Below are positions 1 to 54,375 of a stretch of DNA of 54,375 bases, piece after piece. The notes beneath the pieces were generated by a model. That model saw only the letters and a list, made by a program, of their open reading frames with translations, did not search any database and was not told the origin of the DNA. This DNA is from Leptospiraceae bacterium (GTDB lineage: Bacteria; Spirochaetota; Leptospiria; Leptospirales; Leptospiraceae). The stretch spans positions 1 to 54,375 of the forward strand of contig JAGRNI010000035.1 of the NCBI GenBank assembly GCA_020440835.1, read 5' to 3'. Made by a program: the position numbers and the translations under genes. Numbering within the stretch: position 1 is the stretch's first letter; each line of letters begins with the position of its first letter.

Positions 1-1
1 T

Positions 2-706
2 GAGGCAAGTAAGAGTGAATTATTAAAATTTTTCTTATTTCTTATAAAAGAAAAAAATGCTTCCTATTCTTCAATTCGCATTTATCGTTTTTCTATAGAA
101 TGTTATTTTAGGAATATATTGTGCAGGAACTTCAATCTTTATGAATTGGAAAAAATAAAAAAGGATAATCATATTCCAACGGTTTTGACACACAGAGAAA
201 TTCAAAAAATTTTAAAAAGTATAGAAAATTTGAAACATAGGTTAATCCTTTCTCTTATGTATTCTTCAGGGCTCCGAGTTTCTGAAGTAGTAAAACTCAA
301 AGTTAGAGATGTTGATTTGGAAAATTTAACTTTAACTATACGAGAAGGAAAAGGCAAAAAAGATAGGCTAACCGTCTTTTCAGAAAGTTTAAAAGATCAT
401 TTGCAAGATTTAATGGAAGATAAAACACCAGAAACTTTTTTGTTTATTTCCAACCAGGGTGTTGGAAAATATCCGGTTCATACTAGAACGGTTCAGAAAG
501 TATTCCAAAATGCTATAAAAAAAGCTAAAATTCAGAAAAAAGCAACTCCTCACGATTTAAGGCATAGTTTTGCGACTCACCTCTTAGAAAATGGGATTGA
601 TATACGTTACATTCAGACTTTATTGGGTCATAAAAACATTTCCACAACGACAATATACACAAGAGTAGCGAACCCTGCAATCAAAGGAATTAAGAGCCCG
701 CTGTAG
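2..706 (+). CDS. Tyrosine site-specific recombinase, XerC/XerD family (5' end lies outside the window)
   Basis: The frame is open from position 2 to the window edge. The upstream part (..LIKEKNASYSSIRIYRFSIECY..) resembles the XerD N-terminal region. The catalytic boxes are present (GLRVSEVV; HDLRHSFATHLL...GHKNISTTTIYT, with the R-H-R-Y pattern). The ORF track start at 119 is only the first in-frame TTG. Confidence 0.8.
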   Translation, partial: EASKSELLKFFLFLIKEKNASYSSIRIYRFSIECYFRNILCRNFNLYELEKIKKDNHIPTVLTHREIQKILKSIENLKHRLILSLMYSSGLRVSEVVKLKVRDVDLENLTLTIREGKGKKDRLTVFSESLKDHLQDLMEDKTPETFLFISNQGVGKYPVHTRTVQKVFQNAIKKAKIQKKATPHDLRHSFATHLLENGIDIRYIQTLLGHKNISTTTIYTRVANPAIKGIKSPL

Positions 707-824
707 TCTAATATGCCTAGTGTATTTATAACAAAATATTCGTATTCCGGTTTAAATTACTTTAATTTTATTACCATGCATAAAACCATGCTTATAGTAT
801 ATATTATAATATAGGGAGAATGAT

Positions 825-1343
825 ATGATTCAAAAAATACTTAGCTTGGTTATGATTGCCTTGCTTTTGTGTTTTGTAGCTTGCAAAAAAAAAGATAAAG
901 AGCAGACAGAACTTGATACAGACAGTAGTCAAAGTGAAAAACATCACGACCATGGGATGGAAGCACCTCCGGAAAATTCCACTCAAATGAAAGTTGTAAA
1001 TGGAATCAAGGTAGTATTTGACCTAATGGATAAAGAAAATCACAAAAAAATGGTAGAAATCATGGGAGTTGACTTAAAAGAAGACAGCAAAGATGACCAT
1101 TATGCCCTACTCACTTTGCTAAATGATTCAGATAGCTCGTATATAAAAAATGCGGAAGTTGACATAGTTATAAATTATCCGGATGGAAAGAAAGAGTCCA
1201 AAAAAGCAACTATTTTGGATGGTGCCAATATGTACCATTACCAAATCGGCTTTCAAGAATCGGGCAAAGGGATTTATAAAATCCAAACAAAAATTAAAAC
1301 AACTGACAAAGAACTCAATTCTGAATCAGAGTTTAAATTGTAG
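825..1343 (+). CDS. Lipoprotein with His-rich segment (signal peptide plus lipobox FVAC)
   Basis: N-terminal hydrophobic signal followed by Cys (LLLCFVAC). EKHHDHGME patch. Good RBS AGGGAGA at 815-821. Confidence 0.6.
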   Translation: MIQKILSLVMIALLLCFVACKKKDKEQTELDTDSSQSEKHHDHGMEAPPENSTQMKVVNGIKVVFDLMDKENHKKMVEIMGVDLKEDSKDDHYALLTLLNDSDSSYIKNAEVDIVINYPDGKKESKKATILDGANMYHYQIGFQESGKGIYKIQTKIKTTDKELNSESEFKL

Positions 1344-1376
1344 TTCTCATATAAGGGGTAGAATGGTAAGTTCATC

Positions 1377-3605
1377 ATGGAATGGAATCTTGCTTCAATG
1401 GAACGATTGGGAATCATTTCTACTCCAATCAAAGAAGAAAAGGAGCACATTAAAAAGCTTTGTGAATCTTCTTTAGAAAATAATTTACTACGTTATGAAG
1501 ATTATTTAATCATTCGTGATTTAACTCACGTATCCCAAAATGTTTTTCCTATATACCCTCTTTTTGCAATTTTAATTGCTTTACTGGAAGAAATGAATAA
1601 CGGAGGTTTGTGTATTTCTCTTAAAAAAAGCAACCTTCAAAAAAGGCTAAGTAAGTTATTTGAAAATATCGTAAACACAGAAAATGTCGCAAGTGATTTT
1701 TTTAACTCATTAAATGAAAACAAACTTTCCGATTTTATTACCGAAATACAAGAACCTTATTTGGAAAAATATTCCGAATTGGGTCTAACAGATTCTTATA
1801 AGAATTTCGTTTTAGAAAATAATCGACAAAGTGGTAATTCTTACTTTGTAACAATAAAACCTCTGGTTCATTATGTAAAAAATGAGGAATCTTACCTCTT
1901 TTTGCAAAAATATTTTCTATACAGCATTCGATTAAAAGATACCATCCGTCAAAAATTAGAATTTAGGGAAAGAGTTCCAAGCACTACGGACATGAAAAAC
2001 TCTTTTGTCAAAGCAAAATTCGAAAGCAGAATACCGGAAATAGGGATTCCATTTGAACCCGGTTTGGAACAAAAATTACCGTTAGCTCTCTTTCGGCTAA
2101 CACGATTTTTAATTATTTCCGGAGGTCCTGGAACAGGGAAAACAACCTTAGTGAAAAGGATTTTGTATAGAATTCTGGAAGAAAATCCATCGCTTTTGGA
2201 GACTGACCTACTACTCACTGCCCCTACGGGAAAAGCAACTCAAAGACTAACCGAATCCATACAGGATGGAATACCGGATACGACAAACGAGTCAGCGAAA
2301 AAACTAAAAACCATAGAAGCGAAAACAATACATCGTGTTTTGGGTTATAGTCCGCATTACAATCATTTTATCTATCACAAAGACAATAAACTCCCTGTTA
2401 AAGTCGTTGTTGTTGACGAAGTTTCCATGATTGACATCATTCTTATGACAAATCTCTTAGAAGCAATTCCAGAAGATGCTACCGTTATTTTACTAGGGGA
2501 TAAAAATCAATTACCTTCCGTTGATTCAGGTGCTGTTTTATCTGACTTAGTTCCATCTGAAGATTCTTTAGCAACCTACTCCGAAGTCATTCAAAAATTA
2601 GCAAAAACAAATCTCAAATTAAACATCTCCCAAACAAACAAAGAGACAACTGACTTCTGTGATAAGATAGTTATTTTAAAAGAAAACCACAGGGAAAAAG
2701 TTGATAACAAATCTCTAAAAAATAGTATTTTTAAAATAGCGGAGCAAATCAATACAATAGGAAATGATAAAGATAAAGTTCAAAAATTTACATCCGAAGT
2801 AACTACCGTATATGATTTAATAGGATATCAAGATTTCTTTGATAGTTTGTTTGCAGAAACTTTATGGAATAAAAACGGAGTTTACTTTATAGACTCCAGT
2901 GTTTATGATAAAGAAAATTCCGGAAAGTTCTTTTATCGGTTGTGCGAAACCTTTTGGGACCATAGCCTCCTTAAAACAAATTATTTGGAACATCTTAATT
3001 ATTTTTCTAAAGAAAGCCTTGACAATGAAACACTAAACAATACAGAAAATGCGTTAAAACTAGACAGAATATTCCAAGTCATCCATAAAAATAAAATACT
3101 ACCGGTTGTGCGAAATGGAAAGTATGGAGTATATGGAATCAATTCCCATTTACGAGAGTACTGGAGAGGAAAGTTAAGAGAAAGAACCAATCTAAATTTT
3201 ATGAATGAAGAGCTACTATCCGGTCTTCCTGTTATTATTACCCAAAATGATTATAACAAAAAGCTATTTAATGGAGATATGGGTGTAATATTGGATGGAC
3301 AAAACGGGTTAATTGCAGTTTTTAAAAAGAATGAAAGATATATAAGCTTTTCTATTGACTTTTTATCCAGTTATGAATTGGCTTTTGCCATTACGGTTCA
3401 TAAGTCACAAGGCTCCGAATACGATAGCATTATCATCGCTTTACCCTCCGGGCAAAAAAACAAAATTTTAACAAAGGAAATACTTTACACAGGCATCACG
3501 AGGGCAAAAAGGTTTGCACTCGTTTATTCTGACAAACAAACACTTGAGACAACGATCTCAAAAAGAATAACAAGAGAGACAGGTCCATTCGTACCTGACA
3601 GATAA
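1377..3605 (+). CDS. recD: RecD-type helicase (exodeoxyribonuclease V alpha subunit-like)
   Basis: Walker A ISGGPGTGKTT, LTAPTGKATQRLTES, Walker B VVVDEVSMID, LGDKNQLPSVDSGAV, FNGDMGVILD, TVHKSQGSEYD and YTGITRAK all match E. coli RecD motifs in order. The N-terminal domain is RecD-like. There is a large insertion between the helicase lobes. Confidence 0.8.
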   Translation: MEWNLASMERLGIISTPIKEEKEHIKKLCESSLENNLLRYEDYLIIRDLTHVSQNVFPIYPLFAILIALLEEMNNGGLCISLKKSNLQKRLSKLFENIVNTENVASDFFNSLNENKLSDFITEIQEPYLEKYSELGLTDSYKNFVLENNRQSGNSYFVTIKPLVHYVKNEESYLFLQKYFLYSIRLKDTIRQKLEFRERVPSTTDMKNSFVKAKFESRIPEIGIPFEPGLEQKLPLALFRLTRFLIISGGPGTGKTTLVKRILYRILEENPSLLETDLLLTAPTGKATQRLTESIQDGIPDTTNESAKKLKTIEAKTIHRVLGYSPHYNHFIYHKDNKLPVKVVVVDEVSMIDIILMTNLLEAIPEDATVILLGDKNQLPSVDSGAVLSDLVPSEDSLATYSEVIQKLAKTNLKLNISQTNKETTDFCDKIVILKENHREKVDNKSLKNSIFKIAEQINTIGNDKDKVQKFTSEVTTVYDLIGYQDFFDSLFAETLWNKNGVYFIDSSVYDKENSGKFFYRLCETFWDHSLLKTNYLEHLNYFSKESLDNETLNNTENALKLDRIFQVIHKNKILPVVRNGKYGVYGINSHLREYWRGKLRERTNLNFMNEELLSGLPVIITQNDYNKKLFNGDMGVILDGQNGLIAVFKKNERYISFSIDFLSSYELAFAITVHKSQGSEYDSIIIALPSGQKNKILTKEILYTGITRAKRFALVYSDKQTLETTISKRITRETGPFVPDR

Positions 3606-3700
3606 AAGAATACCATAGGCTTTGTAGGGGCATCCCTCTGTGGTTGCCCTTTAAATGAAACCAAAATGTTATATCGAAATTATATTAAAAGGAAACAATT

Positions 3701-4858
3701 ATGAATTATTTTTTAAAGGAATCCGAATTATCCATACAAAAACTGTTTCGGGATTATGTGAACAAAAGAATCATACCCAGCAGATTTGAACTCGATCAAA
3801 AAAACGAGTTCCCCGATAAACATTTTGAAGAAATGGCTGTGTTAGATTTTTTCCGCGTTATGGTACCGGAAGAATACGGTGGTTTTGGAGACAACATCAT
3901 GCAACTAACCATTGCAATTGAAGAATTGTCGAGAGGAGATGGTGGGATTGGTGTTTCATTTGCAGTTGATTCGATTGCCACAAAGGCTCTAATTCTGTTT
4001 GGCAGCAAGCAACAAAAAACGAAATATTTACCTTCTATTGCAGATGGAAAAATTCTCACCGGTTTTGCCTTAACCGAACCCAACGCAGGGTCTGATGCTG
4101 GATCAATCAAAACAAGAGCCGTTCCAAAGAATGGTAGCTATGTAATAAACGGAGTCAAACAATTTATTACAAATGGCGAAGTAGCCTCTCTTTATGTTGT
4201 TTTGGCAGTTACCGACTCAGAAAAAGGGAAAAAGGGAGGACATACGGCGTTTTTAGTGGAAAAAGGTACGCCAGGTATTAGCTTTGGAAAAAAAGAAGAC
4301 AAAATGGGAATACGGTCTTCCGTCACTAGAGAGGTAATATTTGAGGATTGCGTAGTCCCGGAAGAAAATATATTGGGAAATCTTGGTCAAGGGTTTTATA
4401 TAGCTATGAATCTTTTGGACAAAAGTAGAATAGGAATTGGTGCCCAGGCAATTGGAATCGCGGAAGCAGCTTTAGAAGAAGCTTGCAAATATGCAAAACA
4501 AAGAAAGCAATTTGGTCAATCTATTCATTCGTTTCAGGGAATTCAATTTATTTTGGCTGATATGGCTACTGCTATAGAAGCGGCAAGATTATTGGTATAC
4601 CAAGCAGCAAAATTGGCTGATAGTGGCAGTGACGTTCCTTTAACAAAAATTGCTTCTATGTCCAAGCTGTTTGCTTCCGATACTGCTGTCAAAGTGACAA
4701 ATGATGCTTTGCAAGTATTCGGAGGTTATGGATACATGAAAGAATACCCAATGGAAAAATTTGTAAGAGATGCCAGAGTAACACAAATTTACGAAGGGAC
4801 AAATCAAATCCAAAGGCTTGCCATTGCAAATTCTTTGATCAAAGAACCTTTCTTTTGA
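3701..4858 (+). CDS. Acyl-CoA dehydrogenase
   Basis: Length and motifs of the ACAD family (..LTEPNAGSDAGS.., C-terminal ..YEGTNQIQRL..). SD AAGGAA upstream. Confidence 0.85.
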   Translation: MNYFLKESELSIQKLFRDYVNKRIIPSRFELDQKNEFPDKHFEEMAVLDFFRVMVPEEYGGFGDNIMQLTIAIEELSRGDGGIGVSFAVDSIATKALILFGSKQQKTKYLPSIADGKILTGFALTEPNAGSDAGSIKTRAVPKNGSYVINGVKQFITNGEVASLYVVLAVTDSEKGKKGGHTAFLVEKGTPGISFGKKEDKMGIRSSVTREVIFEDCVVPEENILGNLGQGFYIAMNLLDKSRIGIGAQAIGIAEAALEEACKYAKQRKQFGQSIHSFQGIQFILADMATAIEAARLLVYQAAKLADSGSDVPLTKIASMSKLFASDTAVKVTNDALQVFGGYGYMKEYPMEKFVRDARVTQIYEGTNQIQRLAIANSLIKEPFF

Positions 4859-4956
4859 AAATACGCTATAGGACAATATACACGAATTAGATTGGCTTTT
4901 GGAAAAGTATTTCAGGCTTCCAGTCTGAAAATAACTAGCAAGATGCTTGTTATACC

Positions 4957-6654
4957 TTATGAAAAGTTAGTTTTTTTGTATTCGATAGGTGTTATTCCCG
5001 TATATTTTCGAAATGCCCTGTAAAATGCGCTTTTACTCTCAAAACCAACTTCATAAGCAACCCTTAAAATAGGATAATCCGGTTTTTCTTCCATCATAGA
5101 AATAGCACCTTTGATTCTATAGTCTGTAAGCAACTCCCAAAAGGATTTTCTTAAGTGGGTATTTAATAAATAACTAAGTTTGTGAAGTTTTGTGTCTAGT
5201 ATTCGTGCCAAAATAGGTAGGCTGAGATTTTCGTTTTTATAAATCTTCTCTTTCTCAAATAAGTATTCTATTTTTTCTTTTAGCAGTAAAACTTCGGTTG
5301 AATCTAATTCAAAAACAGATGAGCTATCTACTTTGGATTTTACGTCCTTCTTCTCATCCCACCTATTCATTTTGGTTTTAAGTTCTTCTATTTTTAGTTT
5401 TAAAAAATCATTCCTTTCTTGGTGTTTTTGAAATTCGATAGATAAAATCTGATAACGGTGCGCAAAAGATACTAGAAAGAAAAAAGCAAAAAAGAACAAG
5501 TCTATTAGATGGCTTTGTGCAGTAATTAGCATTTTTAAGACATGATTGTCTAAGGAAAGAAAGTCTAATTTTATAAAATTTCCGATAACTAAAAAGTGGT
5601 ACACCAAAGATATTTCTGCAAGAATAAATAGGGGAATGATTAGCCTTGTTACCCTCCCACCCTTAAAAAAACTAACACAACTAATAAATATTAAAAAGCT
5701 CGCATGGCTTATAATTACGATAAAAAATAAGTGCAATCCAAGTCGAATAAAAAGAAACGAAAATACCCCTAAAGCAAAATAAAAATAGTTGGAAAAAATG
5801 AGATAGAAGTAAACGGACTTTATTCTGCTTTTTAGATCAAACAGCCTAGCCACAATTAAATTGAGGGCTATCCCCCCAAGAGAAATTACACAAAACATCA
5901 AAAAAACAATTCGATTGGGTGAATTGGTTTGGATTAAAAAATTAAAGCTTCCGCTTGGAATTAAAAATAATAAACAGTGCATAGTTAAAAATAGCAATAG
6001 ATAAGCATACAAACGATCTTTTAAAATATAGAGTAGATTTAAAAAATAGATAAAAACAAATCCAAACATTCCTAAATAAATTATTTTAGTAGTTTGTTCA
6101 ACAACATTCATCTCAGAAAATGTTGCTTCTGTTAAAACAGATATTGGCAAATTAAAAGGAGTTGTGCTTCTTATTTTTAAGTAAATGGAAACGGTTTCTT
6201 TTTTGTTCACTTGAAATGGAAATACCGGTCTTGTATAAGAAACAGGCCAATCAATGGAAGATATGTGGAGACCACCCTTTCCTCTTTTTATAACTAGGTT
6301 GTTTTTGGGGTTTACCAAATAAAATTCTATTAAATCTATCATCAATTCACCGGGATCAAACAATAAAGTTACGGAATTATTCGGATTGAATACCGTTATT
6401 TTTAGCCAAACTTGTCCATTTACGAAGCCTAGGTTAATTATATTTTTTCCTTTGTTACTCCACTCTGGATGGTTTGGGGAAAGAATGTCTTCAAGTGATA
6501 GTTTATTTTCGGAATCCAGGATATACCAGGTATTCCACTGTATTGGTTTTTGATTCGTAAAAATTGATTGACTTTCACTTTTGCACAAAAATGAGAAAAA
6601 TGTGAGGATCAATATAAACAGTAATTGCCACAGCCCAAAAGTATTTTTTTTCAT
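4957..6654 (-). CDS. One-component membrane regulator: 7TMR-DISM extracellular domain plus 7 TM helices plus AraC-type HTH
   Basis: Signal peptide, periplasmic beta-rich domain and a block of about 7 hydrophobic helices. C-terminal AraC HTH (..RVAYEVGFESKSAFYRAFRKYTGITPIEYKK). Confidence 0.75.
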   Translation of the reverse strand: MKKNTFGLWQLLFILILTFFSFLCKSESQSIFTNQKPIQWNTWYILDSENKLSLEDILSPNHPEWSNKGKNIINLGFVNGQVWLKITVFNPNNSVTLLFDPGELMIDLIEFYLVNPKNNLVIKRGKGGLHISSIDWPVSYTRPVFPFQVNKKETVSIYLKIRSTTPFNLPISVLTEATFSEMNVVEQTTKIIYLGMFGFVFIYFLNLLYILKDRLYAYLLLFLTMHCLLFLIPSGSFNFLIQTNSPNRIVFLMFCVISLGGIALNLIVARLFDLKSRIKSVYFYLIFSNYFYFALGVFSFLFIRLGLHLFFIVIISHASFLIFISCVSFFKGGRVTRLIIPLFILAEISLVYHFLVIGNFIKLDFLSLDNHVLKMLITAQSHLIDLFFFAFFFLVSFAHRYQILSIEFQKHQERNDFLKLKIEELKTKMNRWDEKKDVKSKVDSSSVFELDSTEVLLLKEKIEYLFEKEKIYKNENLSLPILARILDTKLHKLSYLLNTHLRKSFWELLTDYRIKGAISMMEEKPDYPILRVAYEVGFESKSAFYRAFRKYTGITPIEYKKTNFS

Positions 6655-6716
6655 TTTTTTAATAAATTATATTTGGAACTTCATCAAATATATTTTATCT
6701 TTTAGTACGAATTAGA

Positions 6717-6734
6717 AAAAGTCAAATGACTTTT
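6717..6734. promoter_or_regulatory. Perfect 7-bp inverted repeat AAAAGTC-N4-GACTTTT in the divergent promoter region. A TTGACA(6789)-N15-TATATC(6810) sigma70-like promoter for the kinase operon lies nearby.
   Basis: Read directly in the 200-bp AT-rich intergenic region between the divergently transcribed 7TMR-DISM/AraC gene and the HK-RR-HK operon. Confidence 0.3.
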
Positions 6735-6854
6735 ATTTGTGATAGTATCATTTTTGTAAGAATTTTTGTAGAGTAAGTAAACATTAAATTGACATTTGGT
6801 TATATAAATTATATCAATCAAATATGTTAAGATCCAATTTTTTAGGATTTAGAA

Positions 6855-8558
6855 GTGTTTATCCGATTTTTAGAAAATAGTTATTTTCTAAAATATTTCC
6901 ATAACCTGTCTATCAGAAAAAAAATATTTTTGAATGGCTTTCTCGCCATACTTTTATTTTCGTTTGTAATATTCATAAAAATCATTCCGCTATTGGAAAG
7001 AGAAAAACATGCAGAACGTCAAGGGCGGATAAAAGCAGTTGTAAATTCTGTTGTTTCTCTTATGGATTATTATGAGCATGTCCTTCGACAGAAGGAATGG
7101 AAAACTGATTCTACCTTACCCCAAACAATAGTAGAAGCAAAAAAATTAATGATTAAACAACTACGGCAAATGAGATACGATAAAACGGAATTCTTTTTTG
7201 TACTGGATGGGAATGGAAATGTGGTTTTGCATCCTCTAAAACCGGAATTGGAAGGTAGCAATTTATTAAATATTCAAGATAAAAACGGCGAGTATCCCTT
7301 TAAAAAAATAGTTATGCAATCCCAAAGAGACTTCGAAACTACCGTGAGTTACGTATGGGAATCAAAATACAATTCAGTTATTTTTGAACCCCAGATTGTT
7401 TATGCAAAGTACTTTTGGTCTTGGGATTGGATTGTTTGTTCGGGAGTGTTTACGCAAGATATAGAAGATTCGGTAAAAAACGTTATATATTTTGCAAGTT
7501 TTTATGTACTACTTACTTCCGTAACCGTGTCCATTATGCTACTATTATTTGTCTATTTGTATTTTAAAATTCCGTTTATCAAACTTTTGCAAGGAATGAA
7601 AGAAGTCAAGAAGGGAAACCTGGATCACAAAGTGATTTTACCTTTTGAAGACGAACTGGGATATTTTGCAAACCAATTCAATATAATGGTAGAATATCGC
7701 AAGGAGGCAGAACGGAAGATAAATGATTTTAACCTATCCCTTGATAAAAAGGTAAAAGAGAGAACAAGCGAGCTACAAAAATTACTCTCTTATAATGCCA
7801 ATTTGATGAAAGCATTAGAAGTAAAAATGATAGAAACCGAGAGAGATAAAAAGGAAATCGAAAAGTTGGCAGAATCCAGAAAAAAATTATCAATGATTGG
7901 GCAGATGGTAGCTGGGATTGTCCATGATATAAAAAACCCAATAGCTTCCGTAAAAGCTCTCTCTGAAATGGCAAATTCTAGTGAGATAGGTCGGGAAATG
8001 AGGATGGAATATTTGGAATTGATCTTCAGAGAAGCGGAAAGGTTGAATGACATGGCTTATGAAATTCTTGATTTTTCAAAAGGTGAATTGCTTCTTGATC
8101 TTAGTGATGTGAGTTTGAAAGAGTTTATAGATGAAATATTTACATTTTTAAAAATTGACTTTGAACATCTCGGAATTAACCTTTTAATAGATTTACATTT
8201 TGATGGAGTTATTTCGGTTGATTCAAATAGATTACGAAGAGTAATAATCAATCTGGCAAAAAATGCTATGGAAGTCATGAACGATGGAAAAACCGGATAC
8301 TATTTTAAAGTCAATTCTGTTAGGCAAGACAACCAATTCATCCTTTCTTTGGCAGATAATGGACCTGGTATTCCGATTTCACTGGAAGAAAAAATCTTTG
8401 AAGCATTTGCCACAGAAGGTAAAATTTATGGAACAGGACTCGGACTATTTATGAGTAAATGGATCATAGAAGCACATAAAGGTGAATTAAAATACAAAAC
8501 AAAAAAGGGAGAAGGAACGACATTTTCGATATTCCTTCCCTTAAATTCAGGAGAATAA
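6855..8558 (+). CDS. Sensor histidine kinase (Cache-like periplasmic domain, HAMP, HisKA, HATPase_c)
   Basis: Two TM segments flank a periplasmic domain. H-box IVHDIKNPIASV. N/G boxes (NLAKNAMEV; DNGPGIP; GTGLGL). Confidence 0.8.
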   Translation: MFIRFLENSYFLKYFHNLSIRKKIFLNGFLAILLFSFVIFIKIIPLLEREKHAERQGRIKAVVNSVVSLMDYYEHVLRQKEWKTDSTLPQTIVEAKKLMIKQLRQMRYDKTEFFFVLDGNGNVVLHPLKPELEGSNLLNIQDKNGEYPFKKIVMQSQRDFETTVSYVWESKYNSVIFEPQIVYAKYFWSWDWIVCSGVFTQDIEDSVKNVIYFASFYVLLTSVTVSIMLLLFVYLYFKIPFIKLLQGMKEVKKGNLDHKVILPFEDELGYFANQFNIMVEYRKEAERKINDFNLSLDKKVKERTSELQKLLSYNANLMKALEVKMIETERDKKEIEKLAESRKKLSMIGQMVAGIVHDIKNPIASVKALSEMANSSEIGREMRMEYLELIFREAERLNDMAYEILDFSKGELLLDLSDVSLKEFIDEIFTFLKIDFEHLGINLLIDLHFDGVISVDSNRLRRVIINLAKNAMEVMNDGKTGYYFKVNSVRQDNQFILSLADNGPGIPISLEEKIFEAFATEGKIYGTGLGLFMSKWIIEAHKGELKYKTKKGEGTTFSIFLPLNSGE

Positions 8559-8559
8559 A

Positions 8560-8922
8560 ATGAAAAAAATACTTATTGTAGATGATCAAGCCCCAATGGC
8601 AAAAATTTTAGGTGATATTTTAAAAAAAGGAAATTTTGAAATCCATTTTGCTGTCAACGGGCAGCTAGGAATCAATAAAGCCATAGAATTAAAGCCAGAC
8701 CTCATTATGATGGATATAATGATGCCTGTCAAAACGGGTATAGAAGCAATTAAAGAATTGAAAGATATGAGCGAATTTCAAAATACACCTATGTATCTTG
8801 TTTCAGGTAAAGGTGGAACACGTGATGTAAATCTTGTGAAGGAATTGGGAATAAATGGTTTTATCGCCAAACCCTTTACCCCCAGTATTATATTGGAAGA
8901 GATAATTAAGGTTTTGGCATGA
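8560..8922 (+). CDS. Single-domain response regulator (CheY-like receiver)
   Basis: ILIVDDQ ... MMDIMMP (phospho-acceptor Asp) ... K near the C-terminus. 120 aa. 1-nt gap from the upstream kinase. Confidence 0.8.
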   Translation: MKKILIVDDQAPMAKILGDILKKGNFEIHFAVNGQLGINKAIELKPDLIMMDIMMPVKTGIEAIKELKDMSEFQNTPMYLVSGKGGTRDVNLVKELGINGFIAKPFTPSIILEEIIKVLA

Positions 8923-10853
8923 ATAAATTCTGTAGTCAATTGGTGGGGTTTCGATTAACCTCAAGCAAAGTATTTTTAAGTATTCTTTTCATTTTAGGCA
9001 ATTCCCTATTGGCTATAGAACCGATCATTTTGACAGAAAACAGAGGAGAATACCCTCTTGGATTGCATCTGGAAATTTTGGAAGACAAAGAGGGAACGCT
9101 AACAATAGATGATGTTCAAAAACCGAAGATGGAAAAGCTCTGGTTTAAAAGTCAATGGGAGGTCCCGAATTTCGGGCTTTCAAAAAATGTGTATTGGGCA
9201 AGGTTTAAAATCCAATCACAGTCCAAGAAAGATCATTATCTCGAAATAGCCTACCCGCCTATGGACAAAATTGATTTTTACATATTGTCAGAAGGTGAAA
9301 ATATCATACATAAAAAAGCAGGCGACTTTTTACCATTTAAAGAGCGAGACGTTCAGTATCGAAATTATGTCTTTCGGATTGTGCCGAATGAAAATCCCAA
9401 AACCTACTACCTTAGATTTGAGACGGAAAGCCCTATGCAGTTTCCTTTAACTCTATGGACATCCGTCTCTCTCACTGAAAAAATAAACGGAGAAATGCTC
9501 GGATTCGGACTCTATTATGGAACAATGCTGGTGATGATACTCTACAACCTTTTTCTGTTTTTATCGGTCAGAGATAAAAGCTATCTTTATTATATTGGTT
9601 ACATTGCATCTTTTTTATGTTATCTTGCCTCTGTGAATGGAATTGGTTTCGAATATTTGTGGCAAGACTATCCTTTTTTCAATAGCATGATTCCATCAAC
9701 TATCGCGGTAACTTTATTTTTTTCAACATTGTTTACTCAATCCTTTTTGCAGACAAGTATCCATGCCAAAACCATAAATAAGCTTCTAACGACAGTATCG
9801 GTTAGCTCCTTGATAATTGCCTTAGCATCTACAAAACTAAGTTATTCTCTAAGCATAAGAATCACGAGTACAATTGTGCTAATATTTGTTATTTTAGCCA
9901 TTGTAAGCAGTGCTACCGTATTAAAAGCAGGATACCGCCCTGCTAGATATTTTTTATATGCATGGATTGTACTCTTATTTGGTGGTATTATCTTTACTTT
10001 AATGAATTTTGGAATACTTCCAAGAACTTTTTTAACAAATTATGGTATGCAATTCGGCTCTGCATTCGAAGTAATCCTCCTATCTCTCGGTTTGGCAGAC
10101 AGAATCAATGAATTAAAAAGACAAAATGAGTTAGCAAATATAAAGACACTGGAAGCGGAACAAAGATCGAATAAAGTAAAAGATGAGTTTCTTGCCAATC
10201 TATCCCATGAAATAAAAACCCCTTTAACCATTGTTTACGCATACTCTGAAATGCTAACAACCGGTAAGGATTATTCCGATGAAGTGAAAGAATATTCCAA
10301 AGAGATTTACACACACGCCCAGAAATTAAATGATTACGTGAGTGATGTAATGTTTGTGACTGACTTGGAATCCAATTTGCAATTACAAAGATCTACCGTT
10401 GACTTGGAAAAGTTGGTTGGATATGTAATCAAGCAACACCAATCTTTGGTAGAAGAAAAAGATGTTTTTATCGAATTGAACTTAGGTGAACATACAAACT
10501 TCCATTGCGATGAAATATTGTTGGAAAAAGCCTTATCCGCTATAATTAAAAATGCGATTGTATACAATAACCAAGGTGGGAAAATACGAATTGAAAGTGA
10601 GATAACGTTATCTCACTTTCAACATTTGCAAATCACCATAACCGATACCGGAATTGGCATATCACTGGAATTTCATGAAAAGGTATTTGAAAAATTCTTT
10701 CGAGTGGATTCATCTTTAACGTATACGGTAAGCGGTGTGGGTGTCGGACTCTATATAGCAAAAAAGATAATCGAATTGCATAGCGGAAGTATTGAACTCC
10801 AAAGCGAATTGGAAAAAGGAACTAAGGTTAAAATTGTTTTACCAAGTATTTAG
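8919..10853 (+). CDS. 7TMR-DISM sensor histidine kinase
   Basis: Signal peptide, extracellular 7TMR-DISMED2-like domain and a 7-TM block. H-box LSHEIKTPLT. HATPase_c (GGKIRIES; DTGIGI; GVGVGL). Overlaps the RR stop by 4 nt. Confidence 0.8.
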   Translation: MNKFCSQLVGFRLTSSKVFLSILFILGNSLLAIEPIILTENRGEYPLGLHLEILEDKEGTLTIDDVQKPKMEKLWFKSQWEVPNFGLSKNVYWARFKIQSQSKKDHYLEIAYPPMDKIDFYILSEGENIIHKKAGDFLPFKERDVQYRNYVFRIVPNENPKTYYLRFETESPMQFPLTLWTSVSLTEKINGEMLGFGLYYGTMLVMILYNLFLFLSVRDKSYLYYIGYIASFLCYLASVNGIGFEYLWQDYPFFNSMIPSTIAVTLFFSTLFTQSFLQTSIHAKTINKLLTTVSVSSLIIALASTKLSYSLSIRITSTIVLIFVILAIVSSATVLKAGYRPARYFLYAWIVLLFGGIIFTLMNFGILPRTFLTNYGMQFGSAFEVILLSLGLADRINELKRQNELANIKTLEAEQRSNKVKDEFLANLSHEIKTPLTIVYAYSEMLTTGKDYSDEVKEYSKEIYTHAQKLNDYVSDVMFVTDLESNLQLQRSTVDLEKLVGYVIKQHQSLVEEKDVFIELNLGEHTNFHCDEILLEKALSAIIKNAIVYNNQGGKIRIESEITLSHFQHLQITITDTGIGISLEFHEKVFEKFFRVDSSLTYTVSGVGVGLYIAKKIIELHSGSIELQSELEKGTKVKIVLPSI

Positions 10854-10879
10854 CGTGAGTCTCCTTTAAGACAATCTAA

Positions 10880-10914
10880 TTCCAAAATCAGAGGGTAAAC
10901 ACAGTGGTTTACCC
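10880..10914 (-). terminator. Rho-independent terminator (8-bp stem GGGTAAAC/GTTTACCC plus T-run on the minus strand)
   Basis: Hairpin at 10893-10914 followed on the minus strand by TCTGATTTT. Lies just 3' of the minus-strand ATPase gene. Confidence 0.45.
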
Positions 10915-10956
10915 CTACAGTCCCGAAAAATATGACTCTTGTGGATACACGTGTCT

Positions 10957-12492
10957 CTAAGGCAAGATACCAAATTCCTTTTCTTCATCGTAACGAATCA
11001 AATATGTTTTGATTTCAATTCCATCTATGGTTTCCAAACTTTCTTTCACAAATTCGAGACTCACCATATTGTCCACAAATACCAAATAAATCCCTTCCGT
11101 TATCCCGGATCGCTTGCAATAATACGAAAGTTGAACTTTCCCTTTTTTGAAATTGGATGGACTGTAATACTTTTTTGACTCTATGAGGTACTCATGCCCT
11201 TTCACGTTGATGATCAAATCCGTATTCCCCAATGAAACGTAAGCTTCTCTATAACTCCTTCCCTCTATTTCTTGCAAAAATATACTTATAAACGTCTCAA
11301 AGCTATAGATCATTGCTGCTTCCGGTATGGACTTAAACCTACCTTTTTTGTCTTTCTGCCTGTAAGGGCGAAATCCTCGAAGTTGTATATGGGATTTGTA
11401 GCTATCCATTAGTTTGTCAAAGTTGATTTTTCCGGTATCAGTCAAATAGGCTTCGGAAAGCATATTTTTGGCAATTCGCACACCTTCACCATTCGTGTAA
11501 GGATAAAATGCATCATACAAACGTTTTCGATACAATGGAACCCAAAATTCAACATCAGCATTCTTCCCTTTCTTAATTAATCCGTTTACATGTAAGTCTT
11601 TTATCGCTGGTCTGTCTATTTTAAAAGAAATTGTTTTTTCAGAAAAAAGGATTGATTCTACGAATTTTCTATGCTTACTTGCAACTTTCAGAATATTGGC
11701 TATGTTTTTATCAATTGCTTCCGTTAGATACCAGTCCTCTACTTTGAGATAGTCTTCGTAATCAATTCTTTCTTTGTTTGGATTTGTTTCCACCAATCTC
11801 CTGGCAAACCCGTTCACAAGTCCTGGTTGATTTGCCGTTATCTCACTGATTTTAACTTTCACTTTCTTGTCAAATATTTGACCCGTTTCCGCTTCGTGCT
11901 GTTCGAGGAGTTCCTTTGTTTCTTCATTAGTGAAATAAGGAACGTCCAACTCGTCAGCGATATTAAAAGGACTTGCATTGTCTTGGATAATACCCGCTAT
12001 ATTGGATACGCCTACCAGGATTACACTCTTCAAACAGTGGCTGTTACGAGAATGATAAAGGTTACGAATCGTATGCAAGAATTGGTTGAAAAGGTCAGGG
12101 TTTAGCCCTTCGATTTCATCACAGATAAAAACGTACTTTTGGTCTTGAATGGCTCGAATTTCATCAAATAATTCTACAAAAGTTTTTGAAAATATTTCTC
12201 TTTGCCAGAAATTCAAAAAATCCATTTTTAAAGAGTTGAACAATTCCAATTCCCTAGCCGCTTTAAAATTCTCGAAATTGATGTGGGCGACCTTATAGTC
12301 TTCCTTTTCCAGTTCTATTGCTAAAAATCGAAAGTAGGTGCTTTTTCCCGTTTGTCTTGGTGCCCAGATCGTAAAATACCTGCTTTTGTATACAAGGTCT
12401 TTTCCTTTGGCGACTAAATCCAGCCGATCTAAGGTATAGTGTTCTTTGGGAATATTAGGTCCTGATGTGTTAAAGTAGCGCTTTCCTTTCAT
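10957..12492 (-). CDS. AAA-like ATPase of unknown function (P-loop NTPase with the conserved YFNTSGP..P..HY N-terminus)
   Basis: Walker A APRQTGKST and Walker B-like VFICDEIE. The N-terminal signature is typical of the multicopy predicted AAA-ATPase family. Confidence 0.6.
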   Translation of the reverse strand: MKGKRYFNTSGPNIPKEHYTLDRLDLVAKGKDLVYKSRYFTIWAPRQTGKSTYFRFLAIELEKEDYKVAHINFENFKAARELELFNSLKMDFLNFWQREIFSKTFVELFDEIRAIQDQKYVFICDEIEGLNPDLFNQFLHTIRNLYHSRNSHCLKSVILVGVSNIAGIIQDNASPFNIADELDVPYFTNEETKELLEQHEAETGQIFDKKVKVKISEITANQPGLVNGFARRLVETNPNKERIDYEDYLKVEDWYLTEAIDKNIANILKVASKHRKFVESILFSEKTISFKIDRPAIKDLHVNGLIKKGKNADVEFWVPLYRKRLYDAFYPYTNGEGVRIAKNMLSEAYLTDTGKINFDKLMDSYKSHIQLRGFRPYRQKDKKGRFKSIPEAAMIYSFETFISIFLQEIEGRSYREAYVSLGNTDLIINVKGHEYLIESKKYYSPSNFKKGKVQLSYYCKRSGITEGIYLVFVDNMVSLEFVKESLETIDGIEIKTYLIRYDEEKEFGILP

Positions 12493-12671
12493 GGTGGTTT
12501 TAGTTTGGCTTTTACCGAATATTTGTAAATGAATTTTTAATTTGGGTCTTTGTTAGATGATTTATTTTTTTACCATGGGTAGATATAAAAAAAATATTCT
12601 TGAAAAACATAAACCAAAGACGATAAAGGGTGTATTGGGTAAAATTGTTTTACCGATGTTAGATAAATAGA

Positions 12672-15647
12672 ATGAAGATCAGAGATAAATTATTTCTTAG
12701 TAACACCATTTTTTTATTTATTGTTCTTTTTAGTGGGAGCATATTGTATTTTTCGATTAAGAGTATTGTCCGGAATTATATCAATTCGGAAATGGAAAAC
12801 ATAACCAATAATTCGGTAAAAATTGTAAAATCAGCAATCAACAGCTCAATAAAAAATCACCTTCAATCTGTCGCGAGCAAATCCAAAGAAATAACAAACT
12901 ATTATTACAATGGATTCAAACAAGGAAGAATGTCGGAAAAGGATGCCTTTCAAAAGGTCAAAAATATATTTTTGGATCCTGTGTATAATAAAATAGGTAC
13001 CAGTGGTTATCTGTGCGGTGTTTCCGGTAAAGGAATTTTAGTTATCCATCCAAAGGCAGAAGGAATGGACGCGAGTAAACTTGAATCCATAAAAAAAGCA
13101 ATATCTATGAAAACGGGTTATTTGGAGTATATGTGGAAAAATCCCGGTGAAGAAAAGGAACGTTTAAAGGCGGGAGGATTGGACTATTTTGAACCCTGGG
13201 ATTTAATTGTTTGGGCTTCTTCGTATAAAGAAGAATTTAATTTGTTAGTAAATCCGGATGATTTTCGAGAAGAAATTTTATCCATAAAAATTCAAAAAAG
13301 TGGTTATGTATATATTTTGGATAGTACCGGCAAGGCAATTATACATCCCTTTTTACAGGGACAAAACCTATACAATGTGAAAAGCTCCAAAGGTGTTTTT
13401 TTTATCAGGGAGATGTTAAAACAAAAAAACGGAAAAATATCCTATGCTTGGCAGAATTCCAATGAAACAAGCTTGAGAGATAAAACCGCTTATTTTCAAT
13501 ACATCCCTGAAATTGATTGGTTGCTTGTTGCAGTTAGTTATGATGATGAAATGTATAAAAGCCTAAATATTATCAAAGCTATTATTATAATGACGATCTT
13601 GATTACTTCCGTATTAACCGTATTAATTTCCATAAAAACAAGCTCTATGCTTAGTAAACCTATTCAAATTTTAATGAAGTCCATCCATGAGATGAAAAGT
13701 GGAAATGGACGCATCGCCAAACTAGAAACTAAGGATGAAATCGGAGAACTCGCTACAAAATTCAGTGAACTGACAACTAAAATTCAGAATGCGAACCAAG
13801 AGTTAAACAGACAAAACGAAATTATGAAAAATATGAATTCGGTATCCAGCCTCACGGATGTCATGACTTTTATCATGTATCACATAGAAACGGAATATGG
13901 ACTCAAGGATTTTTGGTTTGTAGTAAAAGATGAAACTTCCAACAGTTTAAAAACCTTTTGTTATGTAACACCGAATATGGAACAAAACGATTCGGAATTC
14001 TTTCAAAATTTCAATCTATCCGTAGAGGAAGATAGCCTATTGTGTGTCACTTATAAAAACCAGAAGATGCTCTATATGCCTATAGAGGAAAGTATGAGTC
14101 TATCTGATATTGATAAAAAGATAGTCCAAGAAGGAAAATTTTCATTTTTTTTGCAAGTCCCATTTGTAGTTTATGAAAAAACAATTGGAATTTTGGTTAT
14201 GCACAAAAAATCCGAAGAGAGAATTTCAGAAGAACTATTGACAAAATTAACTACGTTTTCAGACCAGGTGGCTGGATCCGTTTCCAATTCAAAACTATTC
14301 AAAGAAGTAGAGGTTGCAAAAGAAGAAGCAGAGAAAGCGAGAGAGCTATCTGAAAAAACAAAAGTAGAAATTGAAATCTTAAATGAAATATCCAAAAAAG
14401 TGAACTCGACCAATGATATAAATGAGATATTGGAAACCCTATTTTCCTTTATGATGGCGTTTTTTGGAATAGATAAATTTTGGTTGTTGCTAGTAGATAC
14501 ACAGAGAAATGAGCTTGTTACGTATACTACGGAAAATTTTGAAGAGTTAGGGATGGATGCTATTCAATTTTTTAGCCAATTCAGGCATCCTTTAAATACA
14601 GAACTTGGTTTTTTATATTCAACCTACCGAAAGAAAAAACCATTTTATATAAAGGATTTACGTAGATTCTTTCCCAAATTAAGCGAAATGAATAAGAAAA
14701 TAGCCCAAACATCTAGAATATTATCCTACATCCAGATTCCTTTGATTTTGCAAGACGAGGTAATTGGAATTTTATTAATGGCTAGGAATAATAAAGAACT
14801 GAGTTTATCCAAATTAGATATCACTAAAATTGATAGATTCTGCCAACAAATTTCGGGAGCAATCTATAACTCTAATTTATTAAAAGAAACAATAGAAGCA
14901 AAACTTGAATCGGAAAATCTTTTACATAATATTCTGCCTCCCAAAGTAGCTGAGGAATTAAAAGAGAAAGGTGAAGTTCAACCCGTTCATTATGAATCCG
15001 TTAGTGTGATGTTTACAGACTTCAAAGGTTTTACCAAGGTCGCAGAGAGTATGAGTGTTCAGGATTTGGTCAAGGAATTGGATGGATGTTTCTTTCAATT
15101 TGATGAAATTGCTCAACGTTATAATATGGAAAAGATAAAAACCATAGGGGATTCGTATATGTGTGCCGGGGGATTACCGGAAGTAAACCATACCCATGTT
15201 ATTGACGTTTGCTTGGCAGCTCTTGAAATTCAAGGACTTATGAACCAGATGAAAGTAATCAAAGAGATGATGGGCTTGCCATTTTGGGAGCTTCGACTTG
15301 GGATTCATACCGGTTCTGTGATTGCCGGAGTGGTTGGAAAGAAAAAGTTTGCTTATGATATTTGGGGAGATACAGTAAATACGGCATCACGGATGGAGTC
15401 TAGTGGTGAACCAGGAAGGATCAATATTTCGGGTAGTGTTTATAAAAAGATCAAGTACTTCTTTGAATGTGAATATAGGGGAAAAGTAAAGGCAAAAAAC
15501 AAAGGCGAGATTGATATGTATTTTCTGCATCGTTTAAAAAAGAAATATGCAAAAGACGAAGAAGGAAGAGTACCAAATGATGAATTTAGTGAGATTTATG
15601 ATAAGATAAAAAGAGGTGGAAAGGTGGTAGGTAAAGAGGAAAAATAA
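12672..15647 (+). CDS. Membrane adenylate/guanylate cyclase: Cache-like periplasmic domain, HAMP, 2x GAF, class III cyclase domain
   Basis: C-terminal CYCc motifs (VSVMFTDFKGFT; KTIGDSYM; LRLGIHTGSVIAGVVG; WGDTVNTASRMES). N-terminal TM-periplasmic-TM topology. Confidence 0.85.
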   Translation: MKIRDKLFLSNTIFLFIVLFSGSILYFSIKSIVRNYINSEMENITNNSVKIVKSAINSSIKNHLQSVASKSKEITNYYYNGFKQGRMSEKDAFQKVKNIFLDPVYNKIGTSGYLCGVSGKGILVIHPKAEGMDASKLESIKKAISMKTGYLEYMWKNPGEEKERLKAGGLDYFEPWDLIVWASSYKEEFNLLVNPDDFREEILSIKIQKSGYVYILDSTGKAIIHPFLQGQNLYNVKSSKGVFFIREMLKQKNGKISYAWQNSNETSLRDKTAYFQYIPEIDWLLVAVSYDDEMYKSLNIIKAIIIMTILITSVLTVLISIKTSSMLSKPIQILMKSIHEMKSGNGRIAKLETKDEIGELATKFSELTTKIQNANQELNRQNEIMKNMNSVSSLTDVMTFIMYHIETEYGLKDFWFVVKDETSNSLKTFCYVTPNMEQNDSEFFQNFNLSVEEDSLLCVTYKNQKMLYMPIEESMSLSDIDKKIVQEGKFSFFLQVPFVVYEKTIGILVMHKKSEERISEELLTKLTTFSDQVAGSVSNSKLFKEVEVAKEEAEKARELSEKTKVEIEILNEISKKVNSTNDINEILETLFSFMMAFFGIDKFWLLLVDTQRNELVTYTTENFEELGMDAIQFFSQFRHPLNTELGFLYSTYRKKKPFYIKDLRRFFPKLSEMNKKIAQTSRILSYIQIPLILQDEVIGILLMARNNKELSLSKLDITKIDRFCQQISGAIYNSNLLKETIEAKLESENLLHNILPPKVAEELKEKGEVQPVHYESVSVMFTDFKGFTKVAESMSVQDLVKELDGCFFQFDEIAQRYNMEKIKTIGDSYMCAGGLPEVNHTHVIDVCLAALEIQGLMNQMKVIKEMMGLPFWELRLGIHTGSVIAGVVGKKKFAYDIWGDTVNTASRMESSGEPGRINISGSVYKKIKYFFECEYRGKVKAKNKGEIDMYFLHRLKKKYAKDEEGRVPNDEFSEIYDKIKRGGKVVGKEEK

Positions 15648-15664
15648 AATAATAGACTTGCTGG

Positions 15665-15770
15665 GACTGTGTAAAAAGCCGGTTTTTTGCTCCCTTCGAC
15701 TGCGATCAGGGAGCGTTTGGAGGATTTTCGGACATTGAGCGTAGTCGAAATATCCCTTTTTACACAGCCT
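15665..15770. repeat. REP-like palindromic intergenic element, copy 1
   Basis: Outer 12-bp inverted repeat CTGTGTAAAAAG / CTTTTTACACAG. Inner core CCCTTCGACTGCGATCAGGGAGC...TTCGGACATTGAGCGTAGTCGAAATATCC is shared with 19138-19217. It lies between the convergent 3' ends of the cyclase and traB genes. Confidence 0.5.
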
Positions 15771-15801
15771 CAGTGTCATGGTAAGCCTATTTGAACCCGT
15801 T

Positions 15802-16962
15802 TTAAGCCAGTATATCGTTTAAAAATTTAAACCATATAAACGTTCCGATACTACTTCCAAGCTGTGGAAGCATAAACACCAAAAAGATTCGAATCACCCT
15901 GTTTTTCCAATAACCCGTAAAGTGTTCCGAATCTTCGGCAATTCTTTCAAAGTCTTCTACCAGAGGTTTCCGTAGCCAAGATTCAACCAGTGCAGCGACC
16001 CAACCCGGTTTCAAAATCGGATTAAAGTTACCCAAAGGTGCAATTACAAATGACAACACAATCGACAAAGGATGAGCAAGTGCAATCAATGCTCCGAGAG
16101 CTGCCAGTGCCCCTTTGACCAGAATCCAAGCCCAGATAGCTTCTACGGTAGCCGTTTCTCCGCCTTTTATATAGGTGTATGCCAATAAAGCAAGCAATAT
16201 AATAGGAAAAATTAACCAAGATAGCTTTTGTCCAAGAGTTTTAGGAGGAATTTTGTTCAAAACATCCAAATCATTCTCTTTTCCTATCTGTTCCATTATA
16301 CCAGAGAGATGACCAGCACCTACTACGGCAAATAATTTCTGAGAATCTTTGGCAGAATTTTTTATATTTTGAGCTAAATATATATCTCTTTCATCAATAA
16401 TAACGTTTTTGATTTGATCATATCGACTTGGTAATTGAGAAAACAGATCTTTTAAAACGTCTTCACTCTTCATTTCCTCGATTTTTTCTTCCGAAACGTC
16501 TTCTTTTACCAACAAAGACGCTATCAATGCAGACAAAAGATACATCTTGGAAAAAAAGCCTACACTTCCCCAAGACCTTTTTAGAGTAGTTTGGATTTCC
16601 CTATCTATAGGAATAACTTTTGAACCGGCATCTTCTCCGCATTTGATTGCCTTTCTCATTTCATCGCCAGGCTTTACATCTCCTTTCCCTAATTTTTTTT
16701 GAAAAGAAGATAAAATCAAATTAGAAAGCAGCAGATACATTTTTCTCTCTTTGAACACCTTAAAAATATCCAATTTTTTCCAGTGTTCAGGGTCTTTTAC
16801 CGCTTTCATTCTTGTTTCACAAAGTTCAACACAAACAGTATCCGGTTTTTCATCTTGAATAATTTTTTCAACGGTATCGACGCTCTGTTTACTTATGTGA
16901 GCTGTCCCTAATATGATGACATCACAATTGCCTATTTTTAATTTCCTAATGGGTTCTTCCAT
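15802..16962 (-). CDS. TraB/GumN (Tiki-like) family protein with C-terminal TM helices
   Basis: N-terminal ILGTAHISKQSV...PDTVCVELCETR signature of the TraB family. Hydrophobic C-terminal third. Confidence 0.75.
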   Translation of the reverse strand: MEEPIRKLKIGNCDVIILGTAHISKQSVDTVEKIIQDEKPDTVCVELCETRMKAVKDPEHWKKLDIFKVFKERKMYLLLSNLILSSFQKKLGKGDVKPGDEMRKAIKCGEDAGSKVIPIDREIQTTLKRSWGSVGFFSKMYLLSALIASLLVKEDVSEEKIEEMKSEDVLKDLFSQLPSRYDQIKNVIIDERDIYLAQNIKNSAKDSQKLFAVVGAGHLSGIMEQIGKENDLDVLNKIPPKTLGQKLSWLIFPIILLALLAYTYIKGGETATVEAIWAWILVKGALAALGALIALAHPLSIVLSFVIAPLGNFNPILKPGWVAALVESWLRKPLVEDFERIAEDSEHFTGYWKNRVIRIFLVFMLPQLGSSIGTFIWFKFLNDILA

Positions 16963-16963
16963 T

Positions 16964-18079
16964 CTAACTCCCTAATTTGTTTGTGCTCTGGTAGTTATAC
17001 AAAGCCAATAATTCATACGCAGCTTGAAAAGACGTATGTTTTCCTAAAAATACGCTTTTCTCCATTTCCGGTATTTTACTCTTGATTTGAGGATTGTTGT
17101 AAAAGTTCGACTTCAGGCTTTCTTCAATGGTTTGGTGCATCCAATATTTCGATTGTTCTAAACGCTTTTTTTCAAAGTATCTGTTATTTTTCACTAGCTC
17201 AGAATAAGACAAGATCAAATTCCAAATTTCCTGAATGCCATCCCCTGTCACAGCGGAACAAATTTCTACTCCTGGAATCCATCCGGATTCGGTAGGTGGG
17301 AAAAGGTGTAGAGCTGCGATATAGTCGGATTTTGCCAGATTTGCACTGTTTATGTTAGTTCCATCTGCTTTTGTGATGGCAATTAAATCCGCCATTTCCA
17401 TAATTCCTCTTTTGATCCCTTGTAGCTCGTCTCCGGCTCCGGCAAGCATCAAGAGTAAAAAAAAGTCAACCATGGAATGTACGGCTATTTCCGATTGTCC
17501 TACTCCTACAGTTTCCACAAAAATTGTGTCAAATCCAGCTGCTTCACACAAAACGATGGTTTCTCTTGTTTTTCTGGCAACTCCTCCTAAAGAATTTCCA
17601 GCCGGAGAAGGGCGAATAAAAACGTTCTCATCTTTGGAAATTTCTTCCATCCTTGTTTTGTCTCCCAAAATACTTCCTTTGGACAACTGGCTGGTCGGAT
17701 CGATTGCTAAAACACACAATTTTCGTTTTTGACCTACCATAAATTTTCCAAGGGTCTCAATAAAGGAACTTTTTCCTACCCCAGGAACACCGGTAATCCC
17801 AATACGCATTGACTTGCCGGAATAAGGTAAACAAAGTCCGATTATTTTTTGGGCAATATCCGTATGATCAGGGTGAGTACTTTCGATAAGCGTTATAGCT
17901 TGGCTCAGGATAACACGATTTCCTGCAAGGATTCCTTCTTCGTATTCTTCCGGAGCAAGCTTACGCTTTCTTTTGTAAGAAGCTGCAAATTTTGAGTTAA
18001 TCGCTTCCGGTTGTGCAACTCCAGGTTGCACAAATAATGCAGATTCCTTGCCTTCGCTCATACAAAAACCTTTATCCAA
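16964..18079 (-). CDS. meaB: Methylmalonyl-CoA mutase-associated G3E GTPase MeaB/ArgK
   Basis: P-loop GITGVPGVGKSSFIETLG plus the downstream G3E family motifs. 1-nt gap to traB, same strand. Confidence 0.85.
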   Translation of the reverse strand: MDKGFCMSEGKESALFVQPGVAQPEAINSKFAASYKRKRKLAPEEYEEGILAGNRVILSQAITLIESTHPDHTDIAQKIIGLCLPYSGKSMRIGITGVPGVGKSSFIETLGKFMVGQKRKLCVLAIDPTSQLSKGSILGDKTRMEEISKDENVFIRPSPAGNSLGGVARKTRETIVLCEAAGFDTIFVETVGVGQSEIAVHSMVDFFLLLMLAGAGDELQGIKRGIMEMADLIAITKADGTNINSANLAKSDYIAALHLFPPTESGWIPGVEICSAVTGDGIQEIWNLILSYSELVKNNRYFEKKRLEQSKYWMHQTIEESLKSNFYNNPQIKSKIPEMEKSVFLGKHTSFQAAYELLALYNYQSTNKLGS

Positions 18080-18159
18080 AACTATCGTTTTTTTTCAATG
18101 GTGTGGATATAGGTCTTAAATTCAATACAATTATCCCGGTTTTATAAGTAGTAAGGCAT

Positions 18160-18220
18160 AAATTTTGAAAAAAGTACCACAGTCATCTTGGCTGTGATTA
18201 CAGGCTAGACGACCTGTAAT
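18160..18220 (-). terminator. Tandem hairpins with T-run: terminator of the HAD lipoprotein gene
   Basis: CACAG-N9-CTGTG followed on the minus strand by TACTTTTTTC. Adjacent 8-bp stem ATTACAGG/CCTGTAAT. Confidence 0.4.
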
Positions 18221-18236
18221 ACTTTACAATTTCTTT

Positions 18237-19130
18237 TCACCTCTTAATCGTTTTATTGATTCGTATTCCAAAGTCTTTGGATGAAATATTAGGAAAGTTC
18301 GGTTTCGGAACATCCTCAATTCTAACGATCACCCAATTGTTTTTTTTGGCATATTCGGCAATGCTTTCTTTTTGATCTTCTGCTATGTGCTCATCCGGAT
18401 TTACGATCAATTTCAACCCGCGGCTAAATTCTATCATTTCTTTATCACCTCGACTATTCCCACCTACAACCAAAGGAACCTCTTGCACAAAAGTCTCAAT
18501 GGCTTCTTTTTTCCCATGATCTTGGGGAACGGGTGGCACTATCTCGGAAGTAATACTGCCATTACGAATAATGGATTTCACCCCTACGACATTAGTTAAA
18601 GGAATATGCAATTCTTGGCTTAAAAATTCCTGGTACAATGCCTCCGGGCTTGCCGTAATTATCCAAACCTCAAATCCGTTTTCTTTTAGCTTACCGATCA
18701 GGCTTACCATTGGTCTGAAAACTTTCCCTTTGTAGTATTTGTAATAACATTCAACGCCCAACTTGCGTAAAGATTTTACTGAATCTCCTTCAAAAAATTT
18801 GACCCGAAGCTGTACATATTCAATGGACACATTGGAAAGACCTTGCATTCTCTTGATTATTGCTGGCTTTTTGCTTTTGTCCTTTTTGGCGATTTCATAG
18901 AGACATTCATCAGCAAGATAATGAGGAGCTTGTCCGAGAACGGTACCATCACCATCAAAAACGGCAACCTTTCGTTCTTTTACATTTTTTACGCTTTTCA
19001 AGAACTCTTCAATCTTAGCGTTAGTCTCTTTGTCAAACTCAAGTTTTGTTAATCTGGTAGGTTCCTTGTAACAACCAAGTAAGAGTAAACAAAACATAAT
19101 AATTATTCTTTTCATTATTAACATCACCAT
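18237..19130 (-). CDS. HAD-IB family phosphatase-like lipoprotein
   Basis: Lipobox LLLGC. HAD motif I FDGDGTV, motif II ITAS, motif IV GNSRGDKEM. Confidence 0.65.
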   Translation of the reverse strand: MVMLIMKRIIIMFCLLLLGCYKEPTRLTKLEFDKETNAKIEEFLKSVKNVKERKVAVFDGDGTVLGQAPHYLADECLYEIAKKDKSKKPAIIKRMQGLSNVSIEYVQLRVKFFEGDSVKSLRKLGVECYYKYYKGKVFRPMVSLIGKLKENGFEVWIITASPEALYQEFLSQELHIPLTNVVGVKSIIRNGSITSEIVPPVPQDHGKKEAIETFVQEVPLVVGGNSRGDKEMIEFSRGLKLIVNPDEHIAEDQKESIAEYAKKNNWVIVRIEDVPKPNFPNISSKDFGIRINKTIKR

Positions 19131-19137
19131 ATGAAAC

Positions 19138-19217
19138 GCACCCTTCGACTACGCTCAGGGAACACTCTTCGACACGATGAGGGAGCATTTCGGACATTGA
19201 GCATAGTCGAAATGTCC
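19138..19217. repeat. REP-like palindromic element, copy 2 (with a partial internal duplication)
   Basis: CCCTTCGACTACGCTCAGGGAAC...TTCGGACATTGAGCATAGTCGAAATGTCC. Long-range complement TCGACTACG/CATAGTCGA. Stem GGACAT/ATGTCC. Lies immediately 3' of the MVP-like gene stop. Confidence 0.5.
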
Positions 19218-19218
19218 A

Positions 19219-21717
19219 TCAATCCTTTTTCTTTTGGATAATTTTTCCGACTGTATCACTTCCAATGTTAAGGAAAACACCTTCTAGTTTGGTCCCTTTT
19301 AAGAGCTTGGCAAAAACATCTGCAACGGATTCTCCTCCCAAAATAGACAAGGGTGCCATAGAAGATGCCACTTTTTGCAGAAGTTCTTTGTCAGAGAATG
19401 CTTGCAGAGCTGCAATCAAATCCGGTGAAATAGCCTTTGCCTTTTCAACAACAGCCTTCAACTCGGTTTCGATCTCTTTTGCATAAAGTTCATATTCTTT
19501 TTCTTTGAAATAGTATTCTTGCTCATTGGAACGTTTTTCCCTTTGAAGCGTTAACTCGTTAATTTTTCCAAGCAGTTCTTCCTCTTTGAACTCTCCGTCT
19601 AGTTTCAGTTCTTTTGTCTTTCTTTCGGAATCAATTTTGGCAATTTCCAATTCTACCTTTTTCTCCAGTTCTTCTTTTTCATAACCAAAGATGGATTTAT
19701 TGGTTTCATACTGGGCTTCGGCGGTTTGCTGCTTGATAGATTCTAAGAATTTTGTAATTTCTAATTTGGATTTTTCTTTCATTAAAATGGCAGACTCTTG
19801 GATCAAAGACTGTTGAGCTTCCATTAGCAATTGAGCAATTTTTGTATCTTTAATGGCTACGTTCACAACTTCCACATCATAAACAAACATATTGTTTTCT
19901 CCAAACATATACCCTGTTTTCAAGTCTTCGCCCAAAATGGTTTTTCGAATAATGTCAAAAGAATTCAGATAAAAATCATTGATCGTATAGGTTTTTACAA
20001 CCGAACTTAAAATAGAACGAAACCTATCCGTTAAGAATTTTACATAGTTTTCTACATTAAACCATTTGGAAGAGTCATCTTGGAAGTTCAAACGGTAGGA
20101 TACTTTTAGTTCTAATGTAACGAAATCTTTTGTTTCCACATCAAGAGTATCAGACACTTTATTGTTCAAAACTCTCAAATAAACGTCATGGAACAGTTTG
20201 GTATCCGTTTTAGGATTCCCACAGGATAGAGAAAATACTTGTAATTCCTCATCGTACTCGAGCAAATACGTTCTGGGTCCGGAAATTACCTTACGTTCTC
20301 CCGTCTTTCCCACAACCATAATGGCATATCCCGTCCAAACATTAACAGCAACAGCTCCTTCATACTTAGTGTCCAGTGTAATGGTTCTTGGCGGAGTGTA
20401 TAGAGACCTTCTATCAAAAGAATCTGCGGAAAAAGCGTTTCCGGTTTCCTCGTCCCAAGAGTCCGTAAATGGTTCTTCAAAATCTTGTGCAGGTAGAGCC
20501 ATTTGAGGAGATGCCGGTCTCTCCTTTAACTTTTTTAATTCCTTTTTTAATTCTTCGTTCACTTCCTGGGCTTTCTGATTGCCGGGAAACCAAAGGGAAA
20601 CCTGTCTTTTTTCTAATATTCTTTTTACGATAACTTCTTTTCTGGGGTCGGGTAAAAACATATCGGGACCTTTCTGCAAAAATACATCTCCCGTCAATCT
20701 ATTCATAACGTACCTTGCTTCTCCTTCCGGAATAGCAACGGCGTAGTGAAGTTCGTTATCTCCGTATTTGATAACAGCGTGTTCTTTGCGAGGAAAATAG
20801 ATCATCATGTCTTTCCCCGTAAGGAATAGCTCTTCGCCCTCTTTGTAGTCTTTTCCATTTTCCGAATAAGGTGCAATTACCTTAATGTATATTCCTTTAA
20901 TCTCGCTAAGTTCAATCGCCTTGAATTTTCGCTTGCCTTCCACTTCTATAAAGGATTCGGTAGGCTCCGGGAACACAACCTCCGGTCCTTTTACATACCT
21001 TTTGTTTCCACTTTCATCCAGCAAGATGCAATATTCCAGTCTCTCTAAGGTTACGGCTTTGCGAATGTATTCCCCTTTCTCACCTTTGACAACTTCAATT
21101 CCTGTTGGAGGAATATAAAAAGATATGTTTGTTCCTTTGATTACGAGCTGTTTTCCCAAAGAAAGTTTACTCACGTCAATACTCTGAGTTTCCGTTGTAC
21201 CGGCGGTCTGGCTTTTGATTACGGCTTTTTCCCAGTTTTCTTGAGCTGCCTTTTCGTCGTAAACTCGAACCACAAGATATTGATTAGACCTCAGGTAATG
21301 TCCTTTGATAACATTTACCATCTGCCCGGGCCACAGAGGAAAAGAAACCGGACCGGGTATGCTTACCTTATGACCAACGTTTAATTCAACCATGTTGCTG
21401 ACAGTTCCCGTTTTGGGAGAAGAGTTGTCTTTAGCCGGATTTTTTAGTGTAAGATACCAGCCTTCCGGAGAGATGGCAAAAGTCTGAATGGATTGTTCCA
21501 GTGTACACTTCTCAAACCTCTTGCTATCTTGTCGAAATAAAATGGGTTGATCTGTGTTGGACAAACTCGCTTTGTAAGGACCAACATACACATTGATATT
21601 CCCTTTGGTCTGGTCGGATATAAATGCAAATTCATTAGGGGACAAAATAAGGTCTCTTTCTCTTCTTTCTTCAGGCATTTCTTTTTCCTTGTTCAAATTT
21701 TGGTTCATTCTTTTCAA
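19219..21717 (-). CDS. Major vault protein (MVP) homologue: MVP-type N-terminal repeat, shoulder domain and C-terminal coiled-coil cap-helix region
   Basis: N-terminal LSPNEFAFISDQTKGNINVYVGPYKASLSNTDQPILF parallels vertebrate MVP [38 protein letters not shown]. ..LKVSYRLNFQD..WFNVENYVKFLTDRFRSILSSVVKTYTINDFYLNSFDIIRKTILG parallels the MVP shoulder ..[56 protein letters not shown]. A long E/K-rich coiled coil follows, and the tail ..LIAALQAFSDKELLQKV..ADVFAKLLKG resembles the MVP C-terminus. Confidence 0.7.
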   Translation of the reverse strand: MKRMNQNLNKEKEMPEERRERDLILSPNEFAFISDQTKGNINVYVGPYKASLSNTDQPILFRQDSKRFEKCTLEQSIQTFAISPEGWYLTLKNPAKDNSSPKTGTVSNMVELNVGHKVSIPGPVSFPLWPGQMVNVIKGHYLRSNQYLVVRVYDEKAAQENWEKAVIKSQTAGTTETQSIDVSKLSLGKQLVIKGTNISFYIPPTGIEVVKGEKGEYIRKAVTLERLEYCILLDESGNKRYVKGPEVVFPEPTESFIEVEGKRKFKAIELSEIKGIYIKVIAPYSENGKDYKEGEELFLTGKDMMIYFPRKEHAVIKYGDNELHYAVAIPEGEARYVMNRLTGDVFLQKGPDMFLPDPRKEVIVKRILEKRQVSLWFPGNQKAQEVNEELKKELKKLKERPASPQMALPAQDFEEPFTDSWDEETGNAFSADSFDRRSLYTPPRTITLDTKYEGAVAVNVWTGYAIMVVGKTGERKVISGPRTYLLEYDEELQVFSLSCGNPKTDTKLFHDVYLRVLNNKVSDTLDVETKDFVTLELKVSYRLNFQDDSSKWFNVENYVKFLTDRFRSILSSVVKTYTINDFYLNSFDIIRKTILGEDLKTGYMFGENNMFVYDVEVVNVAIKDTKIAQLLMEAQQSLIQESAILMKEKSKLEITKFLESIKQQTAEAQYETNKSIFGYEKEELEKKVELEIAKIDSERKTKELKLDGEFKEEELLGKINELTLQREKRSNEQEYYFKEKEYELYAKEIETELKAVVEKAKAISPDLIAALQAFSDKELLQKVASSMAPLSILGGESVADVFAKLLKGTKLEGVFLNIGSDTVGKIIQKKKD

Positions 21718-21865
21718 TTTTTTTACGGTAATTCTTAACTTTGGGTAACAAGATATTCTTATAAACCATGACTCATTTTATGTCAAATGTCTTTAGAAAA
21801 TAATTTGTAAATATTTCAAAAAATATCTTGCAAGCATATTATCCGGTTATAATAAATGTAACTTT

Positions 21866-22801
21866 ATGCAAGATATAAAAAGCTATATAAAGAGATATTA
21901 TAAAGAAGAGTTTTCTCTGGGACACTTTTTAACAACAGGTTTTTTCTTGATTTTTTTAGTAATTTTCAACTATAGTTTTCAATTCGAAGAAGTATTTGTA
22001 AGGCATCCTAATCGAGTTTACCAAGTACTCCGATATTTTGTTTTTTACGGAATTCCTTTTTGTATTTCAATCTTTAGCTATAGCTATTTCCATAAGAATA
22101 CATCTTTTTTTAAAAAATACTCTTTCTGGTCATTATGTATTTTTATGCTCTTAATTTTAAGTTTACCCAAATCTTGTCATTTCCGTTTGGAAACCGTTTT
22201 AAACTTTGTACCTCTGAAATTGTCTCTCTTTTTTTTTAAGTTATCCGATTCTATTAGTCTATTCTTCCTTTGGTTTTGTATACCAGCTATTTATTGGTTT
22301 TTTGTAGACAGAACAAATGTAAAACTATACGGATTTTCTATAAAAAATTTTCAACCCTATCCATATTTACTTTTCGTATTGTTGGCAACTCCTTTTATTT
22401 TTGGTGTGTCTTTTTTGGACGATTTTTCACGTAGCTATCCCATCTATCGAACCCAATACGCAGCCCAGTATCTGCAAGTATCTCCTGTTGTCCCCGTATT
22501 GGCTTTTGAACTTTCTTATGGGTTAGCTTTTGTCGCTACCGAATTTTTCTTTCGAGGCTTTTTGTTGTTTACGTTTGAAAAACATTTGGGCAAAGGAATC
22601 CTTTTGCCAATGGTAGTTTTGTATTGTTTGATCCATTTCCAAAAGCCTCTATTAGAAGCAATAACGTCCGTTTTTGGTGGTCTCTTGCTAGGAATCATAG
22701 CTTTGTATTCAAGGAGTATCTACGGTGGCATTATAGCTCACATAGGGCTCGCTTGGACGATGGATTTAGCCGGATATTATCAATTACGAACTTTGCCCTA
22801 A
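21866..22801 (+). CDS. Polytopic membrane protein, probable CPBP (CAAX-protease/Abi) family
   Basis: At least 6 TM helices. Degenerate motif 1 ATEFFFRGFLL, then ..LIHFQ.. and ..IAHIGLAWTMD resembling CPBP motifs 2 and 3. Confidence 0.5.
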   Translation: MQDIKSYIKRYYKEEFSLGHFLTTGFFLIFLVIFNYSFQFEEVFVRHPNRVYQVLRYFVFYGIPFCISIFSYSYFHKNTSFFKKYSFWSLCIFMLLILSLPKSCHFRLETVLNFVPLKLSLFFFKLSDSISLFFLWFCIPAIYWFFVDRTNVKLYGFSIKNFQPYPYLLFVLLATPFIFGVSFLDDFSRSYPIYRTQYAAQYLQVSPVVPVLAFELSYGLAFVATEFFFRGFLLFTFEKHLGKGILLPMVVLYCLIHFQKPLLEAITSVFGGLLLGIIALYSRSIYGGIIAHIGLAWTMDLAGYYQLRTLP

Positions 22802-23931
22802 ATTTTGCCTCTGATGTCAAAGAGGAAGGCCAGTTTCCAAATAAGAAGTGGTAGGATAATATTGACTACAAACGTAACTATCCAGCTTAAATAAAAACCT
22901 CCCAAGTAGTAAGGGTCTATCCTATGCATAAGGTGAATGACAATCGGATGGAGTAAAAATAGAGCAAGACTATTTTCTCCGATATAGGCAAATCCAGAAT
23001 ATACCCTTTTTAAATTTTTGGATTCTGCTGATTCTAACCTTATACCAATGTAGGTTAAAGCGATAAAACAGGCTATCGGATAAAACAGAAAGTGATTCGA
23101 AATTTCAACTCTAATTGCGATAGTATAATAGGCAACTGCACTAAGGTAGAGAAAAATGGTAAACAGAAACAAAGGAAAGTAAAATCTGTTTGCTTTTATA
23201 CTTTCTATAAATACGTCCTTGTCTGTTAGGATTTTTTTAGCACTAAACCCAGCAACAAAGAAAAAGAAATAATTAGTAAAACTAATCGTTTCAGATTCTC
23301 CTAAAATGGGCAAGGTTCTTGGATAAAAATGATTGGACGCAAAATTAATTAGCAAAGAGCCAATTAAAACGAAGTAAAAAGTTCCCCTACTCCAGGTTTG
23401 GATAGAGCGAAAGAAAAGCGCATAAACTAAATAGAACCCAAAAAGGAGAGGGACGTAATAATATGGCTGAAAGACTGTCCCCAAAATTAGTTTGGGAACT
23501 ATCTCTGTTAGAAAAGTTTCCGGAGGATACTTTGTAAAAAAACCTATGCAAGCAATTACAAGGTAAGGAATGAGTAGGTGTTTAACCTTTGAAGTCCAAA
23601 ATGTAGAAGTTCCTTTCCAAGAAAGAAAAAATCCTGAAGAGAATACAAATGCGGGAACACAAAATCTAGAAAAATTTGCCAACAACCTGGAAATAACTAG
23701 TTCCGGGTCTTTGGAATGGAAAAATGCAAAATAGGAATCTATGTGAATTACTACAATTGCACTCATAGCGATTCCTCTCACAAAATCTACGACTTGACTC
23801 CTTTCTCCTTTTTTTACCCTTCGTTCGGTAGGAAAAGTAAAAAATTGCCTAAATGACTGAAAACTTATGACCAGTAATAATAGAAGAATCAGTCCGAAAA
23901 GCTCGATATACAAATTAGTTTTTTCTATCAT
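22798..23931 (-). CDS. Acyltransferase family 3 (OafA/YrhL-like) integral membrane acyltransferase
   Basis: N-terminal VDFVRGIAMSAIVVIH signature followed by about 10 TM helices. Confidence 0.7.
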   Translation of the reverse strand: MIEKTNLYIELFGLILLLLLVISFQSFRQFFTFPTERRVKKGERSQVVDFVRGIAMSAIVVIHIDSYFAFFHSKDPELVISRLLANFSRFCVPAFVFSSGFFLSWKGTSTFWTSKVKHLLIPYLVIACIGFFTKYPPETFLTEIVPKLILGTVFQPYYYVPLLFGFYLVYALFFRSIQTWSRGTFYFVLIGSLLINFASNHFYPRTLPILGESETISFTNYFFFFVAGFSAKKILTDKDVFIESIKANRFYFPLFLFTIFLYLSAVAYYTIAIRVEISNHFLFYPIACFIALTYIGIRLESAESKNLKRVYSGFAYIGENSLALFLLHPIVIHLMHRIDPYYLGGFYLSWIVTFVVNIILPLLIWKLAFLFDIRGKI

Positions 23932-23940
23932 ATTTATTTA

Positions 23941-24708
23941 TTAAAACTTCCACCTGCTATTATGCTGTATAATCTTTATGTAAGGATTTTTTTCTTTAAA
24001 GGTCTCTATCTGTTTTTGAGGTATCTTCAAATTATCAATATCCACATACACCAAATACTTTAGGTCATAAAGAGGTGAAACATCAGAAACTTTAGTATTT
24101 CCCAATTGTATATCAATCAACTGTGTGGAATTTTCAATAGGTTTTATGTTAGAAACCGCCGTATTGCGTATATCCAAGTGCCTAAGCCATGGAAAATGAC
24201 GAACAAAATCTACGGAAGTAACCTTTGTACTGCTTAATCCGAGCTTAGATATGTTTTTTAAGTTTGGAATGGAATCAAGGCTAACAACCTGCGTATAGTT
24301 TAAAAAAAGCGTATGCAAGTTTTTATTTTTATTCAAAGGAGCTAAGTCAGACACAGAAGTATGATTGACGTTTAAAAATCTCAATTTGCCAAATTGAGAA
24401 ATCGGACTCAAATCGGAAAGTGTCCTACAAGAAATTTCTAAAGACTCCATATTGGGAAACTGTTTTAATTGCTGCAAGTCGATACAAACCTTATCATCAA
24501 AACCAATCCACTTAGTGTTGGGATGAAAAGTAAAGGTTTTCCCGTCCGTCGCTTTTACGGGAAGAAATTCAGGGCTAGTGGGAAACTTTGCGATCAAACA
24601 GTTAAACAAGAAGACTAAAGGTAATCCCACCAACAATAATAAAGTTTTTGATATTTTAAGAGTAAGCATCATGGTGAACCTGTCGAACCATGTCAAGGTT
24701 TTATCCAT
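23941..24708 (-). CDS. Leucine-rich repeat protein (secreted or membrane-anchored)
   Basis: N-terminal hydrophobic anchor. About 7 tandem 22-residue LRRs (L..L.L..T.V.DLSPL). Confidence 0.8.
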   Translation of the reverse strand: MDKTLTWFDRFTMMLTLKISKTLLLLVGLPLVFLFNCLIAKFPTSPEFLPVKATDGKTFTFHPNTKWIGFDDKVCIDLQQLKQFPNMESLEISCRTLSDLSPISQFGKLRFLNVNHTSVSDLAPLNKNKNLHTLFLNYTQVVSLDSIPNLKNISKLGLSSTKVTSVDFVRHFPWLRHLDIRNTAVSNIKPIENSTQLIDIQLGNTKVSDVSPLYDLKYLVYVDIDNLKIPQKQIETFKEKNPYIKIIQHNSRWKF

Positions 24709-26408
24709 ATTTCCACCACATCCTTTAATTTTTGTAAATCAAACGGTTTAAACAGATAAGCATCCATTTCCGATTCTACAAACGCCTTTTTGTTGGTTTC
24801 CAAGATATCCGCAGTCATGGCTATAATGGGAATATGTCCTAAAAAGGATGCCTTTTTAACTTTCCTTTCATTTTGCCGAATATGCTTTGCCGTTGTGTAT
24901 CCATCCATTTCAGGCATTTGCAAGTCCAAAAAAATGAGATCGTACTTTTGTTTTTGATAAAAACCTAACGCTTCCTTTCCGCTATTGGCAATATCCACTG
25001 ATATTCCAATATGCTCCAACATCTTTTGTGCTATAATTTGGTTTACAATATTGTCATCTGCCACCAAAACCCTTACTTCCCTTCCTGCCTTCTGTCCATA
25101 ATTAATTTCTTTTTGGTCATTGCTCAATCGAATGTCTGAGTCAATCTTAGCCTTTTTATCCAATTTCAGTGTAAACCAAAATTCAGTTCCCGGTCTACCG
25201 GTTTCATTTTTGAACATAATGGCAGGGCTAAAAAATCCTATTTCTCCTCCCATTTGCTCTACAAGTTGCTTGGAAATAGTAGTCCCTAATCCCGTTCCAC
25301 CAAACTTCTTTTGGATTGAATCATCCAATTGCCTAAAGCTTAAAAAAACGTCTTTATGTTTGTCTTTGGGGATTCCTATTCCGGAATCAACAATTGTAAA
25401 TTTAAGCAAGTAAAAGTCGTCTTGCTCTAAACGGGCATTATTTTCTATTACGCAAATAATCCACACACCACCAGACTCTGTAAATTTAATAGCATTACCC
25501 AATAAATTATTTACTACCTGTTGTATACGCAAAGAATCTCCCATAACTTTATACTCAAAATTCGGAATTTGGACATCAAACCGAATATTTTTATTTTTCG
25601 CCAGAATCTCGAACGGCTGAATTGTGGATTGCAAAGCCAAATCCAAATCAAACTCTGCATATTCAAAGCTTAGCTTACCCATTTCAATTTTTGTAAGGTC
25701 TAAGATATCATTTAAGAGTTTTAAGAGTATGGAACCGGTAGATTTTAAAATACTTACGTATCTGGTTTGTTCTTCATTCAAACTTGTTGATAAAAGCAAA
25801 TCCGTAATACCCAAAATGCCATGCATAGGAGTTCGTATGTCATGACTCATATTTGCTAAAAACTGCGATTTGTAATGATTTGCCTGTTCGGCAGACTCTT
25901 TCGCCTTTTTTAACTCCGTTTCAAATTCCTTTCTTTTTGTGATGTCTGTAGCAGCAAAAACGACCATAGCTCGACTATCCAAAACAGTACTTTTTAATAC
26001 AGATGTCCGACCTTCAAACCATTTTACTCCAGATAGTATAGGAATTTGGTATTCTATAATTTGCTTTTTCCCAGTTTGAATCGTTTTATGAATCGTTTCC
26101 AAAAACAGAATAGCCTTATTTTTAGGCACAACATCTGACAACAATTTCCCTCTGAGGTCACTCAGATACTTATAGTGTTGTGTTTCTTCATTTGTAAAAA
26201 TGTCTATATATCTACCGTTTTCATCAAAAATAAATATTATATCAGGTAGAGCGCTGATAAAAGCGTAAAATTTCTCTTCGTTTTCCCTCAGATGCTCGAT
26301 TTTGTTGTTTAATTTTTCTTCAATTTTCCGAATAAATCGACATATATCATCAAATCCTTTCCCATTTCGACAATACGCTTTTAAAACCTGAATTTCTTCC
26401 TCTGTCAT
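24693..26408 (-). CDS. Hybrid sensor histidine kinase/response regulator (PAS, HisKA, HATPase_c, REC)
   Basis: H-box MSHDIRTPMHGILG. G-boxes DSGIGI / GGTGLG. C-terminal receiver VLVADDN...FLDLQMPEMDG. Overlaps the LRR gene start by 16 nt. Confidence 0.85.
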   Translation of the reverse strand: MTEEEIQVLKAYCRNGKGFDDICRFIRKIEEKLNNKIEHLRENEEKFYAFISALPDIIFIFDENGRYIDIFTNEETQHYKYLSDLRGKLLSDVVPKNKAILFLETIHKTIQTGKKQIIEYQIPILSGVKWFEGRTSVLKSTVLDSRAMVVFAATDITKRKEFETELKKAKESAEQANHYKSQFLANMSHDIRTPMHGILGITDLLLSTSLNEEQTRYVSILKSTGSILLKLLNDILDLTKIEMGKLSFEYAEFDLDLALQSTIQPFEILAKNKNIRFDVQIPNFEYKVMGDSLRIQQVVNNLLGNAIKFTESGGVWIICVIENNARLEQDDFYLLKFTIVDSGIGIPKDKHKDVFLSFRQLDDSIQKKFGGTGLGTTISKQLVEQMGGEIGFFSPAIMFKNETGRPGTEFWFTLKLDKKAKIDSDIRLSNDQKEINYGQKAGREVRVLVADDNIVNQIIAQKMLEHIGISVDIANSGKEALGFYQKQKYDLIFLDLQMPEMDGYTTAKHIRQNERKVKKASFLGHIPIIAMTADILETNKKAFVESEMDAYLFKPFDLQKLKDVVEIWIKP

Positions 26409-26534
26409 TTTGCATTAACCAAATCTAATAATAAAATATACTTTTTGTAAGTGGTCAATTAAATTTTTTCAATAACTTGACAAAATATACTATAACAAAC
26501 TTGGTTTTAGAATCAAAGAAAAATTTTTAATCCC

Positions 26535-26906
26535 ATGGATAATATGAAAGTATTTTTACTTGTATTTTTAGGTAGCGGAATAGGAGGAACTCTGCGTTTT
26601 AGTATATCCCGAATCGCAGCAAAGTTCTACCCTACTTTTCCATTTGGAACTCTGGTCTCAAATCTGCTTGGAATGTTTTTGATCGGTCTTTTTACACTTT
26701 GGTTTATTGACAAAAACATGCTTGTATCTCCCTATCGCGAAATGGTTCTAGTCGGTTTTTTAGGTGGTCTTACAACTTTTAGCAGTTTTGGTTTTGAAAC
26801 CTATACCTTATTTGTCCAAAATCGAATGTTAGATTTATCTTTTTATTTGTTAGGGAATATAGTAATAGGTTTCGCTTTATTATTGCTTGGAAGATACCTT
26901 GGATAA
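26535..26906 (+). CDS. crcB: Fluoride ion channel CrcB/Fluc
   Basis: 123 aa, 4 TM helices. GSGIGGTLRF and GFLGGLTTFSSF signature motifs. Confidence 0.85.
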   Translation: MDNMKVFLLVFLGSGIGGTLRFSISRIAAKFYPTFPFGTLVSNLLGMFLIGLFTLWFIDKNMLVSPYREMVLVGFLGGLTTFSSFGFETYTLFVQNRMLDLSFYLLGNIVIGFALLLLGRYLG

Positions 26907-26993
26907 ATATATAAATATAAGGAAAAATGCTTTTCATAATGCTAGCAAAAATTTAATACATTCTCGTAAATACTTATATTTAATAATTTAAAA

Positions 26994-28532
26994 ATGTTAG
27001 AATACTATCGAACGAATCTCAAATTTAAATTTTTAATCCTTAGCCTATTATTTTTTATCATTTTATTTTCTCTTGATTTTTTTCTTTCTCATTTTTTATA
27101 CTTAAAGTTTCCAAATCAACTGGAATGGGACACATCTCCCTGGTATAATTTTTTACACAAAAACTACTCCATACGCTTTAAAAAAAGAGATCCGGATCAT
27201 GATGTAATGAACCAAGGTGTGATTATTGCGGGCAGTTCCGTTGCTCTGTATTCTGCCTTACCCCAGGACATAGAACATGAACTAAATCAAGGGAGGCATC
27301 AATATAAATTAGAGTTTTATTCCCACGTTGCCATGTCTCCCATGGATTTGTACTACTATTTGGACGATGTTATTCAAAAAAAGCCTTCCACTGTTCTGTT
27401 TTTATTTAATCCTGCTGACTTGCAGTTTGACTATATTGCAGAAGCCAAAGAAGGAGAAGGGTTAACCTATACCGAAGAAGATAGAGTCAATTATTACAAA
27501 CAGCGTCATCCGGTAAAAATCTTTTACCCATGGAAATTTTTAAAAGATAACTATAAAAATCTCAACCGACATGACATTGTACAACTATTAACCAAACATA
27601 TTTTGTATATCAACAAATACAGGCTATTTTTTAAGGATCCATTCGAAGCTTATATTGAAAGAAATTATAGAAGTGGAAGGAGCTATCATAACTATACAGG
27701 CATGGTTCCAGACAACGGAATATGGCGAAAAGGTTGGACGGAAGCTCAGTTCAAGATCAATTGTGAAATCAAAAACGGCAAATTTACAGAAAGCATCTTT
27801 ATTCCAGAAGATCATACCGAATTGTATATATATTATCAAGATAGAATATGGAATCGAATGTACTACGCCAAAAGCGGTTGGCACAAACTTAATTTTAAAG
27901 TACCAAAAGAAATTTCCAATCCACAAATCAAGTTTGAGGTAAACCGAACGGTTAGTTCCCAAAAAATAGACCCAAGTCTGTACGGTAAGGAATATTTTTA
28001 CGGGATCCGATTGTCTCAAAACTTTTGCAAGCAAGACATAGAATCTGATATAGCCTATATTCGAAAAGATAGTTTGGATGATAAAAAACTACTTGAAATG
28101 AGTATCCAAGAATATGAAGAAGACTATTTTGCCAGAATGTACAAAGATTCGGATAAAAGACCGGAATTATTTCGATTACTCGATCTTCACAAAAAAAAGG
28201 AAATTTTAGGAAGAACTAAATTTCAAAAATGGCCGGAAATTTATTATCTTGAGAAAATCGCCAAAAAATTAAAAAAAGAAAATATTCGGTTTATTCTTGT
28301 TAACAACCCGGAAAATCCGATTGAACTAAAAAAATACGTAGATACCCAATGGTACAAAGATTTAATTTCTCATTTTGAGAAATTGGAAAAAGAAACTTCT
28401 CTTGTTTTTTATGATCTAAAAGATCATATCAAAGATCCAAGGTATTTTATTGATCCCCACCACCTCACCTACCCCGGTTCTCAAAAGATGACTCCGGTTT
28501 ACAAAAAAATAATTTTAAAAAATTTTCCTTAA
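26994..28532 (+). CDS. N-terminally membrane-anchored hypothetical protein (Leptospira DUF1574-like / possible SGNH-fold)
   Basis: Single N-terminal TM helix followed by a 480-aa hydrophilic domain. No catalytic motifs recognised with confidence. Confidence 0.45.
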   Translation: MLEYYRTNLKFKFLILSLLFFIILFSLDFFLSHFLYLKFPNQLEWDTSPWYNFLHKNYSIRFKKRDPDHDVMNQGVIIAGSSVALYSALPQDIEHELNQGRHQYKLEFYSHVAMSPMDLYYYLDDVIQKKPSTVLFLFNPADLQFDYIAEAKEGEGLTYTEEDRVNYYKQRHPVKIFYPWKFLKDNYKNLNRHDIVQLLTKHILYINKYRLFFKDPFEAYIERNYRSGRSYHNYTGMVPDNGIWRKGWTEAQFKINCEIKNGKFTESIFIPEDHTELYIYYQDRIWNRMYYAKSGWHKLNFKVPKEISNPQIKFEVNRTVSSQKIDPSLYGKEYFYGIRLSQNFCKQDIESDIAYIRKDSLDDKKLLEMSIQEYEEDYFARMYKDSDKRPELFRLLDLHKKKEILGRTKFQKWPEIYYLEKIAKKLKKENIRFILVNNPENPIELKKYVDTQWYKDLISHFEKLEKETSLVFYDLKDHIKDPRYFIDPHHLTYPGSQKMTPVYKKIILKNFP

Positions 28533-28545
28533 TTCAATTCAATTT

Positions 28546-29406
28546 TTAATCAATCGAAACACCTAGCTCCTTCAATTTTAGAGCAAGAGTTTGAGCCCGT
28601 TCTTTTTCCTTGTCCGCCCGTTCTTTTTCCTTGTCCGCCCGTTCTTTTTCCTTGTTTGCCCGTTCTTTTTCCTTGTTTGCCCGTTCTTTTTCCTTGTTCG
28701 CTCGTTCTTTTTCCTTGTTTGCCTTTACTTTTTCTTTTTTAGCTTTTATTTTTTCTTTTTCTGCTATGATTCGCTCTTTTTCATCCGGTAAAAGAACGAG
28801 ATTACCGGCTTTATCAAATAACCTTAACCATTTACCCACTGTTTCAAATACTTTTCCTTCCCACAAACCAACATACAAGCCCAACTCCTTGGAATATATC
28901 CAACCGCGTGAGTCTTTTTTTTCTTCTTTGTATACTTCCAAATCATAATCCCAACGCCAACCTTGAAACGTATTTTCCCGAAATGGATAATACACATAGT
29001 ATTCTGGAGTATGAAAATCATTTCCGTATATCTTCAAATTATCTACTCTATCTTTCTTTTTACTCGAAGGCGAGATGAATTCCACTATAAAGTTCGGATA
29101 GCAAAACCCTTCTTTTCGAACTACCCATTTTAATCTTTTTTTCGTTCCATCGATTCCCTTTACTATAAAGAAATCCGGTCCAACGGATTTAGCGGGTGGC
29201 TCCGAATGATAGTAGATAAACATATTTCCGCCGGCAAAAAAATCATCTTTATCTTTCCAATATTCACGAATGGAATACAGCAGAACGGCAATTGAGTCGA
29301 GATGTTCGGGGTTTTCCAAGGGTACATCATCCGTATCAGGTAGTAAATCATCATAATCAGGGGGGTATATTTCGATATTTTTAGTTAATAACAGTGTTTC
29401 TTGCAT
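28546..29406 (-). CDS. Putative Uma2/DUF820-like (PD-(D/E)xK) nuclease-fold domain fused to a C-terminal KEKERAN heptad-repeat (ER/K-rich helix) tail
   Basis: N-terminal domain with ..GPDFFIVKG.. and ..PNFIVEFISPSS.. resembling the Uma2 core (PD..VE.S motif). The C-terminal 8 heptads are encoded by the 21-bp DNA tandem repeat. Confidence 0.5.
   Translation of the reverse strand: MQETLLLTKNIEIYPPDYDDLLPDTDDVPLENPEHLDSIAVLLYSIREYWKDKDDFFAGGNMFIYYHSEPPAKSVGPDFFIVKGIDGTKKRLKWVVRKEGFCYPNFIVEFISPSSKKKDRVDNLKIYGNDFHTPEYYVYYPFRENTFQGWRWDYDLEVYKEEKKDSRGWIYSKELGLYVGLWEGKVFETVGKWLRLFDKAGNLVLLPDEKERIIAEKEKIKAKKEKVKANKEKERANKEKERANKEKERANKEKERADKEKERADKEKERAQTLALKLKELGVSID
28599..28765. repeat. 21-bp tandem repeat (GTTCTTTTTCCTTGTYYGCYC) x6 near-perfect units plus 2 degenerate units, inside the CDS
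   Basis: Read directly. The units at 28599, 28620, 28641, 28662, 28683 and 28704 differ by 0-3 nt. The reverse complement encodes ADKEKER/ANKEKER heptads. Confidence 0.9.
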
Positions 29407-29576
29407 TTGTTTATCCCTGGTTAGAAGTAATTATTTATGCTATACTCTATACACACAATGTAAAGAATAAAATTCATTGCTATACTCTGGTTTATAAAGA
29501 AATTTTAAAAAATTTTCCAAACTAAAAATAAAGGATTGAAATACTTGGAAAAATCTCAGACACATCTTTTAATACT

Positions 29577-30017
29577 ATGATGCCCTACATTGAAATAATA
29601 GTTCCTGTATTTTTAAGTGCTATTGCGATAGCAGTGATATATAATGTTTACCATTTATTGCAATCCGTACAACAAAGGTCTTTCAAACTAAAAAAAGAGC
29701 TAAGGGTCATTTCCTCTGCTCTTTATGACGATTACCTTACAAGACTTACCATAAAAGAAACACAGGAATTGGTTGAAAATATAGTTGAAAAAAGCTCTAC
29801 AACAATCGAAGAAGCTCATAAAGCAGCTTTGAATGCTACCTTTGAACTTTTAGAAAAAGTTTCCGAAGACAAAGAAACAACTCAAGCCCTTCAAAAACTG
29901 CACAACACCATTGCGTCAGGTATTTACGAAACTCTAAGAATAACCAACAAACAATTTGGCAACCTTACCAATGAACTATTGAACCTAAAAGAAAAAGAAA
30001 AAAAGGATGAAATTTAG
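29577..30017 (+). CDS. Small membrane-anchored coiled-coil protein, hypothetical
   Basis: N-terminal TM helix (IEIIVPVFLSAIAIAVIY) and a helical remainder. Convergent with the SDR gene. Confidence 0.4.
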   Translation: MMPYIEIIVPVFLSAIAIAVIYNVYHLLQSVQQRSFKLKKELRVISSALYDDYLTRLTIKETQELVENIVEKSSTTIEEAHKAALNATFELLEKVSEDKETTQALQKLHNTIASGIYETLRITNKQFGNLTNELLNLKEKEKKDEI

Positions 30018-30805
30018 TGAAAGTCATCGTACAGCTTTTTAAATAAAAATCTCTCCAAAAAACCGGGAGCAAACAATCGTAGCCACTTTACGAACTTCCC
30101 CGATTTATCAAAAGTTACCAACCTTGAGTTTGGATTTTCAACAGCCCGCATCATTTCTCGGGCAACTTCTTCTGGAGTTAACAGCTTACCTGAGTACTGT
30201 GCTTCATTCAATTGGTTTCCTTTGGCATCCATCCCGGTAGTACGAAGATTTGTTTTGGTATAAGGCGGACAAAAGATGATAGACCTTACACCATATTCTG
30301 ACAATTCAATCCGAACAGATTCAAATACAGCGTGTAAAGCAGATTTGGAAGAAGAGTAGACAGCTCTCCCTGGAATTCCATATAAACCGGAAACGGTTGA
30401 AGTTGTTATGATCGCGCCTTTTGCATTTTTAATAAATTCTATCAATTTTAGAGTTAGATTGACTGTCCCAAAAAAATTAATATCAAAGCTCTTTCTAAAT
30501 ACACTAATATCAGTTTTATCAAATCTACCATGGGTAGTAATTCCTGCATTGTTAAACAATACATCTACTTTTTGCGTTTTTTTCCCAATTATTTCTTGTG
30601 CTTTTGAAATATCCTCATCCGAACTTATATCACACTTGATCTGAACGATCTCAGCTTTCTTTTTTGCTATTTCATTTGCCGGACTCCTATCTAAAGCAAA
30701 AACTGTGCACTTTATCTGGTTCAACTCATTTAAAACCGCTTCTCCTATCCCACTAGATGTCCCTGTGATAACAACGTTTTTGTTTTCCCAAAATTCTTGA
30801 CTCAT
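30014..30805 (-). CDS. Short-chain dehydrogenase/reductase (SDR) family oxidoreductase
   Basis: TGTSSGIGEAV cofactor motif, NNAG, and catalytic S...YSSSK. Confidence 0.85.
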   Translation of the reverse strand: MSQEFWENKNVVITGTSSGIGEAVLNELNQIKCTVFALDRSPANEIAKKKAEIVQIKCDISSDEDISKAQEIIGKKTQKVDVLFNNAGITTHGRFDKTDISVFRKSFDINFFGTVNLTLKLIEFIKNAKGAIITTSTVSGLYGIPGRAVYSSSKSALHAVFESVRIELSEYGVRSIIFCPPYTKTNLRTTGMDAKGNQLNEAQYSGKLLTPEEVAREMMRAVENPNSRLVTFDKSGKFVKWLRLFAPGFLERFLFKKLYDDFH

Positions 30806-30845
30806 TCTCCACCTCTTTAGAAATTTAATTCCATTTTATATAGGT

Positions 30846-32147
30846 TTATGATGGTTCAATGGAATTCAATTCAATTTTTTGATCCAACGGAATCCATACG
30901 GTAAATATGCTCCCTTTTCCGTTCTCACTTTTCACTTGTATGGAACCACCCAAAGCATCTACCGAACGCTTTACTATATTCAAACCCAAACCAATTCCTT
31001 GAATTCGACCTATATTTTTTGCCCTATAAAACAAAGAAAATAAACTATCTATCTCTTCCGCTGGTACCCCTATACCAAAATCTTGAATTTTAAATTCTAA
31101 TTCATTTGCAACTTCTTTTATTTCAATCAAGATTTCTTTATTATCCGGAGAATATTTGATAGCATTGGAAATCAAATTATAATAGATGTTCCTGAGTAAT
31201 TTTCTATCCAAAAGATAAGATTTGTCCGCTTTTATATGATAGCTAACCTTGATTCTATCATTTGAAAGGTTCCGAAATTGCTCTATAACATTTTCCAAAT
31301 AAGAATACAAATTAATCTCTACTAATTCCATCGGTGGATTTCGTTCCGAGTGATCGATAAACAATATTCCCTCTACAAGTGAATTCAGATCAGCTATAGA
31401 ATCCCTGATATTTCTAAAACATCGTTTTCTTTTATCCTGTGTAAGACGATCATAATTTAATTCAAGCAATTCGGTAGAAAAAACAATAGAAGTCAAAGGA
31501 GTTCTGACTTCATGAGAAATCATTGATAAAAAGGAAGATTTTAGGTCATGCAACTCTTTTTGTTTCTTTAGTGCTTTGTCTAATTGTTTAGTTCTTTCAA
31601 TAACTTTTTGCTCCAAACTTTCATTTAAGACTTGCAACTCTTCCAAAAGTATTTTTTTACTCTGAATGGCATCGTAATATTCCACTGCGCTAAAAACGGT
31701 ATGCAATAATTTTTCATGCCCGGTACCTTTGCTTATATAGGCAAAGGGCCTATACTCATTAATCAGTTTATAAGGATTTATCAAGTCCTGGTAAGCAGAA
31801 TAAAAAATGATAGGTATAAAGGGGTTTTCTTTTTTCAGTTCCATATAGGTTTCAAAGCCATCTTTTTCTGCCATTTTGATATCAAGGATAACTGCATAGA
31901 TGCTTTCATTGAATACTTTTATACCTTCGTCTCCGGAATTGCATAAAACGGAATTGAAATGCTCTTGTAAAACCAACTGGAGAGAGGCTAAAATATTACT
32001 ATCATCGTCTACCACAAGTACAGTTTTTCTATAAGACTTTTTTAATTTCGTCTCATTTTCCAATTGCGTTTCTCTATGTAGCATATCATCAAAATCACTA
32101 AATGCCATCTTATCTCTCTCCAATGCAATTAAGACGGGTAAACACAT
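30846..32147 (-). CDS. Response regulator-histidine kinase fusion (N-terminal REC, HisKA, HATPase_c)
   Basis: VLVVDDDSNI...LDIKM receiver. H-box SHEVRTPLTSI. DFGIGV / GIGLGL G-boxes. Confidence 0.85.
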   Translation of the reverse strand: MCLPVLIALERDKMAFSDFDDMLHRETQLENETKLKKSYRKTVLVVDDDSNILASLQLVLQEHFNSVLCNSGDEGIKVFNESIYAVILDIKMAEKDGFETYMELKKENPFIPIIFYSAYQDLINPYKLINEYRPFAYISKGTGHEKLLHTVFSAVEYYDAIQSKKILLEELQVLNESLEQKVIERTKQLDKALKKQKELHDLKSSFLSMISHEVRTPLTSIVFSTELLELNYDRLTQDKRKRCFRNIRDSIADLNSLVEGILFIDHSERNPPMELVEINLYSYLENVIEQFRNLSNDRIKVSYHIKADKSYLLDRKLLRNIYYNLISNAIKYSPDNKEILIEIKEVANELEFKIQDFGIGVPAEEIDSLFSLFYRAKNIGRIQGIGLGLNIVKRSVDALGGSIQVKSENGKGSIFTVWIPLDQKIELNSIEPS

Positions 32148-32168
32148 GGGGTTTATGGTTTACTCGTT

Positions 32169-33890
32169 TCAATAATCAATAATTTTATTCCTGATTTCAG
32201 AATTAGCAAAAATTCCGTCACTTTTACGCTGACCTTTGATTCCATTTTCTACCATCTCAGCAAAGCCAGAAGCAAAATAGACATAAATTGAGTCCGAATT
32301 AGAATCATGTACTGCTTGCTCTATTAGTTCGGACAAAGCAAAACAATAATAAGCAAGATCAGCAATAAAAACTCGGTTCATGTCCTTCCATTCTTTGGTT
32401 TCCTTTTCTAAAATATTTTTTAGCTTATCCACTTTTAAGTGGAAAACTCCCAAAGCATATTTTAAAGCCGGATACTTTTCCGCAGAATTTACGTTTTTTT
32501 CCAGCTCCTCCATAAAGGCTTTGTACTTTTTAGGTCGATGAATGGCGTGTAAAAAATGATCCGTTATGATAAGATGCGTTCCTTCCCAAGTTTCGTTAAT
32601 AATGGAATCATTGTGAAGTCTTGGCAAAACGGAAAAGTCTCCTAAGATTCCGTTTCCTCCCAAACACATAATGGCAGACCAAGTAATTTCGGTAGCTTGA
32701 GCAGAGGCTTTGTATTTTAACAAAGGAGCAATTACTTCCTGTGATTCGGATTTATTTTCTATCTGGTGAATGAACTTAAATATGGCGAATGTAACAGCCG
32801 TTTGCAAAATCATCATTTCACAAAGTTGGATTGAAAAGGCTGGAAATTGTTTGATTTTTTTCCCATAGGCAGTTCTCCAATTTGCGTATTCAATTGCCTC
32901 TACAATGGCTCTCCTTGCACCAGCCGTTGAACCAAGGGCAACGTGTAATCTGGAAATTTTAATAATATATTTGATCAAATTGGCGATTCCATGAGCCGGT
33001 CGTCCCAATTCCTCTGCTTCCAAATCCTCATAGATAGCTTCTGCTGTTACTTTCCCTTTAGAGCCTATAACATCTTTTTTCCTTAGCAGGTGATGTCCGT
33101 TCAATTCTCCGTTTTCTTTCCAACGAGGAACCAAAAACAATCCTACAATGTTGGTTCCTTCTATTTTTGCAGTTGTAACCCAAAGGTCACCGGGATTAGA
33201 ACAAAACCACTTTTCCCCATTTAAAATCCATTTTCCATTTTCTGCTTTGCGTGCTACGGTTCGGTTGGCTTGTACATTACTCCCCCCTACTCTTTCTGTT
33301 ACGTATTGACCTGCCATAAAATACGATGTGCTCTTTTCACCCGCTACCAAAGAAAGATATTTCTTCTTTTGATCTTCTGTCCCTAAAGCCTGAATTGCGC
33401 AAATGATCCCTTCCGTCATTGCCAAAGGACAAGCCACTCCTCCTTCACCCAACATATTTACGAGGTATGTCAAGGTATATCTATGCAAACCAGTAAAAGG
33501 GTGTTTCCAATTGGAATGAAAATCAAGGTTTACAATCCCATATTCATAAGAAATTCTCCTGGATTCTACCTGTTCTTTTGCATAAACGATTTCATCAATA
33601 CGATTTCCTACCTTATCGTATTTAACCAACTCTCCATACTGCCCTTCTTTGTGACAAGCTTCGGTTAATTCGTCGAGCTTTCCACCAACCAATTCTCCAT
33701 AACCGCTTATGTGTTCGAGCATGGCTTGTTTGTGATCTCTGGAATAATTTGTTGAATAACGATCTATCACTCTCTGGAGAGCAGAATCTATTTTATAAAA
33801 GTTTTTACCTCTTGCACCTTTGTAGTCAGTCAGATCAAAAGGTGCAAGCCCCGGATTAATTTTTTGTGTTGTTGTCATACCTATAACCAT
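32169..33890 (-). CDS. Acyl-CoA dehydrogenase family protein, long form (AidB-like)
   Basis: 573 aa. ACAD middle and C-terminal domain motifs (..[22 protein letters not shown].., ..[10 protein letters not shown]..). Confidence 0.75.
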
Positions 33891-34945
33891 TTCTTTTTTC
33901 TAAAAAAAACTAACATTCCCATACCAATCAATGACATAAAGAATAAAATAAAATAATAGCCCCAGTGCCATTCAAGTTCCGGCATATTTTTAAAGTTCAT
34001 TCCATAAACACCTACAATAAAAGTCAATGGAATAAAGATTGTAGACATAATTGTTAGCACTTTCATTACTTCATTCATTCGATAGCTTATACTAGATAGA
34101 TAAATATCCAACATTCCCGAAACCATAGTTCTGAAATTTTCTATCGTATCAATAACTTGTATAGTGTGATCGTATACGTCACGAAGAAAAATATGTGTTG
34201 ATTGTTTTATTAATTTTGTATCCGTTCTTTGCAAATTAGACAAAACTTCTCTTAAAGGCCAAACGGATTTACGAAAATATATCATTTCCTTTTTTAAATT
34301 ATGGATTGTTTTTAAAGTTCCGGGAACCGGTTTGGAAACAACGTCTTCTTCCAAATCTTCGATCTGGTCTTCAATGTATTCCAAAATAATAAAATAATTA
34401 TCAACAATAGAATCAATTAAAGCATAAACAAGATAATCCGTATGCATTTTTCTGATTCTTCCTTTGCCTGCTTTTATTCTTTCTGCAATTGGTTTGAATA
34501 TATCTCCTTTCTTTTCCTGGAAAGAAATTACAAAATTAGAGCTTAAAATAAAACTCACCTGCTCAAATTCTATTCGATTTTTTTTCTCATTAAAGAGGAT
34601 CATTTTCATAACAATAAAAATATAACTTTCAAAATCTTCCATTTTTAACCGTTGATCGGTATTGAGAATATCTTCTAAGATAAGAGGATGAAGATCAAAA
34701 TAAATCCCTAACTTTTCAATTATATCAACTTGATGAATGCCACTGACATTGATCCACGTTACATTGGAACTGTTTTTAAAAGGAAAACATTCTTCCACAT
34801 TTTCCACTTCAATTTCTTTGAAATTATCTTCGTTATAATCAATTATTTTGATTTCAATTTTTTCAGTTGAAGCATCTCCGATATGAACCAAGGCTCCCGC
34901 CGGAAGTCCAATTTTCTTTGTTCTTGTTTTTACTAATTCAGTCAT
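33881..34945 (-). CDS. corA: Magnesium/cobalt transporter CorA
   Basis: C-terminal two TM helices with the YGMNF signature ([11 protein letters not shown]). Length 354 aa. Confidence 0.85.
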
Positions 34946-35212
34946 AACTAATTTCTACCTAGGTAACATTGTAATCTTCCATTTCCAATAATCAGAATCA
35001 GCAAATCATAATTCAACCTACTTTTTCAATAATTTTTTAATATTATGCTCCCAAGTTTTTCAATCTTTTTTGTTATATCAACATTTGGAATAGTCAATGC
35101 GGAAATAATATAGCTTTGAATCGAGATAAGACTAGTGTTTGGAATACCTCTAACATGTGTATACAAATGTGAATTTTTCTTTCTATCTAAAAGAAATATT
35201 TTATTAACTTAA

Positions 35213-35386
35213 ATGGCTAAAAAGAAATTACTCTTGAATATCCACTGCTACTATTTTACTATCATGTTAGCTCCGCTTGACAACGAAACCATTTTCAAAA
35301 AAGCCTTTGCGGATAAAGAAGTCTTTGAATGTTTTGTCAAAGACATATTCGGGATTGAAATCCAAGTAGATACCAGAGAAAAGTAA
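35213..35386 (+). pseudogene. 57-codon remnant resembling the N-terminus of PD-(D/E)xK-type transposase/nuclease (PDDEXK_2 / Rpn-like) proteins
   Basis: ..LDNETIFKKAFADKEVFECFVKDIFGIE.. resembles the conserved ..FAFKKIFG.EEN..L..FL..IL N-terminal box of that family. The ORF stops abruptly where the opposite-strand kinase gene ends. Confidence 0.3.
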
Positions 35387-36181
35387 CTACTGATATGGGA
35401 TCATAACCGTAAACTTAGTCCCAACATTCTCTTGGCTACTAAATTCGATAGAACCTTTGCATAAATCTAACAGTCTTTTAACAATGGACATTCCTAAGCC
35501 TGTACCTTGCTTTTCTTTTACATTTTCGCATCTATAAAAATCTTCAAAAATATACTTTTGCTCTTCCTCTGGTATCCCAATACCATAATCTTGAAATGTT
35601 AAAACTACCCGCCCGTCATTACATTCTACAAAAAAGTCTACCACTGCATTACCTTGCATGGAATACTTTATGGCGTTAGTTAATAAATTTACGACTATTT
35701 GTCGAAAAATTTTTGGATCAATTTGTATGAAGGTAGAATGATTATTTTTATAATTTATTTTGCAACCTTCAAAGTTCAATTCCATTTCTTGGACTATGTC
35801 ACGACATAATTCATCCAAATTCGTTTCTTGAGAATTGACTTCCATTTTTCCCAAATCATACTTTTCCAATTTAAGCACATCCACAAGCAACTCATCCATT
35901 CGGTTGACTGATAAAATAACGTTTTGAAAATAGTGTGCTTTCTTTTCATCCCCCCAATTATCAGTATTTTTTTCCAAAAGTTGGATGGATGACTTTATTG
36001 TTGTGAGCGGTGCTTTAAACTCGTGTGTAACGGTAGAAAGGAAACGAAGTTGATCTTCTCTACGTTTTTCCTCTGCTTGCTTTCCCTCCATAACCTCTTG
36101 AGAAACATCAGAATATGTTTTTAGTTCCCTCTCAAGTTCTAAAACCTTTTTCTCCAGTTCCTCGTAAGTTGGCTTTTTCAT
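35387..36181 (-). CDS. Cytoplasmic histidine kinase (coiled-coil N-terminus, HisKA, HATPase_c), no sensor domain
   Basis: H-box VTHEFKAPLTTI. DYGIGI / GTGLGM. 264 aa. 31 nt downstream of hemN on the same strand. Confidence 0.8.
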   Translation of the reverse strand: MKKPTYEELEKKVLELERELKTYSDVSQEVMEGKQAEEKRREDQLRFLSTVTHEFKAPLTTIKSSIQLLEKNTDNWGDEKKAHYFQNVILSVNRMDELLVDVLKLEKYDLGKMEVNSQETNLDELCRDIVQEMELNFEGCKINYKNNHSTFIQIDPKIFRQIVVNLLTNAIKYSMQGNAVVDFFVECNDGRVVLTFQDYGIGIPEEEQKYIFEDFYRCENVKEKQGTGLGMSIVKRLLDLCKGSIEFSSQENVGTKFTVMIPYQ

Positions 36182-36212
36182 AAAATTTCACTCTATTTAA
36201 CAGTATTAGACT

Positions 36213-37559
36213 CTAAATAGCTTGTGAAAAAACACTACTCTCTGGAGATTTTGCTCGTAATCTAAAATCTAATCCCATACAAACGTTTCTCAAAAAAGGC
36301 CGTCCTTTATCGGTGACTTTAAGGTGATTATTTTCCCAGTGTATTAAATAATCCTCTTCCATGGTTATCAAAAAATCTCGAACAGAACCAAAGATATTTT
36401 CCGGTATTTCAACTTCCCAACTTGTAGAAAGCTTCAAAATTAGCTTTCTATACAATATATCTTCCTGGGTTAGTTTATGTCCTCGCAAGGTAGGCAGTTT
36501 CCCCTCGCCAATTCTTTTGTTGTACTTTTTAAGAATTTTCTCGTTTTGATGAAAAGCATCCCAACTATCGGAAATCGAAGAAACTCCTAAGCCCAGGAGC
36601 AAATCCGTCTTGTTTTCTGTATATCCCATAAAATTACGATGAAGTTTTGATTCTAGTACGGCTCTCCACAAATTATCGGTTTTGAGGGCAAAATGATCCA
36701 TTCCAATTTCCACATATCCACTTTGCTCAAACAGACTGCGACCAACTTCATACAGCTTTCTTTTTTCAGGTCCAAGTGGTAAGTCCTTTTCCGTAAATAA
36801 CCTTTGGGAAGGTTTTATCCATGGAACATGAGCATAGCTATAAAAAGCTATTCTATCCGGCATAAGTTCTAAGGTCTTTTCAATTGTGTTAACCATGGAA
36901 CTTTCAGTTTGCCTGGGCAATCCGTATATTAAATCAAAATTTACCGAATTGTAACCCAACTCTCTCGCCGTTTCCGTCACAAATTTCGTTTTTTCATAAG
37001 GCTGAAACCTATTGATAAGTTTTTGAACTTCTTCGTTAAAGTCTTGCACTCCTAAGCTAATCCTTTTGAAACCTAGATCGCTTAAAACTTTTAGTTGCTC
37101 TTTTCGAGTCCTTCGCGGATCAACTTCTATGGAAAAAACCGGACTATCACTTACTTTTAACTTCGTAAGCAAATTATAAACTACTTTATGAAGGTGGTCT
37201 TCCGATAAATAAGTGGGAGAACCACCGCCAAGGTGCAATTCCTTAAATTCTCTGTTTTTCAGTTCGGGAACGCTATCATAATACATCTGAAACTCTTTTG
37301 CTAAAGTCTCAATGTACGGATCTTCTACGGAGTGGTTTTTGGTTATAGAAGTATTACACCCACAAAATGTACATAAAGTTTCACAAAAAGGAACATGCAC
37401 ATAAATCGAAATGTTGGATTCAGATGGTGCTAAACACCCTTGAACGTGGTCTATCCATTCTTCTGAGGTAGGGCTATCAGTCCAGTATGGAACGGTAGGA
37501 TAACTTGTATACCTGGGAACAGGAACATCATACTTTTTTATCAATTCAGCCGAAATCAT
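36213..37559 (-). CDS. hemN: Oxygen-independent coproporphyrinogen III oxidase (radical SAM), HemN
   Basis: CETLCTFCGC radical-SAM cluster motif. HemN_C-like C-terminus. Overlaps the hemE stop by 4 nt. Confidence 0.9.
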   Translation of the reverse strand: MISAELIKKYDVPVPRYTSYPTVPYWTDSPTSEEWIDHVQGCLAPSESNISIYVHVPFCETLCTFCGCNTSITKNHSVEDPYIETLAKEFQMYYDSVPELKNREFKELHLGGGSPTYLSEDHLHKVVYNLLTKLKVSDSPVFSIEVDPRRTRKEQLKVLSDLGFKRISLGVQDFNEEVQKLINRFQPYEKTKFVTETARELGYNSVNFDLIYGLPRQTESSMVNTIEKTLELMPDRIAFYSYAHVPWIKPSQRLFTEKDLPLGPEKRKLYEVGRSLFEQSGYVEIGMDHFALKTDNLWRAVLESKLHRNFMGYTENKTDLLLGLGVSSISDSWDAFHQNEKILKKYNKRIGEGKLPTLRGHKLTQEDILYRKLILKLSTSWEVEIPENIFGSVRDFLITMEEDYLIHWENNHLKVTDKGRPFLRNVCMGLDFRLRAKSPESSVFSQAI

Positions 37560-38578
37560 GTAAAAACCCTTCTTACGGTATCTATAAATAGTTTGACGTT
37601 ATCTTCAGGTGTTTTTGGTAAAACTCCATGCCCTAAACTACAAACCCAACCTTTTCGCTCGCTACTATCCATGGATAAGATAGGATTTAAATAGTCCATA
37701 ATACTTTTTTTCAAATCTCTTGTTTCTTGGAATAACAAAGATTGGTCAAAATTTCCTTGGATAAATCCATTTGTCGTAATTTGCAGTAATTTCGTAAGGT
37801 TGATTCTATGATCAAAACCAATTCCAGCCAATCCGTCTATAGGAAAAATTTTTTCCAAATGTCCTCTACTGGTTCCTTTGGAATAATAGGCAACTTTTTT
37901 GGGAAATCGAGAACTGATGCTTTTTATATAAGGAATTACAATTTCCTCAAAATCAAAAGGGGATAACTCTCCCGCAGCAGTATCAAAAATCATAACAATT
38001 TCAGCTCCACCATCCAATTGAAGTTGTATATTCCGAATAATAAGGTCTTCTAAAACCTTGAAAAACTTCTTTCTGAGGTCTATTGCCTTTTTTGGTAATA
38101 TCAAGTTACCATCGTGCTTCCCGACAACTGCATAGGTAAATAATGTCCATAAACCTCCGACAAAGCCAATCAAGGATTTGTTTTGGGGAAGCAACTCTCT
38201 TGTGAGTTTTAAGGCATCTTGCTGAAATTTTAGTCCGTTAATGGCTTCTTCGATTGGTTTAAGTCTGTTAACATTGATTTCATTAAGCTGCCAACCCAAT
38301 TTCGGTCCGATATCCGTATAAGCAAGACCCATACCCAAGCTTTCAAGAGGAAAAAGTAAGTCTGAAAATAAAATAGCTACGTCAAAGTCAAAATCTAAAA
38401 TCGGACCAAGAGCTACTTTTGCTGCTAATTCCGGCTCTTTGCACAAATCCATAAAACTATATTTTGATCTAAGAGATTGGTAGTGTTTATGGTACCTACC
38501 TGCCTGCCTCATAAACCATATTGGCGGTGTTTTTTGTTCTGTTCTGTTTATCGCATTAGTGAAATTTTCATTTGCCAC
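37556..38578 (-). CDS. hemE: Uroporphyrinogen decarboxylase HemE
   Basis: PIWFMRQAGRY signature near the N-terminus. 340 aa. Confidence 0.9.
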   Translation of the reverse strand: MANENFTNAINRTEQKTPPIWFMRQAGRYHKHYQSLRSKYSFMDLCKEPELAAKVALGPILDFDFDVAILFSDLLFPLESLGMGLAYTDIGPKLGWQLNEINVNRLKPIEEAINGLKFQQDALKLTRELLPQNKSLIGFVGGLWTLFTYAVVGKHDGNLILPKKAIDLRKKFFKVLEDLIIRNIQLQLDGGAEIVMIFDTAAGELSPFDFEEIVIPYIKSISSRFPKKVAYYSKGTSRGHLEKIFPIDGLAGIGFDHRINLTKLLQITTNGFIQGNFDQSLLFQETRDLKKSIMDYLNPILSMDSSERKGWVCSLGHGVLPKTPEDNVKLFIDTVRRVFT

Positions 38579-38717
38579 TAAAAACCTCCTTCACTCCATT
38601 CCATTTCAATATATCAGTTTATTTTAACCATTTTTTCAAGCTCAATAGGATAGTCCCACACTATTTTCGAGAGAATTTTTTCCCTATTCAAAAAAGACAC
38701 TAAAAAAAAAATAGCAT

Positions 38718-38723
38718 GAGGAG
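38718..38723 (+). promoter_or_regulatory. Shine-Dalgarno GAGGAG, 6 nt upstream of the metH ATG
   Basis: Read directly. Confidence 0.5.
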
Positions 38724-38729
38724 AAAATT

Positions 38730-41700
38730 ATGGCTATAACAGAAAAACAATTTATCGAATTATTGCAAGAAAAACTCCTTGTAATTGACGGTGCCATGGG
38801 CACAAGTCTGCAAAACCAAAATCTCACAGCACAAGATTTTGGAGGTGTTGGATATGAAGGCTGTAATGAATATCTACTGATTTCCAAGCCGGAAGCAATT
38901 AAAAAAGTTCACCTAGGCTATTTGGAAGCTGGATGTGATATTATCGAAACCAATACTTTTGGCTCTACCCCTATTGTGCTTTCCGAATACGGTTTGCAAA
39001 ACAGAGCCTATGAGATTTCTAAACTAGGGGCTGTTATAGCAAAAGAATCCGTAAAAGAATACACCGATAAAGCCAAACCAAACCGTAAAATTTTGGTTGC
39101 GGGTTCGATTGGACCAACCACCAAAACCATATCCGTTACTGGTGGAGTAAATTTCCAAGAACTCATAGATTCTTTTTATATCCAAGCCAAAGGTTTACTC
39201 GACGGAGATTGTGACATGTTTTTGATCGAAACGGCTCAAGATACCTTGAACATCAAAGCCGGACTGATTGCCATCAACCAATTGTTTCGAGAATACGGAA
39301 AAAGAATCCCCATTATGATTTCCGGTACTATCGAGCCTATGGGTTCTATGCTTGGCGGACAAAATATCGAGGCTTTGGCAATATCCACAGAGCACGCCAG
39401 ACCAATCACAATCGGACTCAATTGTGCTACTGGACCATCTTTTATGACAGACCACATTCGAACTCTGGCATCTTCAACTTCCTCTTATGTGTCTTGTGTC
39501 CCCAATGCCGGTCTACCTGACGAGAACGGGTTATACAATGAGTCACCAGAAGACATTGTGAAAGTTTTGGACAAATTTGTTGATTCCGGTTGGGTGAATT
39601 TGATTGGCGGTTGCTGTGGAACAACTCCGGAACACATTCGCTTGATGGCTGAAATGACAAAAGGGAAAAAGCCAAGAATTCCTGTCGCAATCAAAAAAAC
39701 CAGAGTTTCCGGAATCGAACCTTTGATAGTAGAAGAAGAAAACCGACCTTACATGGTTGCGGAAAGAACAAATTCTTTAGGCAGTAGGATATTCAGGCAA
39801 CTCATAGCTGATGAGAAATTTGAGGAAGCTTCTGAAATAGCGAGGAAACAGATTCGAGCAGGTGCCCAAATCATCGACGTATGCTTGCAAAACCCTGACA
39901 GAGACGAAATCACAGACATGAAACGTTTTATAAGTGTGCTTGTGAAAAAAGTCAGAGCACCCATCATGATAGATTCAACGGATGAAAAGGTCCTAGACGT
40001 TGCTCTCAAATACTGCCAAGGCAAAACCATTTACAATTCCATCAATCTGGAAAACGGAGAAGAAAGGTTTGAAGTAGTGGCTCCTATCCTCAAGCAATAC
40101 GGAGCTGCCGTTGTAGTTGGCTGTATTGATGACAACAAAGAGCAAGGAATGGGTGTCACGGTAGCTAGAAAGCTAGAGATTGCAGAGAAATCACACAAAT
40201 TGCTTACTCAAAAATACCAAATCCCCGAAGAAGACATTATTTTTGACCCATTAGTATTTCCGGTAGGTACCGGTGATGAAACTTACATTCTGTCAGCAGA
40301 GGCAACTATCCAAGGCGTAGCCGCCATCAAAAAACGGTTTCCCAAATGTAAAACAATTCTTGGTATATCTAACGTATCCTTTGGACTTCCCGATGCTGGG
40401 AGAGAAGTTTTGAATTCGGTGTTTCTCTACCATAACGTAAAAGCCGGCTTAGATATGGCAATTGTGAATACACAAAAATTAGAGAGATATCCTTCTATCC
40501 TCGAACACGAAAAAAAGCTAGCGGAAGACTTGCTTTTTCATACAACTGAGTCCTACTCAAAAGCTTTAGGAGACTTTGCCGAATACTTTAAAGGCAAGTT
40601 ATCAAAAGCAAAAGAGAAAAAGGACATGTCTTCTTTATCGCTAGATGAAAGATTATCACTCTACATAGTGGAAGGTGCGGTAGACGGTCTCATTGATGAT
40701 TTGAATCTAAAACTCGTCAACACAAAACCACTCGATATTGTGAATGGTCCTCTTATGACTGGTATGGCAGAGGTAGGAAGGCTATTTAACGATAACCAAT
40801 TAATCGTCTCCGAAGTCTTGCAGAGTGCGGAAAGCATGAAAAAAGCCGTATCGCATCTAGAACAATACATGGAAAAAACGGAAGATTCCATAAAAGGAAG
40901 AATGGTTTTGGCAACCGTAAAAGGTGATGTCCATGACATTGGAAAGAACCTCGTTGACATTATCTTTTCCAACAATGGATACAAGGTAATTAACTTAGGG
41001 ATCAAAATTCCACCAGAAGATATCATCAAAGCTTGCAAAGAACACAAACCCGATATGCTTGGTTTATCCGGATTACTGGTAAAATCAGCCCAGCAGATGA
41101 CCATAACCGCAGCCGACTTGAGAGATGCTGGAATTAATGTTCCAATGCTGGTAGGTGGTGCTGCCCTATCGGAAGCGTTTACAAGGAATAAAATCGCATC
41201 CAATTATGAGGGAACGGTTATCTATGCAAAAGATGCCATGAATGGCTTGGACCTTGCCAATCAGTTGATGAGTCCGATTGGGCGAAAGGCTTTGGAAGAA
41301 GAATGGAGCAAACCATTCGATGAAAGTCATAAAGAGCAGTCCAAACAAAGGAAAAGAGAATCAGAAGCAGAAAAGGTGGAATTTCGATATGACTATGGAA
41401 TTTTAACTCCGCCAAGCCTGACTCCTCAAATTCTAAAAAACGTATCTTTGGACTTGGTCTATCCTTACGTAAACCCCGTTATGTTGTACAAAAAACATCT
41501 CGGTTACAAAGGAAGAGTTGGAGATGGTAAAAGTGTGGATGACCCTAAATTTGTAGAATTGTGCACAAAGGTCTCAGAGCTGCAAGATGAAGTGATTTCC
41601 AAGCAATTGTATACGGCAAACGGAATATACCAATTTTTTCGAGCCGGGTCAGACGGAGATGAACTCGTTATTTTGGATTCTACGGGGAAAAAGGAATTGG

Positions 41701-42206
41701 AAGTCTTTCGTTTTCCGAGACAAAAATTCGGAGCCGGTTTGTGTTTGTCGGATTTTGTTGCTCCTTTGGGTAGCGGAAGGGAAGACTTTATCTGTATGTT
41801 TCTTGTCACCGCCGGAATAGGCGTAAGGGAAAAGGCAGAAGAGTTGAAAAACAAAGGAGAATTCCTGAAGTCCCACATGCTGTCAGCTCTGGCTTTGGAA
41901 ACTGCGGAAGCTTTTGCCGAATTTTTACACCAGAAAATACGGGAAATGTGGGGAATACAAGACCCAACGCTAAGCATGCAAGAAATTTTCCAAGCAAAGT
42001 ATACGGGAATTCGAGTCAGTTTCGGATATCCTGCGTGCCCGAATTTGGAAGATCAAGAAAAACTGTTCCGTCTGCTTTTACCTCCTAAAGATTTGGGAGT
42101 TTCTTTAACAGAAGGCTATATGATGGAACCGGAAGCGTCTGTTTCTGCTATTGTATTCCAACATCCTATGGGAAGATACTTTAGCGTAAAAGACAATGAA
42201 GAATAG
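38730..42206 (+). CDS. metH: Cobalamin-dependent methionine synthase
   Basis: Homocysteine S-methyltransferase N-terminus, pterin-binding domain, B12-binding DVHDIGKN (DxHxxG) and SAM-activation C-terminal domain. 1158 aa. Confidence 0.9.
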   Translation: MAITEKQFIELLQEKLLVIDGAMGTSLQNQNLTAQDFGGVGYEGCNEYLLISKPEAIKKVHLGYLEAGCDIIETNTFGSTPIVLSEYGLQNRAYEISKLGAVIAKESVKEYTDKAKPNRKILVAGSIGPTTKTISVTGGVNFQELIDSFYIQAKGLLDGDCDMFLIETAQDTLNIKAGLIAINQLFREYGKRIPIMISGTIEPMGSMLGGQNIEALAISTEHARPITIGLNCATGPSFMTDHIRTLASSTSSYVSCVPNAGLPDENGLYNESPEDIVKVLDKFVDSGWVNLIGGCCGTTPEHIRLMAEMTKGKKPRIPVAIKKTRVSGIEPLIVEEENRPYMVAERTNSLGSRIFRQLIADEKFEEASEIARKQIRAGAQIIDVCLQNPDRDEITDMKRFISVLVKKVRAPIMIDSTDEKVLDVALKYCQGKTIYNSINLENGEERFEVVAPILKQYGAAVVVGCIDDNKEQGMGVTVARKLEIAEKSHKLLTQKYQIPEEDIIFDPLVFPVGTGDETYILSAEATIQGVAAIKKRFPKCKTILGISNVSFGLPDAGREVLNSVFLYHNVKAGLDMAIVNTQKLERYPSILEHEKKLAEDLLFHTTESYSKALGDFAEYFKGKLSKAKEKKDMSSLSLDERLSLYIVEGAVDGLIDDLNLKLVNTKPLDIVNGPLMTGMAEVGRLFNDNQLIVSEVLQSAESMKKAVSHLEQYMEKTEDSIKGRMVLATVKGDVHDIGKNLVDIIFSNNGYKVINLGIKIPPEDIIKACKEHKPDMLGLSGLLVKSAQQMTITAADLRDAGINVPMLVGGAALSEAFTRNKIASNYEGTVIYAKDAMNGLDLANQLMSPIGRKALEEEWSKPFDESHKEQSKQRKRESEAEKVEFRYDYGILTPPSLTPQILKNVSLDLVYPYVNPVMLYKKHLGYKGRVGDGKSVDDPKFVELCTKVSELQDEVISKQLYTANGIYQFFRAGSDGDELVILDSTGKKELEVFRFPRQKFGAGLCLSDFVAPLGSGREDFICMFLVTAGIGVREKAEELKNKGEFLKSHMLSALALETAEAFAEFLHQKIREMWGIQDPTLSMQEIFQAKYTGIRVSFGYPACPNLEDQEKLFRLLLPPKDLGVSLTEGYMMEPEASVSAIVFQHPMGRYFSVKDNEE

Positions 42207-42533
42207 AGTTATCCTCTGGAGAATTTCTATTGGATTTTCTAAGCGTAATCCCCATTTTCTTCATTTTGTAACATTGAGTTACTACTATAGGGAATGTATA
42301 TTTCTAACCTTATGCCTTGGCTATTTTCTTCTATTATTCTTGTATTCATACTTTTATTATCGGATTTTTATCACATTCCTTTATAGCCTCACACAAAATT
42401 TCTATTTGTGTCATCTAACCAAAGCTTGAATTATCAACTTCTTTATACAATCTACAGTTCGTATTTTATTGTCGTAAAATTAAGGCTTTTCAAATGGCAT
42501 CTAACTTTGATTTAGTGCCATTATAGCCAATTC

Positions 42534-43052
42534 TTGACGAGACCAAACCAGAGTGGTTGGGAGGGAGTGCTTATGTATTGCTCTTCCCCACGGTTTATAG
42601 AAAGTTTAGAAGTAAAAGATTTTCTAGTAATTCATATTGATACAGACAAAATCTTTACTCACCAAAATTTTTCTGGGATAAATACAAATTTGCCCTATCA
42701 AGGTTTATACAAAGAAATCCTGCAAAGATTTGAGCAAATAATTGGAGCAGATATTTATTCTAAATATCGAAATAAGATTATATTTGCAATCAGCATGTTT
42801 ACAATAGAATGCTGGTTATTAGTTCTCCATTGCAAAGACAAACAAAATGCAATCAAAAATTGTATAGATCTATTATATAAATGCCTGCAAAAAGGAAATT
42901 CAAAAATTAATCCATATTCTAAAAAACCCAAAGAGTATGAATATCTTAGTAGGGACTTTAACAAACGAAAAAACCTTATAGCAGGTTATAAATTAAATCC
43001 AAGCCTTGAATCATTCGTAAATGAGTTGAATTCTAAAATCAAGAATTTCTAA
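42534..43052 (+). CDS. Hypothetical protein with RloB/DUF4276-like (Toprim-related) motifs, possibly N-terminally truncated
   Basis: ..LVIHIDTD.. (DxD) and ..FAISMFTIECWLLVLH.. resemble the acidic motif and the ..SNPCFElWlLLHF.. box of RloB-like proteins. An in-frame stop 21 nt upstream leaves no room for the usual N-terminal EG.TE segment. Confidence 0.35.
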   Translation: MTRPNQSGWEGVLMYCSSPRFIESLEVKDFLVIHIDTDKIFTHQNFSGINTNLPYQGLYKEILQRFEQIIGADIYSKYRNKIIFAISMFTIECWLLVLHCKDKQNAIKNCIDLLYKCLQKGNSKINPYSKKPKEYEYLSRDFNKRKNLIAGYKLNPSLESFVNELNSKIKNF

Positions 43053-46000
43053 TTTCCTATAAACATATTTGTATAGGGTTTATACCCAATCCAATATTTA
43101 TGATCGTCATAGTTGTTTGTAATTTTATAAAACGATTCGATAAATCTTTCTGAAAAGGGATAATCCACTTTCCTTTGTTCTAAAAATTGTTTTAAAAAGA
43201 AAACGTTATTTGTATCACTCTGTAATCCTGTAGAAACAATTCCAGGTCCAAAATGAATTTGGTCCAAATACATAAATGAAAAAGCCAAATCATCATTGTG
43301 TAGAGATGTTTGAAACAATAACGAACCGGTAAAAATCCAAGGTCCCTGCCTTCTTCCAAATTTGGAAAGATCGGTTAATTTACTTCCTCCAAATTGTATA
43401 ATTCTCCCTTTTTCTAAGCTTAACTCTTCTTGGCTAACAGTAACTTTTTTTCCTGCTCTATTTCCGGACAGATTTCTCAATTCAAAATTTTCCAAACCTT
43501 TTAATTTTTTCCACCATACTTCTGAAAACCTGGATTTATTTTTTATATCTATCCCAAAACCATATTGAAAATCTTCGTTTGGATCGTAAATTGGTCTGTT
43601 AATCATTAATTCAGGATTTAATACATAGTAAAAAATATCCTCCTCTTCCGGTTCCAAGGTAATTTTAAAATGGTAAGACGGAAGGTATAGATAATTGATT
43701 ACACCTTTTTCTAACTTTAGGTGCTTCCTGTATTGCGTCTCTATCAATTCATGTTTGATCAAGGAAGCTCCTGAGTCTTTTATTGTATACAAATAGTCTA
43801 ATATGGCATATTTGATTTCTCGATTATCCTCATAAGCAACATTTCCGGTTATCTTGTCTTGCTTGATATGAATGGAATACGTCTGAATTCCAAGGTCAAT
43901 CATGGCTGTAAATACTTGATTTTTAGGGATTTTATTTTGTATATTTTGAGCAATGGAATTAACTTTTCCTAAATCTTTAAAATAAATATCCCTATCATAA
44001 ATTTTGGGGTCAATGGAACGAAATTTTTCTTTTGCAAAGCCTATGTCCAAAAAAGCAATAAAATCCTTTTGCTTTAAAGATCTCCATTGTAAAAAGGTTA
44101 TAAAATCAAATAGCTCTTTTTCGTTAAATAAATCTATTTTTTGATTGTTTTTGGATACAATCAATTCATCAAGAAGTTTGATAAAATTTGAACTATCGCT
44201 TTTTTCCGCTTTTTCATAAAAAGAAAACCAATCTCGAAAATTGTTATAAATAAAATCTCGTTCCCTTGTAGTAAAGTTGACATCTTCGAATATTTTAGAA
44301 AGTTTGTATTTTAGTAAATGATACGTTTTATTTATATCTTTTTCTTTGTAGTACCCCTTAAAATTCTCTTCAAAATCCTTAAAGTATTTTTTGGATGAAG
44401 GGTAATCGCCTCTTTGGTACAAAGAAGAAGACCATTGTATTTGCATCCATAGTGTCCTATTTTTATTTTTTAGTTTGAATTCCGTATCCAATAGTATGTC
44501 AAATTGGTTATTTAATTCATCTTGAGTTTGGTAAGGTAATGAACTAAGAAGTACAAAAAATAAAAAATTTCTTTCTGTTTCTTGCAATAAATTGAGAGCC
44601 GGTCTTCCATCTTTCAAATACAAAGGACCCAACGTGACGGGTTCAAAATCAATAGACGTTTCCAATGATTCATAAGCATCAAAAATTCTGCTTTGGTATA
44701 CCTTTTTGAAAGAATCGGATTGGTTTTTATAAATACTTTGCGTCTTTTCTTTGTATATGTCCCAAATTCGATTAATAGCGTAGTAATAAACGGAGTTTGT
44801 ATAAATGGGGGCAGGTGCGATACCTTTAATAAAATATATTTCAAAGTCTATGTCCGACAACATTTCATGGGTTATTTCTTTTTCTCTTTGAGACAATGCC
44901 AATTCGTTGGCTTTTTGAGCATGGTATTTAGCTTTATCCCATACGAAACCTCGAGAAAAAAGGTAAGCTAATTTAATATTCTTTAAATATGGCTCTTCAT
45001 CTGTACTTATAGAAATAAATTTTTTATATTCCGGTTCTATAACATTTAAATTTCCTATTCTCAAATTTTTATAATAATATAGAACAAACTTTTTTTGATC
45101 CGTTGCCAGTGGGTGCAAATCATATCTCTCTTGGTATGTTTTGCAATCTACGTCATCTTTTGCTTCATAACACATCAAAAGCATATTGTATAAAACCTTT
45201 TCTTCTTCTTTTGAAGCTAATAAATATTTATCTAAAATAACTTTATAATAAAAAAGATAATCTGTTACAGGAAATAACTTTGTTTTTAGCCTCGCTATAT
45301 TTAGTTCGGACTCAATAAGTAAGTCCGGCTTTGTGTCCGGTAGCACAGAGTTTGCTTGCAAAAGATAACGAATAGATTTTAGATGCTCTTGTTTTCTCTC
45401 CTCTTCAATACCACGTTTTGTAAATTTTCTAAATTCATTCTCATATAATTTTTGATCTTCCGGGTATTCGCTTATACTTTCACCGATAATAATTACCTTT
45501 TCTTCTCGCAAAACTTTATTGATATTTTTTATATTGGAAAGTATTTTATCTTTAATTCTAGTACTGTTTTCTTCTTTTTCTATTAATAGGATAGACTTCA
45601 CTCCTGCAAATTGCAATATATCATACAAAAATCCTATTTTGATAAAATTATCCAAAGTCCTTTTGTAATTCGTTATGATGAGTAACGGAATATTCCACTG
45701 GTTTTCCACTACTTCTCTAATGTGTATATTACCAACTTTTTTTTCTGCTATCATGTGCTTGCGGTTAGAAAAGTCAGTTTCGCCGACAAGAATATCTGTA
45801 TCAGTGAGATAATTTTTTAGTTCTTCCGAGGACACGTTTCTTAGATTGATTTCCTTGATCTCTTTTTTTTCTTCTTTACTTTCAAGAGTAAATATGCTTT
45901 TTGTTCTTTCCCAAAAAGATTTATCCCTTTTATCAATATCTGGAAAAACATCTGTTATACGTTTTAAACGGGAATACTCAAAGTCAACTTCTCTTTCCAA

Positions 46001-49000
46001 TTGACTTGAACGAAAAATATAACGTATTTCAAAATAATCATTTAGAGTTTTATCTTTGTATTTTATGCCATTGAAGTCCATTTTATACATTTTATAAGAT
46101 GGAACAAATACTATTTTTTTTATATTAGTGTAGCTATCAAGTAAAGATGCCAAATGCTTTTCTATTTCTTTTGGATCATCAAAATCGTCAATACGGAATT
46201 CTTGAACACTTCTACTATTTTTATAAAACGCCATTTGTGTGTAGTATTTTCCAGATGCAAAAAATTGAATCAAAATTTCATTCGGTTCTAATAATATCGG
46301 TATTGGTTTGGGAGAGGTTTCGGTCCAACTAGAAACATCTATTCCTACAGGAATGTACTTAGAATAATTCTTTATGGATTCTTGTATTTTCTTTAGGTTC
46401 TTTTCTTTTTCATTTATGATTTTTGCCGTGTTCCGGCTTTTTTCATTCGCCTGTTCTATTTTACCAATGTATTCCTTATCTTCTAACACTAAAAGTTGAA
46501 TATTATTTAGGGTTTCAAATATTTTTTTATCCTGGAACTTCAATTCATTTACCAGAAGTTGTCTAAAAAAAATAAAGCTAAATAGCTTTTCTCTATTTGC
46601 AACAACTTCGTCGTATTTTTTTAGTTTTAAAAGAATCATGCTCTTTAATGAATACAGACTATTTAAAAATATTTCATCTATATCGTAGATAATACCCGGA
46701 TTCTTTTTTAAATTCTCTTCTGCTTTATTTGTATACTCCAAAGCGGTTGAATAGCTACTATAATTCTTTTCACCTTTTTTATAGAAATACTCAGCTTGAA
46801 TTTGGTAAATACTTAACAACTCTCTTTCAAATTGGTATTCACTAGAGAAATAAAAAGCTTCCGCTATTTGCTTTTCAAACTTTTCCAATTCACCCAATCG
46901 ATAATAGATTAAAGCTGTAATTATTTTTAATCTTGCTCTTTCTTTGGCTGAAAATTTATCACCTTCCAAACCAATATCATCGTCCTCAATTCCCAAAGGA
47001 TTTTTTATCAAAGGCAATGCTCTGCCATAATAATCAAAGGCTACTTCGTATTCTTTTTTTTGTTTGTAAAGTTCCCCTAAATAAAAATAATTGTAACCAA
47101 GAAACGGGTCAAAATTATAATAAGTTTCATCAAATTTTTTTTCACAATAATCCTCTAAATCTTCCTCCTTAATTTTTAAAGTTTTATCGATAGATTCCAA
47201 GCATCTTTTAAATGTATCATCCCTAAATTTTTTTGAAAATTTTATATTCTCAACCAACTCTTCTAGTACCGTTTTTACGTTGTCCGGATTTTCCTCCAAA
47301 TGAGCAAATAAAGCAATATTAGATCTCAGGTAAGACCTGTAGGCTTGTTCATAATTCTTTTTTTCTGTCTGCTCGGTATAATCATACGTATATAGATTAT
47401 CTGCTTCATAATAATTTCCTCTAATAAATTCATTGTACCCTAACTCAGCGTGATCACCATCTAATATTTGTTTTCCAATTTGAGTTTTGTCTAATTTGTT
47501 TTCTTCAATAAATTTGCTACGTTTATGAATTGCCTCTGCTGTTTGGTTAAATTCTTTTTTGTCGGTTAGAATATTAATCCGTATTCCTTGGGTAGTTAGA
47601 TTAGAGAACTCGGGTGTCATCCCAAAAGGAAATCTTCCCGGTCCAATTGTTCTAACGTTATCAGGTAAAACAGAATCCCATATGGAATATTTAAAATAGT
47701 CTAAAAAACCCTTTTTACTTTTTGCATCATATTCTTCGTCTGCTAAAGAAAGCATCTCATCAGCTTTTTCATATTCTCCGATTTCTTGGTAGCAAAAAGC
47801 CAAATTATTGTAAAGGCTCATATCATTGATATAGTCCGTATCTCCGTTCATAGACACAGAAGTGGAAAAAGATACAATGGCATCATCATATCTCTCTAAC
47901 TCCATTTCAGTCAAACCAATTAAAGCGTGTAATAAAGCAATTTTTTTCTTAACATCAACCATATATTCCCTTAATTCTGGAATATCGTTTTTCACTCCAA
48001 GCTTTGCAAGAATTGGAAAATATTCCGATTCATAATATATATCTACTGCTTTATGAAAATATTTTAAGGCTTTTGTATATTTGGATGCATAGATATTTGA
48101 TCTTGCAAAATTAAAGTAGTACAAAGCTTTTTGTTTGTAGTCTTCAAATTGGACTCTATCAATAACATATCTAGATAGTCCTTCTACCTTATTGTAATGG
48201 AACAAAGCTTTTTGAAAATTAGACAATAAGAAATAATTATTTGCTATATTAAGGTGTATGTCGGACAATACTTTTTTATTCTCGTATTTTCCCAAAAACT
48301 CCAAAATCTGGTTGTACAATTCAATATTTTCTTCCAAATACTGCATTGGAAAATATTTAGTGTAAAGGGATTCATAAACTTTTCCGTCTAGACTGTTTTC
48401 TAAGGGTATAAATGTTTTTTTTCGAACATCTATATATTGGTACAACCATCCAAGTAACAAATATGCATCCGCATAAACCGGATCCGCGTAAATAATCCAT
48501 CCCAAATCATACTCAGCTTGTTTTAAATTCTGTAGTATCTCTGATTTTCGAGACTCTGTTAATGCATCCTCCATAAGATAGTAGGTTTCTTCCTTTACTG
48601 CTTTGGAAATAAGGTAATAGGTATAGCCATAAATAGTAGCATAATCCAAACTTTTCCTTGAACTATCTAATATTTCTTTATAATAATTATCTAAAACTTT
48701 TAGTTTATCATCGTCATACAAATCCGAAAAAAATTGTAAATCTCTGAAATCTCCAAAATACTTAAAAATTTTTGCTCTGAATATACCATCCAAACTTTCT
48801 GTAACATCTCCCCATATATCCAAGCGACGCTTATGGGGTATGTTAAACTTTTTAAATAATTCTCTATTTTCACTCTCCTGAAGATTATTAGCATACTCCA
48901 GAGCCGAATCAACCATCTTTTTTTGATAAAAAACGGAATAGTCTTTGTAGATTTTACCTATTGGTAACTTTTTTTCTTTAGATAAAGACAATAATCTAAC

Positions 49001-51115
49001 TATATATTGATAACTAATAGCTGCATCTTTAAACTTATTATTAACCTCAAATTCTCTGGCTCTTTGTTCAAAAAATAACATGGGTCTTTTTATATCTTCT
49101 TCTTTGATAACAACTCCGGAATCATAATCATAATTTTCAATAAACTCTAATAATTCGAGACTGGATTTGACAGTATCCCCTAAATCTCTTAAGTTTTCTG
49201 CTTTTAAAAGTTTACTTTTTAGATAAACATAAGAACCTTTTTTAAGGGCAGGGAGGTAAGAATCGATTAAAGTATTGCTTTCTTTAAACTTATTTTCCTT
49301 TTCAAGTAAGTCTGCCTGCATGTACTTCAAAAATCCGGACAACTCATTACTCTTTCCTTCTAAATTTTGTCCCTTTAAATAAAAATCCGTTAAACGTCTT
49401 ATCTCAGGTTTTGTATTATTTTTATACAAATTATCATAAATGTCTTCCATCACATATTTAATATCTTTTCGTGATGAGTTATCATCATTTACAATTTCTA
49501 TCAAATAGTCGGGTATCTTTGATTTATTAGTAGAAAATTCAATAATTCCGATTTTCCTTTTTACTTCGGATGTTCGATAATAATTCGGATATTCTTGTAA
49601 AATTTGTTTGTATAGTTCTTTAGCATCTTCTTTATTCTCAAGCTCATCTTGCACATCACCAGCTTCCTGAAGTACACCGGGAGCAATTTGAGAGTGCATT
49701 CCCTTAGTATTTTTTACGCTCCCATAGTATTTTAAAAGACCGTCTACAGGATTTAATCCTTTTTGTCTTTCTTCATAAGAATAAGCTAGCGCATAAGACA
49801 ATCCGTATTGCAAGTCTCCTTTTGTACGGGACATTTTTTGGACCATTAGCTTATACAAATCTTCTTCTCCGTCGTTATCATATTCATAAACCATGAGTCT
49901 GTCAGCTCTCGAACGAATAACAGGAAAAAGAGGATCATGTCCATAAAATAATTCAATAGAATTCAGAGCCAGTATAAAATAGTCCATCGACCTTGGTCGG
50001 TAGAGTTTGGAAACCTCGTATTGTTCAATAATATCTTTTTGTTTGGGAATTTCTCCTTGTAGTGGTATAAAATATATATTTATGGCGTTATCCAAAGAAG
50101 CACTAAAAAAGAGAGAGCCATTGTTCATGGCAGAATACTCCACGTCGAATATGGACAAATTTCCAGCTGTTAATTTGGTGGTTTTACCCGTTTTTAAATC
50201 CAACTGTATGATAAAATTGTTATCTCTTTCATCCAAACGTCCGTTTTTGTTAGTGTCATTTTGAACGGAAGAATAATAAAGAAAGCTATCATCCGGATTT
50301 ACAGAAGGACCAAAGTCCATAAAATTATCGTTGGTGAGTCTTTTTTCTTGTTTTGTAGATATGTCCAGAGAATATATTTCACCTAGTGGATGGTCTTTAA
50401 AAGAAAGGTAATATACAGTTTTGTTGTTGGAAGAAAAACACGCTTTTACGCCACCTTTTGTTGTGAGTTGTTTTATTTTGTTTTTGTTTTGGGTGTCAAT
50501 AATAGCAAGGTTTGGTAATCCCGGTGTGAAGCGTTCCGTAGAAAATACGATATACCTGCCATCTCCGGACCAATCCGGATCCGTATCAACAATTCTTTCT
50601 ATCTTAGACGGGTCACCGTAGTGAGGATTTGTGAGAACTTGAAAGTCTTCATTTATATACATATCTCCTTTTAGGTAGGCATCCACCCATTTCTTAGGAT
50701 TCATATCCATCAGAATCAAGTCTCCTTCCGAGTCAAACTGTTCCGAAACATAAACGAGCTTATCTCCTTTGGGGCTTATTGCAGGTTTTAGCGCACTGGC
50801 AGGATGATTTGTCACTGGTACAACAATAGAGCTTTTTAAATCTCTAAAAAATATATCAAAATTTCCATTGTCGTTGGAAGCAAAAAATAAATATCTACCA
50901 TCTTCTGTTGTAGAATTATAAAGATTGTCGCCTCGTTTTACGGTAAGCGGGTATGGGTTTTCATTTTGAGACGTATAATGAGCTTTGCTTATGGAATCGT
51001 AATCAAATTCATTTGGTTTTATTTTGGAACTGCGATAAAAAATCAAAGAACATCCAAAAAAAAATAGCAAAGGAAAAATAATTTTATAAAATTTCATTAA
51101 TCCTTTCGCCCCCAT
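43049..51115 (-). CDS. Giant (2688 aa) lipoprotein: N-terminal TolB-like PD40 beta-propeller followed by about 2000 aa of TPR-like helical repeats
   Basis: Lipobox FFFGC. PD40 signatures (DGRYLFFASNDNGNFDIFF; SPKGDKLVYVS; SGDGRYIVFSTER). Many 34-residue repeats with the W/LG/Y..A...Y pattern. Start overlaps the upstream lipoprotein gene by 19 nt. Confidence 0.7.
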   Translation of the reverse strand: MGAKGLMKFYKIIFPLLFFFGCSLIFYRSSKIKPNEFDYDSISKAHYTSQNENPYPLTVKRGDNLYNSTTEDGRYLFFASNDNGNFDIFFRDLKSSIVVPVTNHPASALKPAISPKGDKLVYVSEQFDSEGDLILMDMNPKKWVDAYLKGDMYINEDFQVLTNPHYGDPSKIERIVDTDPDWSGDGRYIVFSTERFTPGLPNLAIIDTQNKNKIKQLTTKGGVKACFSSNNKTVYYLSFKDHPLGEIYSLDISTKQEKRLTNDNFMDFGPSVNPDDSFLYYSSVQNDTNKNGRLDERDNNFIIQLDLKTGKTTKLTAGNLSIFDVEYSAMNNGSLFFSASLDNAINIYFIPLQGEIPKQKDIIEQYEVSKLYRPRSMDYFILALNSIELFYGHDPLFPVIRSRADRLMVYEYDNDGEEDLYKLMVQKMSRTKGDLQYGLSYALAYSYEERQKGLNPVDGLLKYYGSVKNTKGMHSQIAPGVLQEAGDVQDELENKEDAKELYKQILQEYPNYYRTSEVKRKIGIIEFSTNKSKIPDYLIEIVNDDNSSRKDIKYVMEDIYDNLYKNNTKPEIRRLTDFYLKGQNLEGKSNELSGFLKYMQADLLEKENKFKESNTLIDSYLPALKKGSYVYLKSKLLKAENLRDLGDTVKSSLELLEFIENYDYDSGVVIKEEDIKRPMLFFEQRAREFEVNNKFKDAAISYQYIVRLLSLSKEKKLPIGKIYKDYSVFYQKKMVDSALEYANNLQESENRELFKKFNIPHKRRLDIWGDVTESLDGIFRAKIFKYFGDFRDLQFFSDLYDDDKLKVLDNYYKEILDSSRKSLDYATIYGYTYYLISKAVKEETYYLMEDALTESRKSEILQNLKQAEYDLGWIIYADPVYADAYLLLGWLYQYIDVRKKTFIPLENSLDGKVYESLYTKYFPMQYLEENIELYNQILEFLGKYENKKVLSDIHLNIANNYFLLSNFQKALFHYNKVEGLSRYVIDRVQFEDYKQKALYYFNFARSNIYASKYTKALKYFHKAVDIYYESEYFPILAKLGVKNDIPELREYMVDVKKKIALLHALIGLTEMELERYDDAIVSFSTSVSMNGDTDYINDMSLYNNLAFCYQEIGEYEKADEMLSLADEEYDAKSKKGFLDYFKYSIWDSVLPDNVRTIGPGRFPFGMTPEFSNLTTQGIRINILTDKKEFNQTAEAIHKRSKFIEENKLDKTQIGKQILDGDHAELGYNEFIRGNYYEADNLYTYDYTEQTEKKNYEQAYRSYLRSNIALFAHLEENPDNVKTVLEELVENIKFSKKFRDDTFKRCLESIDKTLKIKEEDLEDYCEKKFDETYYNFDPFLGYNYFYLGELYKQKKEYEVAFDYYGRALPLIKNPLGIEDDDIGLEGDKFSAKERARLKIITALIYYRLGELEKFEKQIAEAFYFSSEYQFERELLSIYQIQAEYFYKKGEKNYSSYSTALEYTNKAEENLKKNPGIIYDIDEIFLNSLYSLKSMILLKLKKYDEVVANREKLFSFIFFRQLLVNELKFQDKKIFETLNNIQLLVLEDKEYIGKIEQANEKSRNTAKIINEKEKNLKKIQESIKNYSKYIPVGIDVSSWTETSPKPIPILLEPNEILIQFFASGKYYTQMAFYKNSRSVQEFRIDDFDDPKEIEKHLASLLDSYTNIKKIVFVPSYKMYKMDFNGIKYKDKTLNDYFEIRYIFRSSQLEREVDFEYSRLKRITDVFPDIDKRDKSFWERTKSIFTLESKEEKKEIKEINLRNVSSEELKNYLTDTDILVGETDFSNRKHMIAEKKVGNIHIREVVENQWNIPLLIITNYKRTLDNFIKIGFLYDILQFAGVKSILLIEKEENSTRIKDKILSNIKNINKVLREEKVIIIGESISEYPEDQKLYENEFRKFTKRGIEEERKQEHLKSIRYLLQANSVLPDTKPDLLIESELNIARLKTKLFPVTDYLFYYKVILDKYLLASKEEEKVLYNMLLMCYEAKDDVDCKTYQERYDLHPLATDQKKFVLYYYKNLRIGNLNVIEPEYKKFISISTDEEPYLKNIKLAYLFSRGFVWDKAKYHAQKANELALSQREKEITHEMLSDIDFEIYFIKGIAPAPIYTNSVYYYAINRIWDIYKEKTQSIYKNQSDSFKKVYQSRIFDAYESLETSIDFEPVTLGPLYLKDGRPALNLLQETERNFLFFVLLSSLPYQTQDELNNQFDILLDTEFKLKNKNRTLWMQIQWSSSLYQRGDYPSSKKYFKDFEENFKGYYKEKDINKTYHLLKYKLSKIFEDVNFTTRERDFIYNNFRDWFSFYEKAEKSDSSNFIKLLDELIVSKNNQKIDLFNEKELFDFITFLQWRSLKQKDFIAFLDIGFAKEKFRSIDPKIYDRDIYFKDLGKVNSIAQNIQNKIPKNQVFTAMIDLGIQTYSIHIKQDKITGNVAYEDNREIKYAILDYLYTIKDSGASLIKHELIETQYRKHLKLEKGVINYLYLPSYHFKITLEPEEEDIFYYVLNPELMINRPIYDPNEDFQYGFGIDIKNKSRFSEVWWKKLKGLENFELRNLSGNRAGKKVTVSQEELSLEKGRIIQFGGSKLTDLSKFGRRQGPWIFTGSLLFQTSLHNDDLAFSFMYLDQIHFGPGIVSTGLQSDTNNVFFLKQFLEQRKVDYPFSERFIESFYKITNNYDDHKYWIGYKPYTNMFIGN

Positions 51116-51729
51116 TTTCCTTTTTTGATCTCATAGAATTCACCGTCTTCCACAATATTATAATAAACTTGCTTAACGTTTAGAATTTCTTTATCTAATT
51201 TTTTACCTTTTAGTTTTTTATCTTTTAATAAACTTATCTTTTTATCAAAGATTTCTTTCCTTGATTGGTTTACGAGAGATATGAGATCTGTTATCCTTTT
51301 TTTATTTTCTGTAAATTTTTTATAATTTCGGGTAGATTTAACCTGTGGATTGATTTTTACAAATCCATCGATCCCTTCACCAATATAACCCTTTTTTTTA
51401 TAGTCCATAATTTCACCGGAAAAATAGGAAATAGTCCTTAAGGCATTATAGATTTCTCTGTCCATTTCTTCTTCGGGAATTTCTTCGTCCAAAACTTCTT
51501 TATCCCAAATTTCAGAGCCAGACGCAGAAGTCCTAATTGAGGAAATGATCCAACCGTCTCTTTCCAAGCTCTTATCTTCTCCTATCATTTGCCTTTCGGC
51601 AGCTGTTTGAGATTGTGTAAAAGTTATAGGAGGTGGTTTTAAGGTACAAAAATTTAAAAATATCACAGTTGTTAATAAAACAAACGTTTTCAATTTTATA
51701 ACACTCCCATTCAATTTAATGCTCAACAT
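51097..51729 (-). CDS. Lipoprotein, hypothetical; first gene of the operon with the giant TPR protein
   Basis: Signal peptide plus FLNFC lipobox. Charged K/E-rich mature part. Confidence 0.5.
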   Translation of the reverse strand: MLSIKLNGSVIKLKTFVLLTTVIFLNFCTLKPPPITFTQSQTAAERQMIGEDKSLERDGWIISSIRTSASGSEIWDKEVLDEEIPEEEMDREIYNALRTISYFSGEIMDYKKKGYIGEGIDGFVKINPQVKSTRNYKKFTENKKRITDLISLVNQSRKEIFDKKISLLKDKKLKGKKLDKEILNVKQVYYNIVEDGEFYEIKKGKWGRKD

Positions 51730-52002
51730 AGAGTGATTTTCGGATAAGAAATAAAAGAAATTCTTTTAAAATTAAGTGAATCCAATCATGTAAATCCCGA
51801 AAATCATTCTTATCATAGTATATATTGCACTAAAAGAGAAATTTTTTGTATAGCATTTTATAGTGTAAGAATTTTTTTTGTGGGTTTTCGGTATTTTCTC
51901 AAATTTTATAGGTAAGAAGCGAAATTTAAGTATTTGCAATATTTTATCCATGGTACAATAAGATTATGGATGCAGTAAACTCTGGAAAATTGCAATATCA
52001 TC

Positions 52003-52210
52003 GTTTTTGGTGTATCACGTTCAAGCATACCCGAAGCTCCCGATAGGGAGTTTCACCGAGCAAGTGAGCTTTTACCACTGCAAGTGCTGTGGCTGAGTAA
52101 CTTCCAATCTTACGAAGGCACTGCACTTGCCTGGGAGAACCAAGGCTATCTCGGTGCAAGGAAGCAAACAATTTCCTATTTTGGTTTGCTTCCGCAGTGG
52201 GTATGCTTTG
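52003..52210. repeat. Candidate structured RNA / repeat element, copy A (about 200 nt)
   Basis: It shares about 85% identity with 54228-54375. The hairpin GCTCCC-GATA-GGGAGT becomes GCTGGC-GATA-GCCAGT in copy B, a double compensatory change. GCAAGTGC (52080-87) pairs with GCACTTGC (52122-29). The closing helix is GCATACCC (52025-32) / GGGTATGC (52199-206). There is a 10-bp perfect stem GGAAGCAAAC/GTTTGCTTCC at 52160-52193. Confidence 0.5.
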
Positions 52211-52256
52211 TTGTGCGATGTGCTTTTGGTTTTGACTATTTAGTTTCATGTAATTT

Positions 52257-52643
52257 TTAAGAAAAAGGATTATAAACTTTTAGCTCTTTTATTTTCTTAA
52301 AGTCATCTTCATTTCTTGTAACTAAAGTAAAGTTATACATTAATGCTGTAGCTGCTATTATTGTATCTGGAGTCTTAAGATTATTGTTTTGCTTTAATTC
52401 TATTGATTTAGACTCTATTTGATTATCTATATAAAATATCTTAGCTGGTTGTATAAATTGAGTAATTCTGTTTATATCTTCTTCTGGAATTTTTTTCCAT
52501 CCTAACAACTCAATTTTTGTAATTGTCGAAATATTAAATGATTCCCTTAGAATACTTTCCACTTTTTCAACATGATTTTCAGGGATCATATCATTCAAGT
52601 AATAAATCAGAATGTTAGTATCTATTAAATATTGATCGTCCAT
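52257..52643 (-). CDS. vapC: PIN-domain toxin (VapC-like)
   Basis: IDTNILI (Asp1), ..ITKIELL.. (Glu), TPDTIIAATA (Asp) and TRNEDDF motifs. 128 aa. Confidence 0.8.
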   Translation of the reverse strand: MDDQYLIDTNILIYYLNDMIPENHVEKVESILRESFNISTITKIELLGWKKIPEEDINRITQFIQPAKIFYIDNQIESKSIELKQNNNLKTPDTIIAATALMYNFTLVTRNEDDFKKIKELKVYNPFS

Positions 52644-52855
52644 TCTTCACGCATATTTTTTAATTCAATTTCAATATTAAGCTTTAAGTGGCGAAGCATT
52701 CCTCGGAAAGGTTTAGGATCATAAATTTCATTTTTTTGGTATTGTTTCTCTTGGATTGGTACAAATTTTTCTACTTTTTTCCAAATTTCATAAGGAATAA
52801 CAGCATATTCAATTTGTCCTTGAAGATTGTATATGTAATTTAATTTCATAATCAT
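52625..52855 (-). CDS. Putative cognate antitoxin (about 76 aa), overlapping the vapC start by 19 nt
   Basis: Position and size are typical of a type II antitoxin. I chose the internal Met (MIMKLNY..) as the start because the long ORF's N-terminal extension is hydrophobic, low-complexity and unlike a protein. Fold not recognised. Confidence 0.45.
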   Translation of the reverse strand: MIMKLNYIYNLQGQIEYAVIPYEIWKKVEKFVPIQEKQYQKNEIYDPKPFRGMLRHLKLNIEIELKNMREEWTINI

Positions 52856-53247
52856 TATAATAATAGCATTTATAAAACAAGTCAATGATTTTATTAAGGT
52901 TCTCCAAAAAATAGCCATCAAAAAAACTTTTGATAATTGTAGCTCAAAATAAATGTCTACCTTAAAATTACTTGCCAAAACAAAAAGTTTTTCCATTATA
53001 ATTTATGTCACATTTACCATGGCTAAATTATTGCAAGTAATCAACTTTCCATTAGTACCCGTTTATGGCTGGACATTGTAAAAAGAAAAACCCAAAAAAG
53101 ATTAATATCTGAAAGTTCTTGTCCAACTTTATGTGGGTAGCCCATTTATTTGTAGCCTAACCCTCCTAACCCTATGTTATGATATTTCCTATAATATAGG
53201 AAGAAAAATATACTTGCTTTATTTTTACAATAAGAAAGTTTTTGTGT

Positions 53248-53565
53248 ATGCATAGAGATTTGATCATATTTTTTATTGCAGGAATGTTTTGTTTTAACTC
53301 ATGTGCTACTAGATACATGAGTATGGTAGAACCATCCAAATTAACAGGCAATACTAAACCACATACAATATGGACTACGGGGTATCTTGTTGATATACCA
53401 ATCAATTATAATATAAGATCAGCTGAATTATGTCCCGAAGGACGAATTGGTGGTATCCAAATGACTTATCCTTCAACTCCTCTTATGTTAGTAAATATTT
53501 CAGTATGTATTCTTACTTTGTGGCTCATGTGTCCACATACTATTGGTGTTGAATGCATAGATTAA
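53248..53565 (+). CDS. Small putative lipoprotein (about 105 aa)
   Basis: Signal peptide plus CFNSC lipobox. Starts ATGCATAGA as does the next gene. Confidence 0.4.
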   Translation: MHRDLIIFFIAGMFCFNSCATRYMSMVEPSKLTGNTKPHTIWTTGYLVDIPINYNIRSAELCPEGRIGGIQMTYPSTPLMLVNISVCILTLWLMCPHTIGVECID

Positions 53566-53828
53566 AAACAATTCTTATCTTATTTTTAATTGTTTTTCAA
53601 TTTACTTGTTTGAAATTTTATTTACGTGATGATATAGATGAGTCACAAGTACTTATATTAACTAAAGATGACTTAAAGTGTATCAAAATACAGACCGGTA
53701 AAAACGAGGCTTTTTATTTGGAAGATTGGTCATCTATATGTAAACAATTTGGTAGAAAAGAAATAGTGTATATTAAATATCGTTATAATGGGTTCATCTA
53801 TAAATTAGACGAAATATGGTGCAAATAA
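53553..53828 (+). CDS. Small putative lipoprotein or secreted protein (91 aa)
   Basis: N-terminal hydrophobic segment ILILFLIVFQFTC. Overlaps the neighbouring genes (13 nt upstream, 1 nt downstream). Confidence 0.4.
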   Translation: MHRLKTILILFLIVFQFTCLKFYLRDDIDESQVLILTKDDLKCIKIQTGKNEAFYLEDWSSICKQFGRKEIVYIKYRYNGFIYKLDEIWCK

Positions 53829-54088
53829 TGAAATTAAAATCTTTTACTCTTTGTCTATTTTTTATTGGATGCTTTGCGACTCATAAAGGATTGCCACCTT
53901 TAGAGAGTGAAAAATATTTTATAAAATCCAAAGGATGCGATGAAAAAGAAATTCTTGAATCAAAACAACAAAAATCAAAAGAAATAGAGGACAAAACAAA
54001 ACATTATGATTATTACCCAGAATGTTGTAAACACTATCAAGTTTGTCCTCCCTGTAAACCTTCTTCTTCTTCTTGTTGTTGTAAGTAA
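53828..54088 (+). CDS. Small lipoprotein with Cys-rich C-terminal tail (ECCKHYQVCPPCKPSSSSCCCK)
   Basis: MKLKSFTLCLFFIGC lipobox. 9 Cys in the last 22 residues. ATG overlaps the previous TAA (TAATG). Confidence 0.45.
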   Translation: MKLKSFTLCLFFIGCFATHKGLPPLESEKYFIKSKGCDEKEILESKQQKSKEIEDKTKHYDYYPECCKHYQVCPPCKPSSSSCCCK

Positions 54089-54227
54089 CAAAACACTTTC
54101 TTTATATAAATAGCGTATTGTTTCTTTTCGGTTAACAGATATAGAAGTAATCTAAATACTTGGAATGTATGCATATTTTGATATTCCTTTTTTCAAAAGC
54201 TTATTTTCTTTGTTAAGTAGCTAAAGC

Positions 54228-54375
54228 TTTTTAGCATATCGCACAACGTTAGAGCATACCCGAAGCTGGCGATAGCCAGTTTCACCGAGCAAATGAGCCT
54301 ATTCCAATGCAAGTGCTGTGACTGAGTAACTTCCAATCATACGAAGGCACAACACTTGCTTGGAGTTCCAAGCCT
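54228..54375. repeat. Candidate structured RNA / repeat element, copy B (truncated by the window end)
   Basis: Aligns base-for-base with 52003-52147, including the covarying hairpin and the GCAAGTGC/CACTTGC helix. Confidence 0.5.

What the first reader, a model, noticed from the sequence alone, without database searches (positions are those of the whole stretch)
15665..19217. REP-like palindromic element family in gene 3' regions; one copy abuts the MVP-like gene
15689-15755 and 19138-19217 share CCCTTCGACT(G/A)CG(A/C)TCAGGGA..TTCGGACATTGAGC(G/A)TAGTCGAAAT(A/G)TCC. Both have a long-range complement (TCGACTNCG/CGTAGTCGA) and an internal GGACAT/ATGTCC stem. Copy 1 is additionally enclosed by a 12-bp inverted repeat (CTGTGTAAAAAG/CTTTTTACACAG). 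Copy 2 carries a partial internal duplication (CTCTTCGACACGATGAGGGAG). Both sit immediately after stop codons (convergent cyclase/traB ends; MVP-like stop). This is consistent with REP or MITE-like elements acting as terminators or mRNA-stability elements, or with miniature mobile elements.
Basis: seen in the sequence. Interest (0 to 1): 0.5.

Follow-up and report, generated by a model that had tools for sequence, protein, structure and literature searches.

The report
Hairpin repeats tied to small GIY-YIG nucleases
The two look-alike intergenic palindromes are real. They are stray copies of a tiny DNA hairpin found in at least a dozen bacterial phyla, which normally flanks the gene of a small nuclease related to the recently described single-strand-DNA cutter Ssn.

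Summary
Both conserved blocks occur exactly twice in the window, against 0 expected by chance.

Each copy is a composite: a forward unit, a 15-31 nt spacer, and a reverse unit. A unit is a 4-7 bp stem of variable, covarying sequence that closes a conserved 12-nt loop, TCGACTNCGCTC (core TTCGACTNCGCTCA).

The unit is not specific to this genome.

In 80 metagenome loci chosen only for encoding a ~95-aa single-domain GIY-YIG nuclease, units are 39-fold enriched within 300 nt of the gene. They are ordered F..R-gene-F..R. The window's reverse unit matches, 24 of 24 nt, the unit just downstream of one such gene.

This nuclease clade is 34% identical to Neisseria SsnA. SsnA is a site-specific ssDNA nuclease whose gene is flanked by its own hairpin repeat (NTS/SRM).

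The unit does not fit the published SRM consensus, nor the GTAG or CGTC REP tags. It has no target-site duplication, no terminator T-tract and no Rfam match.

Best reading: these are solo, non-autonomous copies of an Ssn-like nuclease's cognate ssDNA hairpin, a new variant of a known kind. Nuclease activity was not tested, and it is not known whether the source genome encodes the enzyme.

The parts
15667..15678 (.). Left arm of a locus-specific outer inverted repeat (CTGTGTAAAAAG) that encloses composite 1. It is not part of the repeat family.
   Evidence: sequence; the whole 108 nt folds as one long hairpin, z = -3.2 on the plus strand and -5.2 on the minus strand. No flanking direct repeat. 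In other genomes, units likewise sit at the tip of longer locus-specific stems.
15689..15714 (+). Forward unit of composite 1. The stem GCTCCCT/AGGGAGC (7 bp) closes the loop TCGACTGCGATC. The core is 15695-15708, with one change (A at 15705 where the family has C).
   Evidence: ssDNA fold -9.4 kcal/mol, z = -4.4. Family consensus.
15715..15729 (.). Spacer between the forward and reverse units of composite 1 (loop start to loop start 41 nt).
   Evidence: adjacent F-to-R pairs have a median spacing of 49-61 nt in other genomes.
15730..15755 (-). Reverse unit of composite 1. On the minus strand it reads GGATATT-TCGACTACGCTC-AATGTCC. The core on the plus strand, TGAGCGTAGTCGAA, is at 15736-15749.
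   Evidence: CGGACATTGAGCGTAGTCGAAATG lies about 30 nt downstream of a GIY-YIG gene in metagenome locus L154; it matches the consensus of the window's two copies at 24 of 24 positions and each single copy at 23 of 24.
15756..15767 (.). Right arm of the outer inverted repeat (CTTTTTACACAG).
19141..19160 (+). Forward unit of composite 2. The stem CCCT/AGGG closes the loop TCGACTACGCTC, which is the family consensus. The core is 19144-19157. On the minus strand its GAAGGG lies 11-16 nt upstream of the HAD start codon.
19165..19185 (+). Degenerate extra forward-type unit (CTC-TTCGACACGATGA-GGGAG), matching the core at 11 of 14 positions.
   Evidence: Partial or tandem duplications of units are common in the family (L009, L027, L066, L082, L104).
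19192..19217 (-). Reverse unit of composite 2. On the minus strand it reads GGACATT-TCGACTATGCTC-AATGTCC, with a perfect 7-bp stem. It ends 1 nt from the MVP-like gene's stop codon.
   Evidence: ssDNA fold -4.6 kcal/mol, z = -2.95.

Best explanation
The two elements are solo, non-autonomous copies of a hairpin-repeat family. That family is the cognate flanking repeat of a widespread, horizontally transferred clade of single-domain GIY-YIG nucleases, which is a sister clade of the Ssn ssDNA nucleases.

Shown: the basic unit is a short DNA hairpin. Its stem is 4-7 bp, free to vary as long as it pairs, and always ends in a T-A pair. Its loop is an almost invariant 12 nt, TCGACTNCGCTC. In the window each element is a forward unit followed by a reverse unit. 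The same F..R module brackets the nuclease gene in other genomes, as F..R-gene-F..R.

Inferred, by analogy with Neisseria SsnA and its NTS repeat (Chenal et al. 2025, PMC11893778): when the DNA is single-stranded, during replication, repair, transformation or conjugation, the unit folds. The small nuclease then recognises the conserved loop and stem junction and nicks nearby. This activity, or the IS-like repeat-gene-repeat architecture, is responsible for seeding and maintaining solo copies around the genome. Solo copies occur at the tips of pre-existing hairpins and in-frame inside genes.

In this window the copies are passengers. No nuclease gene is present. Any effect on the neighbouring genes would be secondary, for example a structured 80-nt spacer between the MVP-like and HAD genes that also carries a GAAGGG stretch upstream of the HAD start.
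For: Family membership and structure:
- Both blocks are non-random in the window.
- 132 of 134 hits carry C at the unconstrained position. 121 of 134 are preceded by CC, which completes the stem.
- Among 89 units not selected by the search pattern, the flanks pair contiguously with a mode of 4 bp, while shifted controls give about 0. Stems include CCCT/AGGG, GGCT/AGCC, GGTT/AACC, CACT/AGTG and TGCT/AGCA.
- Formal count on 123 distinct units: 83.9% of cells paired against 56.5 +/- 1.4 in shuffles; 224 double-sided changes against 91 +/- 6.5 (0 of 500 shuffles reach it); slid controls 25-48%.

Link to the nuclease:
- A ~95-aa GIY-YIG ORF lies within 250 nt of units in 5 of the 120 loci, from 4 genomes in different phyla. 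Three of these proteins, from three phyla, are 70-72% identical to each other.
- Independent test: of 80 metagenome loci chosen by the protein alone, 56 contain units. There are 156 units in the 45 kb within 300 nt of the gene (3.5 per kb), against 19 in the 215 kb beyond 500 nt (0.09 per kb). Orientation is F then R on each side.
- With a relaxed core, 43 of 61 loci have at least one unit within 300 nt and 26 of 61 are flanked on both sides. Published values for ssnA and its SRM are 71% and 42%.
- The window's own reverse-unit subtype sits directly after a GIY-YIG gene in L154 and L170.
- The same arrangement occurs around an annotated 'GIY-YIG nuclease family protein' on a Sphingomonas plasmid.

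Homology to Ssn:
- 34% identity over 79 aa to the N. gonorrhoeae SsnA ortholog, which is itself flanked by NTS. BLASTP E = 1e-11; hhalign probability 97.4%.
- 35% identity to an NTS-flanked Aeromonas Ssn.

Insertion-like behaviour:
- A unit is present in-frame in the HsdM gene of L135 and absent from the homologues L137 and L123.
- Units lie in-frame in MnmE of two Flavobacteriaceae.
Against: - No nuclease gene was found in the 54-kb window: an HMM search of all ORFs of at least 40 aa gave no hit. The rest of the source MAG could not be read.
- The clade's nuclease activity, strand specificity and cut site are untested. Identity to SsnA is only 34%, and the clade is about as close to the uncharacterised UPF0213 proteins (PDB 1zg2, E = 2e-14).
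- The unit does not fit the published SRM consensus, so recognition may differ.
- Most copies, in genomes and in viral contigs, are far from any nuclease gene. A role independent of the enzyme is therefore not excluded.
- 18 of 61 nuclease loci lack the unit even in relaxed form. By eye, several of these carry diverged variants of the same design.
Confidence: 0.62

Rival explanations
1. Classical REP/REPIN elements mobilised by a RAYT (IS200/IS605-type tyrosine transposase).
For: - They are small extragenic palindromes, often in inverted pairs, like REP dimers.
- The window's copy 1 contains GTAG inside CGTAGTCG.
Against: - The GTAG falls on the variable loop position. N in the forward loop is A 119, G 47, T 25, C 19; copy 2 reads ATAG.
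- It lies inside the loop, not as an unpaired 5' tag before a conserved stem (definition in PMC3733652).
- Here the stem varies and the loop is conserved.
- No recurrent transposase family appears near units in 120 loci. The recurrent neighbour is a GIY-YIG gene.
Confidence: 0.04
2. A MITE: a deletion derivative of an insertion sequence, moved by a DDE transposase that recognises the terminal inverted repeats.
For: - Copy 1 is bounded by a 12-bp inverted repeat.
- Copies show presence/absence between homologous loci.
Against: - No target-site duplication next to the 12-bp repeat.
- That repeat is absent from copy 2 and from other genomes.
- The conserved part is a 14-nt core in the middle of the unit, not the termini.
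- Unit insertions have no fixed length. The HsdM case is a net +15 nt with a shared CGAA at the junction.
Confidence: 0.05
3. A functional RNA hairpin: an intrinsic terminator, an mRNA 3'-end stabiliser, or a protein-binding RNA motif selected at gene ends.
For: - Both copies sit at gene ends and fold better than shuffles as RNA (z = -1.8 to -5.2).
- In 120 loci the median distance from a unit to the nearest gene 3' end (108 nt) is shorter than to the nearest 5' end (213 nt).
- Stem covariation would also fit an RNA structure.
Against: - No terminator-like site (hairpin plus T-tract) in 15400-19500, against 3.6 expected in shuffles.
- No Rfam match at the gathering score or at E <= 10.
- Orientation relative to transcription is mixed: 26 against 42 in co-directional intergenic spacers, and 40 against 27 inside ORFs.
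- Forward and reverse units occur together, so either strand carries a forward unit.
- About a third of units lie inside ORFs of at least 120 aa, some in-frame in conserved proteins.
- SsnA, the characterised relative of the associated enzyme, does not act on RNA (PMC11893778).
Confidence: 0.12
4. The conserved core is a double-stranded DNA site, for example a DNA-uptake-type sequence or a binding site of a conserved protein. On this view the link with the nuclease gene is incidental.
For: - The 14-nt core is extremely conserved across phyla.
- It occurs as inverted pairs at gene ends and also inside genes, as Neisseria DUS and Haemophilus USS do.
Against: - A double-stranded site does not explain the covarying 3-6 bp that flank the core.
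- Density is low: two composites in 54 kb.
- Enrichment next to the nuclease gene is 39-fold, with a fixed F..R order.
Confidence: 0.05
5. Chance similarity between two intergenic regions.
For: Only two copies occur in the window.
Against: - 0 of 100 shuffles give even one match to either block.
- There are hundreds of copies elsewhere, and their unconstrained positions are conserved.
Confidence: 0.01

Closest known systems
Ssn nucleases and their NTS/SRM hairpin repeats (Chenal et al., Nat Commun 2025, PMC11893778; includes Neisseria dRS3/NTS)
   Same: - The enzyme is a ~94-105 aa protein with only a GIY-YIG domain.
- Its gene is bracketed by short hairpin-forming repeats on one or both sides: 70% and 43% of loci here, 71% and 42% published.
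- Many more solo copies are scattered in the genome, often clustered or paired.
- The family spans many phyla.
- The clade here is homologous to the N. gonorrhoeae ortholog of SsnA: 34% identity, E = 1e-11, hhalign 97.4%.
   Different: - The repeat does not match the SRM consensus HGTCWY..YYVSBRH..WNVSBRG..RNCYNB. The regex finds the NTS controls but gives 0 hits in the window and 2 in 308 kb of nuclease loci.
- The design differs. Here a conserved 12-nt loop sits on a 4-7 bp variable stem. NTS has an 8-9 bp stem, a 3-5 nt loop and conserved unpaired boxes.
- The order around the gene differs. Here it is F..R on each side. In N. gonorrhoeae, the locus I read, the NTS copies on the two sides face each other as an inverted pair.
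- The protein clade has its own signature, REKQVQGWSRKKKEALI, against REKQLKKWxRxWKxxLIE in Ssn.
- Activity is untested.
GTAG- and CGTC-tagged REP superfamilies (Di Nocera et al. 2013, PMC3733652); REPIN/RAYT
   Same: - Short extragenic palindromes.
- Frequent head-to-head dimers.
- Occasional intragenic copies.
- Present in several phyla.
   Different: - No conserved GTAG or CGTC tag.
- The loop is conserved rather than the stem.
- No RAYT association.
- By the published criteria this would be a third type.
Rickettsia palindromic elements (RPE) (own knowledge: Ogata et al. 2000; RPE-4 and RPE-6 are classed as CGTC repeats in PMC3733652)
   Same: Palindromic repeats that insert in-frame into protein-coding genes without destroying them.
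   Different: RPEs are 100-150 bp and specific to Rickettsia. The units here are 20-26 nt and shared by many phyla.
Small dispersed repeats (SDR) of Nostoc (own knowledge: Elhai et al., Genome Res 2008)
   Same: - Very small (21-27 nt) dispersed, apparently mobile repeats.
- Nested and tandem partial copies, as seen here in cyanobacterial loci.
   Different: SDRs are reported as restricted to Nostocaceae (PMC5861425). The SDR paper is not held, so the sequences could not be compared.

Membership tests
Ssn / SRM system (PMC11893778) | The associated protein is a single-domain GIY-YIG nuclease of about 94 aa. | tested here: met
   The only Pfam hit is PF01541, covering residues 1-73 of 102-117 aa proteins. 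Homologues are mostly 99-130 aa.
Ssn / SRM system (PMC11893778) | The protein belongs to the SsnA clade (CDD cd10448; blastp to Nm SsnA E < 1e-10 with 75% coverage). | tested here: inconclusive
   - 34% identity over 79 of 94 aa to the N. gonorrhoeae SsnA ortholog. Pairwise E = 1e-11; hhalign 97.4%.
- It is about equally close to UPF0213 BH0048.
- CDD assignment could not be run.
Ssn / SRM system (PMC11893778) | The gene is flanked by hairpin-forming repeats, often on both sides. | tested here: met
   43 of 61 loci have a unit within 300 nt and 26 of 61 on both sides. Local enrichment is 39-fold.
Ssn / SRM system (PMC11893778) | The repeat fits the SRM consensus HGTCWYN(0-2)YYVSBRHN(0-5)WNVSBRGN(0-2)RNCYNB. 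| tested here: not met
   The regex matches canonical NTS and the Aeromonas flanks. It gives 0 hits in the window, 2 in 308 kb of nuclease loci and 0 in the Sphingomonas locus.
Ssn / SRM system (PMC11893778) | Site-specific cleavage of ssDNA only, on one strand, next to the repeat. | not testable with these tools
   Needs purified protein and oligonucleotide substrates.
Ssn / SRM system (PMC11893778) | The carrier genome encodes the nuclease (81% of SRM-rich genomes do). | not testable with these tools
   There is no GIY-YIG ORF in the window. The source MAG's other contigs are not retrievable.
REP / REPIN (RAYT-associated, GTAG-tagged) | A conserved unpaired GTAG tetranucleotide at one end of a conserved stem. 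| tested here: not met
   GTAG appears only when the variable loop base N is A. It lies inside the loop, and the stems are not conserved.
REP / REPIN (RAYT-associated, GTAG-tagged) | Association with a RAYT (IS200/IS605 Y1 transposase) gene flanked by the repeat. | tested here: not met
   Neighbour-gene clustering in 120 loci found no recurrent transposase. The recurrent flanked gene is a GIY-YIG gene. This covers only 8-kb loci, not whole genomes.
CGTC-tagged REPs (dRS3, RPE-4/6) | A terminal CGTC (or TGTC/CCTC) tag, an 8-9 bp stem beginning with A-T pairs, a 4-5 nt loop and a CCA tail (PMC3733652). | tested here: not met
   The unit has a 4-7 bp stem, a 12-nt loop, and no CGTC tag or CCA tail.
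MITE | Terminal inverted repeats shared by all copies, plus a target-site duplication. | tested here: not met
   The 12-bp inverted repeat is unique to copy 1, and no direct repeat flanks it.
Intrinsic (Rho-independent) terminator | A G+C-rich hairpin with a short loop, followed by a T-tract. | tested here: not met
   0 terminator-like sites in 15400-19500 on either strand. The loops are 12 nt and no T-run follows either composite.
Known structured RNA family (Rfam 15) | A match to a curated covariance model. | tested here: not met
   No hit at gathering scores in the whole window. Around the copies there is only noise, at E >= 0.9.

The most novel reading that the evidence does not exclude
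The TTCGACTNCGCTCA hairpin would be a third, previously uncatalogued superfamily of REP-like repeats, alongside the GTAG and CGTC types. It would be found across most bacterial phyla. It would be the substrate of a distinct, horizontally transferred Ssn-like ssDNA nuclease clade that typically rides between hsdM and hsdS of type I restriction-modification operons. On this reading it is a new selfish or defence-linked ssDNA-cutting module, whose footprints are tolerated even inside conserved proteins.
Probability: 0.35. Interest if true: 0.8.

Novelty: new variant of a known kind. Interest (0 to 1): 0.6.

Why it matters
The origin and upkeep of small bacterial palindromic repeats that lack a RAYT transposase has been an open question. 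Di Nocera et al. 2013 stated it explicitly for the CGTC repeats.

Ssn/NTS gave a first answer for one motif class. The repeat found here looks like a second, structurally different motif class, paired with a sister nuclease clade.

Three features stand out:
- Its 14-nt core is shared almost unchanged by Bacteroidota, Cyanobacteriota, Spirochaetota, Proteobacteria, candidate-phyla-radiation bacteria and others.
- It is often embedded in type I restriction-modification operons.
- It can sit in-frame in housekeeping proteins.

If the enzyme cuts ssDNA at this hairpin, it would add a new specificity to the emerging set of site-specific ssDNA nucleases. It would also explain a very common source of 'hypothetical' micro-ORFs, assembly breaks and odd peptide insertions in genomes and MAGs.

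For this window alone the consequence is modest. Two intergenic regions are occupied by passenger hairpins.

Tried and rejected
- **Rfam.** The whole window at gathering scores, and both copies at E <= 10, gave nothing usable.
- **Literature search by sequence.** DNA strings and the peptides they encode (PFDKLR, SLSAVEG and others) returned only primers or nothing.
- **SDR paper.** Elhai 2008 could not be read, so that comparison rests on memory and on one sentence in PMC5861425.
- **Orthologous empty site for the window.** The HAD protein and the 100%-identical MeaB protein are not on record. The 85%-identical relative (L121, L122) and the 66%-identical Leptospiraceae relative (L203-L206) have different neighbours on both sides. 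No empty or filled comparison was possible for these two sites.
- **Generic neighbour-gene recurrence in the 120 pattern-selected loci.** With ORFs of at least 100 aa, the large clusters were response regulators or kinases, ABC ATPases, sugar epimerases and TPR proteins, so they were uninformative. The GIY-YIG signal appeared only as a 3-locus cluster and needed an HMM on shorter ORFs.
- **A universal RNA as template for the conserved core.** I considered tRNA T and D arms, tmRNA, 16S and 23S rRNA segments from memory. I found only partial resemblances and did not pursue them.
- **BLAST of copy 1 against plasmids.** Only marginal hits.
- **Window-specific block B in viral contigs.** 0 hits.
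- **Close relatives of the nuclease in viral contigs.** None confirmed. Units do occur there as solo copies.
- **Looser core matches in the window.** The hits at 18926, 29806 and 39226 lie in coding sequence, have no stems, and are chance.

Full report
**1. What is in the window**

The two regions share two blocks that occur nowhere else in the 54 kb. Shuffles never produce either block. They are CCCTTCGACTRCGMTCAGGGA (15692-15712, 19141-19161) and TTCGGACATTGAGCRTAGTCGAAATRTCC (15727-15755, 19189-19217).

Read together, each region has three parts: a forward unit, a spacer, and the same kind of unit in reverse.

- Copy 1, forward unit: GCTCCCT-TCGACTGCGATC-AGGGAGC (15689-15714).
- Copy 1, reverse unit: on the minus strand GGATATT-TCGACTACGCTC-AATGTCC (15730-15755).
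- Copy 2, forward unit: 19141-19160.
- Copy 2, degenerate extra forward unit: 19165-19185.
- Copy 2, reverse unit: 19192-19217.

Because a forward and a reverse unit are present, the 14-nt cores can also pair with each other.

Copy 1 is enclosed by a further 12-bp inverted repeat (15667-15678 / 15756-15767) with no flanking direct repeat.

Gene context:
- Copy 1 lies between a convergent Cache/GAF adenylate-guanylate cyclase gene and a TraB/PrgY-family gene.
- Copy 2 fills the 88-nt spacer between the stop of an MVP-shoulder/SPFH protein gene and the start of a HAD hydrolase gene on the same strand.

The window is about 34% G+C. It comes from a Leptospiraceae MAG, because its MeaB protein is 100% identical to an NCBI protein of that name.

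**2. The unit is a hairpin with a conserved loop and a free stem, shared by many phyla**

These come from:
- Bacteroidota and Cyanobacteriota (many each);
- Spirochaetota (Treponema, Leptospiraceae, Turneriella);
- Gamma- and Betaproteobacteria;
- Desulfobacterota, Campylobacterota, Acidobacteriota, Gemmatimonadota, Chloroflexota, Methylomirabilota, Cloacimonadota, Lentisphaerota and Ignavibacteriota;
- several Patescibacteria.

These are not chance hits. 132 of 134 have C at the position left free in the pattern, and 121 of 134 are preceded by CC. The two exceptions, an archaeal MAG and a Clostridia MAG, probably are chance.

Isolate genomes are included, one of them a complete one, so this is not an assembly artefact.

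The same 916 kb contained 89 further units that the search pattern had not selected. In these the four bases on either side of TCGACNNNGCTC pair contiguously, with a mode of exactly 4 bp. Partners shifted by 1-3 nt give essentially none. The stem sequence changes freely: CCCT/AGGG, GGCT/AGCC, CACT/AGTG, TGCT/AGCA, GGTT/AACC, CGTT/AACG and others. The innermost pair is almost always T-A. The loop base N is A 119, G 47, T 25, C 19.

A formal count was made on 123 distinct units, 119 of which come from loci chosen through a protein (see section 3):
- 83.9% of cells are paired, against 56.5 +/- 1.4 in shuffles.
- 224 cells have changes on both sides, against 91 +/- 6.5, and 0 of 500 shuffles reach the observed value.
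- Slid controls give 25-48%.

Units occur singly, as F-then-R pairs (median spacing 49-61 nt; 41 and 54 nt between loop starts in the window), as tandem arrays of 23-28 nt period, and with partial duplications. Some sit at the tip of much longer locus-specific stems. This matches copy 1's outer inverted repeat.

**3. What the unit goes with**

Orientation relative to neighbouring genes is mixed. About a third of units lie inside ORFs of at least 120 aa, some of which may be spurious in G+C-rich genomes. No Rfam family matches. There is no terminator-like hairpin-plus-T-tract in the region. This argues against a strand-specific RNA role as the primary function.

Clustering the ORFs around the 120 loci gave mostly generic families. 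One small cluster was different. It is a ~95-aa protein, 70-72% identical between a cyanobacterium, an acidobacterium and a Paludibacter, with units immediately next to it. It contains only a GIY-YIG catalytic domain. Its nearest solved structures are the uncharacterised UPF0213 proteins.

I then tested the association independently. 80 metagenome loci were fetched by similarity to this protein alone.
- 56 of them contain units.
- There are 156 units within 300 nt of the gene (3.5 per kb) and 19 beyond 500 nt (0.09 per kb), a 39-fold enrichment.
- The order is consistent: forward then reverse upstream, and forward then reverse downstream.
- With a slightly relaxed core, 43 of 61 loci with enough flank have a unit within 300 nt and 26 of 61 have units on both sides.
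- Loci without the canonical core carry visibly related variants, such as TTCGGCTCCGCTCA, TTCGAGAACCTCA, or TTCGA-[extra hairpin]-CTCA.

The window's own reverse unit ties directly to this gene. CGGACATTGAGCGTAGTCGAAATG lies about 30 nt downstream of such a gene in L154 and matches the consensus of the window's two copies at all 24 positions (each single copy at 23 of 24). A close variant sits in the same place in L170.

An annotated 'GIY-YIG nuclease family protein' on a Sphingomonas parapaucimobilis plasmid is 46% identical and is bracketed by the same units.

The protein family is very large. At least 7,979 clusters at 90% identity reach E <= 1e-10, and the search was saturated. Members are 80-90% identical between Bacteroidota and Candidatus Electrothrix, which points to horizontal transfer.

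**4. Comparison with what is known**

Chenal et al. 2025 (PMC11893778) showed that Neisseria SsnA, a 94-aa single-domain GIY-YIG protein, is a site-specific nuclease that acts only on ssDNA. Its gene is flanked by the hairpin repeat NTS, a subset of dRS3. Hundreds of solo NTS copies populate the genome, and thousands of homologues in many phyla are flanked by related 'SRM' hairpins. The authors note the IS-like repeat-gene-repeat layout.

I recovered a bona fide comparison set. One member is an Aeromonas gene flanked by canonical NTS on both sides. The other is the N. gonorrhoeae SsnA ortholog (94 aa), also flanked by NTS.

The clade found here is 34-35% identical to these over the whole catalytic domain. 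BLASTP gives E = 1e-11 and 3e-14; hhalign gives 97.4%. The enzymes are therefore homologous, with the same size and architecture, but they form a distinct subfamily.

The repeat is different.
- The published SRM regular expression recognises the NTS controls. It gives 0 hits in the window, 2 in 308 kb of nuclease loci and 0 in the Sphingomonas locus.
- The unit has neither of the tags (GTAG, CGTC) that define the two REP superfamilies of Di Nocera et al. 2013. Its geometry, a 4-7 bp stem and a 12-nt conserved loop, is unlike theirs, an 8-9 bp stem and a 4-5 nt loop for CGTC.

It works like an Ssn/SRM pair. One defining feature of SRM membership was tested and failed. Membership of the protein in cd10448 is undecided.

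**5. Mechanism: what is shown and what is inferred**

Shown:
- the hairpin design and its covariation;
- the tight, ordered association with the nuclease gene;
- homology of that gene to SsnA;
- the cross-phylum spread;
- insertion-like presence/absence.

The clearest presence/absence case is in HsdM. L135 reads ...ARWQNR-SLSGAEGD-ERNN.... Its homologues L137 and L123 read ...ARWQQREISER.... This is a net in-frame gain of 15 nt, with CGAA shared at the junction. Units also lie in-frame in MnmE of two Flavobacteriaceae.

Inferred:
- The unit is recognised as a folded ssDNA hairpin and cut nearby by the nuclease.
- This activity, or the cassette's mobility, seeds the solo copies.

How copies spread is unknown. 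The lack of target duplications, the variable insert length, the nesting inside other units, the one-sided partial duplications, and the preference for the tips of existing palindromes would fit ssDNA-level or repair-templated processes better than cut-and-paste transposition. This is speculation.

In the window the copies are most simply passengers. No nuclease gene is present.

**6. Limits**

- I could not read the rest of the source genome.
- I could not find a syntenic relative to show an empty site for either copy.
- I could not assign CDD families, and nothing here tests enzymology.
- The 80 protein-selected loci are the best matches to one sub-clade and may over-represent one genomic context.

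**7. Verdict**

The REP/MITE/terminator interpretation is only partly right.

The elements are solo copies of a cross-phylum hairpin repeat that is paired with an Ssn-like GIY-YIG nuclease clade. This is a new variant of a recently described kind of system, and I found no description of this motif in the searchable literature.

Confidence:
- that the elements belong to this family and that the family is linked to the nuclease gene: about 0.9;
- that they act as ssDNA substrates of that nuclease: about 0.6.

Noticed in passing
L123-L202 (e.g. L162 3001-3270 with HsdS at 3531-4922; L202 HsdM at 1265-2992; L153 HsdR at 3-2990): The GIY-YIG-plus-hairpin cassette very often sits inside type I restriction-modification operons on the same strand. 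HsdS lies downstream in 30 loci, HsdM upstream in 27 and HsdR nearby in 14. Only 48 of the 80 loci are longer than 3 kb. Pfam confirms Methylase_S, N6_Mtase and HSDR_N/EcoR124_C. It may be a preferred insertion site or a functional link to defence.
   Followed up: partly
L012 and L015 (MnmE gene); L019 and L108 (apparent T9SS C-terminal sorting domain, identified by eye only); L135 about 2525-2550 (HsdM): Units are inserted in-frame in conserved protein genes. They add peptides such as VSLSAVEGS, PFDCAQGD or SLSGAEGD. L012 MnmE also carries an in-frame inverted pair of a related variant (LSLSKS...KRFDKGS).
   Followed up: partly
window 19131-19150, minus strand: The reverse complement of composite 2's forward unit places GAAGGG 11-16 nt upstream of the ATG of the HAD hydrolase gene (start at 19130). 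The element may therefore supply or overlap that gene's ribosome-binding site.
   Followed up: no
window 28574-28783: A tandem array of about 7-10 copies of a 21-nt unit (GCCCGTTCTTTTTCCTTGTYY), which decays towards one end. It lies inside the minus-strand ORF 28546-29406 and would encode a 7-residue repeat (family D1).
   Followed up: no
window 52017-52134 and 54246-54363: A 118-nt direct repeat, 86% identical, with copies 2.2 kb apart near the end of the window (family D2).
   Followed up: no
window 19219-21717 (minus) and 43049-51115 (minus): Two unusual genes: a bacterial protein with major-vault-protein shoulder, Vault_3 and SPFH domains, and a 2,688-aa ORF. Neither was examined further.
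   Followed up: no
L213-L332 (IMG/VR contigs): The unit is also common in contigs classed as viral. Almost none of these loci carries the nuclease gene: there is 1 weak hit, and it is not adjacent to a unit.
   Followed up: partly
PLSDB records NZ_CP119140.1 and NZ_CP119142.1 (L212): Two 2.17-Mb Neisseria gonorrhoeae records are filed as plasmids in the plasmid collection, and they are evidently chromosomes. This was useful, because it gave the SsnA ortholog and its NTS flanks.
   Followed up: yes
L208 (Methylobacterium), L166, L187, L183: In more distant nuclease loci the flanking repeat keeps the outer TTCGA...CTCA ends, but the middle is expanded into an extra hairpin. This suggests the two ends are the recognised parts.
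   Followed up: no

What the first reader, a model, noticed from the sequence alone, without database searches (positions are those of the whole stretch)
19219..21717. Vault-shell (major vault protein) homologue encoded in a bacterial chromosome
The 832-aa product aligns with eukaryotic MVP over its whole architecture, and my recollection of rat MVP matches at all three levels. The N-terminal repeat aligns (..P.EFAFISDQTKGNINVYVGPYKAS...DQPILF against ..[32 protein letters not shown]). The shoulder domain aligns convincingly (WFNVENYVKFLTDRFRSILSSVVKTYTINDFYLNSFDIIRKTILG against [45 protein letters not shown]). A long E/K-rich coiled coil follows, equivalent to the cap-helix that drives vault half-shell assembly. 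Vaults are a eukaryotic ribonucleoprotein nanocompartment. A full-length bacterial homologue would mean either an uncharacterised prokaryotic cage-forming system or an ancient lateral transfer. There are no TEP1 or vPARP partners nearby. It is flanked 3' by a REP-like element and followed by a HAD-phosphatase lipoprotein gene. It lacks a signal peptide, so a cytoplasmic assembly is expected.
Basis: partly seen in the sequence, partly recalled or inferred. Interest (0 to 1): 0.85.

Follow-up and report, generated by a model that had tools for sequence, protein, structure and literature searches.

The report
Bacterial major-vault-protein homologue, known family
This Leptospiraceae gene really does encode a full-length relative of the eukaryotic vault-shell protein, but it belongs to a large bacterial family that was described from sequence over a decade ago and has never been studied experimentally, so it is a new member and not a discovery.

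Summary
The ORF is real. It is a genuine homologue of major vault protein (MVP). Pfam MVP_shoulder (3e-23) and Vault_3 (1e-8) pass their cut-offs. A family profile hits only MVP chains in the PDB (3e-26). Profile-profile alignment to vertebrate MVP runs end to end (99.6 %, E 2e-24). Foldseek ranks MVP first for the whole model (1e-20), and every significant hit for the N-terminal half is MVP (R1–R7 crystals, 7e-11). SPFH cage proteins match only the shoulder and helix, about 14 orders of magnitude weaker.

It differs from eukaryotic MVP in four ways: about 7 repeat modules instead of 9, about 25 % identity, no conservation of the human NAD+ pocket, and no TEP1, PARP or vault RNA in the window. 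No neighbour is conserved across 81 loci.

The family is large (at least 368 species genomes; 628 clusters at 50 % identity), and its tree mostly follows phyla. It was already reported in silico (Daly 2013; Sokolskyi 2019), including Microscilla marina A1ZGE7, which is 53 % identical. My searches found no experimental work. The likely function is a self-assembling cytoplasmic vault-like shell; this is inferred, not shown. Verdict: new member of a known kind, modest interest.

The parts
19219..21678 (-). Residue ranges in the entries below use 819-aa numbering.
   Evidence: ORF. Start choice. Pfam MVP_shoulder 3e-23, Vault_3 1e-8, Band_7 5e-8. PDB profile search finds only MVP, 3e-26. hhalign end-to-end, 99.6 %, E 2e-24.
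20203..21657 (-). N-terminal β-repeat array, residues about 8–492. There are about 7 vault-type repeat modules: R1 8–52, R2 53–118, R3 119–192, R4 193–256, R5 257–310, R6 311–385 including two helices, and R7 437–492.
   Evidence: The N-half AF2 model's 16 significant Foldseek hits are all MVP; murine R1–R7 crystals reach E 7e-11 and non-MVP entries start at E about 0.5. An internal repeat has offset 106 = 2 x 53. Vault_3 matches residues 458–494 in 54/54 family members. R1, R4–R7 are the most conserved regions. Module boundaries are my reading of the DSSP strands, uncertain by about one module.
20371..20523 (-). Disordered acidic linker inside the R8-equivalent module (residues about 386–436). 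It occupies the place of the disordered R8 loop of rat MVP.
   Evidence: pLDDT below 50 in both models. Lowest conservation apart from the tails (0.47). Aligned opposite rat residues about 427–455.
19846..20202 (-). Shoulder domain (SPFH/Band-7 fold), residues about 493–611.
   Evidence: Pfam MVP_shoulder covers residues 505–611, E 2.9e-23. pLDDT 75–89. Foldseek finds SPFH cage proteins at 1e-6 to 1e-4.
19438..19845 (-). Cap-helix equivalent: a single uninterrupted helix, residues 612–747, rich in E and K.
   Evidence: DSSP helix 612–747 at pLDDT 80–87. Composition. Aligned to the rat cap-helix, residues about 647–802. Sequence poorly conserved (0.51).
19279..19437 (-). Conserved C-terminal segment, residues 748–800 (…SPDLIAALQAF.DK…MAPL.ILGG.S…), aligned to the MVP cap-ring region.
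   Evidence: Invariant A749, P752, Q759, F761, M774, P776, G781, G782. Conservation 0.79. Aligned to rat 803–845. Modelled at low confidence (pLDDT about 40–45).
21758..21786 (-). Candidate sigma-70-type promoter of the MVP-like gene: TTGACA, 17 nt, TATAAG, about 80 nt upstream of the ATG.
   Evidence: Read directly from the sequence. The tool's scan does not list it because the last base of the -10 hexamer is G. Inference only.
19139..19216 (.). Palindromic 'REP-like' intergenic repeat between the MVP-like stop codon and the HAD lipoprotein gene.
   Evidence: Arms TTCGACTACGCTCA / TGAGCATAGTCGAA, 93 % complementary. Second copy at about 15685–15755. RNA fold -31.6 kcal/mol, z = -1.84. Absent from 83 related loci. 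Its role for the gene is unknown.

Best explanation
The gene encodes a soluble cytoplasmic member of the bacterial MVP-like family, a true homologue of the eukaryotic vault-shell protein.

Shown here: it has the same ordered parts as MVP. These are an N-terminal array of small β-repeat domains, an SPFH-type shoulder, one very long charged helix, and a conserved C-terminal segment.

Inferred by homology with vaults and the wider SPFH cage proteins: many copies pack side by side through the repeat and shoulder domains. Their long helices form a closed helical barrel capped by the C-terminal segment, giving a dome (a 'half vault'). Two domes may dock through the strongly conserved N-terminal repeat R1 to make a closed hollow particle, probably shorter than the eukaryotic vault because the array has about 7 repeats instead of 9.

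The gene is a stand-alone transcription unit with no dedicated partner gene. Any cargo or ligand is therefore unknown and is not the eukaryotic TEP1/PARP4/vault-RNA set. The cellular role is unknown. The most defensible guess is a housekeeping or stress-related sequestration or scaffold compartment, not a defence island or mobile-element function.
For: Homology: Pfam MVP_shoulder 3e-23 and Vault_3 1e-8, both above cut-off and found in 54/54 family members. phmmer against the PDB gives MVP only at significant E-values, 3e-12. The family profile gives MVP only, 3e-26, with a second collinear stretch over R6–R8. hhalign against verified rat MVP gives 99.2 %, E 9e-20, over R6 to the cap-ring. Against a tetrapod MVP profile it gives 99.6 %, E 2e-24, bacterial 1–811 against rat 1–840.

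Structure: the full-length model's top 12 Foldseek hits are MVP (1e-20 to 1e-17, 750–914 columns), and SPFH cages follow at 1e-6 or weaker. All 16 significant hits of the N-half model are MVP.

Cytoplasmic and soluble: no signal peptide, no TM segment.

Shell-like constraint: the β-repeat wall, R1 and the C-terminal segment are the most conserved regions across phyla (0.79–0.84), and the helix is the least (0.51). Identity between phyla is 53–69 % over 816 columns.

Resident gene: it nests in the Leptospiraceae clade, and its GC content matches its surroundings.

No partners: no neighbour family is shared by more than 15 of 81 loci, and that one is hybrid histidine kinases.

Prior in-silico work predicted the MVP fold and lateral docking for family members, including Microscilla marina A1ZGE7 (PMC3762200), which is 53 % identical to this protein.
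Against: No oligomer was modelled or observed, so assembly into a cage is inferred purely from homology. The AF2 models are of low to moderate confidence in the repeat array (mean pLDDT 59–61) and low in the C-terminal segment. Repeats R1–R3 are only marginally similar to rat by sequence (P = 0.003). The repeat count differs from MVP, so particle geometry cannot be transferred. The residues of the human NAD+/ADP-ribose pocket are not conserved: only K506 and P505 are kept out of about 11 pocket residues that could be mapped (PMC12280208, mapped). No vault partner or vault RNA is present. My literature searches found no experimental paper on any bacterial MVP.
Confidence: 0.62

Rival explanations
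1. It is an ordinary SPFH/Band-7 (flotillin-, HflK/C- or stomatin-like) membrane-microdomain scaffold with a β-rich N-terminal extension. The resemblance to MVP would then reflect only the shared SPFH clan and a coiled coil.
For: Pfam Band_7 matches residues 453–637 at 5e-8, above its cut-off, and hits 33/54 family members. Foldseek finds flotillin, prohibitin, HflK/C, stomatin and QmcA at 1e-6 to 1e-4. NCBI names some members 'SPFH domain-containing protein'.
Against: MVP_shoulder scores far better than Band_7 (82.5 against 33.6 bits). MVP hits are about 14 orders of magnitude stronger than SPFH hits and cover the full length, while SPFH hits cover only 200–390 columns. All significant hits of the N-terminal 445 residues are MVP repeats. 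There is no TM helix, hairpin or lipidation site for membrane anchoring.
Confidence: 0.05
2. The protein has the MVP fold but does not form a closed cage. It would act as an open ring, a half-dome, a filament or a scaffold, for example on the inner face of the membrane or around another machine, as several SPFH relatives do.
For: There are fewer repeats than in MVP. The cap-helix sequence is poorly conserved and shows no heptad pattern. The C-terminal segment is modelled at low confidence. No oligomer evidence exists. The Asgard MVP homologue, with five repeats, was modelled only as a 10-mer cup at modest ipTM (PMC12962969).
Against: R1, the domain that joins the two halves in eukaryotic vaults, is among the most conserved regions (0.84). 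The C-terminal cap-ring-like segment is conserved too (0.79). The protein has no membrane-targeting feature, and no partner gene is conserved.
Confidence: 0.25
3. The gene is a recent lateral acquisition from a eukaryote or a phage, or contaminating eukaryotic DNA in the assembly, and not a resident bacterial gene.
For: The literature discusses horizontal transfer between eukaryotes and bacteria for MVP (PMC3762200). Phage-encoded MVP homologues exist (bioRxiv 10.1101/2023.11.10.566534). An integrase fragment lies at the window start (119–706), but 18 kb away.
Against: Identity to vertebrate MVP is only about 25 %, against 66–85 % to other Leptospiraceae and 53–56 % to other phyla. The tree mostly follows phyla and the window sequence nests in the Leptospiraceae clade. 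The gene's GC content matches its neighbours. It has a Shine-Dalgarno-like motif and is embedded among typical bacterial genes. There are no PHROG or PADLOC hits.
Confidence: 0.03

Closest known systems
Bacterial MVP-like proteins described in silico: Microscilla marina A1ZGE7, Saprospira grandis H6L4P8, Enhygromyxa salina A0A0C2D5V5, Corallococcus H8MNI3 and others (Daly et al. 2013, PMC3762200; Sokolskyi 2019, bioRxiv 10.1101/872010)
   Same: The same family. The window protein is 53 % identical over 98 % of its length to the M. marina protein (P0106) and 53 % to the E. salina locus (L059). It has the same Pfam content (shoulder, Vault_3 and Band_7), a similar length (about 820–850 aa), and belongs to the 'chemotroph' clade that carries the Band-7 signature.
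   Different: The host lineage is Leptospiraceae (Spirochaetota). The papers I read do not mention it, and there were no hits for 'Spirochaet' or 'Leptospir' in the 2023 phage preprint. Spirochaetes swim with periplasmic flagella (general knowledge), so this member does not fit the proposed link between bacterial MVP and gliding motility. The Leptospiraceae clade is also the most divergent one in my sample (53–54 % to all others).
Eukaryotic major vault protein (rat, human and rabbit MVP; PDB 4V60, 4HL8, 7PKZ, 9BW5, 9Z4W)
   Same: The same domain order, collinear from end to end: β-repeat array, SPFH-type shoulder, long cap-helix and cap-ring-like tail. A disordered loop sits at the same place in the R8-equivalent module. 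The protein is cytoplasmic and soluble.
   Different: About 25 % identity. About 7 repeat modules instead of 9, with rat R1–R5 (272 aa) matched by 207 aa. The Pfam Vault, Vault_2 and Vault_4 models that hit all eukaryotic MVPs do not hit it. The NAD+/ADP-ribose 'keyhole' pocket residues are not conserved. No TEP1, PARP4 or vault RNA is present. A bacterial-specific invariant motif (F.R…TPPRTITLDTKYEGAV, residues 421–443) has no rat counterpart.
SPFH-family cages (HflK/C, flotillin, prohibitin, stomatin, erlin, QmcA)
   Same: A homologous shoulder (SPFH) domain followed by a long helix that, in those proteins, forms a closed helical barrel and cap (Foldseek 1e-6 to 1e-4). The principle of building a dome from one repeated subunit is shared.
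   Different: Those proteins are membrane-anchored and lack the N-terminal repeat array. This protein has no membrane anchor and has about 490 residues of MVP-type repeats.
Asgard archaeal MVP homologues (Nat Microbiol 2026, PMC12962969)
   Same: Prokaryotic full-length MVP homologues with repeats, shoulder and cap-helix, known only from prediction.
   Different: The Asgard representative has five repeats and partly groups with eukaryotic MVPs. The present family is bacterial, has about seven repeats, and is far more widespread. I made no direct comparison.

Membership tests
Major vault protein superfamily (MVP sensu lato) | MVP shoulder domain (Pfam PF11978) | tested here: met
   E 3e-23, 82.5 bits against a cut-off of 25, covering profile positions 2–118 of 118. 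Found in 54/54 family members.
Major vault protein superfamily (MVP sensu lato) | N-terminal array of vault-type β-repeat domains | tested here: met
   Vault_3 at 1e-8, above its cut-off. All 16 significant Foldseek hits of the N-half model are MVP, with the R1–R7 crystals at 7e-11. The most N-terminal repeats are only marginal by sequence.
Major vault protein superfamily (MVP sensu lato) | Long cap-helix after the shoulder, followed by a conserved cap-ring segment | tested here: met
   Helix 612–747 at pLDDT 80–87. It is aligned to the rat cap-helix, and the C-terminal segment to rat 803–845. The fold of the C-terminal segment is not confidently modelled.
Canonical eukaryotic MVP / vault particle | Nine repeat domains R1–R9, recognised by Pfam Vault, Vault_2, Vault_3 and Vault_4 | tested here: not met
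   Only Vault_3 is detected; PF01505 is weak (best E 0.078) in 4/54 members, whereas all 120 listed eukaryotic MVPs carry Vault and Vault_2, and all but one carry Vault_3 and Vault_4 as well. I count about 7 modules, uncertain by about one.
Canonical eukaryotic MVP / vault particle | Assembly into a 39-fold half-shell and a 78-mer barrel | not testable with these tools
   No multimer prediction or experiment was available. Only regional conservation consistent with lateral and waist contacts could be shown.
Canonical eukaryotic MVP / vault particle | Association with TEP1, PARP4 (vPARP) and vault RNA | tested here: not met
   No TROVE, NACHT, PARP or VIT/vWA protein among the 35 window ORFs scanned, out of 39 of at least 80 aa. 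No Rfam family, including vault RNA, in 54 kb. No conserved neighbour in 81 loci. The rest of the genome was not available.
Canonical eukaryotic MVP / vault particle | NAD+/ADP-ribose 'keyhole' pocket in the shoulder (human R504, K506, R507, H509, R511, D521, F522, W545; PMC12280208) | tested here: not met
   By the profile alignment, only K506→K490 (and P505→P489) are kept. The others change: R504→N, R507→T, H509→K, R511→F, L517→R, D521→N, F522→K, W545→L. This rests on alignment alone, with no structural superposition.
Bacterial MVP-like family (Daly 2013; Sokolskyi 2019) | Full-length similarity to the named members, with the shoulder, Vault_3 and Band_7 signature and a length of about 820–850 aa | tested here: met
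   53 % identity over 98 % of the query to the M. marina ATCC 23134 protein (P0106). 52–70 % over nearly the whole query in 80 species genomes, including Enhygromyxa salina. Band_7 passes its cut-off.
SPFH/Band-7 membrane scaffolds | Membrane anchor (N-terminal TM segment or hairpin) with an SPFH domain near the N-terminus | tested here: not met
   No hydrophobic segment (maximum KD 1.13). The SPFH-type domain lies at residues about 493–611, after about 490 residues of repeats.

The most novel reading that the evidence does not exclude
The bacterial MVP-like family, of which this gene is a Leptospiraceae member, builds genuine vault-like hollow protein particles in the bacterial cytoplasm. That would be a widespread, never-observed class of prokaryotic nanocompartment, with about 7 repeats per subunit and its own cargo and ligand chemistry. 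It could be the prokaryotic ancestor, or a sister lineage, of the eukaryotic vault. The idea is already in the literature as a prediction (PMC3762200). What remains open is the experimental demonstration and the function.
Probability: 0.5. Interest if true: 0.7.

Novelty: new member of a known kind. Interest (0 to 1): 0.3.

Why it matters
The function of vaults has been an open question since 1986, and their evolutionary origin is still debated. A large, strongly conserved bacterial family with the same architecture gives a genetically tractable way into both questions. My survey suggests the family is much bigger and taxonomically broader than the 'few Bacteria' cited in the literature: at least 368 species genomes in more than ten phyla, and 628 clusters at 50 % identity. 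It is inherited largely vertically within phyla, has no dedicated operon partner, and occurs in non-gliding lineages such as Leptospiraceae. This particular locus adds only one more member and no functional clue of its own.

Tried and rejected
(1) NCBIfam, PADLOC and PHROGs gave no hit for the protein, so no curated bacterial name and no defence or phage annotation exists.

(2) A look-up of the exact protein P0001 in the contig index found nothing on record. Context therefore came from homologues.

(3) Neighbourhood conservation: an all-against-all clustering of ORFs from 81 loci found no partner. The only recurring family was hybrid histidine kinases, which are promiscuous.

(4) The full-length AF2 model had low overall confidence (pLDDT 58.9, pTM 0.26). 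TM-scores and rmsd against MVP are therefore meaningless (0.17; 70–88 Å), and I relied on Foldseek E-values, alignment length and the exclusivity of hits. A second model of the N-half with 120 sequences improved only R1.

(5) Sequence-only comparison of residues 1–215 with rat R1–R5 was marginal. The exact repeat correspondence of R1–R3 could not be resolved, and the two hhalign runs place the gaps differently.

(6) The promoter and terminator scan was no better than chance. The REP-like element is not a canonical terminator (no T-run) and is absent from 83 related loci.

(7) The TolA relationship proposed by Sokolskyi: no TolA family appeared in Pfam at E ≤ 1. I regard it as coiled-coil compositional similarity.

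(8) The heptad test on the long helix showed no clear a/d periodicity.

(9) I considered and rejected contamination, recent horizontal transfer, and a plain SPFH identity (see rival explanations).
Full report
OBSERVATION. The window carries an uninterrupted ORF on the minus strand from 21717 (TTG) to 19219, 832 codons. The likely start is the ATG at 21678, giving 819 aa. It is preceded by AAGGA 8 nt upstream, M1 is invariant in the family alignment, and an identical 819-aa protein is deposited at NCBI as 'hypothetical protein H7A23_19210 [Leptospiraceae bacterium]' (P0001). Residue numbers below use the 819-aa numbering. GC content at the gene (0.37–0.38) matches its surroundings.

IS IT AN MVP HOMOLOGUE?

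Pfam gives MVP_shoulder at 3e-23 (82.5 bits, cut-off 25, nearly the whole model), Vault_3 at 1.2e-8 (cut-off passed) and Band_7 at 5e-8. The first two are found in all 54 family members tested. phmmer against all PDB sequences finds six distinct MVP sequences (E 3e-12 to 2e-10) and nothing else significant. A profile built from 54 family members hits only MVP (E 3e-26). Its main stretch covers R9, the shoulder and the cap-helix, and a second, collinear stretch covers about R6–R8.

hhalign of the family profile against it gives 99.2 % probability, E 9e-20, over 522 columns, bacterial 208–792 against rat 273–845. That spans R6 to the cap-ring. Against a 20-sequence tetrapod MVP profile the alignment becomes end to end: bacterial 1–811 against rat 1–840, 99.6 %, E 2e-24, 25 % identity.

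STRUCTURE. The full-length AF2 model is confident only for the shoulder and the single 136-residue helix (pLDDT 75–89), and it is weak in the repeat array. Even so, its top 12 Foldseek hits in the PDB are full-length MVP chains (E 2e-20 to 3e-17, about 750–914 columns). SPFH cage proteins (flotillin, prohibitin, HflK/C, stomatin, erlin, QmcA) come next at 6e-7 or weaker and cover only 200–390 columns. TM-scores are uninformative because the model does not fix the relative orientation of the domains.

I modelled the N-terminal 445 residues separately with 120 sequences. That model gives 16 hits at E ≤ 1e-3, and all of them are MVP. The murine R1–R7 crystal structures rank first (7e-11, about 425 columns). 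The only other entry below E 0.5 is a 9 Å draft vault shell (E 0.076), and non-MVP entries start at E about 0.5.

ANATOMY. From the strands of the models, an internal repeat with an offset of 106 = 2 x 53 residues and the recurring G-x-x-h-h-x-G-P-x-x-h-h-P hairpin motif, I count about seven repeat modules: 8–52, 53–118, 119–192, 193–256, 257–310, 311–385 with two helices, and 437–492. A disordered acidic linker (386–436) sits where rat R8 has its disordered loop. The shoulder follows (about 493–611), then the helix (612–747; 22 % E, 16 % K) and a conserved C-terminal segment (748–800) aligned to the rat cap-ring.

Rat R1–R5 (272 aa) is matched by only 207 residues, and the Pfam Vault, Vault_2 and Vault_4 models that hit eukaryotic MVPs do not hit this family. 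The module count is uncertain by about one.

There is no signal peptide or hydrophobic segment (maximum KD 1.13).

Mapping the human NAD+/ADP-ribose pocket (PMC12280208) through the alignment shows that only K506 and P505 are conserved. The pocket as defined in eukaryotes is therefore not retained.

DISTRIBUTION AND EVOLUTION. The word-indexed search returned more than 6,500 proteins (90 % clusters) at E ≤ 1e-3. The top 120 are nearly all 800–850 aa, ≥ 53 % identical and cover ≥ 95 % of the query, and JGI names many of them 'major vault protein'. The exhaustive search of 50 %-identity representatives gives 628 clusters at E ≤ 1e-30 and 962 at ≤ 1e-10.

A scan of one genome per species found 368 genomes with a relative. 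These include Leptospiraceae, Cytophagales/Microscillaceae, Myxococcota, Chloroflexota, Sericytochromatia, Riflebacteria/Ozemobacteraceae, Desulfobacterota, Planctomycetota, Gemmatimonadota, Vulcanimicrobiota and others.

A neighbour-joining tree of 74 of these proteins mostly follows phyla. The window protein nests within a Leptospiraceae clade (68 % identity within the clade, 53–54 % to all others). The gene is therefore a resident lineage gene and not a recent import.

Conservation is highest in R1, R4–R7 and the C-terminal segment (0.79–0.84). It is lowest in the helix (0.51) and the linker (0.47). That is what one expects if the repeat wall and the two ends make specific contacts.

CONTEXT. 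The neighbours are MeaB (16964–18079), a HAD-family lipoprotein (18237–19130), a divergently transcribed Rce1/CPBP-type protease (21866–22801), an acyltransferase-3 protein, an LRR protein and a hybrid histidine kinase. The rest of the window is ordinary chromosome: signalling proteins, MetH, HemE, CorA and acyl-CoA dehydrogenases. No TROVE, NACHT, PARP or vWA protein, no tRNA and no Rfam family, including vault RNA, is present. Clustering ORFs from 81 loci found no conserved neighbour. PADLOC and PHROGs give nothing. The gene thus looks like a stand-alone unit. A TTGACA-17-TATAAG promoter-like site lies at 21786–21758 (read).

WHAT IS KNOWN. Bacterial MVP homologues were reported by Daly et al. 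(PMC3595041; PMC3762200). They named M. marina A1ZGE7, S. grandis H6L4P8 and others, and predicted an MVP fold and docking ability. Sokolskyi (bioRxiv 10.1101/872010) noted the Band-7 signature of the 'chemotroph' clade and a link with gliding motility. A 2023 preprint reported phage copies (10.1101/2023.11.10.566534). Nat Microbiol 2026 (PMC12962969) added Asgard homologues and stated that bacterial ones were known 'in only a few Bacteria'. Three literature searches found no experimental study of a bacterial MVP, and one paper still states that vaults are absent from prokaryotes (PMC9778704 abstract). The window protein is 53 % identical over 98 % of its length to the M. marina protein.

MECHANISM. 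Shown: homology and domain order, a soluble cytoplasmic character, the conservation pattern, and the absence of partners. Inferred: self-assembly into a vault-like dome or barrel through lateral repeat and shoulder contacts, a helical barrel and a C-terminal cap, with R1-mediated docking of two halves. Unknown: stoichiometry, cargo and physiological role. I give the cage model about 0.6, an open ring or scaffold about 0.25, and the remaining readings little.

VERDICT. The observation and the homology interpretation are correct. The novelty is not: this is a new (Leptospiraceae) member of an already described, experimentally uncharacterised family. Modest additions from this work are the size and breadth of the family, its largely vertical inheritance, the shorter repeat array, the non-conserved NAD+ pocket, the lack of operon partners, and its occurrence in a non-gliding lineage.

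Noticed in passing
window 19139-19216 and about 15685-15755: A palindromic intergenic repeat of about 70–80 nt (core TTTCGACTAYGCTCAATGTCCGAAA … CCCTGAKCGYAGTCGAAGGG). One copy lies just after the MVP-like stop codon and one just upstream of the TraB/GumN-family gene (15802–16962, minus strand). An 18-mer from it has 2 hits where 0 are expected by chance. It is absent from 83 related loci, so it seems specific to this genome or lineage (a REP- or MITE-like element).
   Followed up: partly
window 43049-51115 (-): A giant 2,688-aa ORF with only PD40 (WD40-like β-propeller) and TPR matches in Pfam, followed by a 210-aa ORF with a weak DUF1318 match (51097–51729). Function unknown.
   Followed up: no
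window 119-706 (+) and 1377-3605 (+): A short (195 aa) phage-integrase-family ORF at the window edge, followed by a RecD-like SF1 helicase (AAA_19/AAA_30/UvrD_C_2/SH3_13). This may be the border of a mobile or defence element. It lies 18 kb from the MVP-like gene.
   Followed up: no
window 10957-12492 (-): A 511-aa AAA_35/AAA_22 ATPase of unclear function. It has no PADLOC match.
   Followed up: partly
window 4957-15647 and 24693-26408, 30846-32147, 35387-36181: An unusually dense set of sensory proteins: 7TMR-DISM sensors, Cache-domain histidine kinases, a Cache-GAF adenylate/guanylate cyclase of 991 aa, and hybrid kinases.
   Followed up: no
window 51998-54088: A cluster of small ORFs, including a PIN-domain protein (52257–52643) overlapping a 123-aa upstream ORF (52625–52996), which looks like a toxin-antitoxin pair. 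Three further 90–107-aa ORFs follow on the other strand; the one I scanned (53242–53565) had no Pfam match.
   Followed up: no
MVP-like protein residues 421-443 (window about 20350-20418, minus strand): A motif that is nearly invariant across phyla, F.R…(F)TPPRTITLDTKYEGAV, lies directly after the disordered linker and has no counterpart in rat MVP. It may be a family-specific structural or interaction element.
   Followed up: partly
loci L019, L034 (Desulfonema), L051 (Gemmatimonadaceae), L057 (Bacillota), L067 (Synergistia): A few MVP-like sequences group with a different phylum in the tree: Desulfonema within Chloroflexota, Gemmatimonadaceae within Polyangiaceae, and Bacillota and Synergistia MAGs with Vulcanimicrobiota. 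These are either occasional lateral transfers or MAG mis-binning.
   Followed up: no
locus L002 18348-22504 (Microscilla marina): Seven tandem paralogous ORFs of about 132–135 aa with no Pfam hit lie 6–10 kb downstream of the M. marina MVP-like gene. They are not seen at other loci.
   Followed up: no

What the first reader, a model, noticed from the sequence alone, without database searches (positions are those of the whole stretch)
52003..54375. Two copies of a roughly 200-nt element with compensatory base changes bracket a 2.2 kb toxin-antitoxin plus small-lipoprotein module
Copies at 52003-52210 and 54228-54375 are about 85% identical and in direct orientation. A 6-bp stem with a GATA loop changes from CTCCC/GGGAG to CTGGC/GCCAG, two simultaneous compensatory substitutions. 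A second helix (GCAAGTGC...GCACTTGC) and a terminal stem (GCCTGG..CCAAGGC against GCTTGG..CCAAGC) are also maintained despite sequence change. An 8-bp closing helix (GCATACCC/GGGTATGC) encloses the whole of copy A. This is the signature of selection on RNA secondary structure, not on protein coding. The ORF called across copy A (51998-52249) would not be conserved in copy B. I could not match it to B12, TPP, SAM, fluoride, 6S, tmRNA or group II D5 consensus. Between the copies lie vapBC-like genes and three tiny lipoprotein genes in a very AT-rich stretch. The bracketed module could therefore be a mobile or cassette-like unit, or the element may be an sRNA, a leader or a structured terminator family.
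Basis: seen in the sequence. Interest (0 to 1): 0.75.

Follow-up and report, generated by a model that had tools for sequence, protein, structure and literature searches.

The report
Integron-like cassette recombination sites in Leptospiraceae
The two repeats are most likely not RNA genes but folded-DNA recombination sites that separate mobile gene cassettes, in an integron-like system whose recombinase lacks the feature thought to define integron integrases.

Summary
Two direct copies (about 52004-52224, and 54233 to the contig end) are about 84% identical and show true compensatory changes. With 17 copies from related contigs, 95.9% of cells pair, 20 of 57 pairs change on both sides, and 0 of 500 shuffles match this.

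The RNA reading is not supported. The outer 12-15 nt of each copy pair with the neighbouring copy's flank, not with their own (7 of 7 neighbours). That only makes sense for an excised circular cassette.

The left end of the contig carries a truncated tyrosine recombinase (2-706). L122 extends the contig leftward at 100% identity. There, a cassette end identical to one found next to an element elsewhere is joined, exactly after AAC, to a site 116 nt upstream of the recombinase start.

Two homologous recombinases elsewhere sit beside related hairpin sites. For one of them, three samples share 160 nt upstream of the gene and diverge exactly after AAC.

The layout matches an integron: AAC/GTT triplets, two paired boxes around a bubble, chimeric sites, TA cassettes, a divergent recombinase. 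But the recombinase is XerA-like and lacks about 40 residues of the IntI-specific region. The sites are 150-215 nt, branched, and have no regular extrahelical bases. Verdict: a new variant of a known kind.

The parts
2..706 (+). Tyrosine recombinase, C-terminal 234 aa. The N-terminus is cut off by the start of the contig. The full-length protein is 364 aa, read from L122 145-1239.
   Evidence: tblastn with recalled IntI sequences gave E=8e-35. NCBIfam's best match is NF040815 'site-specific tyrosine recombinase/integron integrase'. TIGR02249 (integron integrase) scores below its cut-off and matches in two pieces. L122 534-11153 equals window 1-10620 at 100%. Against the PDB, XerA (4A8E, 5HXY) scores above IntI4 (2A3V) and XerD. 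About 40 residues of the IntI-specific region are missing.
52004..52018 (+). Outer 5' flank of copy A (TTTTTGGTGTATCAC). It is a degenerate R-box arm, CAC instead of AAC, with a 5-nt deletion relative to the other copies. I read it as the distal end of the array, abutting core genome.
   Evidence: Alignments A2 and A4. Its pairing with its own 3' flank is poor, 2 Watson-Crick pairs of 12. Genes to its left look chromosomal: a 2688-aa protein and a weak, below-cut-off DUF1318 match.
52019..52224 (+). Copy A core, long form. Bubble GTTCAA 52019-52024. L-box arm GCATACCC 52025-52032. Hairpin P2 52033-52054. P3 CACCGAG 52054-60 pairing with CTCGGTG 52150-56. Central hairpin about 52075-52134. Hairpin P5 52160-52193. 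L-box arm GGGTATGC 52199-52206. Bubble TTT 52207-09. R-box arm GTTGTGCGATGTGCT 52210-52224.
   Evidence: Folds, consensus fold, CM match at 238.6 bits, pair counts.
52019..54247 (.). One cassette unit: core A, the genes, and the 5' flank of copy B up to AAC. Read on the - strand this is the usual order, genes followed by their own site.
   Evidence: The crossover is placed right after AAC from L122 against L098 and from L129, L130 and L131. The 3' flank of A (52210-52224) is complementary to the 5' flank of B (54233-54247): 11 Watson-Crick pairs plus 1 G.T of 12 (I12, 74).
52257..52643 (-). vapC-like PIN-domain toxin gene. Its stop codon lies 33 nt from the site.
   Evidence: Pfam PF01850, E=1.3e-14.
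52625..52996 (-). Putative antitoxin ORF overlapping the start of vapC. It is 123 aa as called, or 75 aa from the ATG at 52852. A promoter-like site lies at 52885-52857 (-).
   Evidence: ORF list, promoter scan. It has no Pfam hit, so 'vapB' is inferred from position only.
53242..54088 (+). Three small overlapping ORFs (107, 91 and 90 aa) with hydrophobic N-termini and a Cys. They are oriented opposite to vapBC.
   Evidence: ORF list. No Pfam hit. All three ORFs are called in other metagenome contigs; the 90-aa product is matched exactly there and the other two are matched only by length and position. The lipoprotein nature was not tested.
54233..54375 (+). Copy B. R-box arm AGCATATCGCACAAC 54233-54247, then the core, cut at model position 146 by the end of the contig. 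The rest is read from L003 783-1009.
   Evidence: 148.8 bits, truncated at the 3' end.

Best explanation
The element is the attC-like recombination site of an integron-like gene-cassette array in a Leptospiraceae bacterium.

Each cassette carries one site. Here the cassette is vapBC plus three small ORFs, window 52019-54247.

When a cassette is single-stranded, or excised as a circle, the window's + strand (the canonical 'bottom' strand) folds into a hairpin. Its base has two paired boxes. The outer R box is about 15 bp and ends in the invariant AAC/GTT. The inner L box is 9-11 bp (GCATACCC/GGGTATGC). An unpaired bubble separates them, 5-6 nt on one arm and 2-3 nt on the other. Above the boxes sits a large branched terminal structure: P2, P3, an optional 57-nt central hairpin, and P5.

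A tyrosine recombinase related to XerA and IntI is encoded divergently at the head of such arrays; window 2-706 is a truncated copy. It binds the two boxes and cuts at the AAC next to the bubble. It joins the cassette either to a double-stranded attI-like site about 115-160 nt upstream of its own gene or to another cassette site.

What is shown: the structure and its covariation; the chimeric flanks; the crossover position; the association of this site family with this recombinase family; and the variable first cassette.

What is inferred: that the substrate is single-stranded DNA; that this recombinase is the catalyst; that one strand is exchanged and the junction is resolved by replication; and that conserved G.T wobbles, rather than extrahelical bases, mark the reactive strand.
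For: (1) Structure. 95.9% of cells pair, 20 of 57 pairs change on both sides, 0 of 500 shuffles reach this, and slid controls pair at 29-39%. L-box arms covary within a copy.

(2) Chimeric sites. In 7 of 7 adjacent pairs, the 3' flank of copy n pairs with the 5' flank of copy n+1 at 10-12 of 12 positions (mean 11.4), although the sequences differ between cassettes. A copy's own flanks average 7.9, and other combinations average 7.6. Rebuilding the circular-cassette site lowers the DNA folding energy from -47.2 to -61.8 kcal/mol.

(3) Crossover. L122 is the 100% identical leftward extension of this contig. Its first 28 nt...CGCTTAAC, equal the 5' flank of element L098_2. After AAC it continues into the region 116 nt upstream of the recombinase ATG instead of into an element core.

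(4) Three samples with the identical homologous recombinase P0039 share 160 nt upstream of the ATG. They diverge exactly after GCCTAAC, ACATAAC and GCTTAAC. In every place shown, these recombinase genes lie 0.1-2.7 kb from a contig end.

(5) The covariance model built from this element also finds sites, on the same strand only, upstream of the recombinase homologues P0021 and P0039 (E 1e-7 to 4e-5). Those arrays show the same AAC|GTTCA motif, covarying L boxes, chimeric flanks of 23-24 nt, and cassette genes divergent from the recombinase.

(6) Strand. There are 37 G.T wobbles against 8 A.C on the + strand. The + strand folds 6-11 kcal/mol better. Most cassette genes are on the other strand.

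(7) Cassette content and setting are typical of chromosomal integrons: TA modules, small ORFs, ankyrin and pentapeptide proteins, IS elements inside arrays.
Against: No recombination was observed, and everything rests on comparison of assemblies.

In the window itself, the recombinase and the two sites are 51 kb apart, at opposite ends of the contig. The array that belongs to this recombinase copy lies off the left end. The array holding copies A and B must be served by this copy acting in trans or by another copy off the right end.

The recombinase lacks the IntI-specific insertion. The literature treats that insertion as the adaptation for single-stranded attC recombination (PMC4792948, PMC7790495).

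The sites differ from canonical attC in several ways. They are 150-215 nt against 57-141. The R box is about 15 bp against 7. The bubble is asymmetric. There are no regular extrahelical bases (PMC5027507).

The interior is more conserved in sequence than a merely 'variable' terminal structure needs to be: 10 of 16 pairs of the central helix never vary. An extra role for it is not excluded.

The L122/L098 identity covers only 28 nt, the whole of what L122 offers. 17 of those 28 nt recur upstream of a third, different core (L109).

A canonical IntI elsewhere in this genome could not be ruled out, because the MAGs could not be read in full.
Confidence: 0.8

Rival explanations
1. A family of structured non-coding RNAs (sRNA, leader or terminator) transcribed from the + strand.
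For: Covariation is strong and the invariant G.U pairs lie on the + strand. The RNA fold has z = -4.9. The element is GC-rich in AT-rich spacers. The loops of the central hairpin are conserved.
Against: There is no Rfam match. The outer helix is complementary only between neighbouring copies, so it cannot form in an array transcript. There is no promoter or terminator signal. The central domain is missing in several copies. The neighbouring genes are mostly on the other strand. The exact AAC junctions to a recombinase-proximal site have no RNA explanation.
Confidence: 0.06
2. Ordinary attC sites of a canonical integron. A true IntI with the I2 helix, encoded elsewhere in the genome, moves the cassettes. 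The XerA-like recombinase is a bystander, for example a chromosome dimer resolvase.
For: The sites have AAC/GTT triplets, R and L boxes and a chimeric arrangement, and the arrays resemble clusters of attC sites that lack an integrase (PMC4889954). The full MAGs could not be searched for intI.
Against: The variable cassette junction lies 116-160 nt upstream of the XerA-like gene in two lineages. A third lineage has a matching half-site about 25 nt upstream of its gene, next to an array of related sites. Contigs consistently break just upstream of this gene. No IntI-like gene was found in about 156 kb of window and array-bearing loci held. The sites lack extrahelical bases, which matches a recombinase without the helix that reads them. 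The literature held here reports integrons among spirochaetes only in Treponema (PMC3607928).
Confidence: 0.08
3. A palindromic dispersed repeat of the MITE, REP or ERIC type, spread by a transposase. Hairpin potential would be kept only by its inverted-repeat origin.
For: It is multi-copy, intergenic and hairpin-forming, and it occurs near IS elements.
Against: The copies lie in direct tandem orientation about 0.6-2.4 kb apart. There are no target-site duplications. The flanks are complementary between neighbours. The interior is branched, with several independent covarying hairpins. The junctions fall at one fixed point, AAC.
Confidence: 0.03
4. att sites of integrative islands recombined as ordinary double-stranded DNA by the adjacent integrase. 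The hairpin would be incidental.
For: The integrase gene sits at the edge of variable DNA. The left half of each element (arm, spacer, arm) resembles the recombinase-proximal site and could act as a double-stranded site.
Against: Double-strand exchange at the left half-site gives no reason for the 3' arms to stay complementary, nor for R'(n+1) and R''(n) to covary across cassettes. The strand asymmetry of wobbles also points to a folded single strand. The cassettes are 0.6-2.4 kb and carry no integrase of their own.
Confidence: 0.05

Closest known systems
Sedentary chromosomal integrons and their attC sites (for example the Vibrio cholerae superintegron with VCR repeats, recombined by IntIA)
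   Same: Arrays of promoterless or TA-bearing cassettes, each ending in a folded imperfect-hairpin site. Conserved AAC/GTT triplets. R and L boxes around an unpaired spacer. Chimeric sites in the array. High similarity between sites within one host. A branched terminal structure. A divergent tyrosine recombinase with an adjacent insertion site. A first cassette that varies between samples. IS elements inside arrays.
   Different: The recombinase lacks about 40 residues of the IntI-specific region that holds the I2 helix, and it has an extra N-terminal region of about 85-90 aa. It scores below the integron-integrase cut-offs. The sites are 150-215 nt against 57-141. The R box is about 15 bp against 7. 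The bubble is asymmetric. There are no regular extrahelical bases, but there are conserved G.T wobbles. The host clade is Leptospiraceae and other Spirochaetota, not known in the literature held here to carry integrons.
XerCD-mediated integration of the folded single-stranded CTX-phi attP(+) site
   Same: A Xer-type recombinase without an I2-like domain would act on a hairpin that imitates a double-stranded two-arm site with an unpaired central region. There are no extrahelical bases. One strand would be exchanged and replication would resolve the junction (inferred).
   Different: CTX-phi is a phage that borrows the host's dimer-resolution enzymes and dif. Here there is a dedicated recombinase beside an array of many gene cassettes.
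Archaeal and bacterial XerA acting at dif
   Same: It is the closest in sequence: NF040815 at 222-226 bits, and PDB 4A8E and 5HXY as best matches.
   Different: XerA is about 270-290 aa and resolves chromosome dimers at a single double-stranded dif site. This protein is about 356-365 aa and sits beside variable cassette arrays.
Acinetobacter pdif modules (genes flanked by XerC/D sites on plasmids)
   Same: Small gene modules, often TA systems, bounded by Xer-type sites.
   Different: pdif sites are 28-bp double-stranded sites in alternating orientation. They have no hairpin and no dedicated adjacent recombinase.

Membership tests
Integron (IntI plus attI plus attC cassettes) | An integron integrase with the IntI-specific insertion (I2 helix), scoring above the integron-integrase model cut-offs | tested here: not met
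   TIGR02249 scores 186-196 bits against a cut-off of 265, and NF011946 scores 126-147 against 435, both in two pieces with profile positions of about 180-250 unmatched. Against VchIntIA (2A3V), 60 chain residues (181-240) face 20 query residues. IntegronFinder's intI_Cterm HMM was not available.
Integron (IntI plus attI plus attC cassettes) | attC: conserved AAC and GTT triplets within inverse core and core sites (RYYYAAC / GTTRRRY) | tested here: met
   AACGTT is invariant at the 5' edge in 9 of 10 copies (copy A has CAC), and GTT is invariant at the 3' edge. Examples are GCTTAAC/GTTAAGC. Other copies fit the consensus with one deviation.
Integron (IntI plus attI plus attC cassettes) | attC: R and L boxes separated by an unpaired spacer of 5-6 nt per arm, with extrahelical bases near L'', and a total length of 57-141 bp | tested here: not met
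   The boxes and the bubble are present. But the R box is about 15 bp, the bubble is 5-6 nt against 2-3 nt, only 2 of 17 copies have an extra base in the L box, and the length is 150-215 nt. Reference values are from PMC5027507.
Integron (IntI plus attI plus attC cassettes) | Chimeric sites: the outer box arm after each site belongs to the next cassette | tested here: met
   7 of 7 adjacent pairs, mean 11.4 of 12 positions paired, against 7.9 for a copy's own flanks.
Integron (IntI plus attI plus attC cassettes) | An insertion site (attI) next to the integrase gene, with cassettes that differ between strains and join at the conserved triplet | tested here: met
   L122 against L098, same strain as the window. 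L129, L130 and L131 diverge exactly after AAC, 160 nt upstream of the ATG.
Integron (IntI plus attI plus attC cassettes) | Recombination of the folded bottom strand by the integrase | not testable with these tools
   Indirect evidence only: wobble asymmetry of 37 to 8, a lower folding energy for the + strand, and cassette gene orientation.
Rfam structured RNA families | A match to a curated covariance model | tested here: not met
   There were no matches at gathering score in the window, and none on the element at E up to 10.
MITE / REP-type dispersed repeat | Terminal inverted repeats belonging to the same copy, target-site duplications, and dispersed single insertions | tested here: not met
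   A copy's own flanks are not complementary while neighbours' flanks are. Copies lie in tandem direct arrays.

The most novel reading that the evidence does not exclude
A lineage of Xer/XerA-like tyrosine recombinases without the I2 helix runs a complete integron-type platform in Leptospiraceae and other Spirochaetota. The platform has an attI-like site, a divergent gene, and arrays of cassettes with folded single-strand sites. The reactive strand would be marked by conserved G.T wobbles and an asymmetric bubble instead of extrahelical bases. This would be either a surviving pre-I2 stage of integron evolution or an independent invention of the same solution.
Probability: 0.5. Interest if true: 0.85.

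Novelty: new variant of a known kind. Interest (0 to 1): 0.78.

Why it matters
Integron integrases are thought to have arisen from Xer-like enzymes by gaining the I2 helix. That helix reads the extrahelical bases of folded attC sites and blocks the second strand exchange (PMC4792948, PMC7790495). No natural intermediate is described in the literature held here.

A cassette platform with hairpin sites but an I2-less, XerA-like recombinase makes that question testable with real proteins and sites. It would also show that cassette arrays exist outside what IntI-based and attC-model-based searches can find, so the gene-cassette pool is probably under-counted. It would add a mobile-gene system to Leptospiraceae.

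On the practical side, these 150-215-nt repeats break assemblies and are annotated as hypothetical proteins.

Tried and rejected
Rfam found nothing on the element, at gathering thresholds or at E up to 10.

A distant blastn of the element against plasmids found no match.

A 15-mer scan of viral contigs gave 91 hits, all chance. A second viral scan gave 0 hits.

A diversity-generating retroelement (template and variable repeats) was rejected by inspection of the alignment: the differences between copies are not confined to adenines.

CRISPR, retron, bridge RNA and omega-RNA readings were considered. They were dropped because no matching neighbouring gene is present, and the repeat size and spacing are wrong.

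I first oriented the array with the + strand as the 'top' strand and the crossover at the 3' GTT. This was rejected after the L122 and L129-131 junctions placed the crossover at the 5' AAC, and after gene orientation was taken into account.

A search with the spurious ORF across the element returned only 2 protein clusters. Their NCBI contigs could not be fetched.

No IntI-like gene other than window 2-706 was found in the roughly 156 kb of sequence held.

L117 (P0007) and L132/L133 (P0011) gave no model hit upstream of the recombinase. Their upstream DNA is short or the sites have diverged, so the association is shown for three lineages, not for all.
Full report
OBSERVATION

The window holds two direct copies of a GC-rich element in AT-rich DNA. 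They share 118 nt at 86% identity, or 131 nt at 84.7%. The window is an entire 54375-nt contig of a Leptospiraceae MAG, and copy B is cut by the contig end. Its remainder was read from metagenome contigs that carry the same cassette (L003 and L002). The full copies are 83% identical over 208 nt.

No Rfam family matches the element. Both strands fold far better than shuffles, and the + strand is better by 11 kcal/mol.

MORE COPIES

A scan of one genome per species found the element in the sister MAG Leptospiraceae HK-STAS-SPIR-3 (L101, L104, L106). It also found it in a 9-kb contig binned as Chitinophagales (L098), which carries three copies about 1 kb apart in tandem. A metagenome scan added five short contigs.

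There is a long form of about 210 nt and a short form that lacks a 57-nt central hairpin.

A covariance model built on ten copies aligned 17 copies. On that alignment 95.9% of cells pair and 20 of 57 pairs change on both sides. 0 of 500 shuffles reach this, and slid controls pair at 29-39%. The alignment is fitted to the model, and copy B is counted twice. Even so, the P2 hairpin alone shows at least eight compensated versions around an invariant G.T.

WHY THIS IS NOT AN RNA

The inner closing helix (GCATACCC/GGGTATGC) covaries within a copy. The outer 12-15 nt do not pair with their own partner. Each 3' flank (GTT...) is the reverse complement of the 5' flank (...AAC) of the next copy.

This holds in 7 of 7 adjacent pairs. 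They pair at 10-12 of 12 positions (mean 11.4). The sequences differ from cassette to cassette, and there is always a G.T at the eighth position. A copy's own flanks average 7.9, and other combinations average 7.6.

The two complementary arms therefore travel with the DNA between two cores, and they meet only if that DNA is excised as a circle. Rebuilding that site from copy B's 5' arm and copy A lowers the DNA folding energy from -47.2 to -61.8 kcal/mol. This is the chimeric-site signature of integron arrays (PMC4889954). An array transcript could not form the outer helix.

There is no promoter or terminator signal.

THE RECOMBINASE

tblastn found a tyrosine recombinase at window 2-706 (+), truncated by the start of the contig. 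L122 is 100% identical to window 1-10620 and extends it 533 nt to the left. It gives the full 364-aa protein.

The closest family model is NF040815, 'site-specific tyrosine recombinase/integron integrase'. The integron-integrase models match below their cut-offs and in two pieces.

Against solved structures, XerA (4A8E, 5HXY) scores best. Next comes VchIntIA (2A3V), where 60 residues (181-240, the IntI-specific region) face only 20 residues in this protein. The C-terminal G-x-x-SPL is shared with VchIntIA. The protein also has about 85-90 extra N-terminal residues.

LINK BETWEEN RECOMBINASE AND SITES

(a) L122 begins with TTTAAAACCCAGCACGATACCGCTTAAC. This is identical over all 28 nt to the 5' flank of element L098_2. 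After AAC, L098 continues into an element core, while L122 continues as TAAAAGTACCCG..., 116 nt upstream of the recombinase ATG. The same cassette end is thus joined to a cassette site in one place and to a recombinase-proximal site in another.

(b) The homologue P0021 (61% identical) is preceded by three shorter sites of about 95-170 nt. They have the same AAC|GTTCA motif, covarying L boxes (GCTTATCAG/CTGATAAGC, GTATATCAG/CTGATATAC, GTATACCCG/CGGGTATAC) and chimeric flanks of 23-24 nt. Cassette genes are transcribed away from the recombinase. A half-site, AAAC GTTTA GTATACCCG, lies about 25 nt upstream of the ATG.

(c) The homologue P0039 occurs with an identical sequence in many samples. Three contigs share exactly 160 nt upstream of the ATG and then diverge right after GCCTAAC, ACATAAC and GCTTAAC.

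(d) The model built from the window's element detects the P0021 and P0039 sites on the recombinase strand only (E 1e-7 to 4e-5).

(e) In every place shown, these genes lie 0.1-2.7 kb from a contig end, as expected next to a repeat array.

ORIENTATION AND STRAND

The junctions place the crossover at the AAC on the 5' edge of the element as written on the window's + strand. Cassette genes are mostly on the opposite strand. Examples are vapBC here, the genes in L106, and the ankyrin genes in L111 and L118-120.

In integron terms, the window's - strand is therefore the top strand (gene, then site) and the + strand is the bottom strand, the one that folds and reacts in integrons (PMC5027507). The + strand carries 37 G.T wobbles against 8 A.C and folds better.

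Copy A, with its degenerate outer arm, is then the last site of an array that runs off the right end of the contig towards its recombinase. The recombinase at the left end heads an array that lies off the left end. Whether these are two arrays or one array on a small replicon is unresolved.

MECHANISM

What is shown: a covarying hairpin with two boxes, neighbour-complementary arms, a fixed junction at AAC, variable first cassettes, and the association with this recombinase family in three lineages.

What is inferred: the folded + strand presents two binding arms around a bubble, much like the CTX-phi hairpin that XerCD uses (PMC4792948). The recombinase cuts next to AAC, exchanges one strand with the attI-like site or with another cassette site, and replication resolves the product. 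The absence of regular extrahelical bases fits a recombinase without the helix that reads them. The conserved wobbles and the asymmetric bubble are my candidates for strand choice.

The unusually conserved interior may simply reflect the homogeneity typical of chromosomal arrays, but a further role is not excluded.

COMPARISON AND NOVELTY

It works like a sedentary chromosomal integron. It fails two defining tests, the IntI-specific insertion and canonical attC geometry and length, so I do not file it as an ordinary integron.

The literature held here has no integron in Leptospiraceae. One paper states that Treponema is the only spirochaete clade with integrons (PMC3607928). The I2 helix is described as the innovation that made integron integrases (PMC4792948, PMC7790495).

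I rate it a new variant of a known kind. The main caveats are that all evidence is comparative and that the complete genomes could not be examined.

Noticed in passing
window 2-706 (+): A tyrosine recombinase gene is cut by the start of the contig, while the other end of the contig is cut inside a recombination site. Both ends of this 54-kb contig therefore stop at parts of the same kind of system. Whether that means two arrays or one small replicon is open.
   Followed up: partly
L098 (JACJXS010000006.1), whole locus: This 9-kb contig is binned as Chitinophagales. It carries three Leptospiraceae-type sites and shares IS sequences at 99-100% identity with contig 4 of the Leptospiraceae MAG (L104). 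It is probably mis-binned.
   Followed up: partly
L098 1191-3300; L104 2494-3062: Several cassettes have no ORF of 50 aa or more. They contain their own internal direct repeats of about 100-125 nt, spaced 160-190 nt apart (L098 2705-2806 / 2897-3001; L104 2629-2754 / 2791-2916; also L104 6578-6661 / 6694-6775). Their nature is unknown.
   Followed up: no
L098 3972-5264 and 6634-7914; L104 3213-5700: Transposase genes and fragments lie inside or beside the arrays: a DDE type, one ISKra4-like by my reading, and one IS256/mutator-like. One site in L104 (6934-7152) is inverted relative to the other two, which suggests IS-mediated rearrangement.
   Followed up: no
window 51998-52249 (-): The conserved core translates into an 83-aa ORF that is deposited as a hypothetical protein in two MAGs (MCB1191269.1, MCP5495665.1). 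Such spurious proteins can be used to find further copies.
   Followed up: yes
window 43049-51115 (-): A 2688-aa ORF lies immediately left of the array end. The only domain hints come from the record of its 2682-aa counterpart in L112: faint PD40, Tricorn_N and TPR hits. It overlaps the start of a 210-aa ORF with a weak DUF1318 match (below the curated cut-off).
   Followed up: no
L117 about 430-500: A tandem run of GGGGAAGTTT-like decamers lies upstream of the recombinase homologue P0007. No site of the family was detected in the 1180 nt available there.
   Followed up: no
L122 120-140; L119 2474-2494: Besides the cassette junction, a second half-site-like sequence (ATAC GTTTA GTTATCC in L122, AAAC GTTTA GTATACCCG in L119) lies 8-25 nt upstream of the recombinase start codon. 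It could be a further binding site, or it could allow autoregulation.
   Followed up: no
L101 1302-3501: Downstream of the single site in L101, on the + strand orientation of the element, lie a 627-aa DNA methyltransferase-like ORF and a 108-aa ORF. This may be a defence-type cassette. No second site was found within the locus.
   Followed up: no
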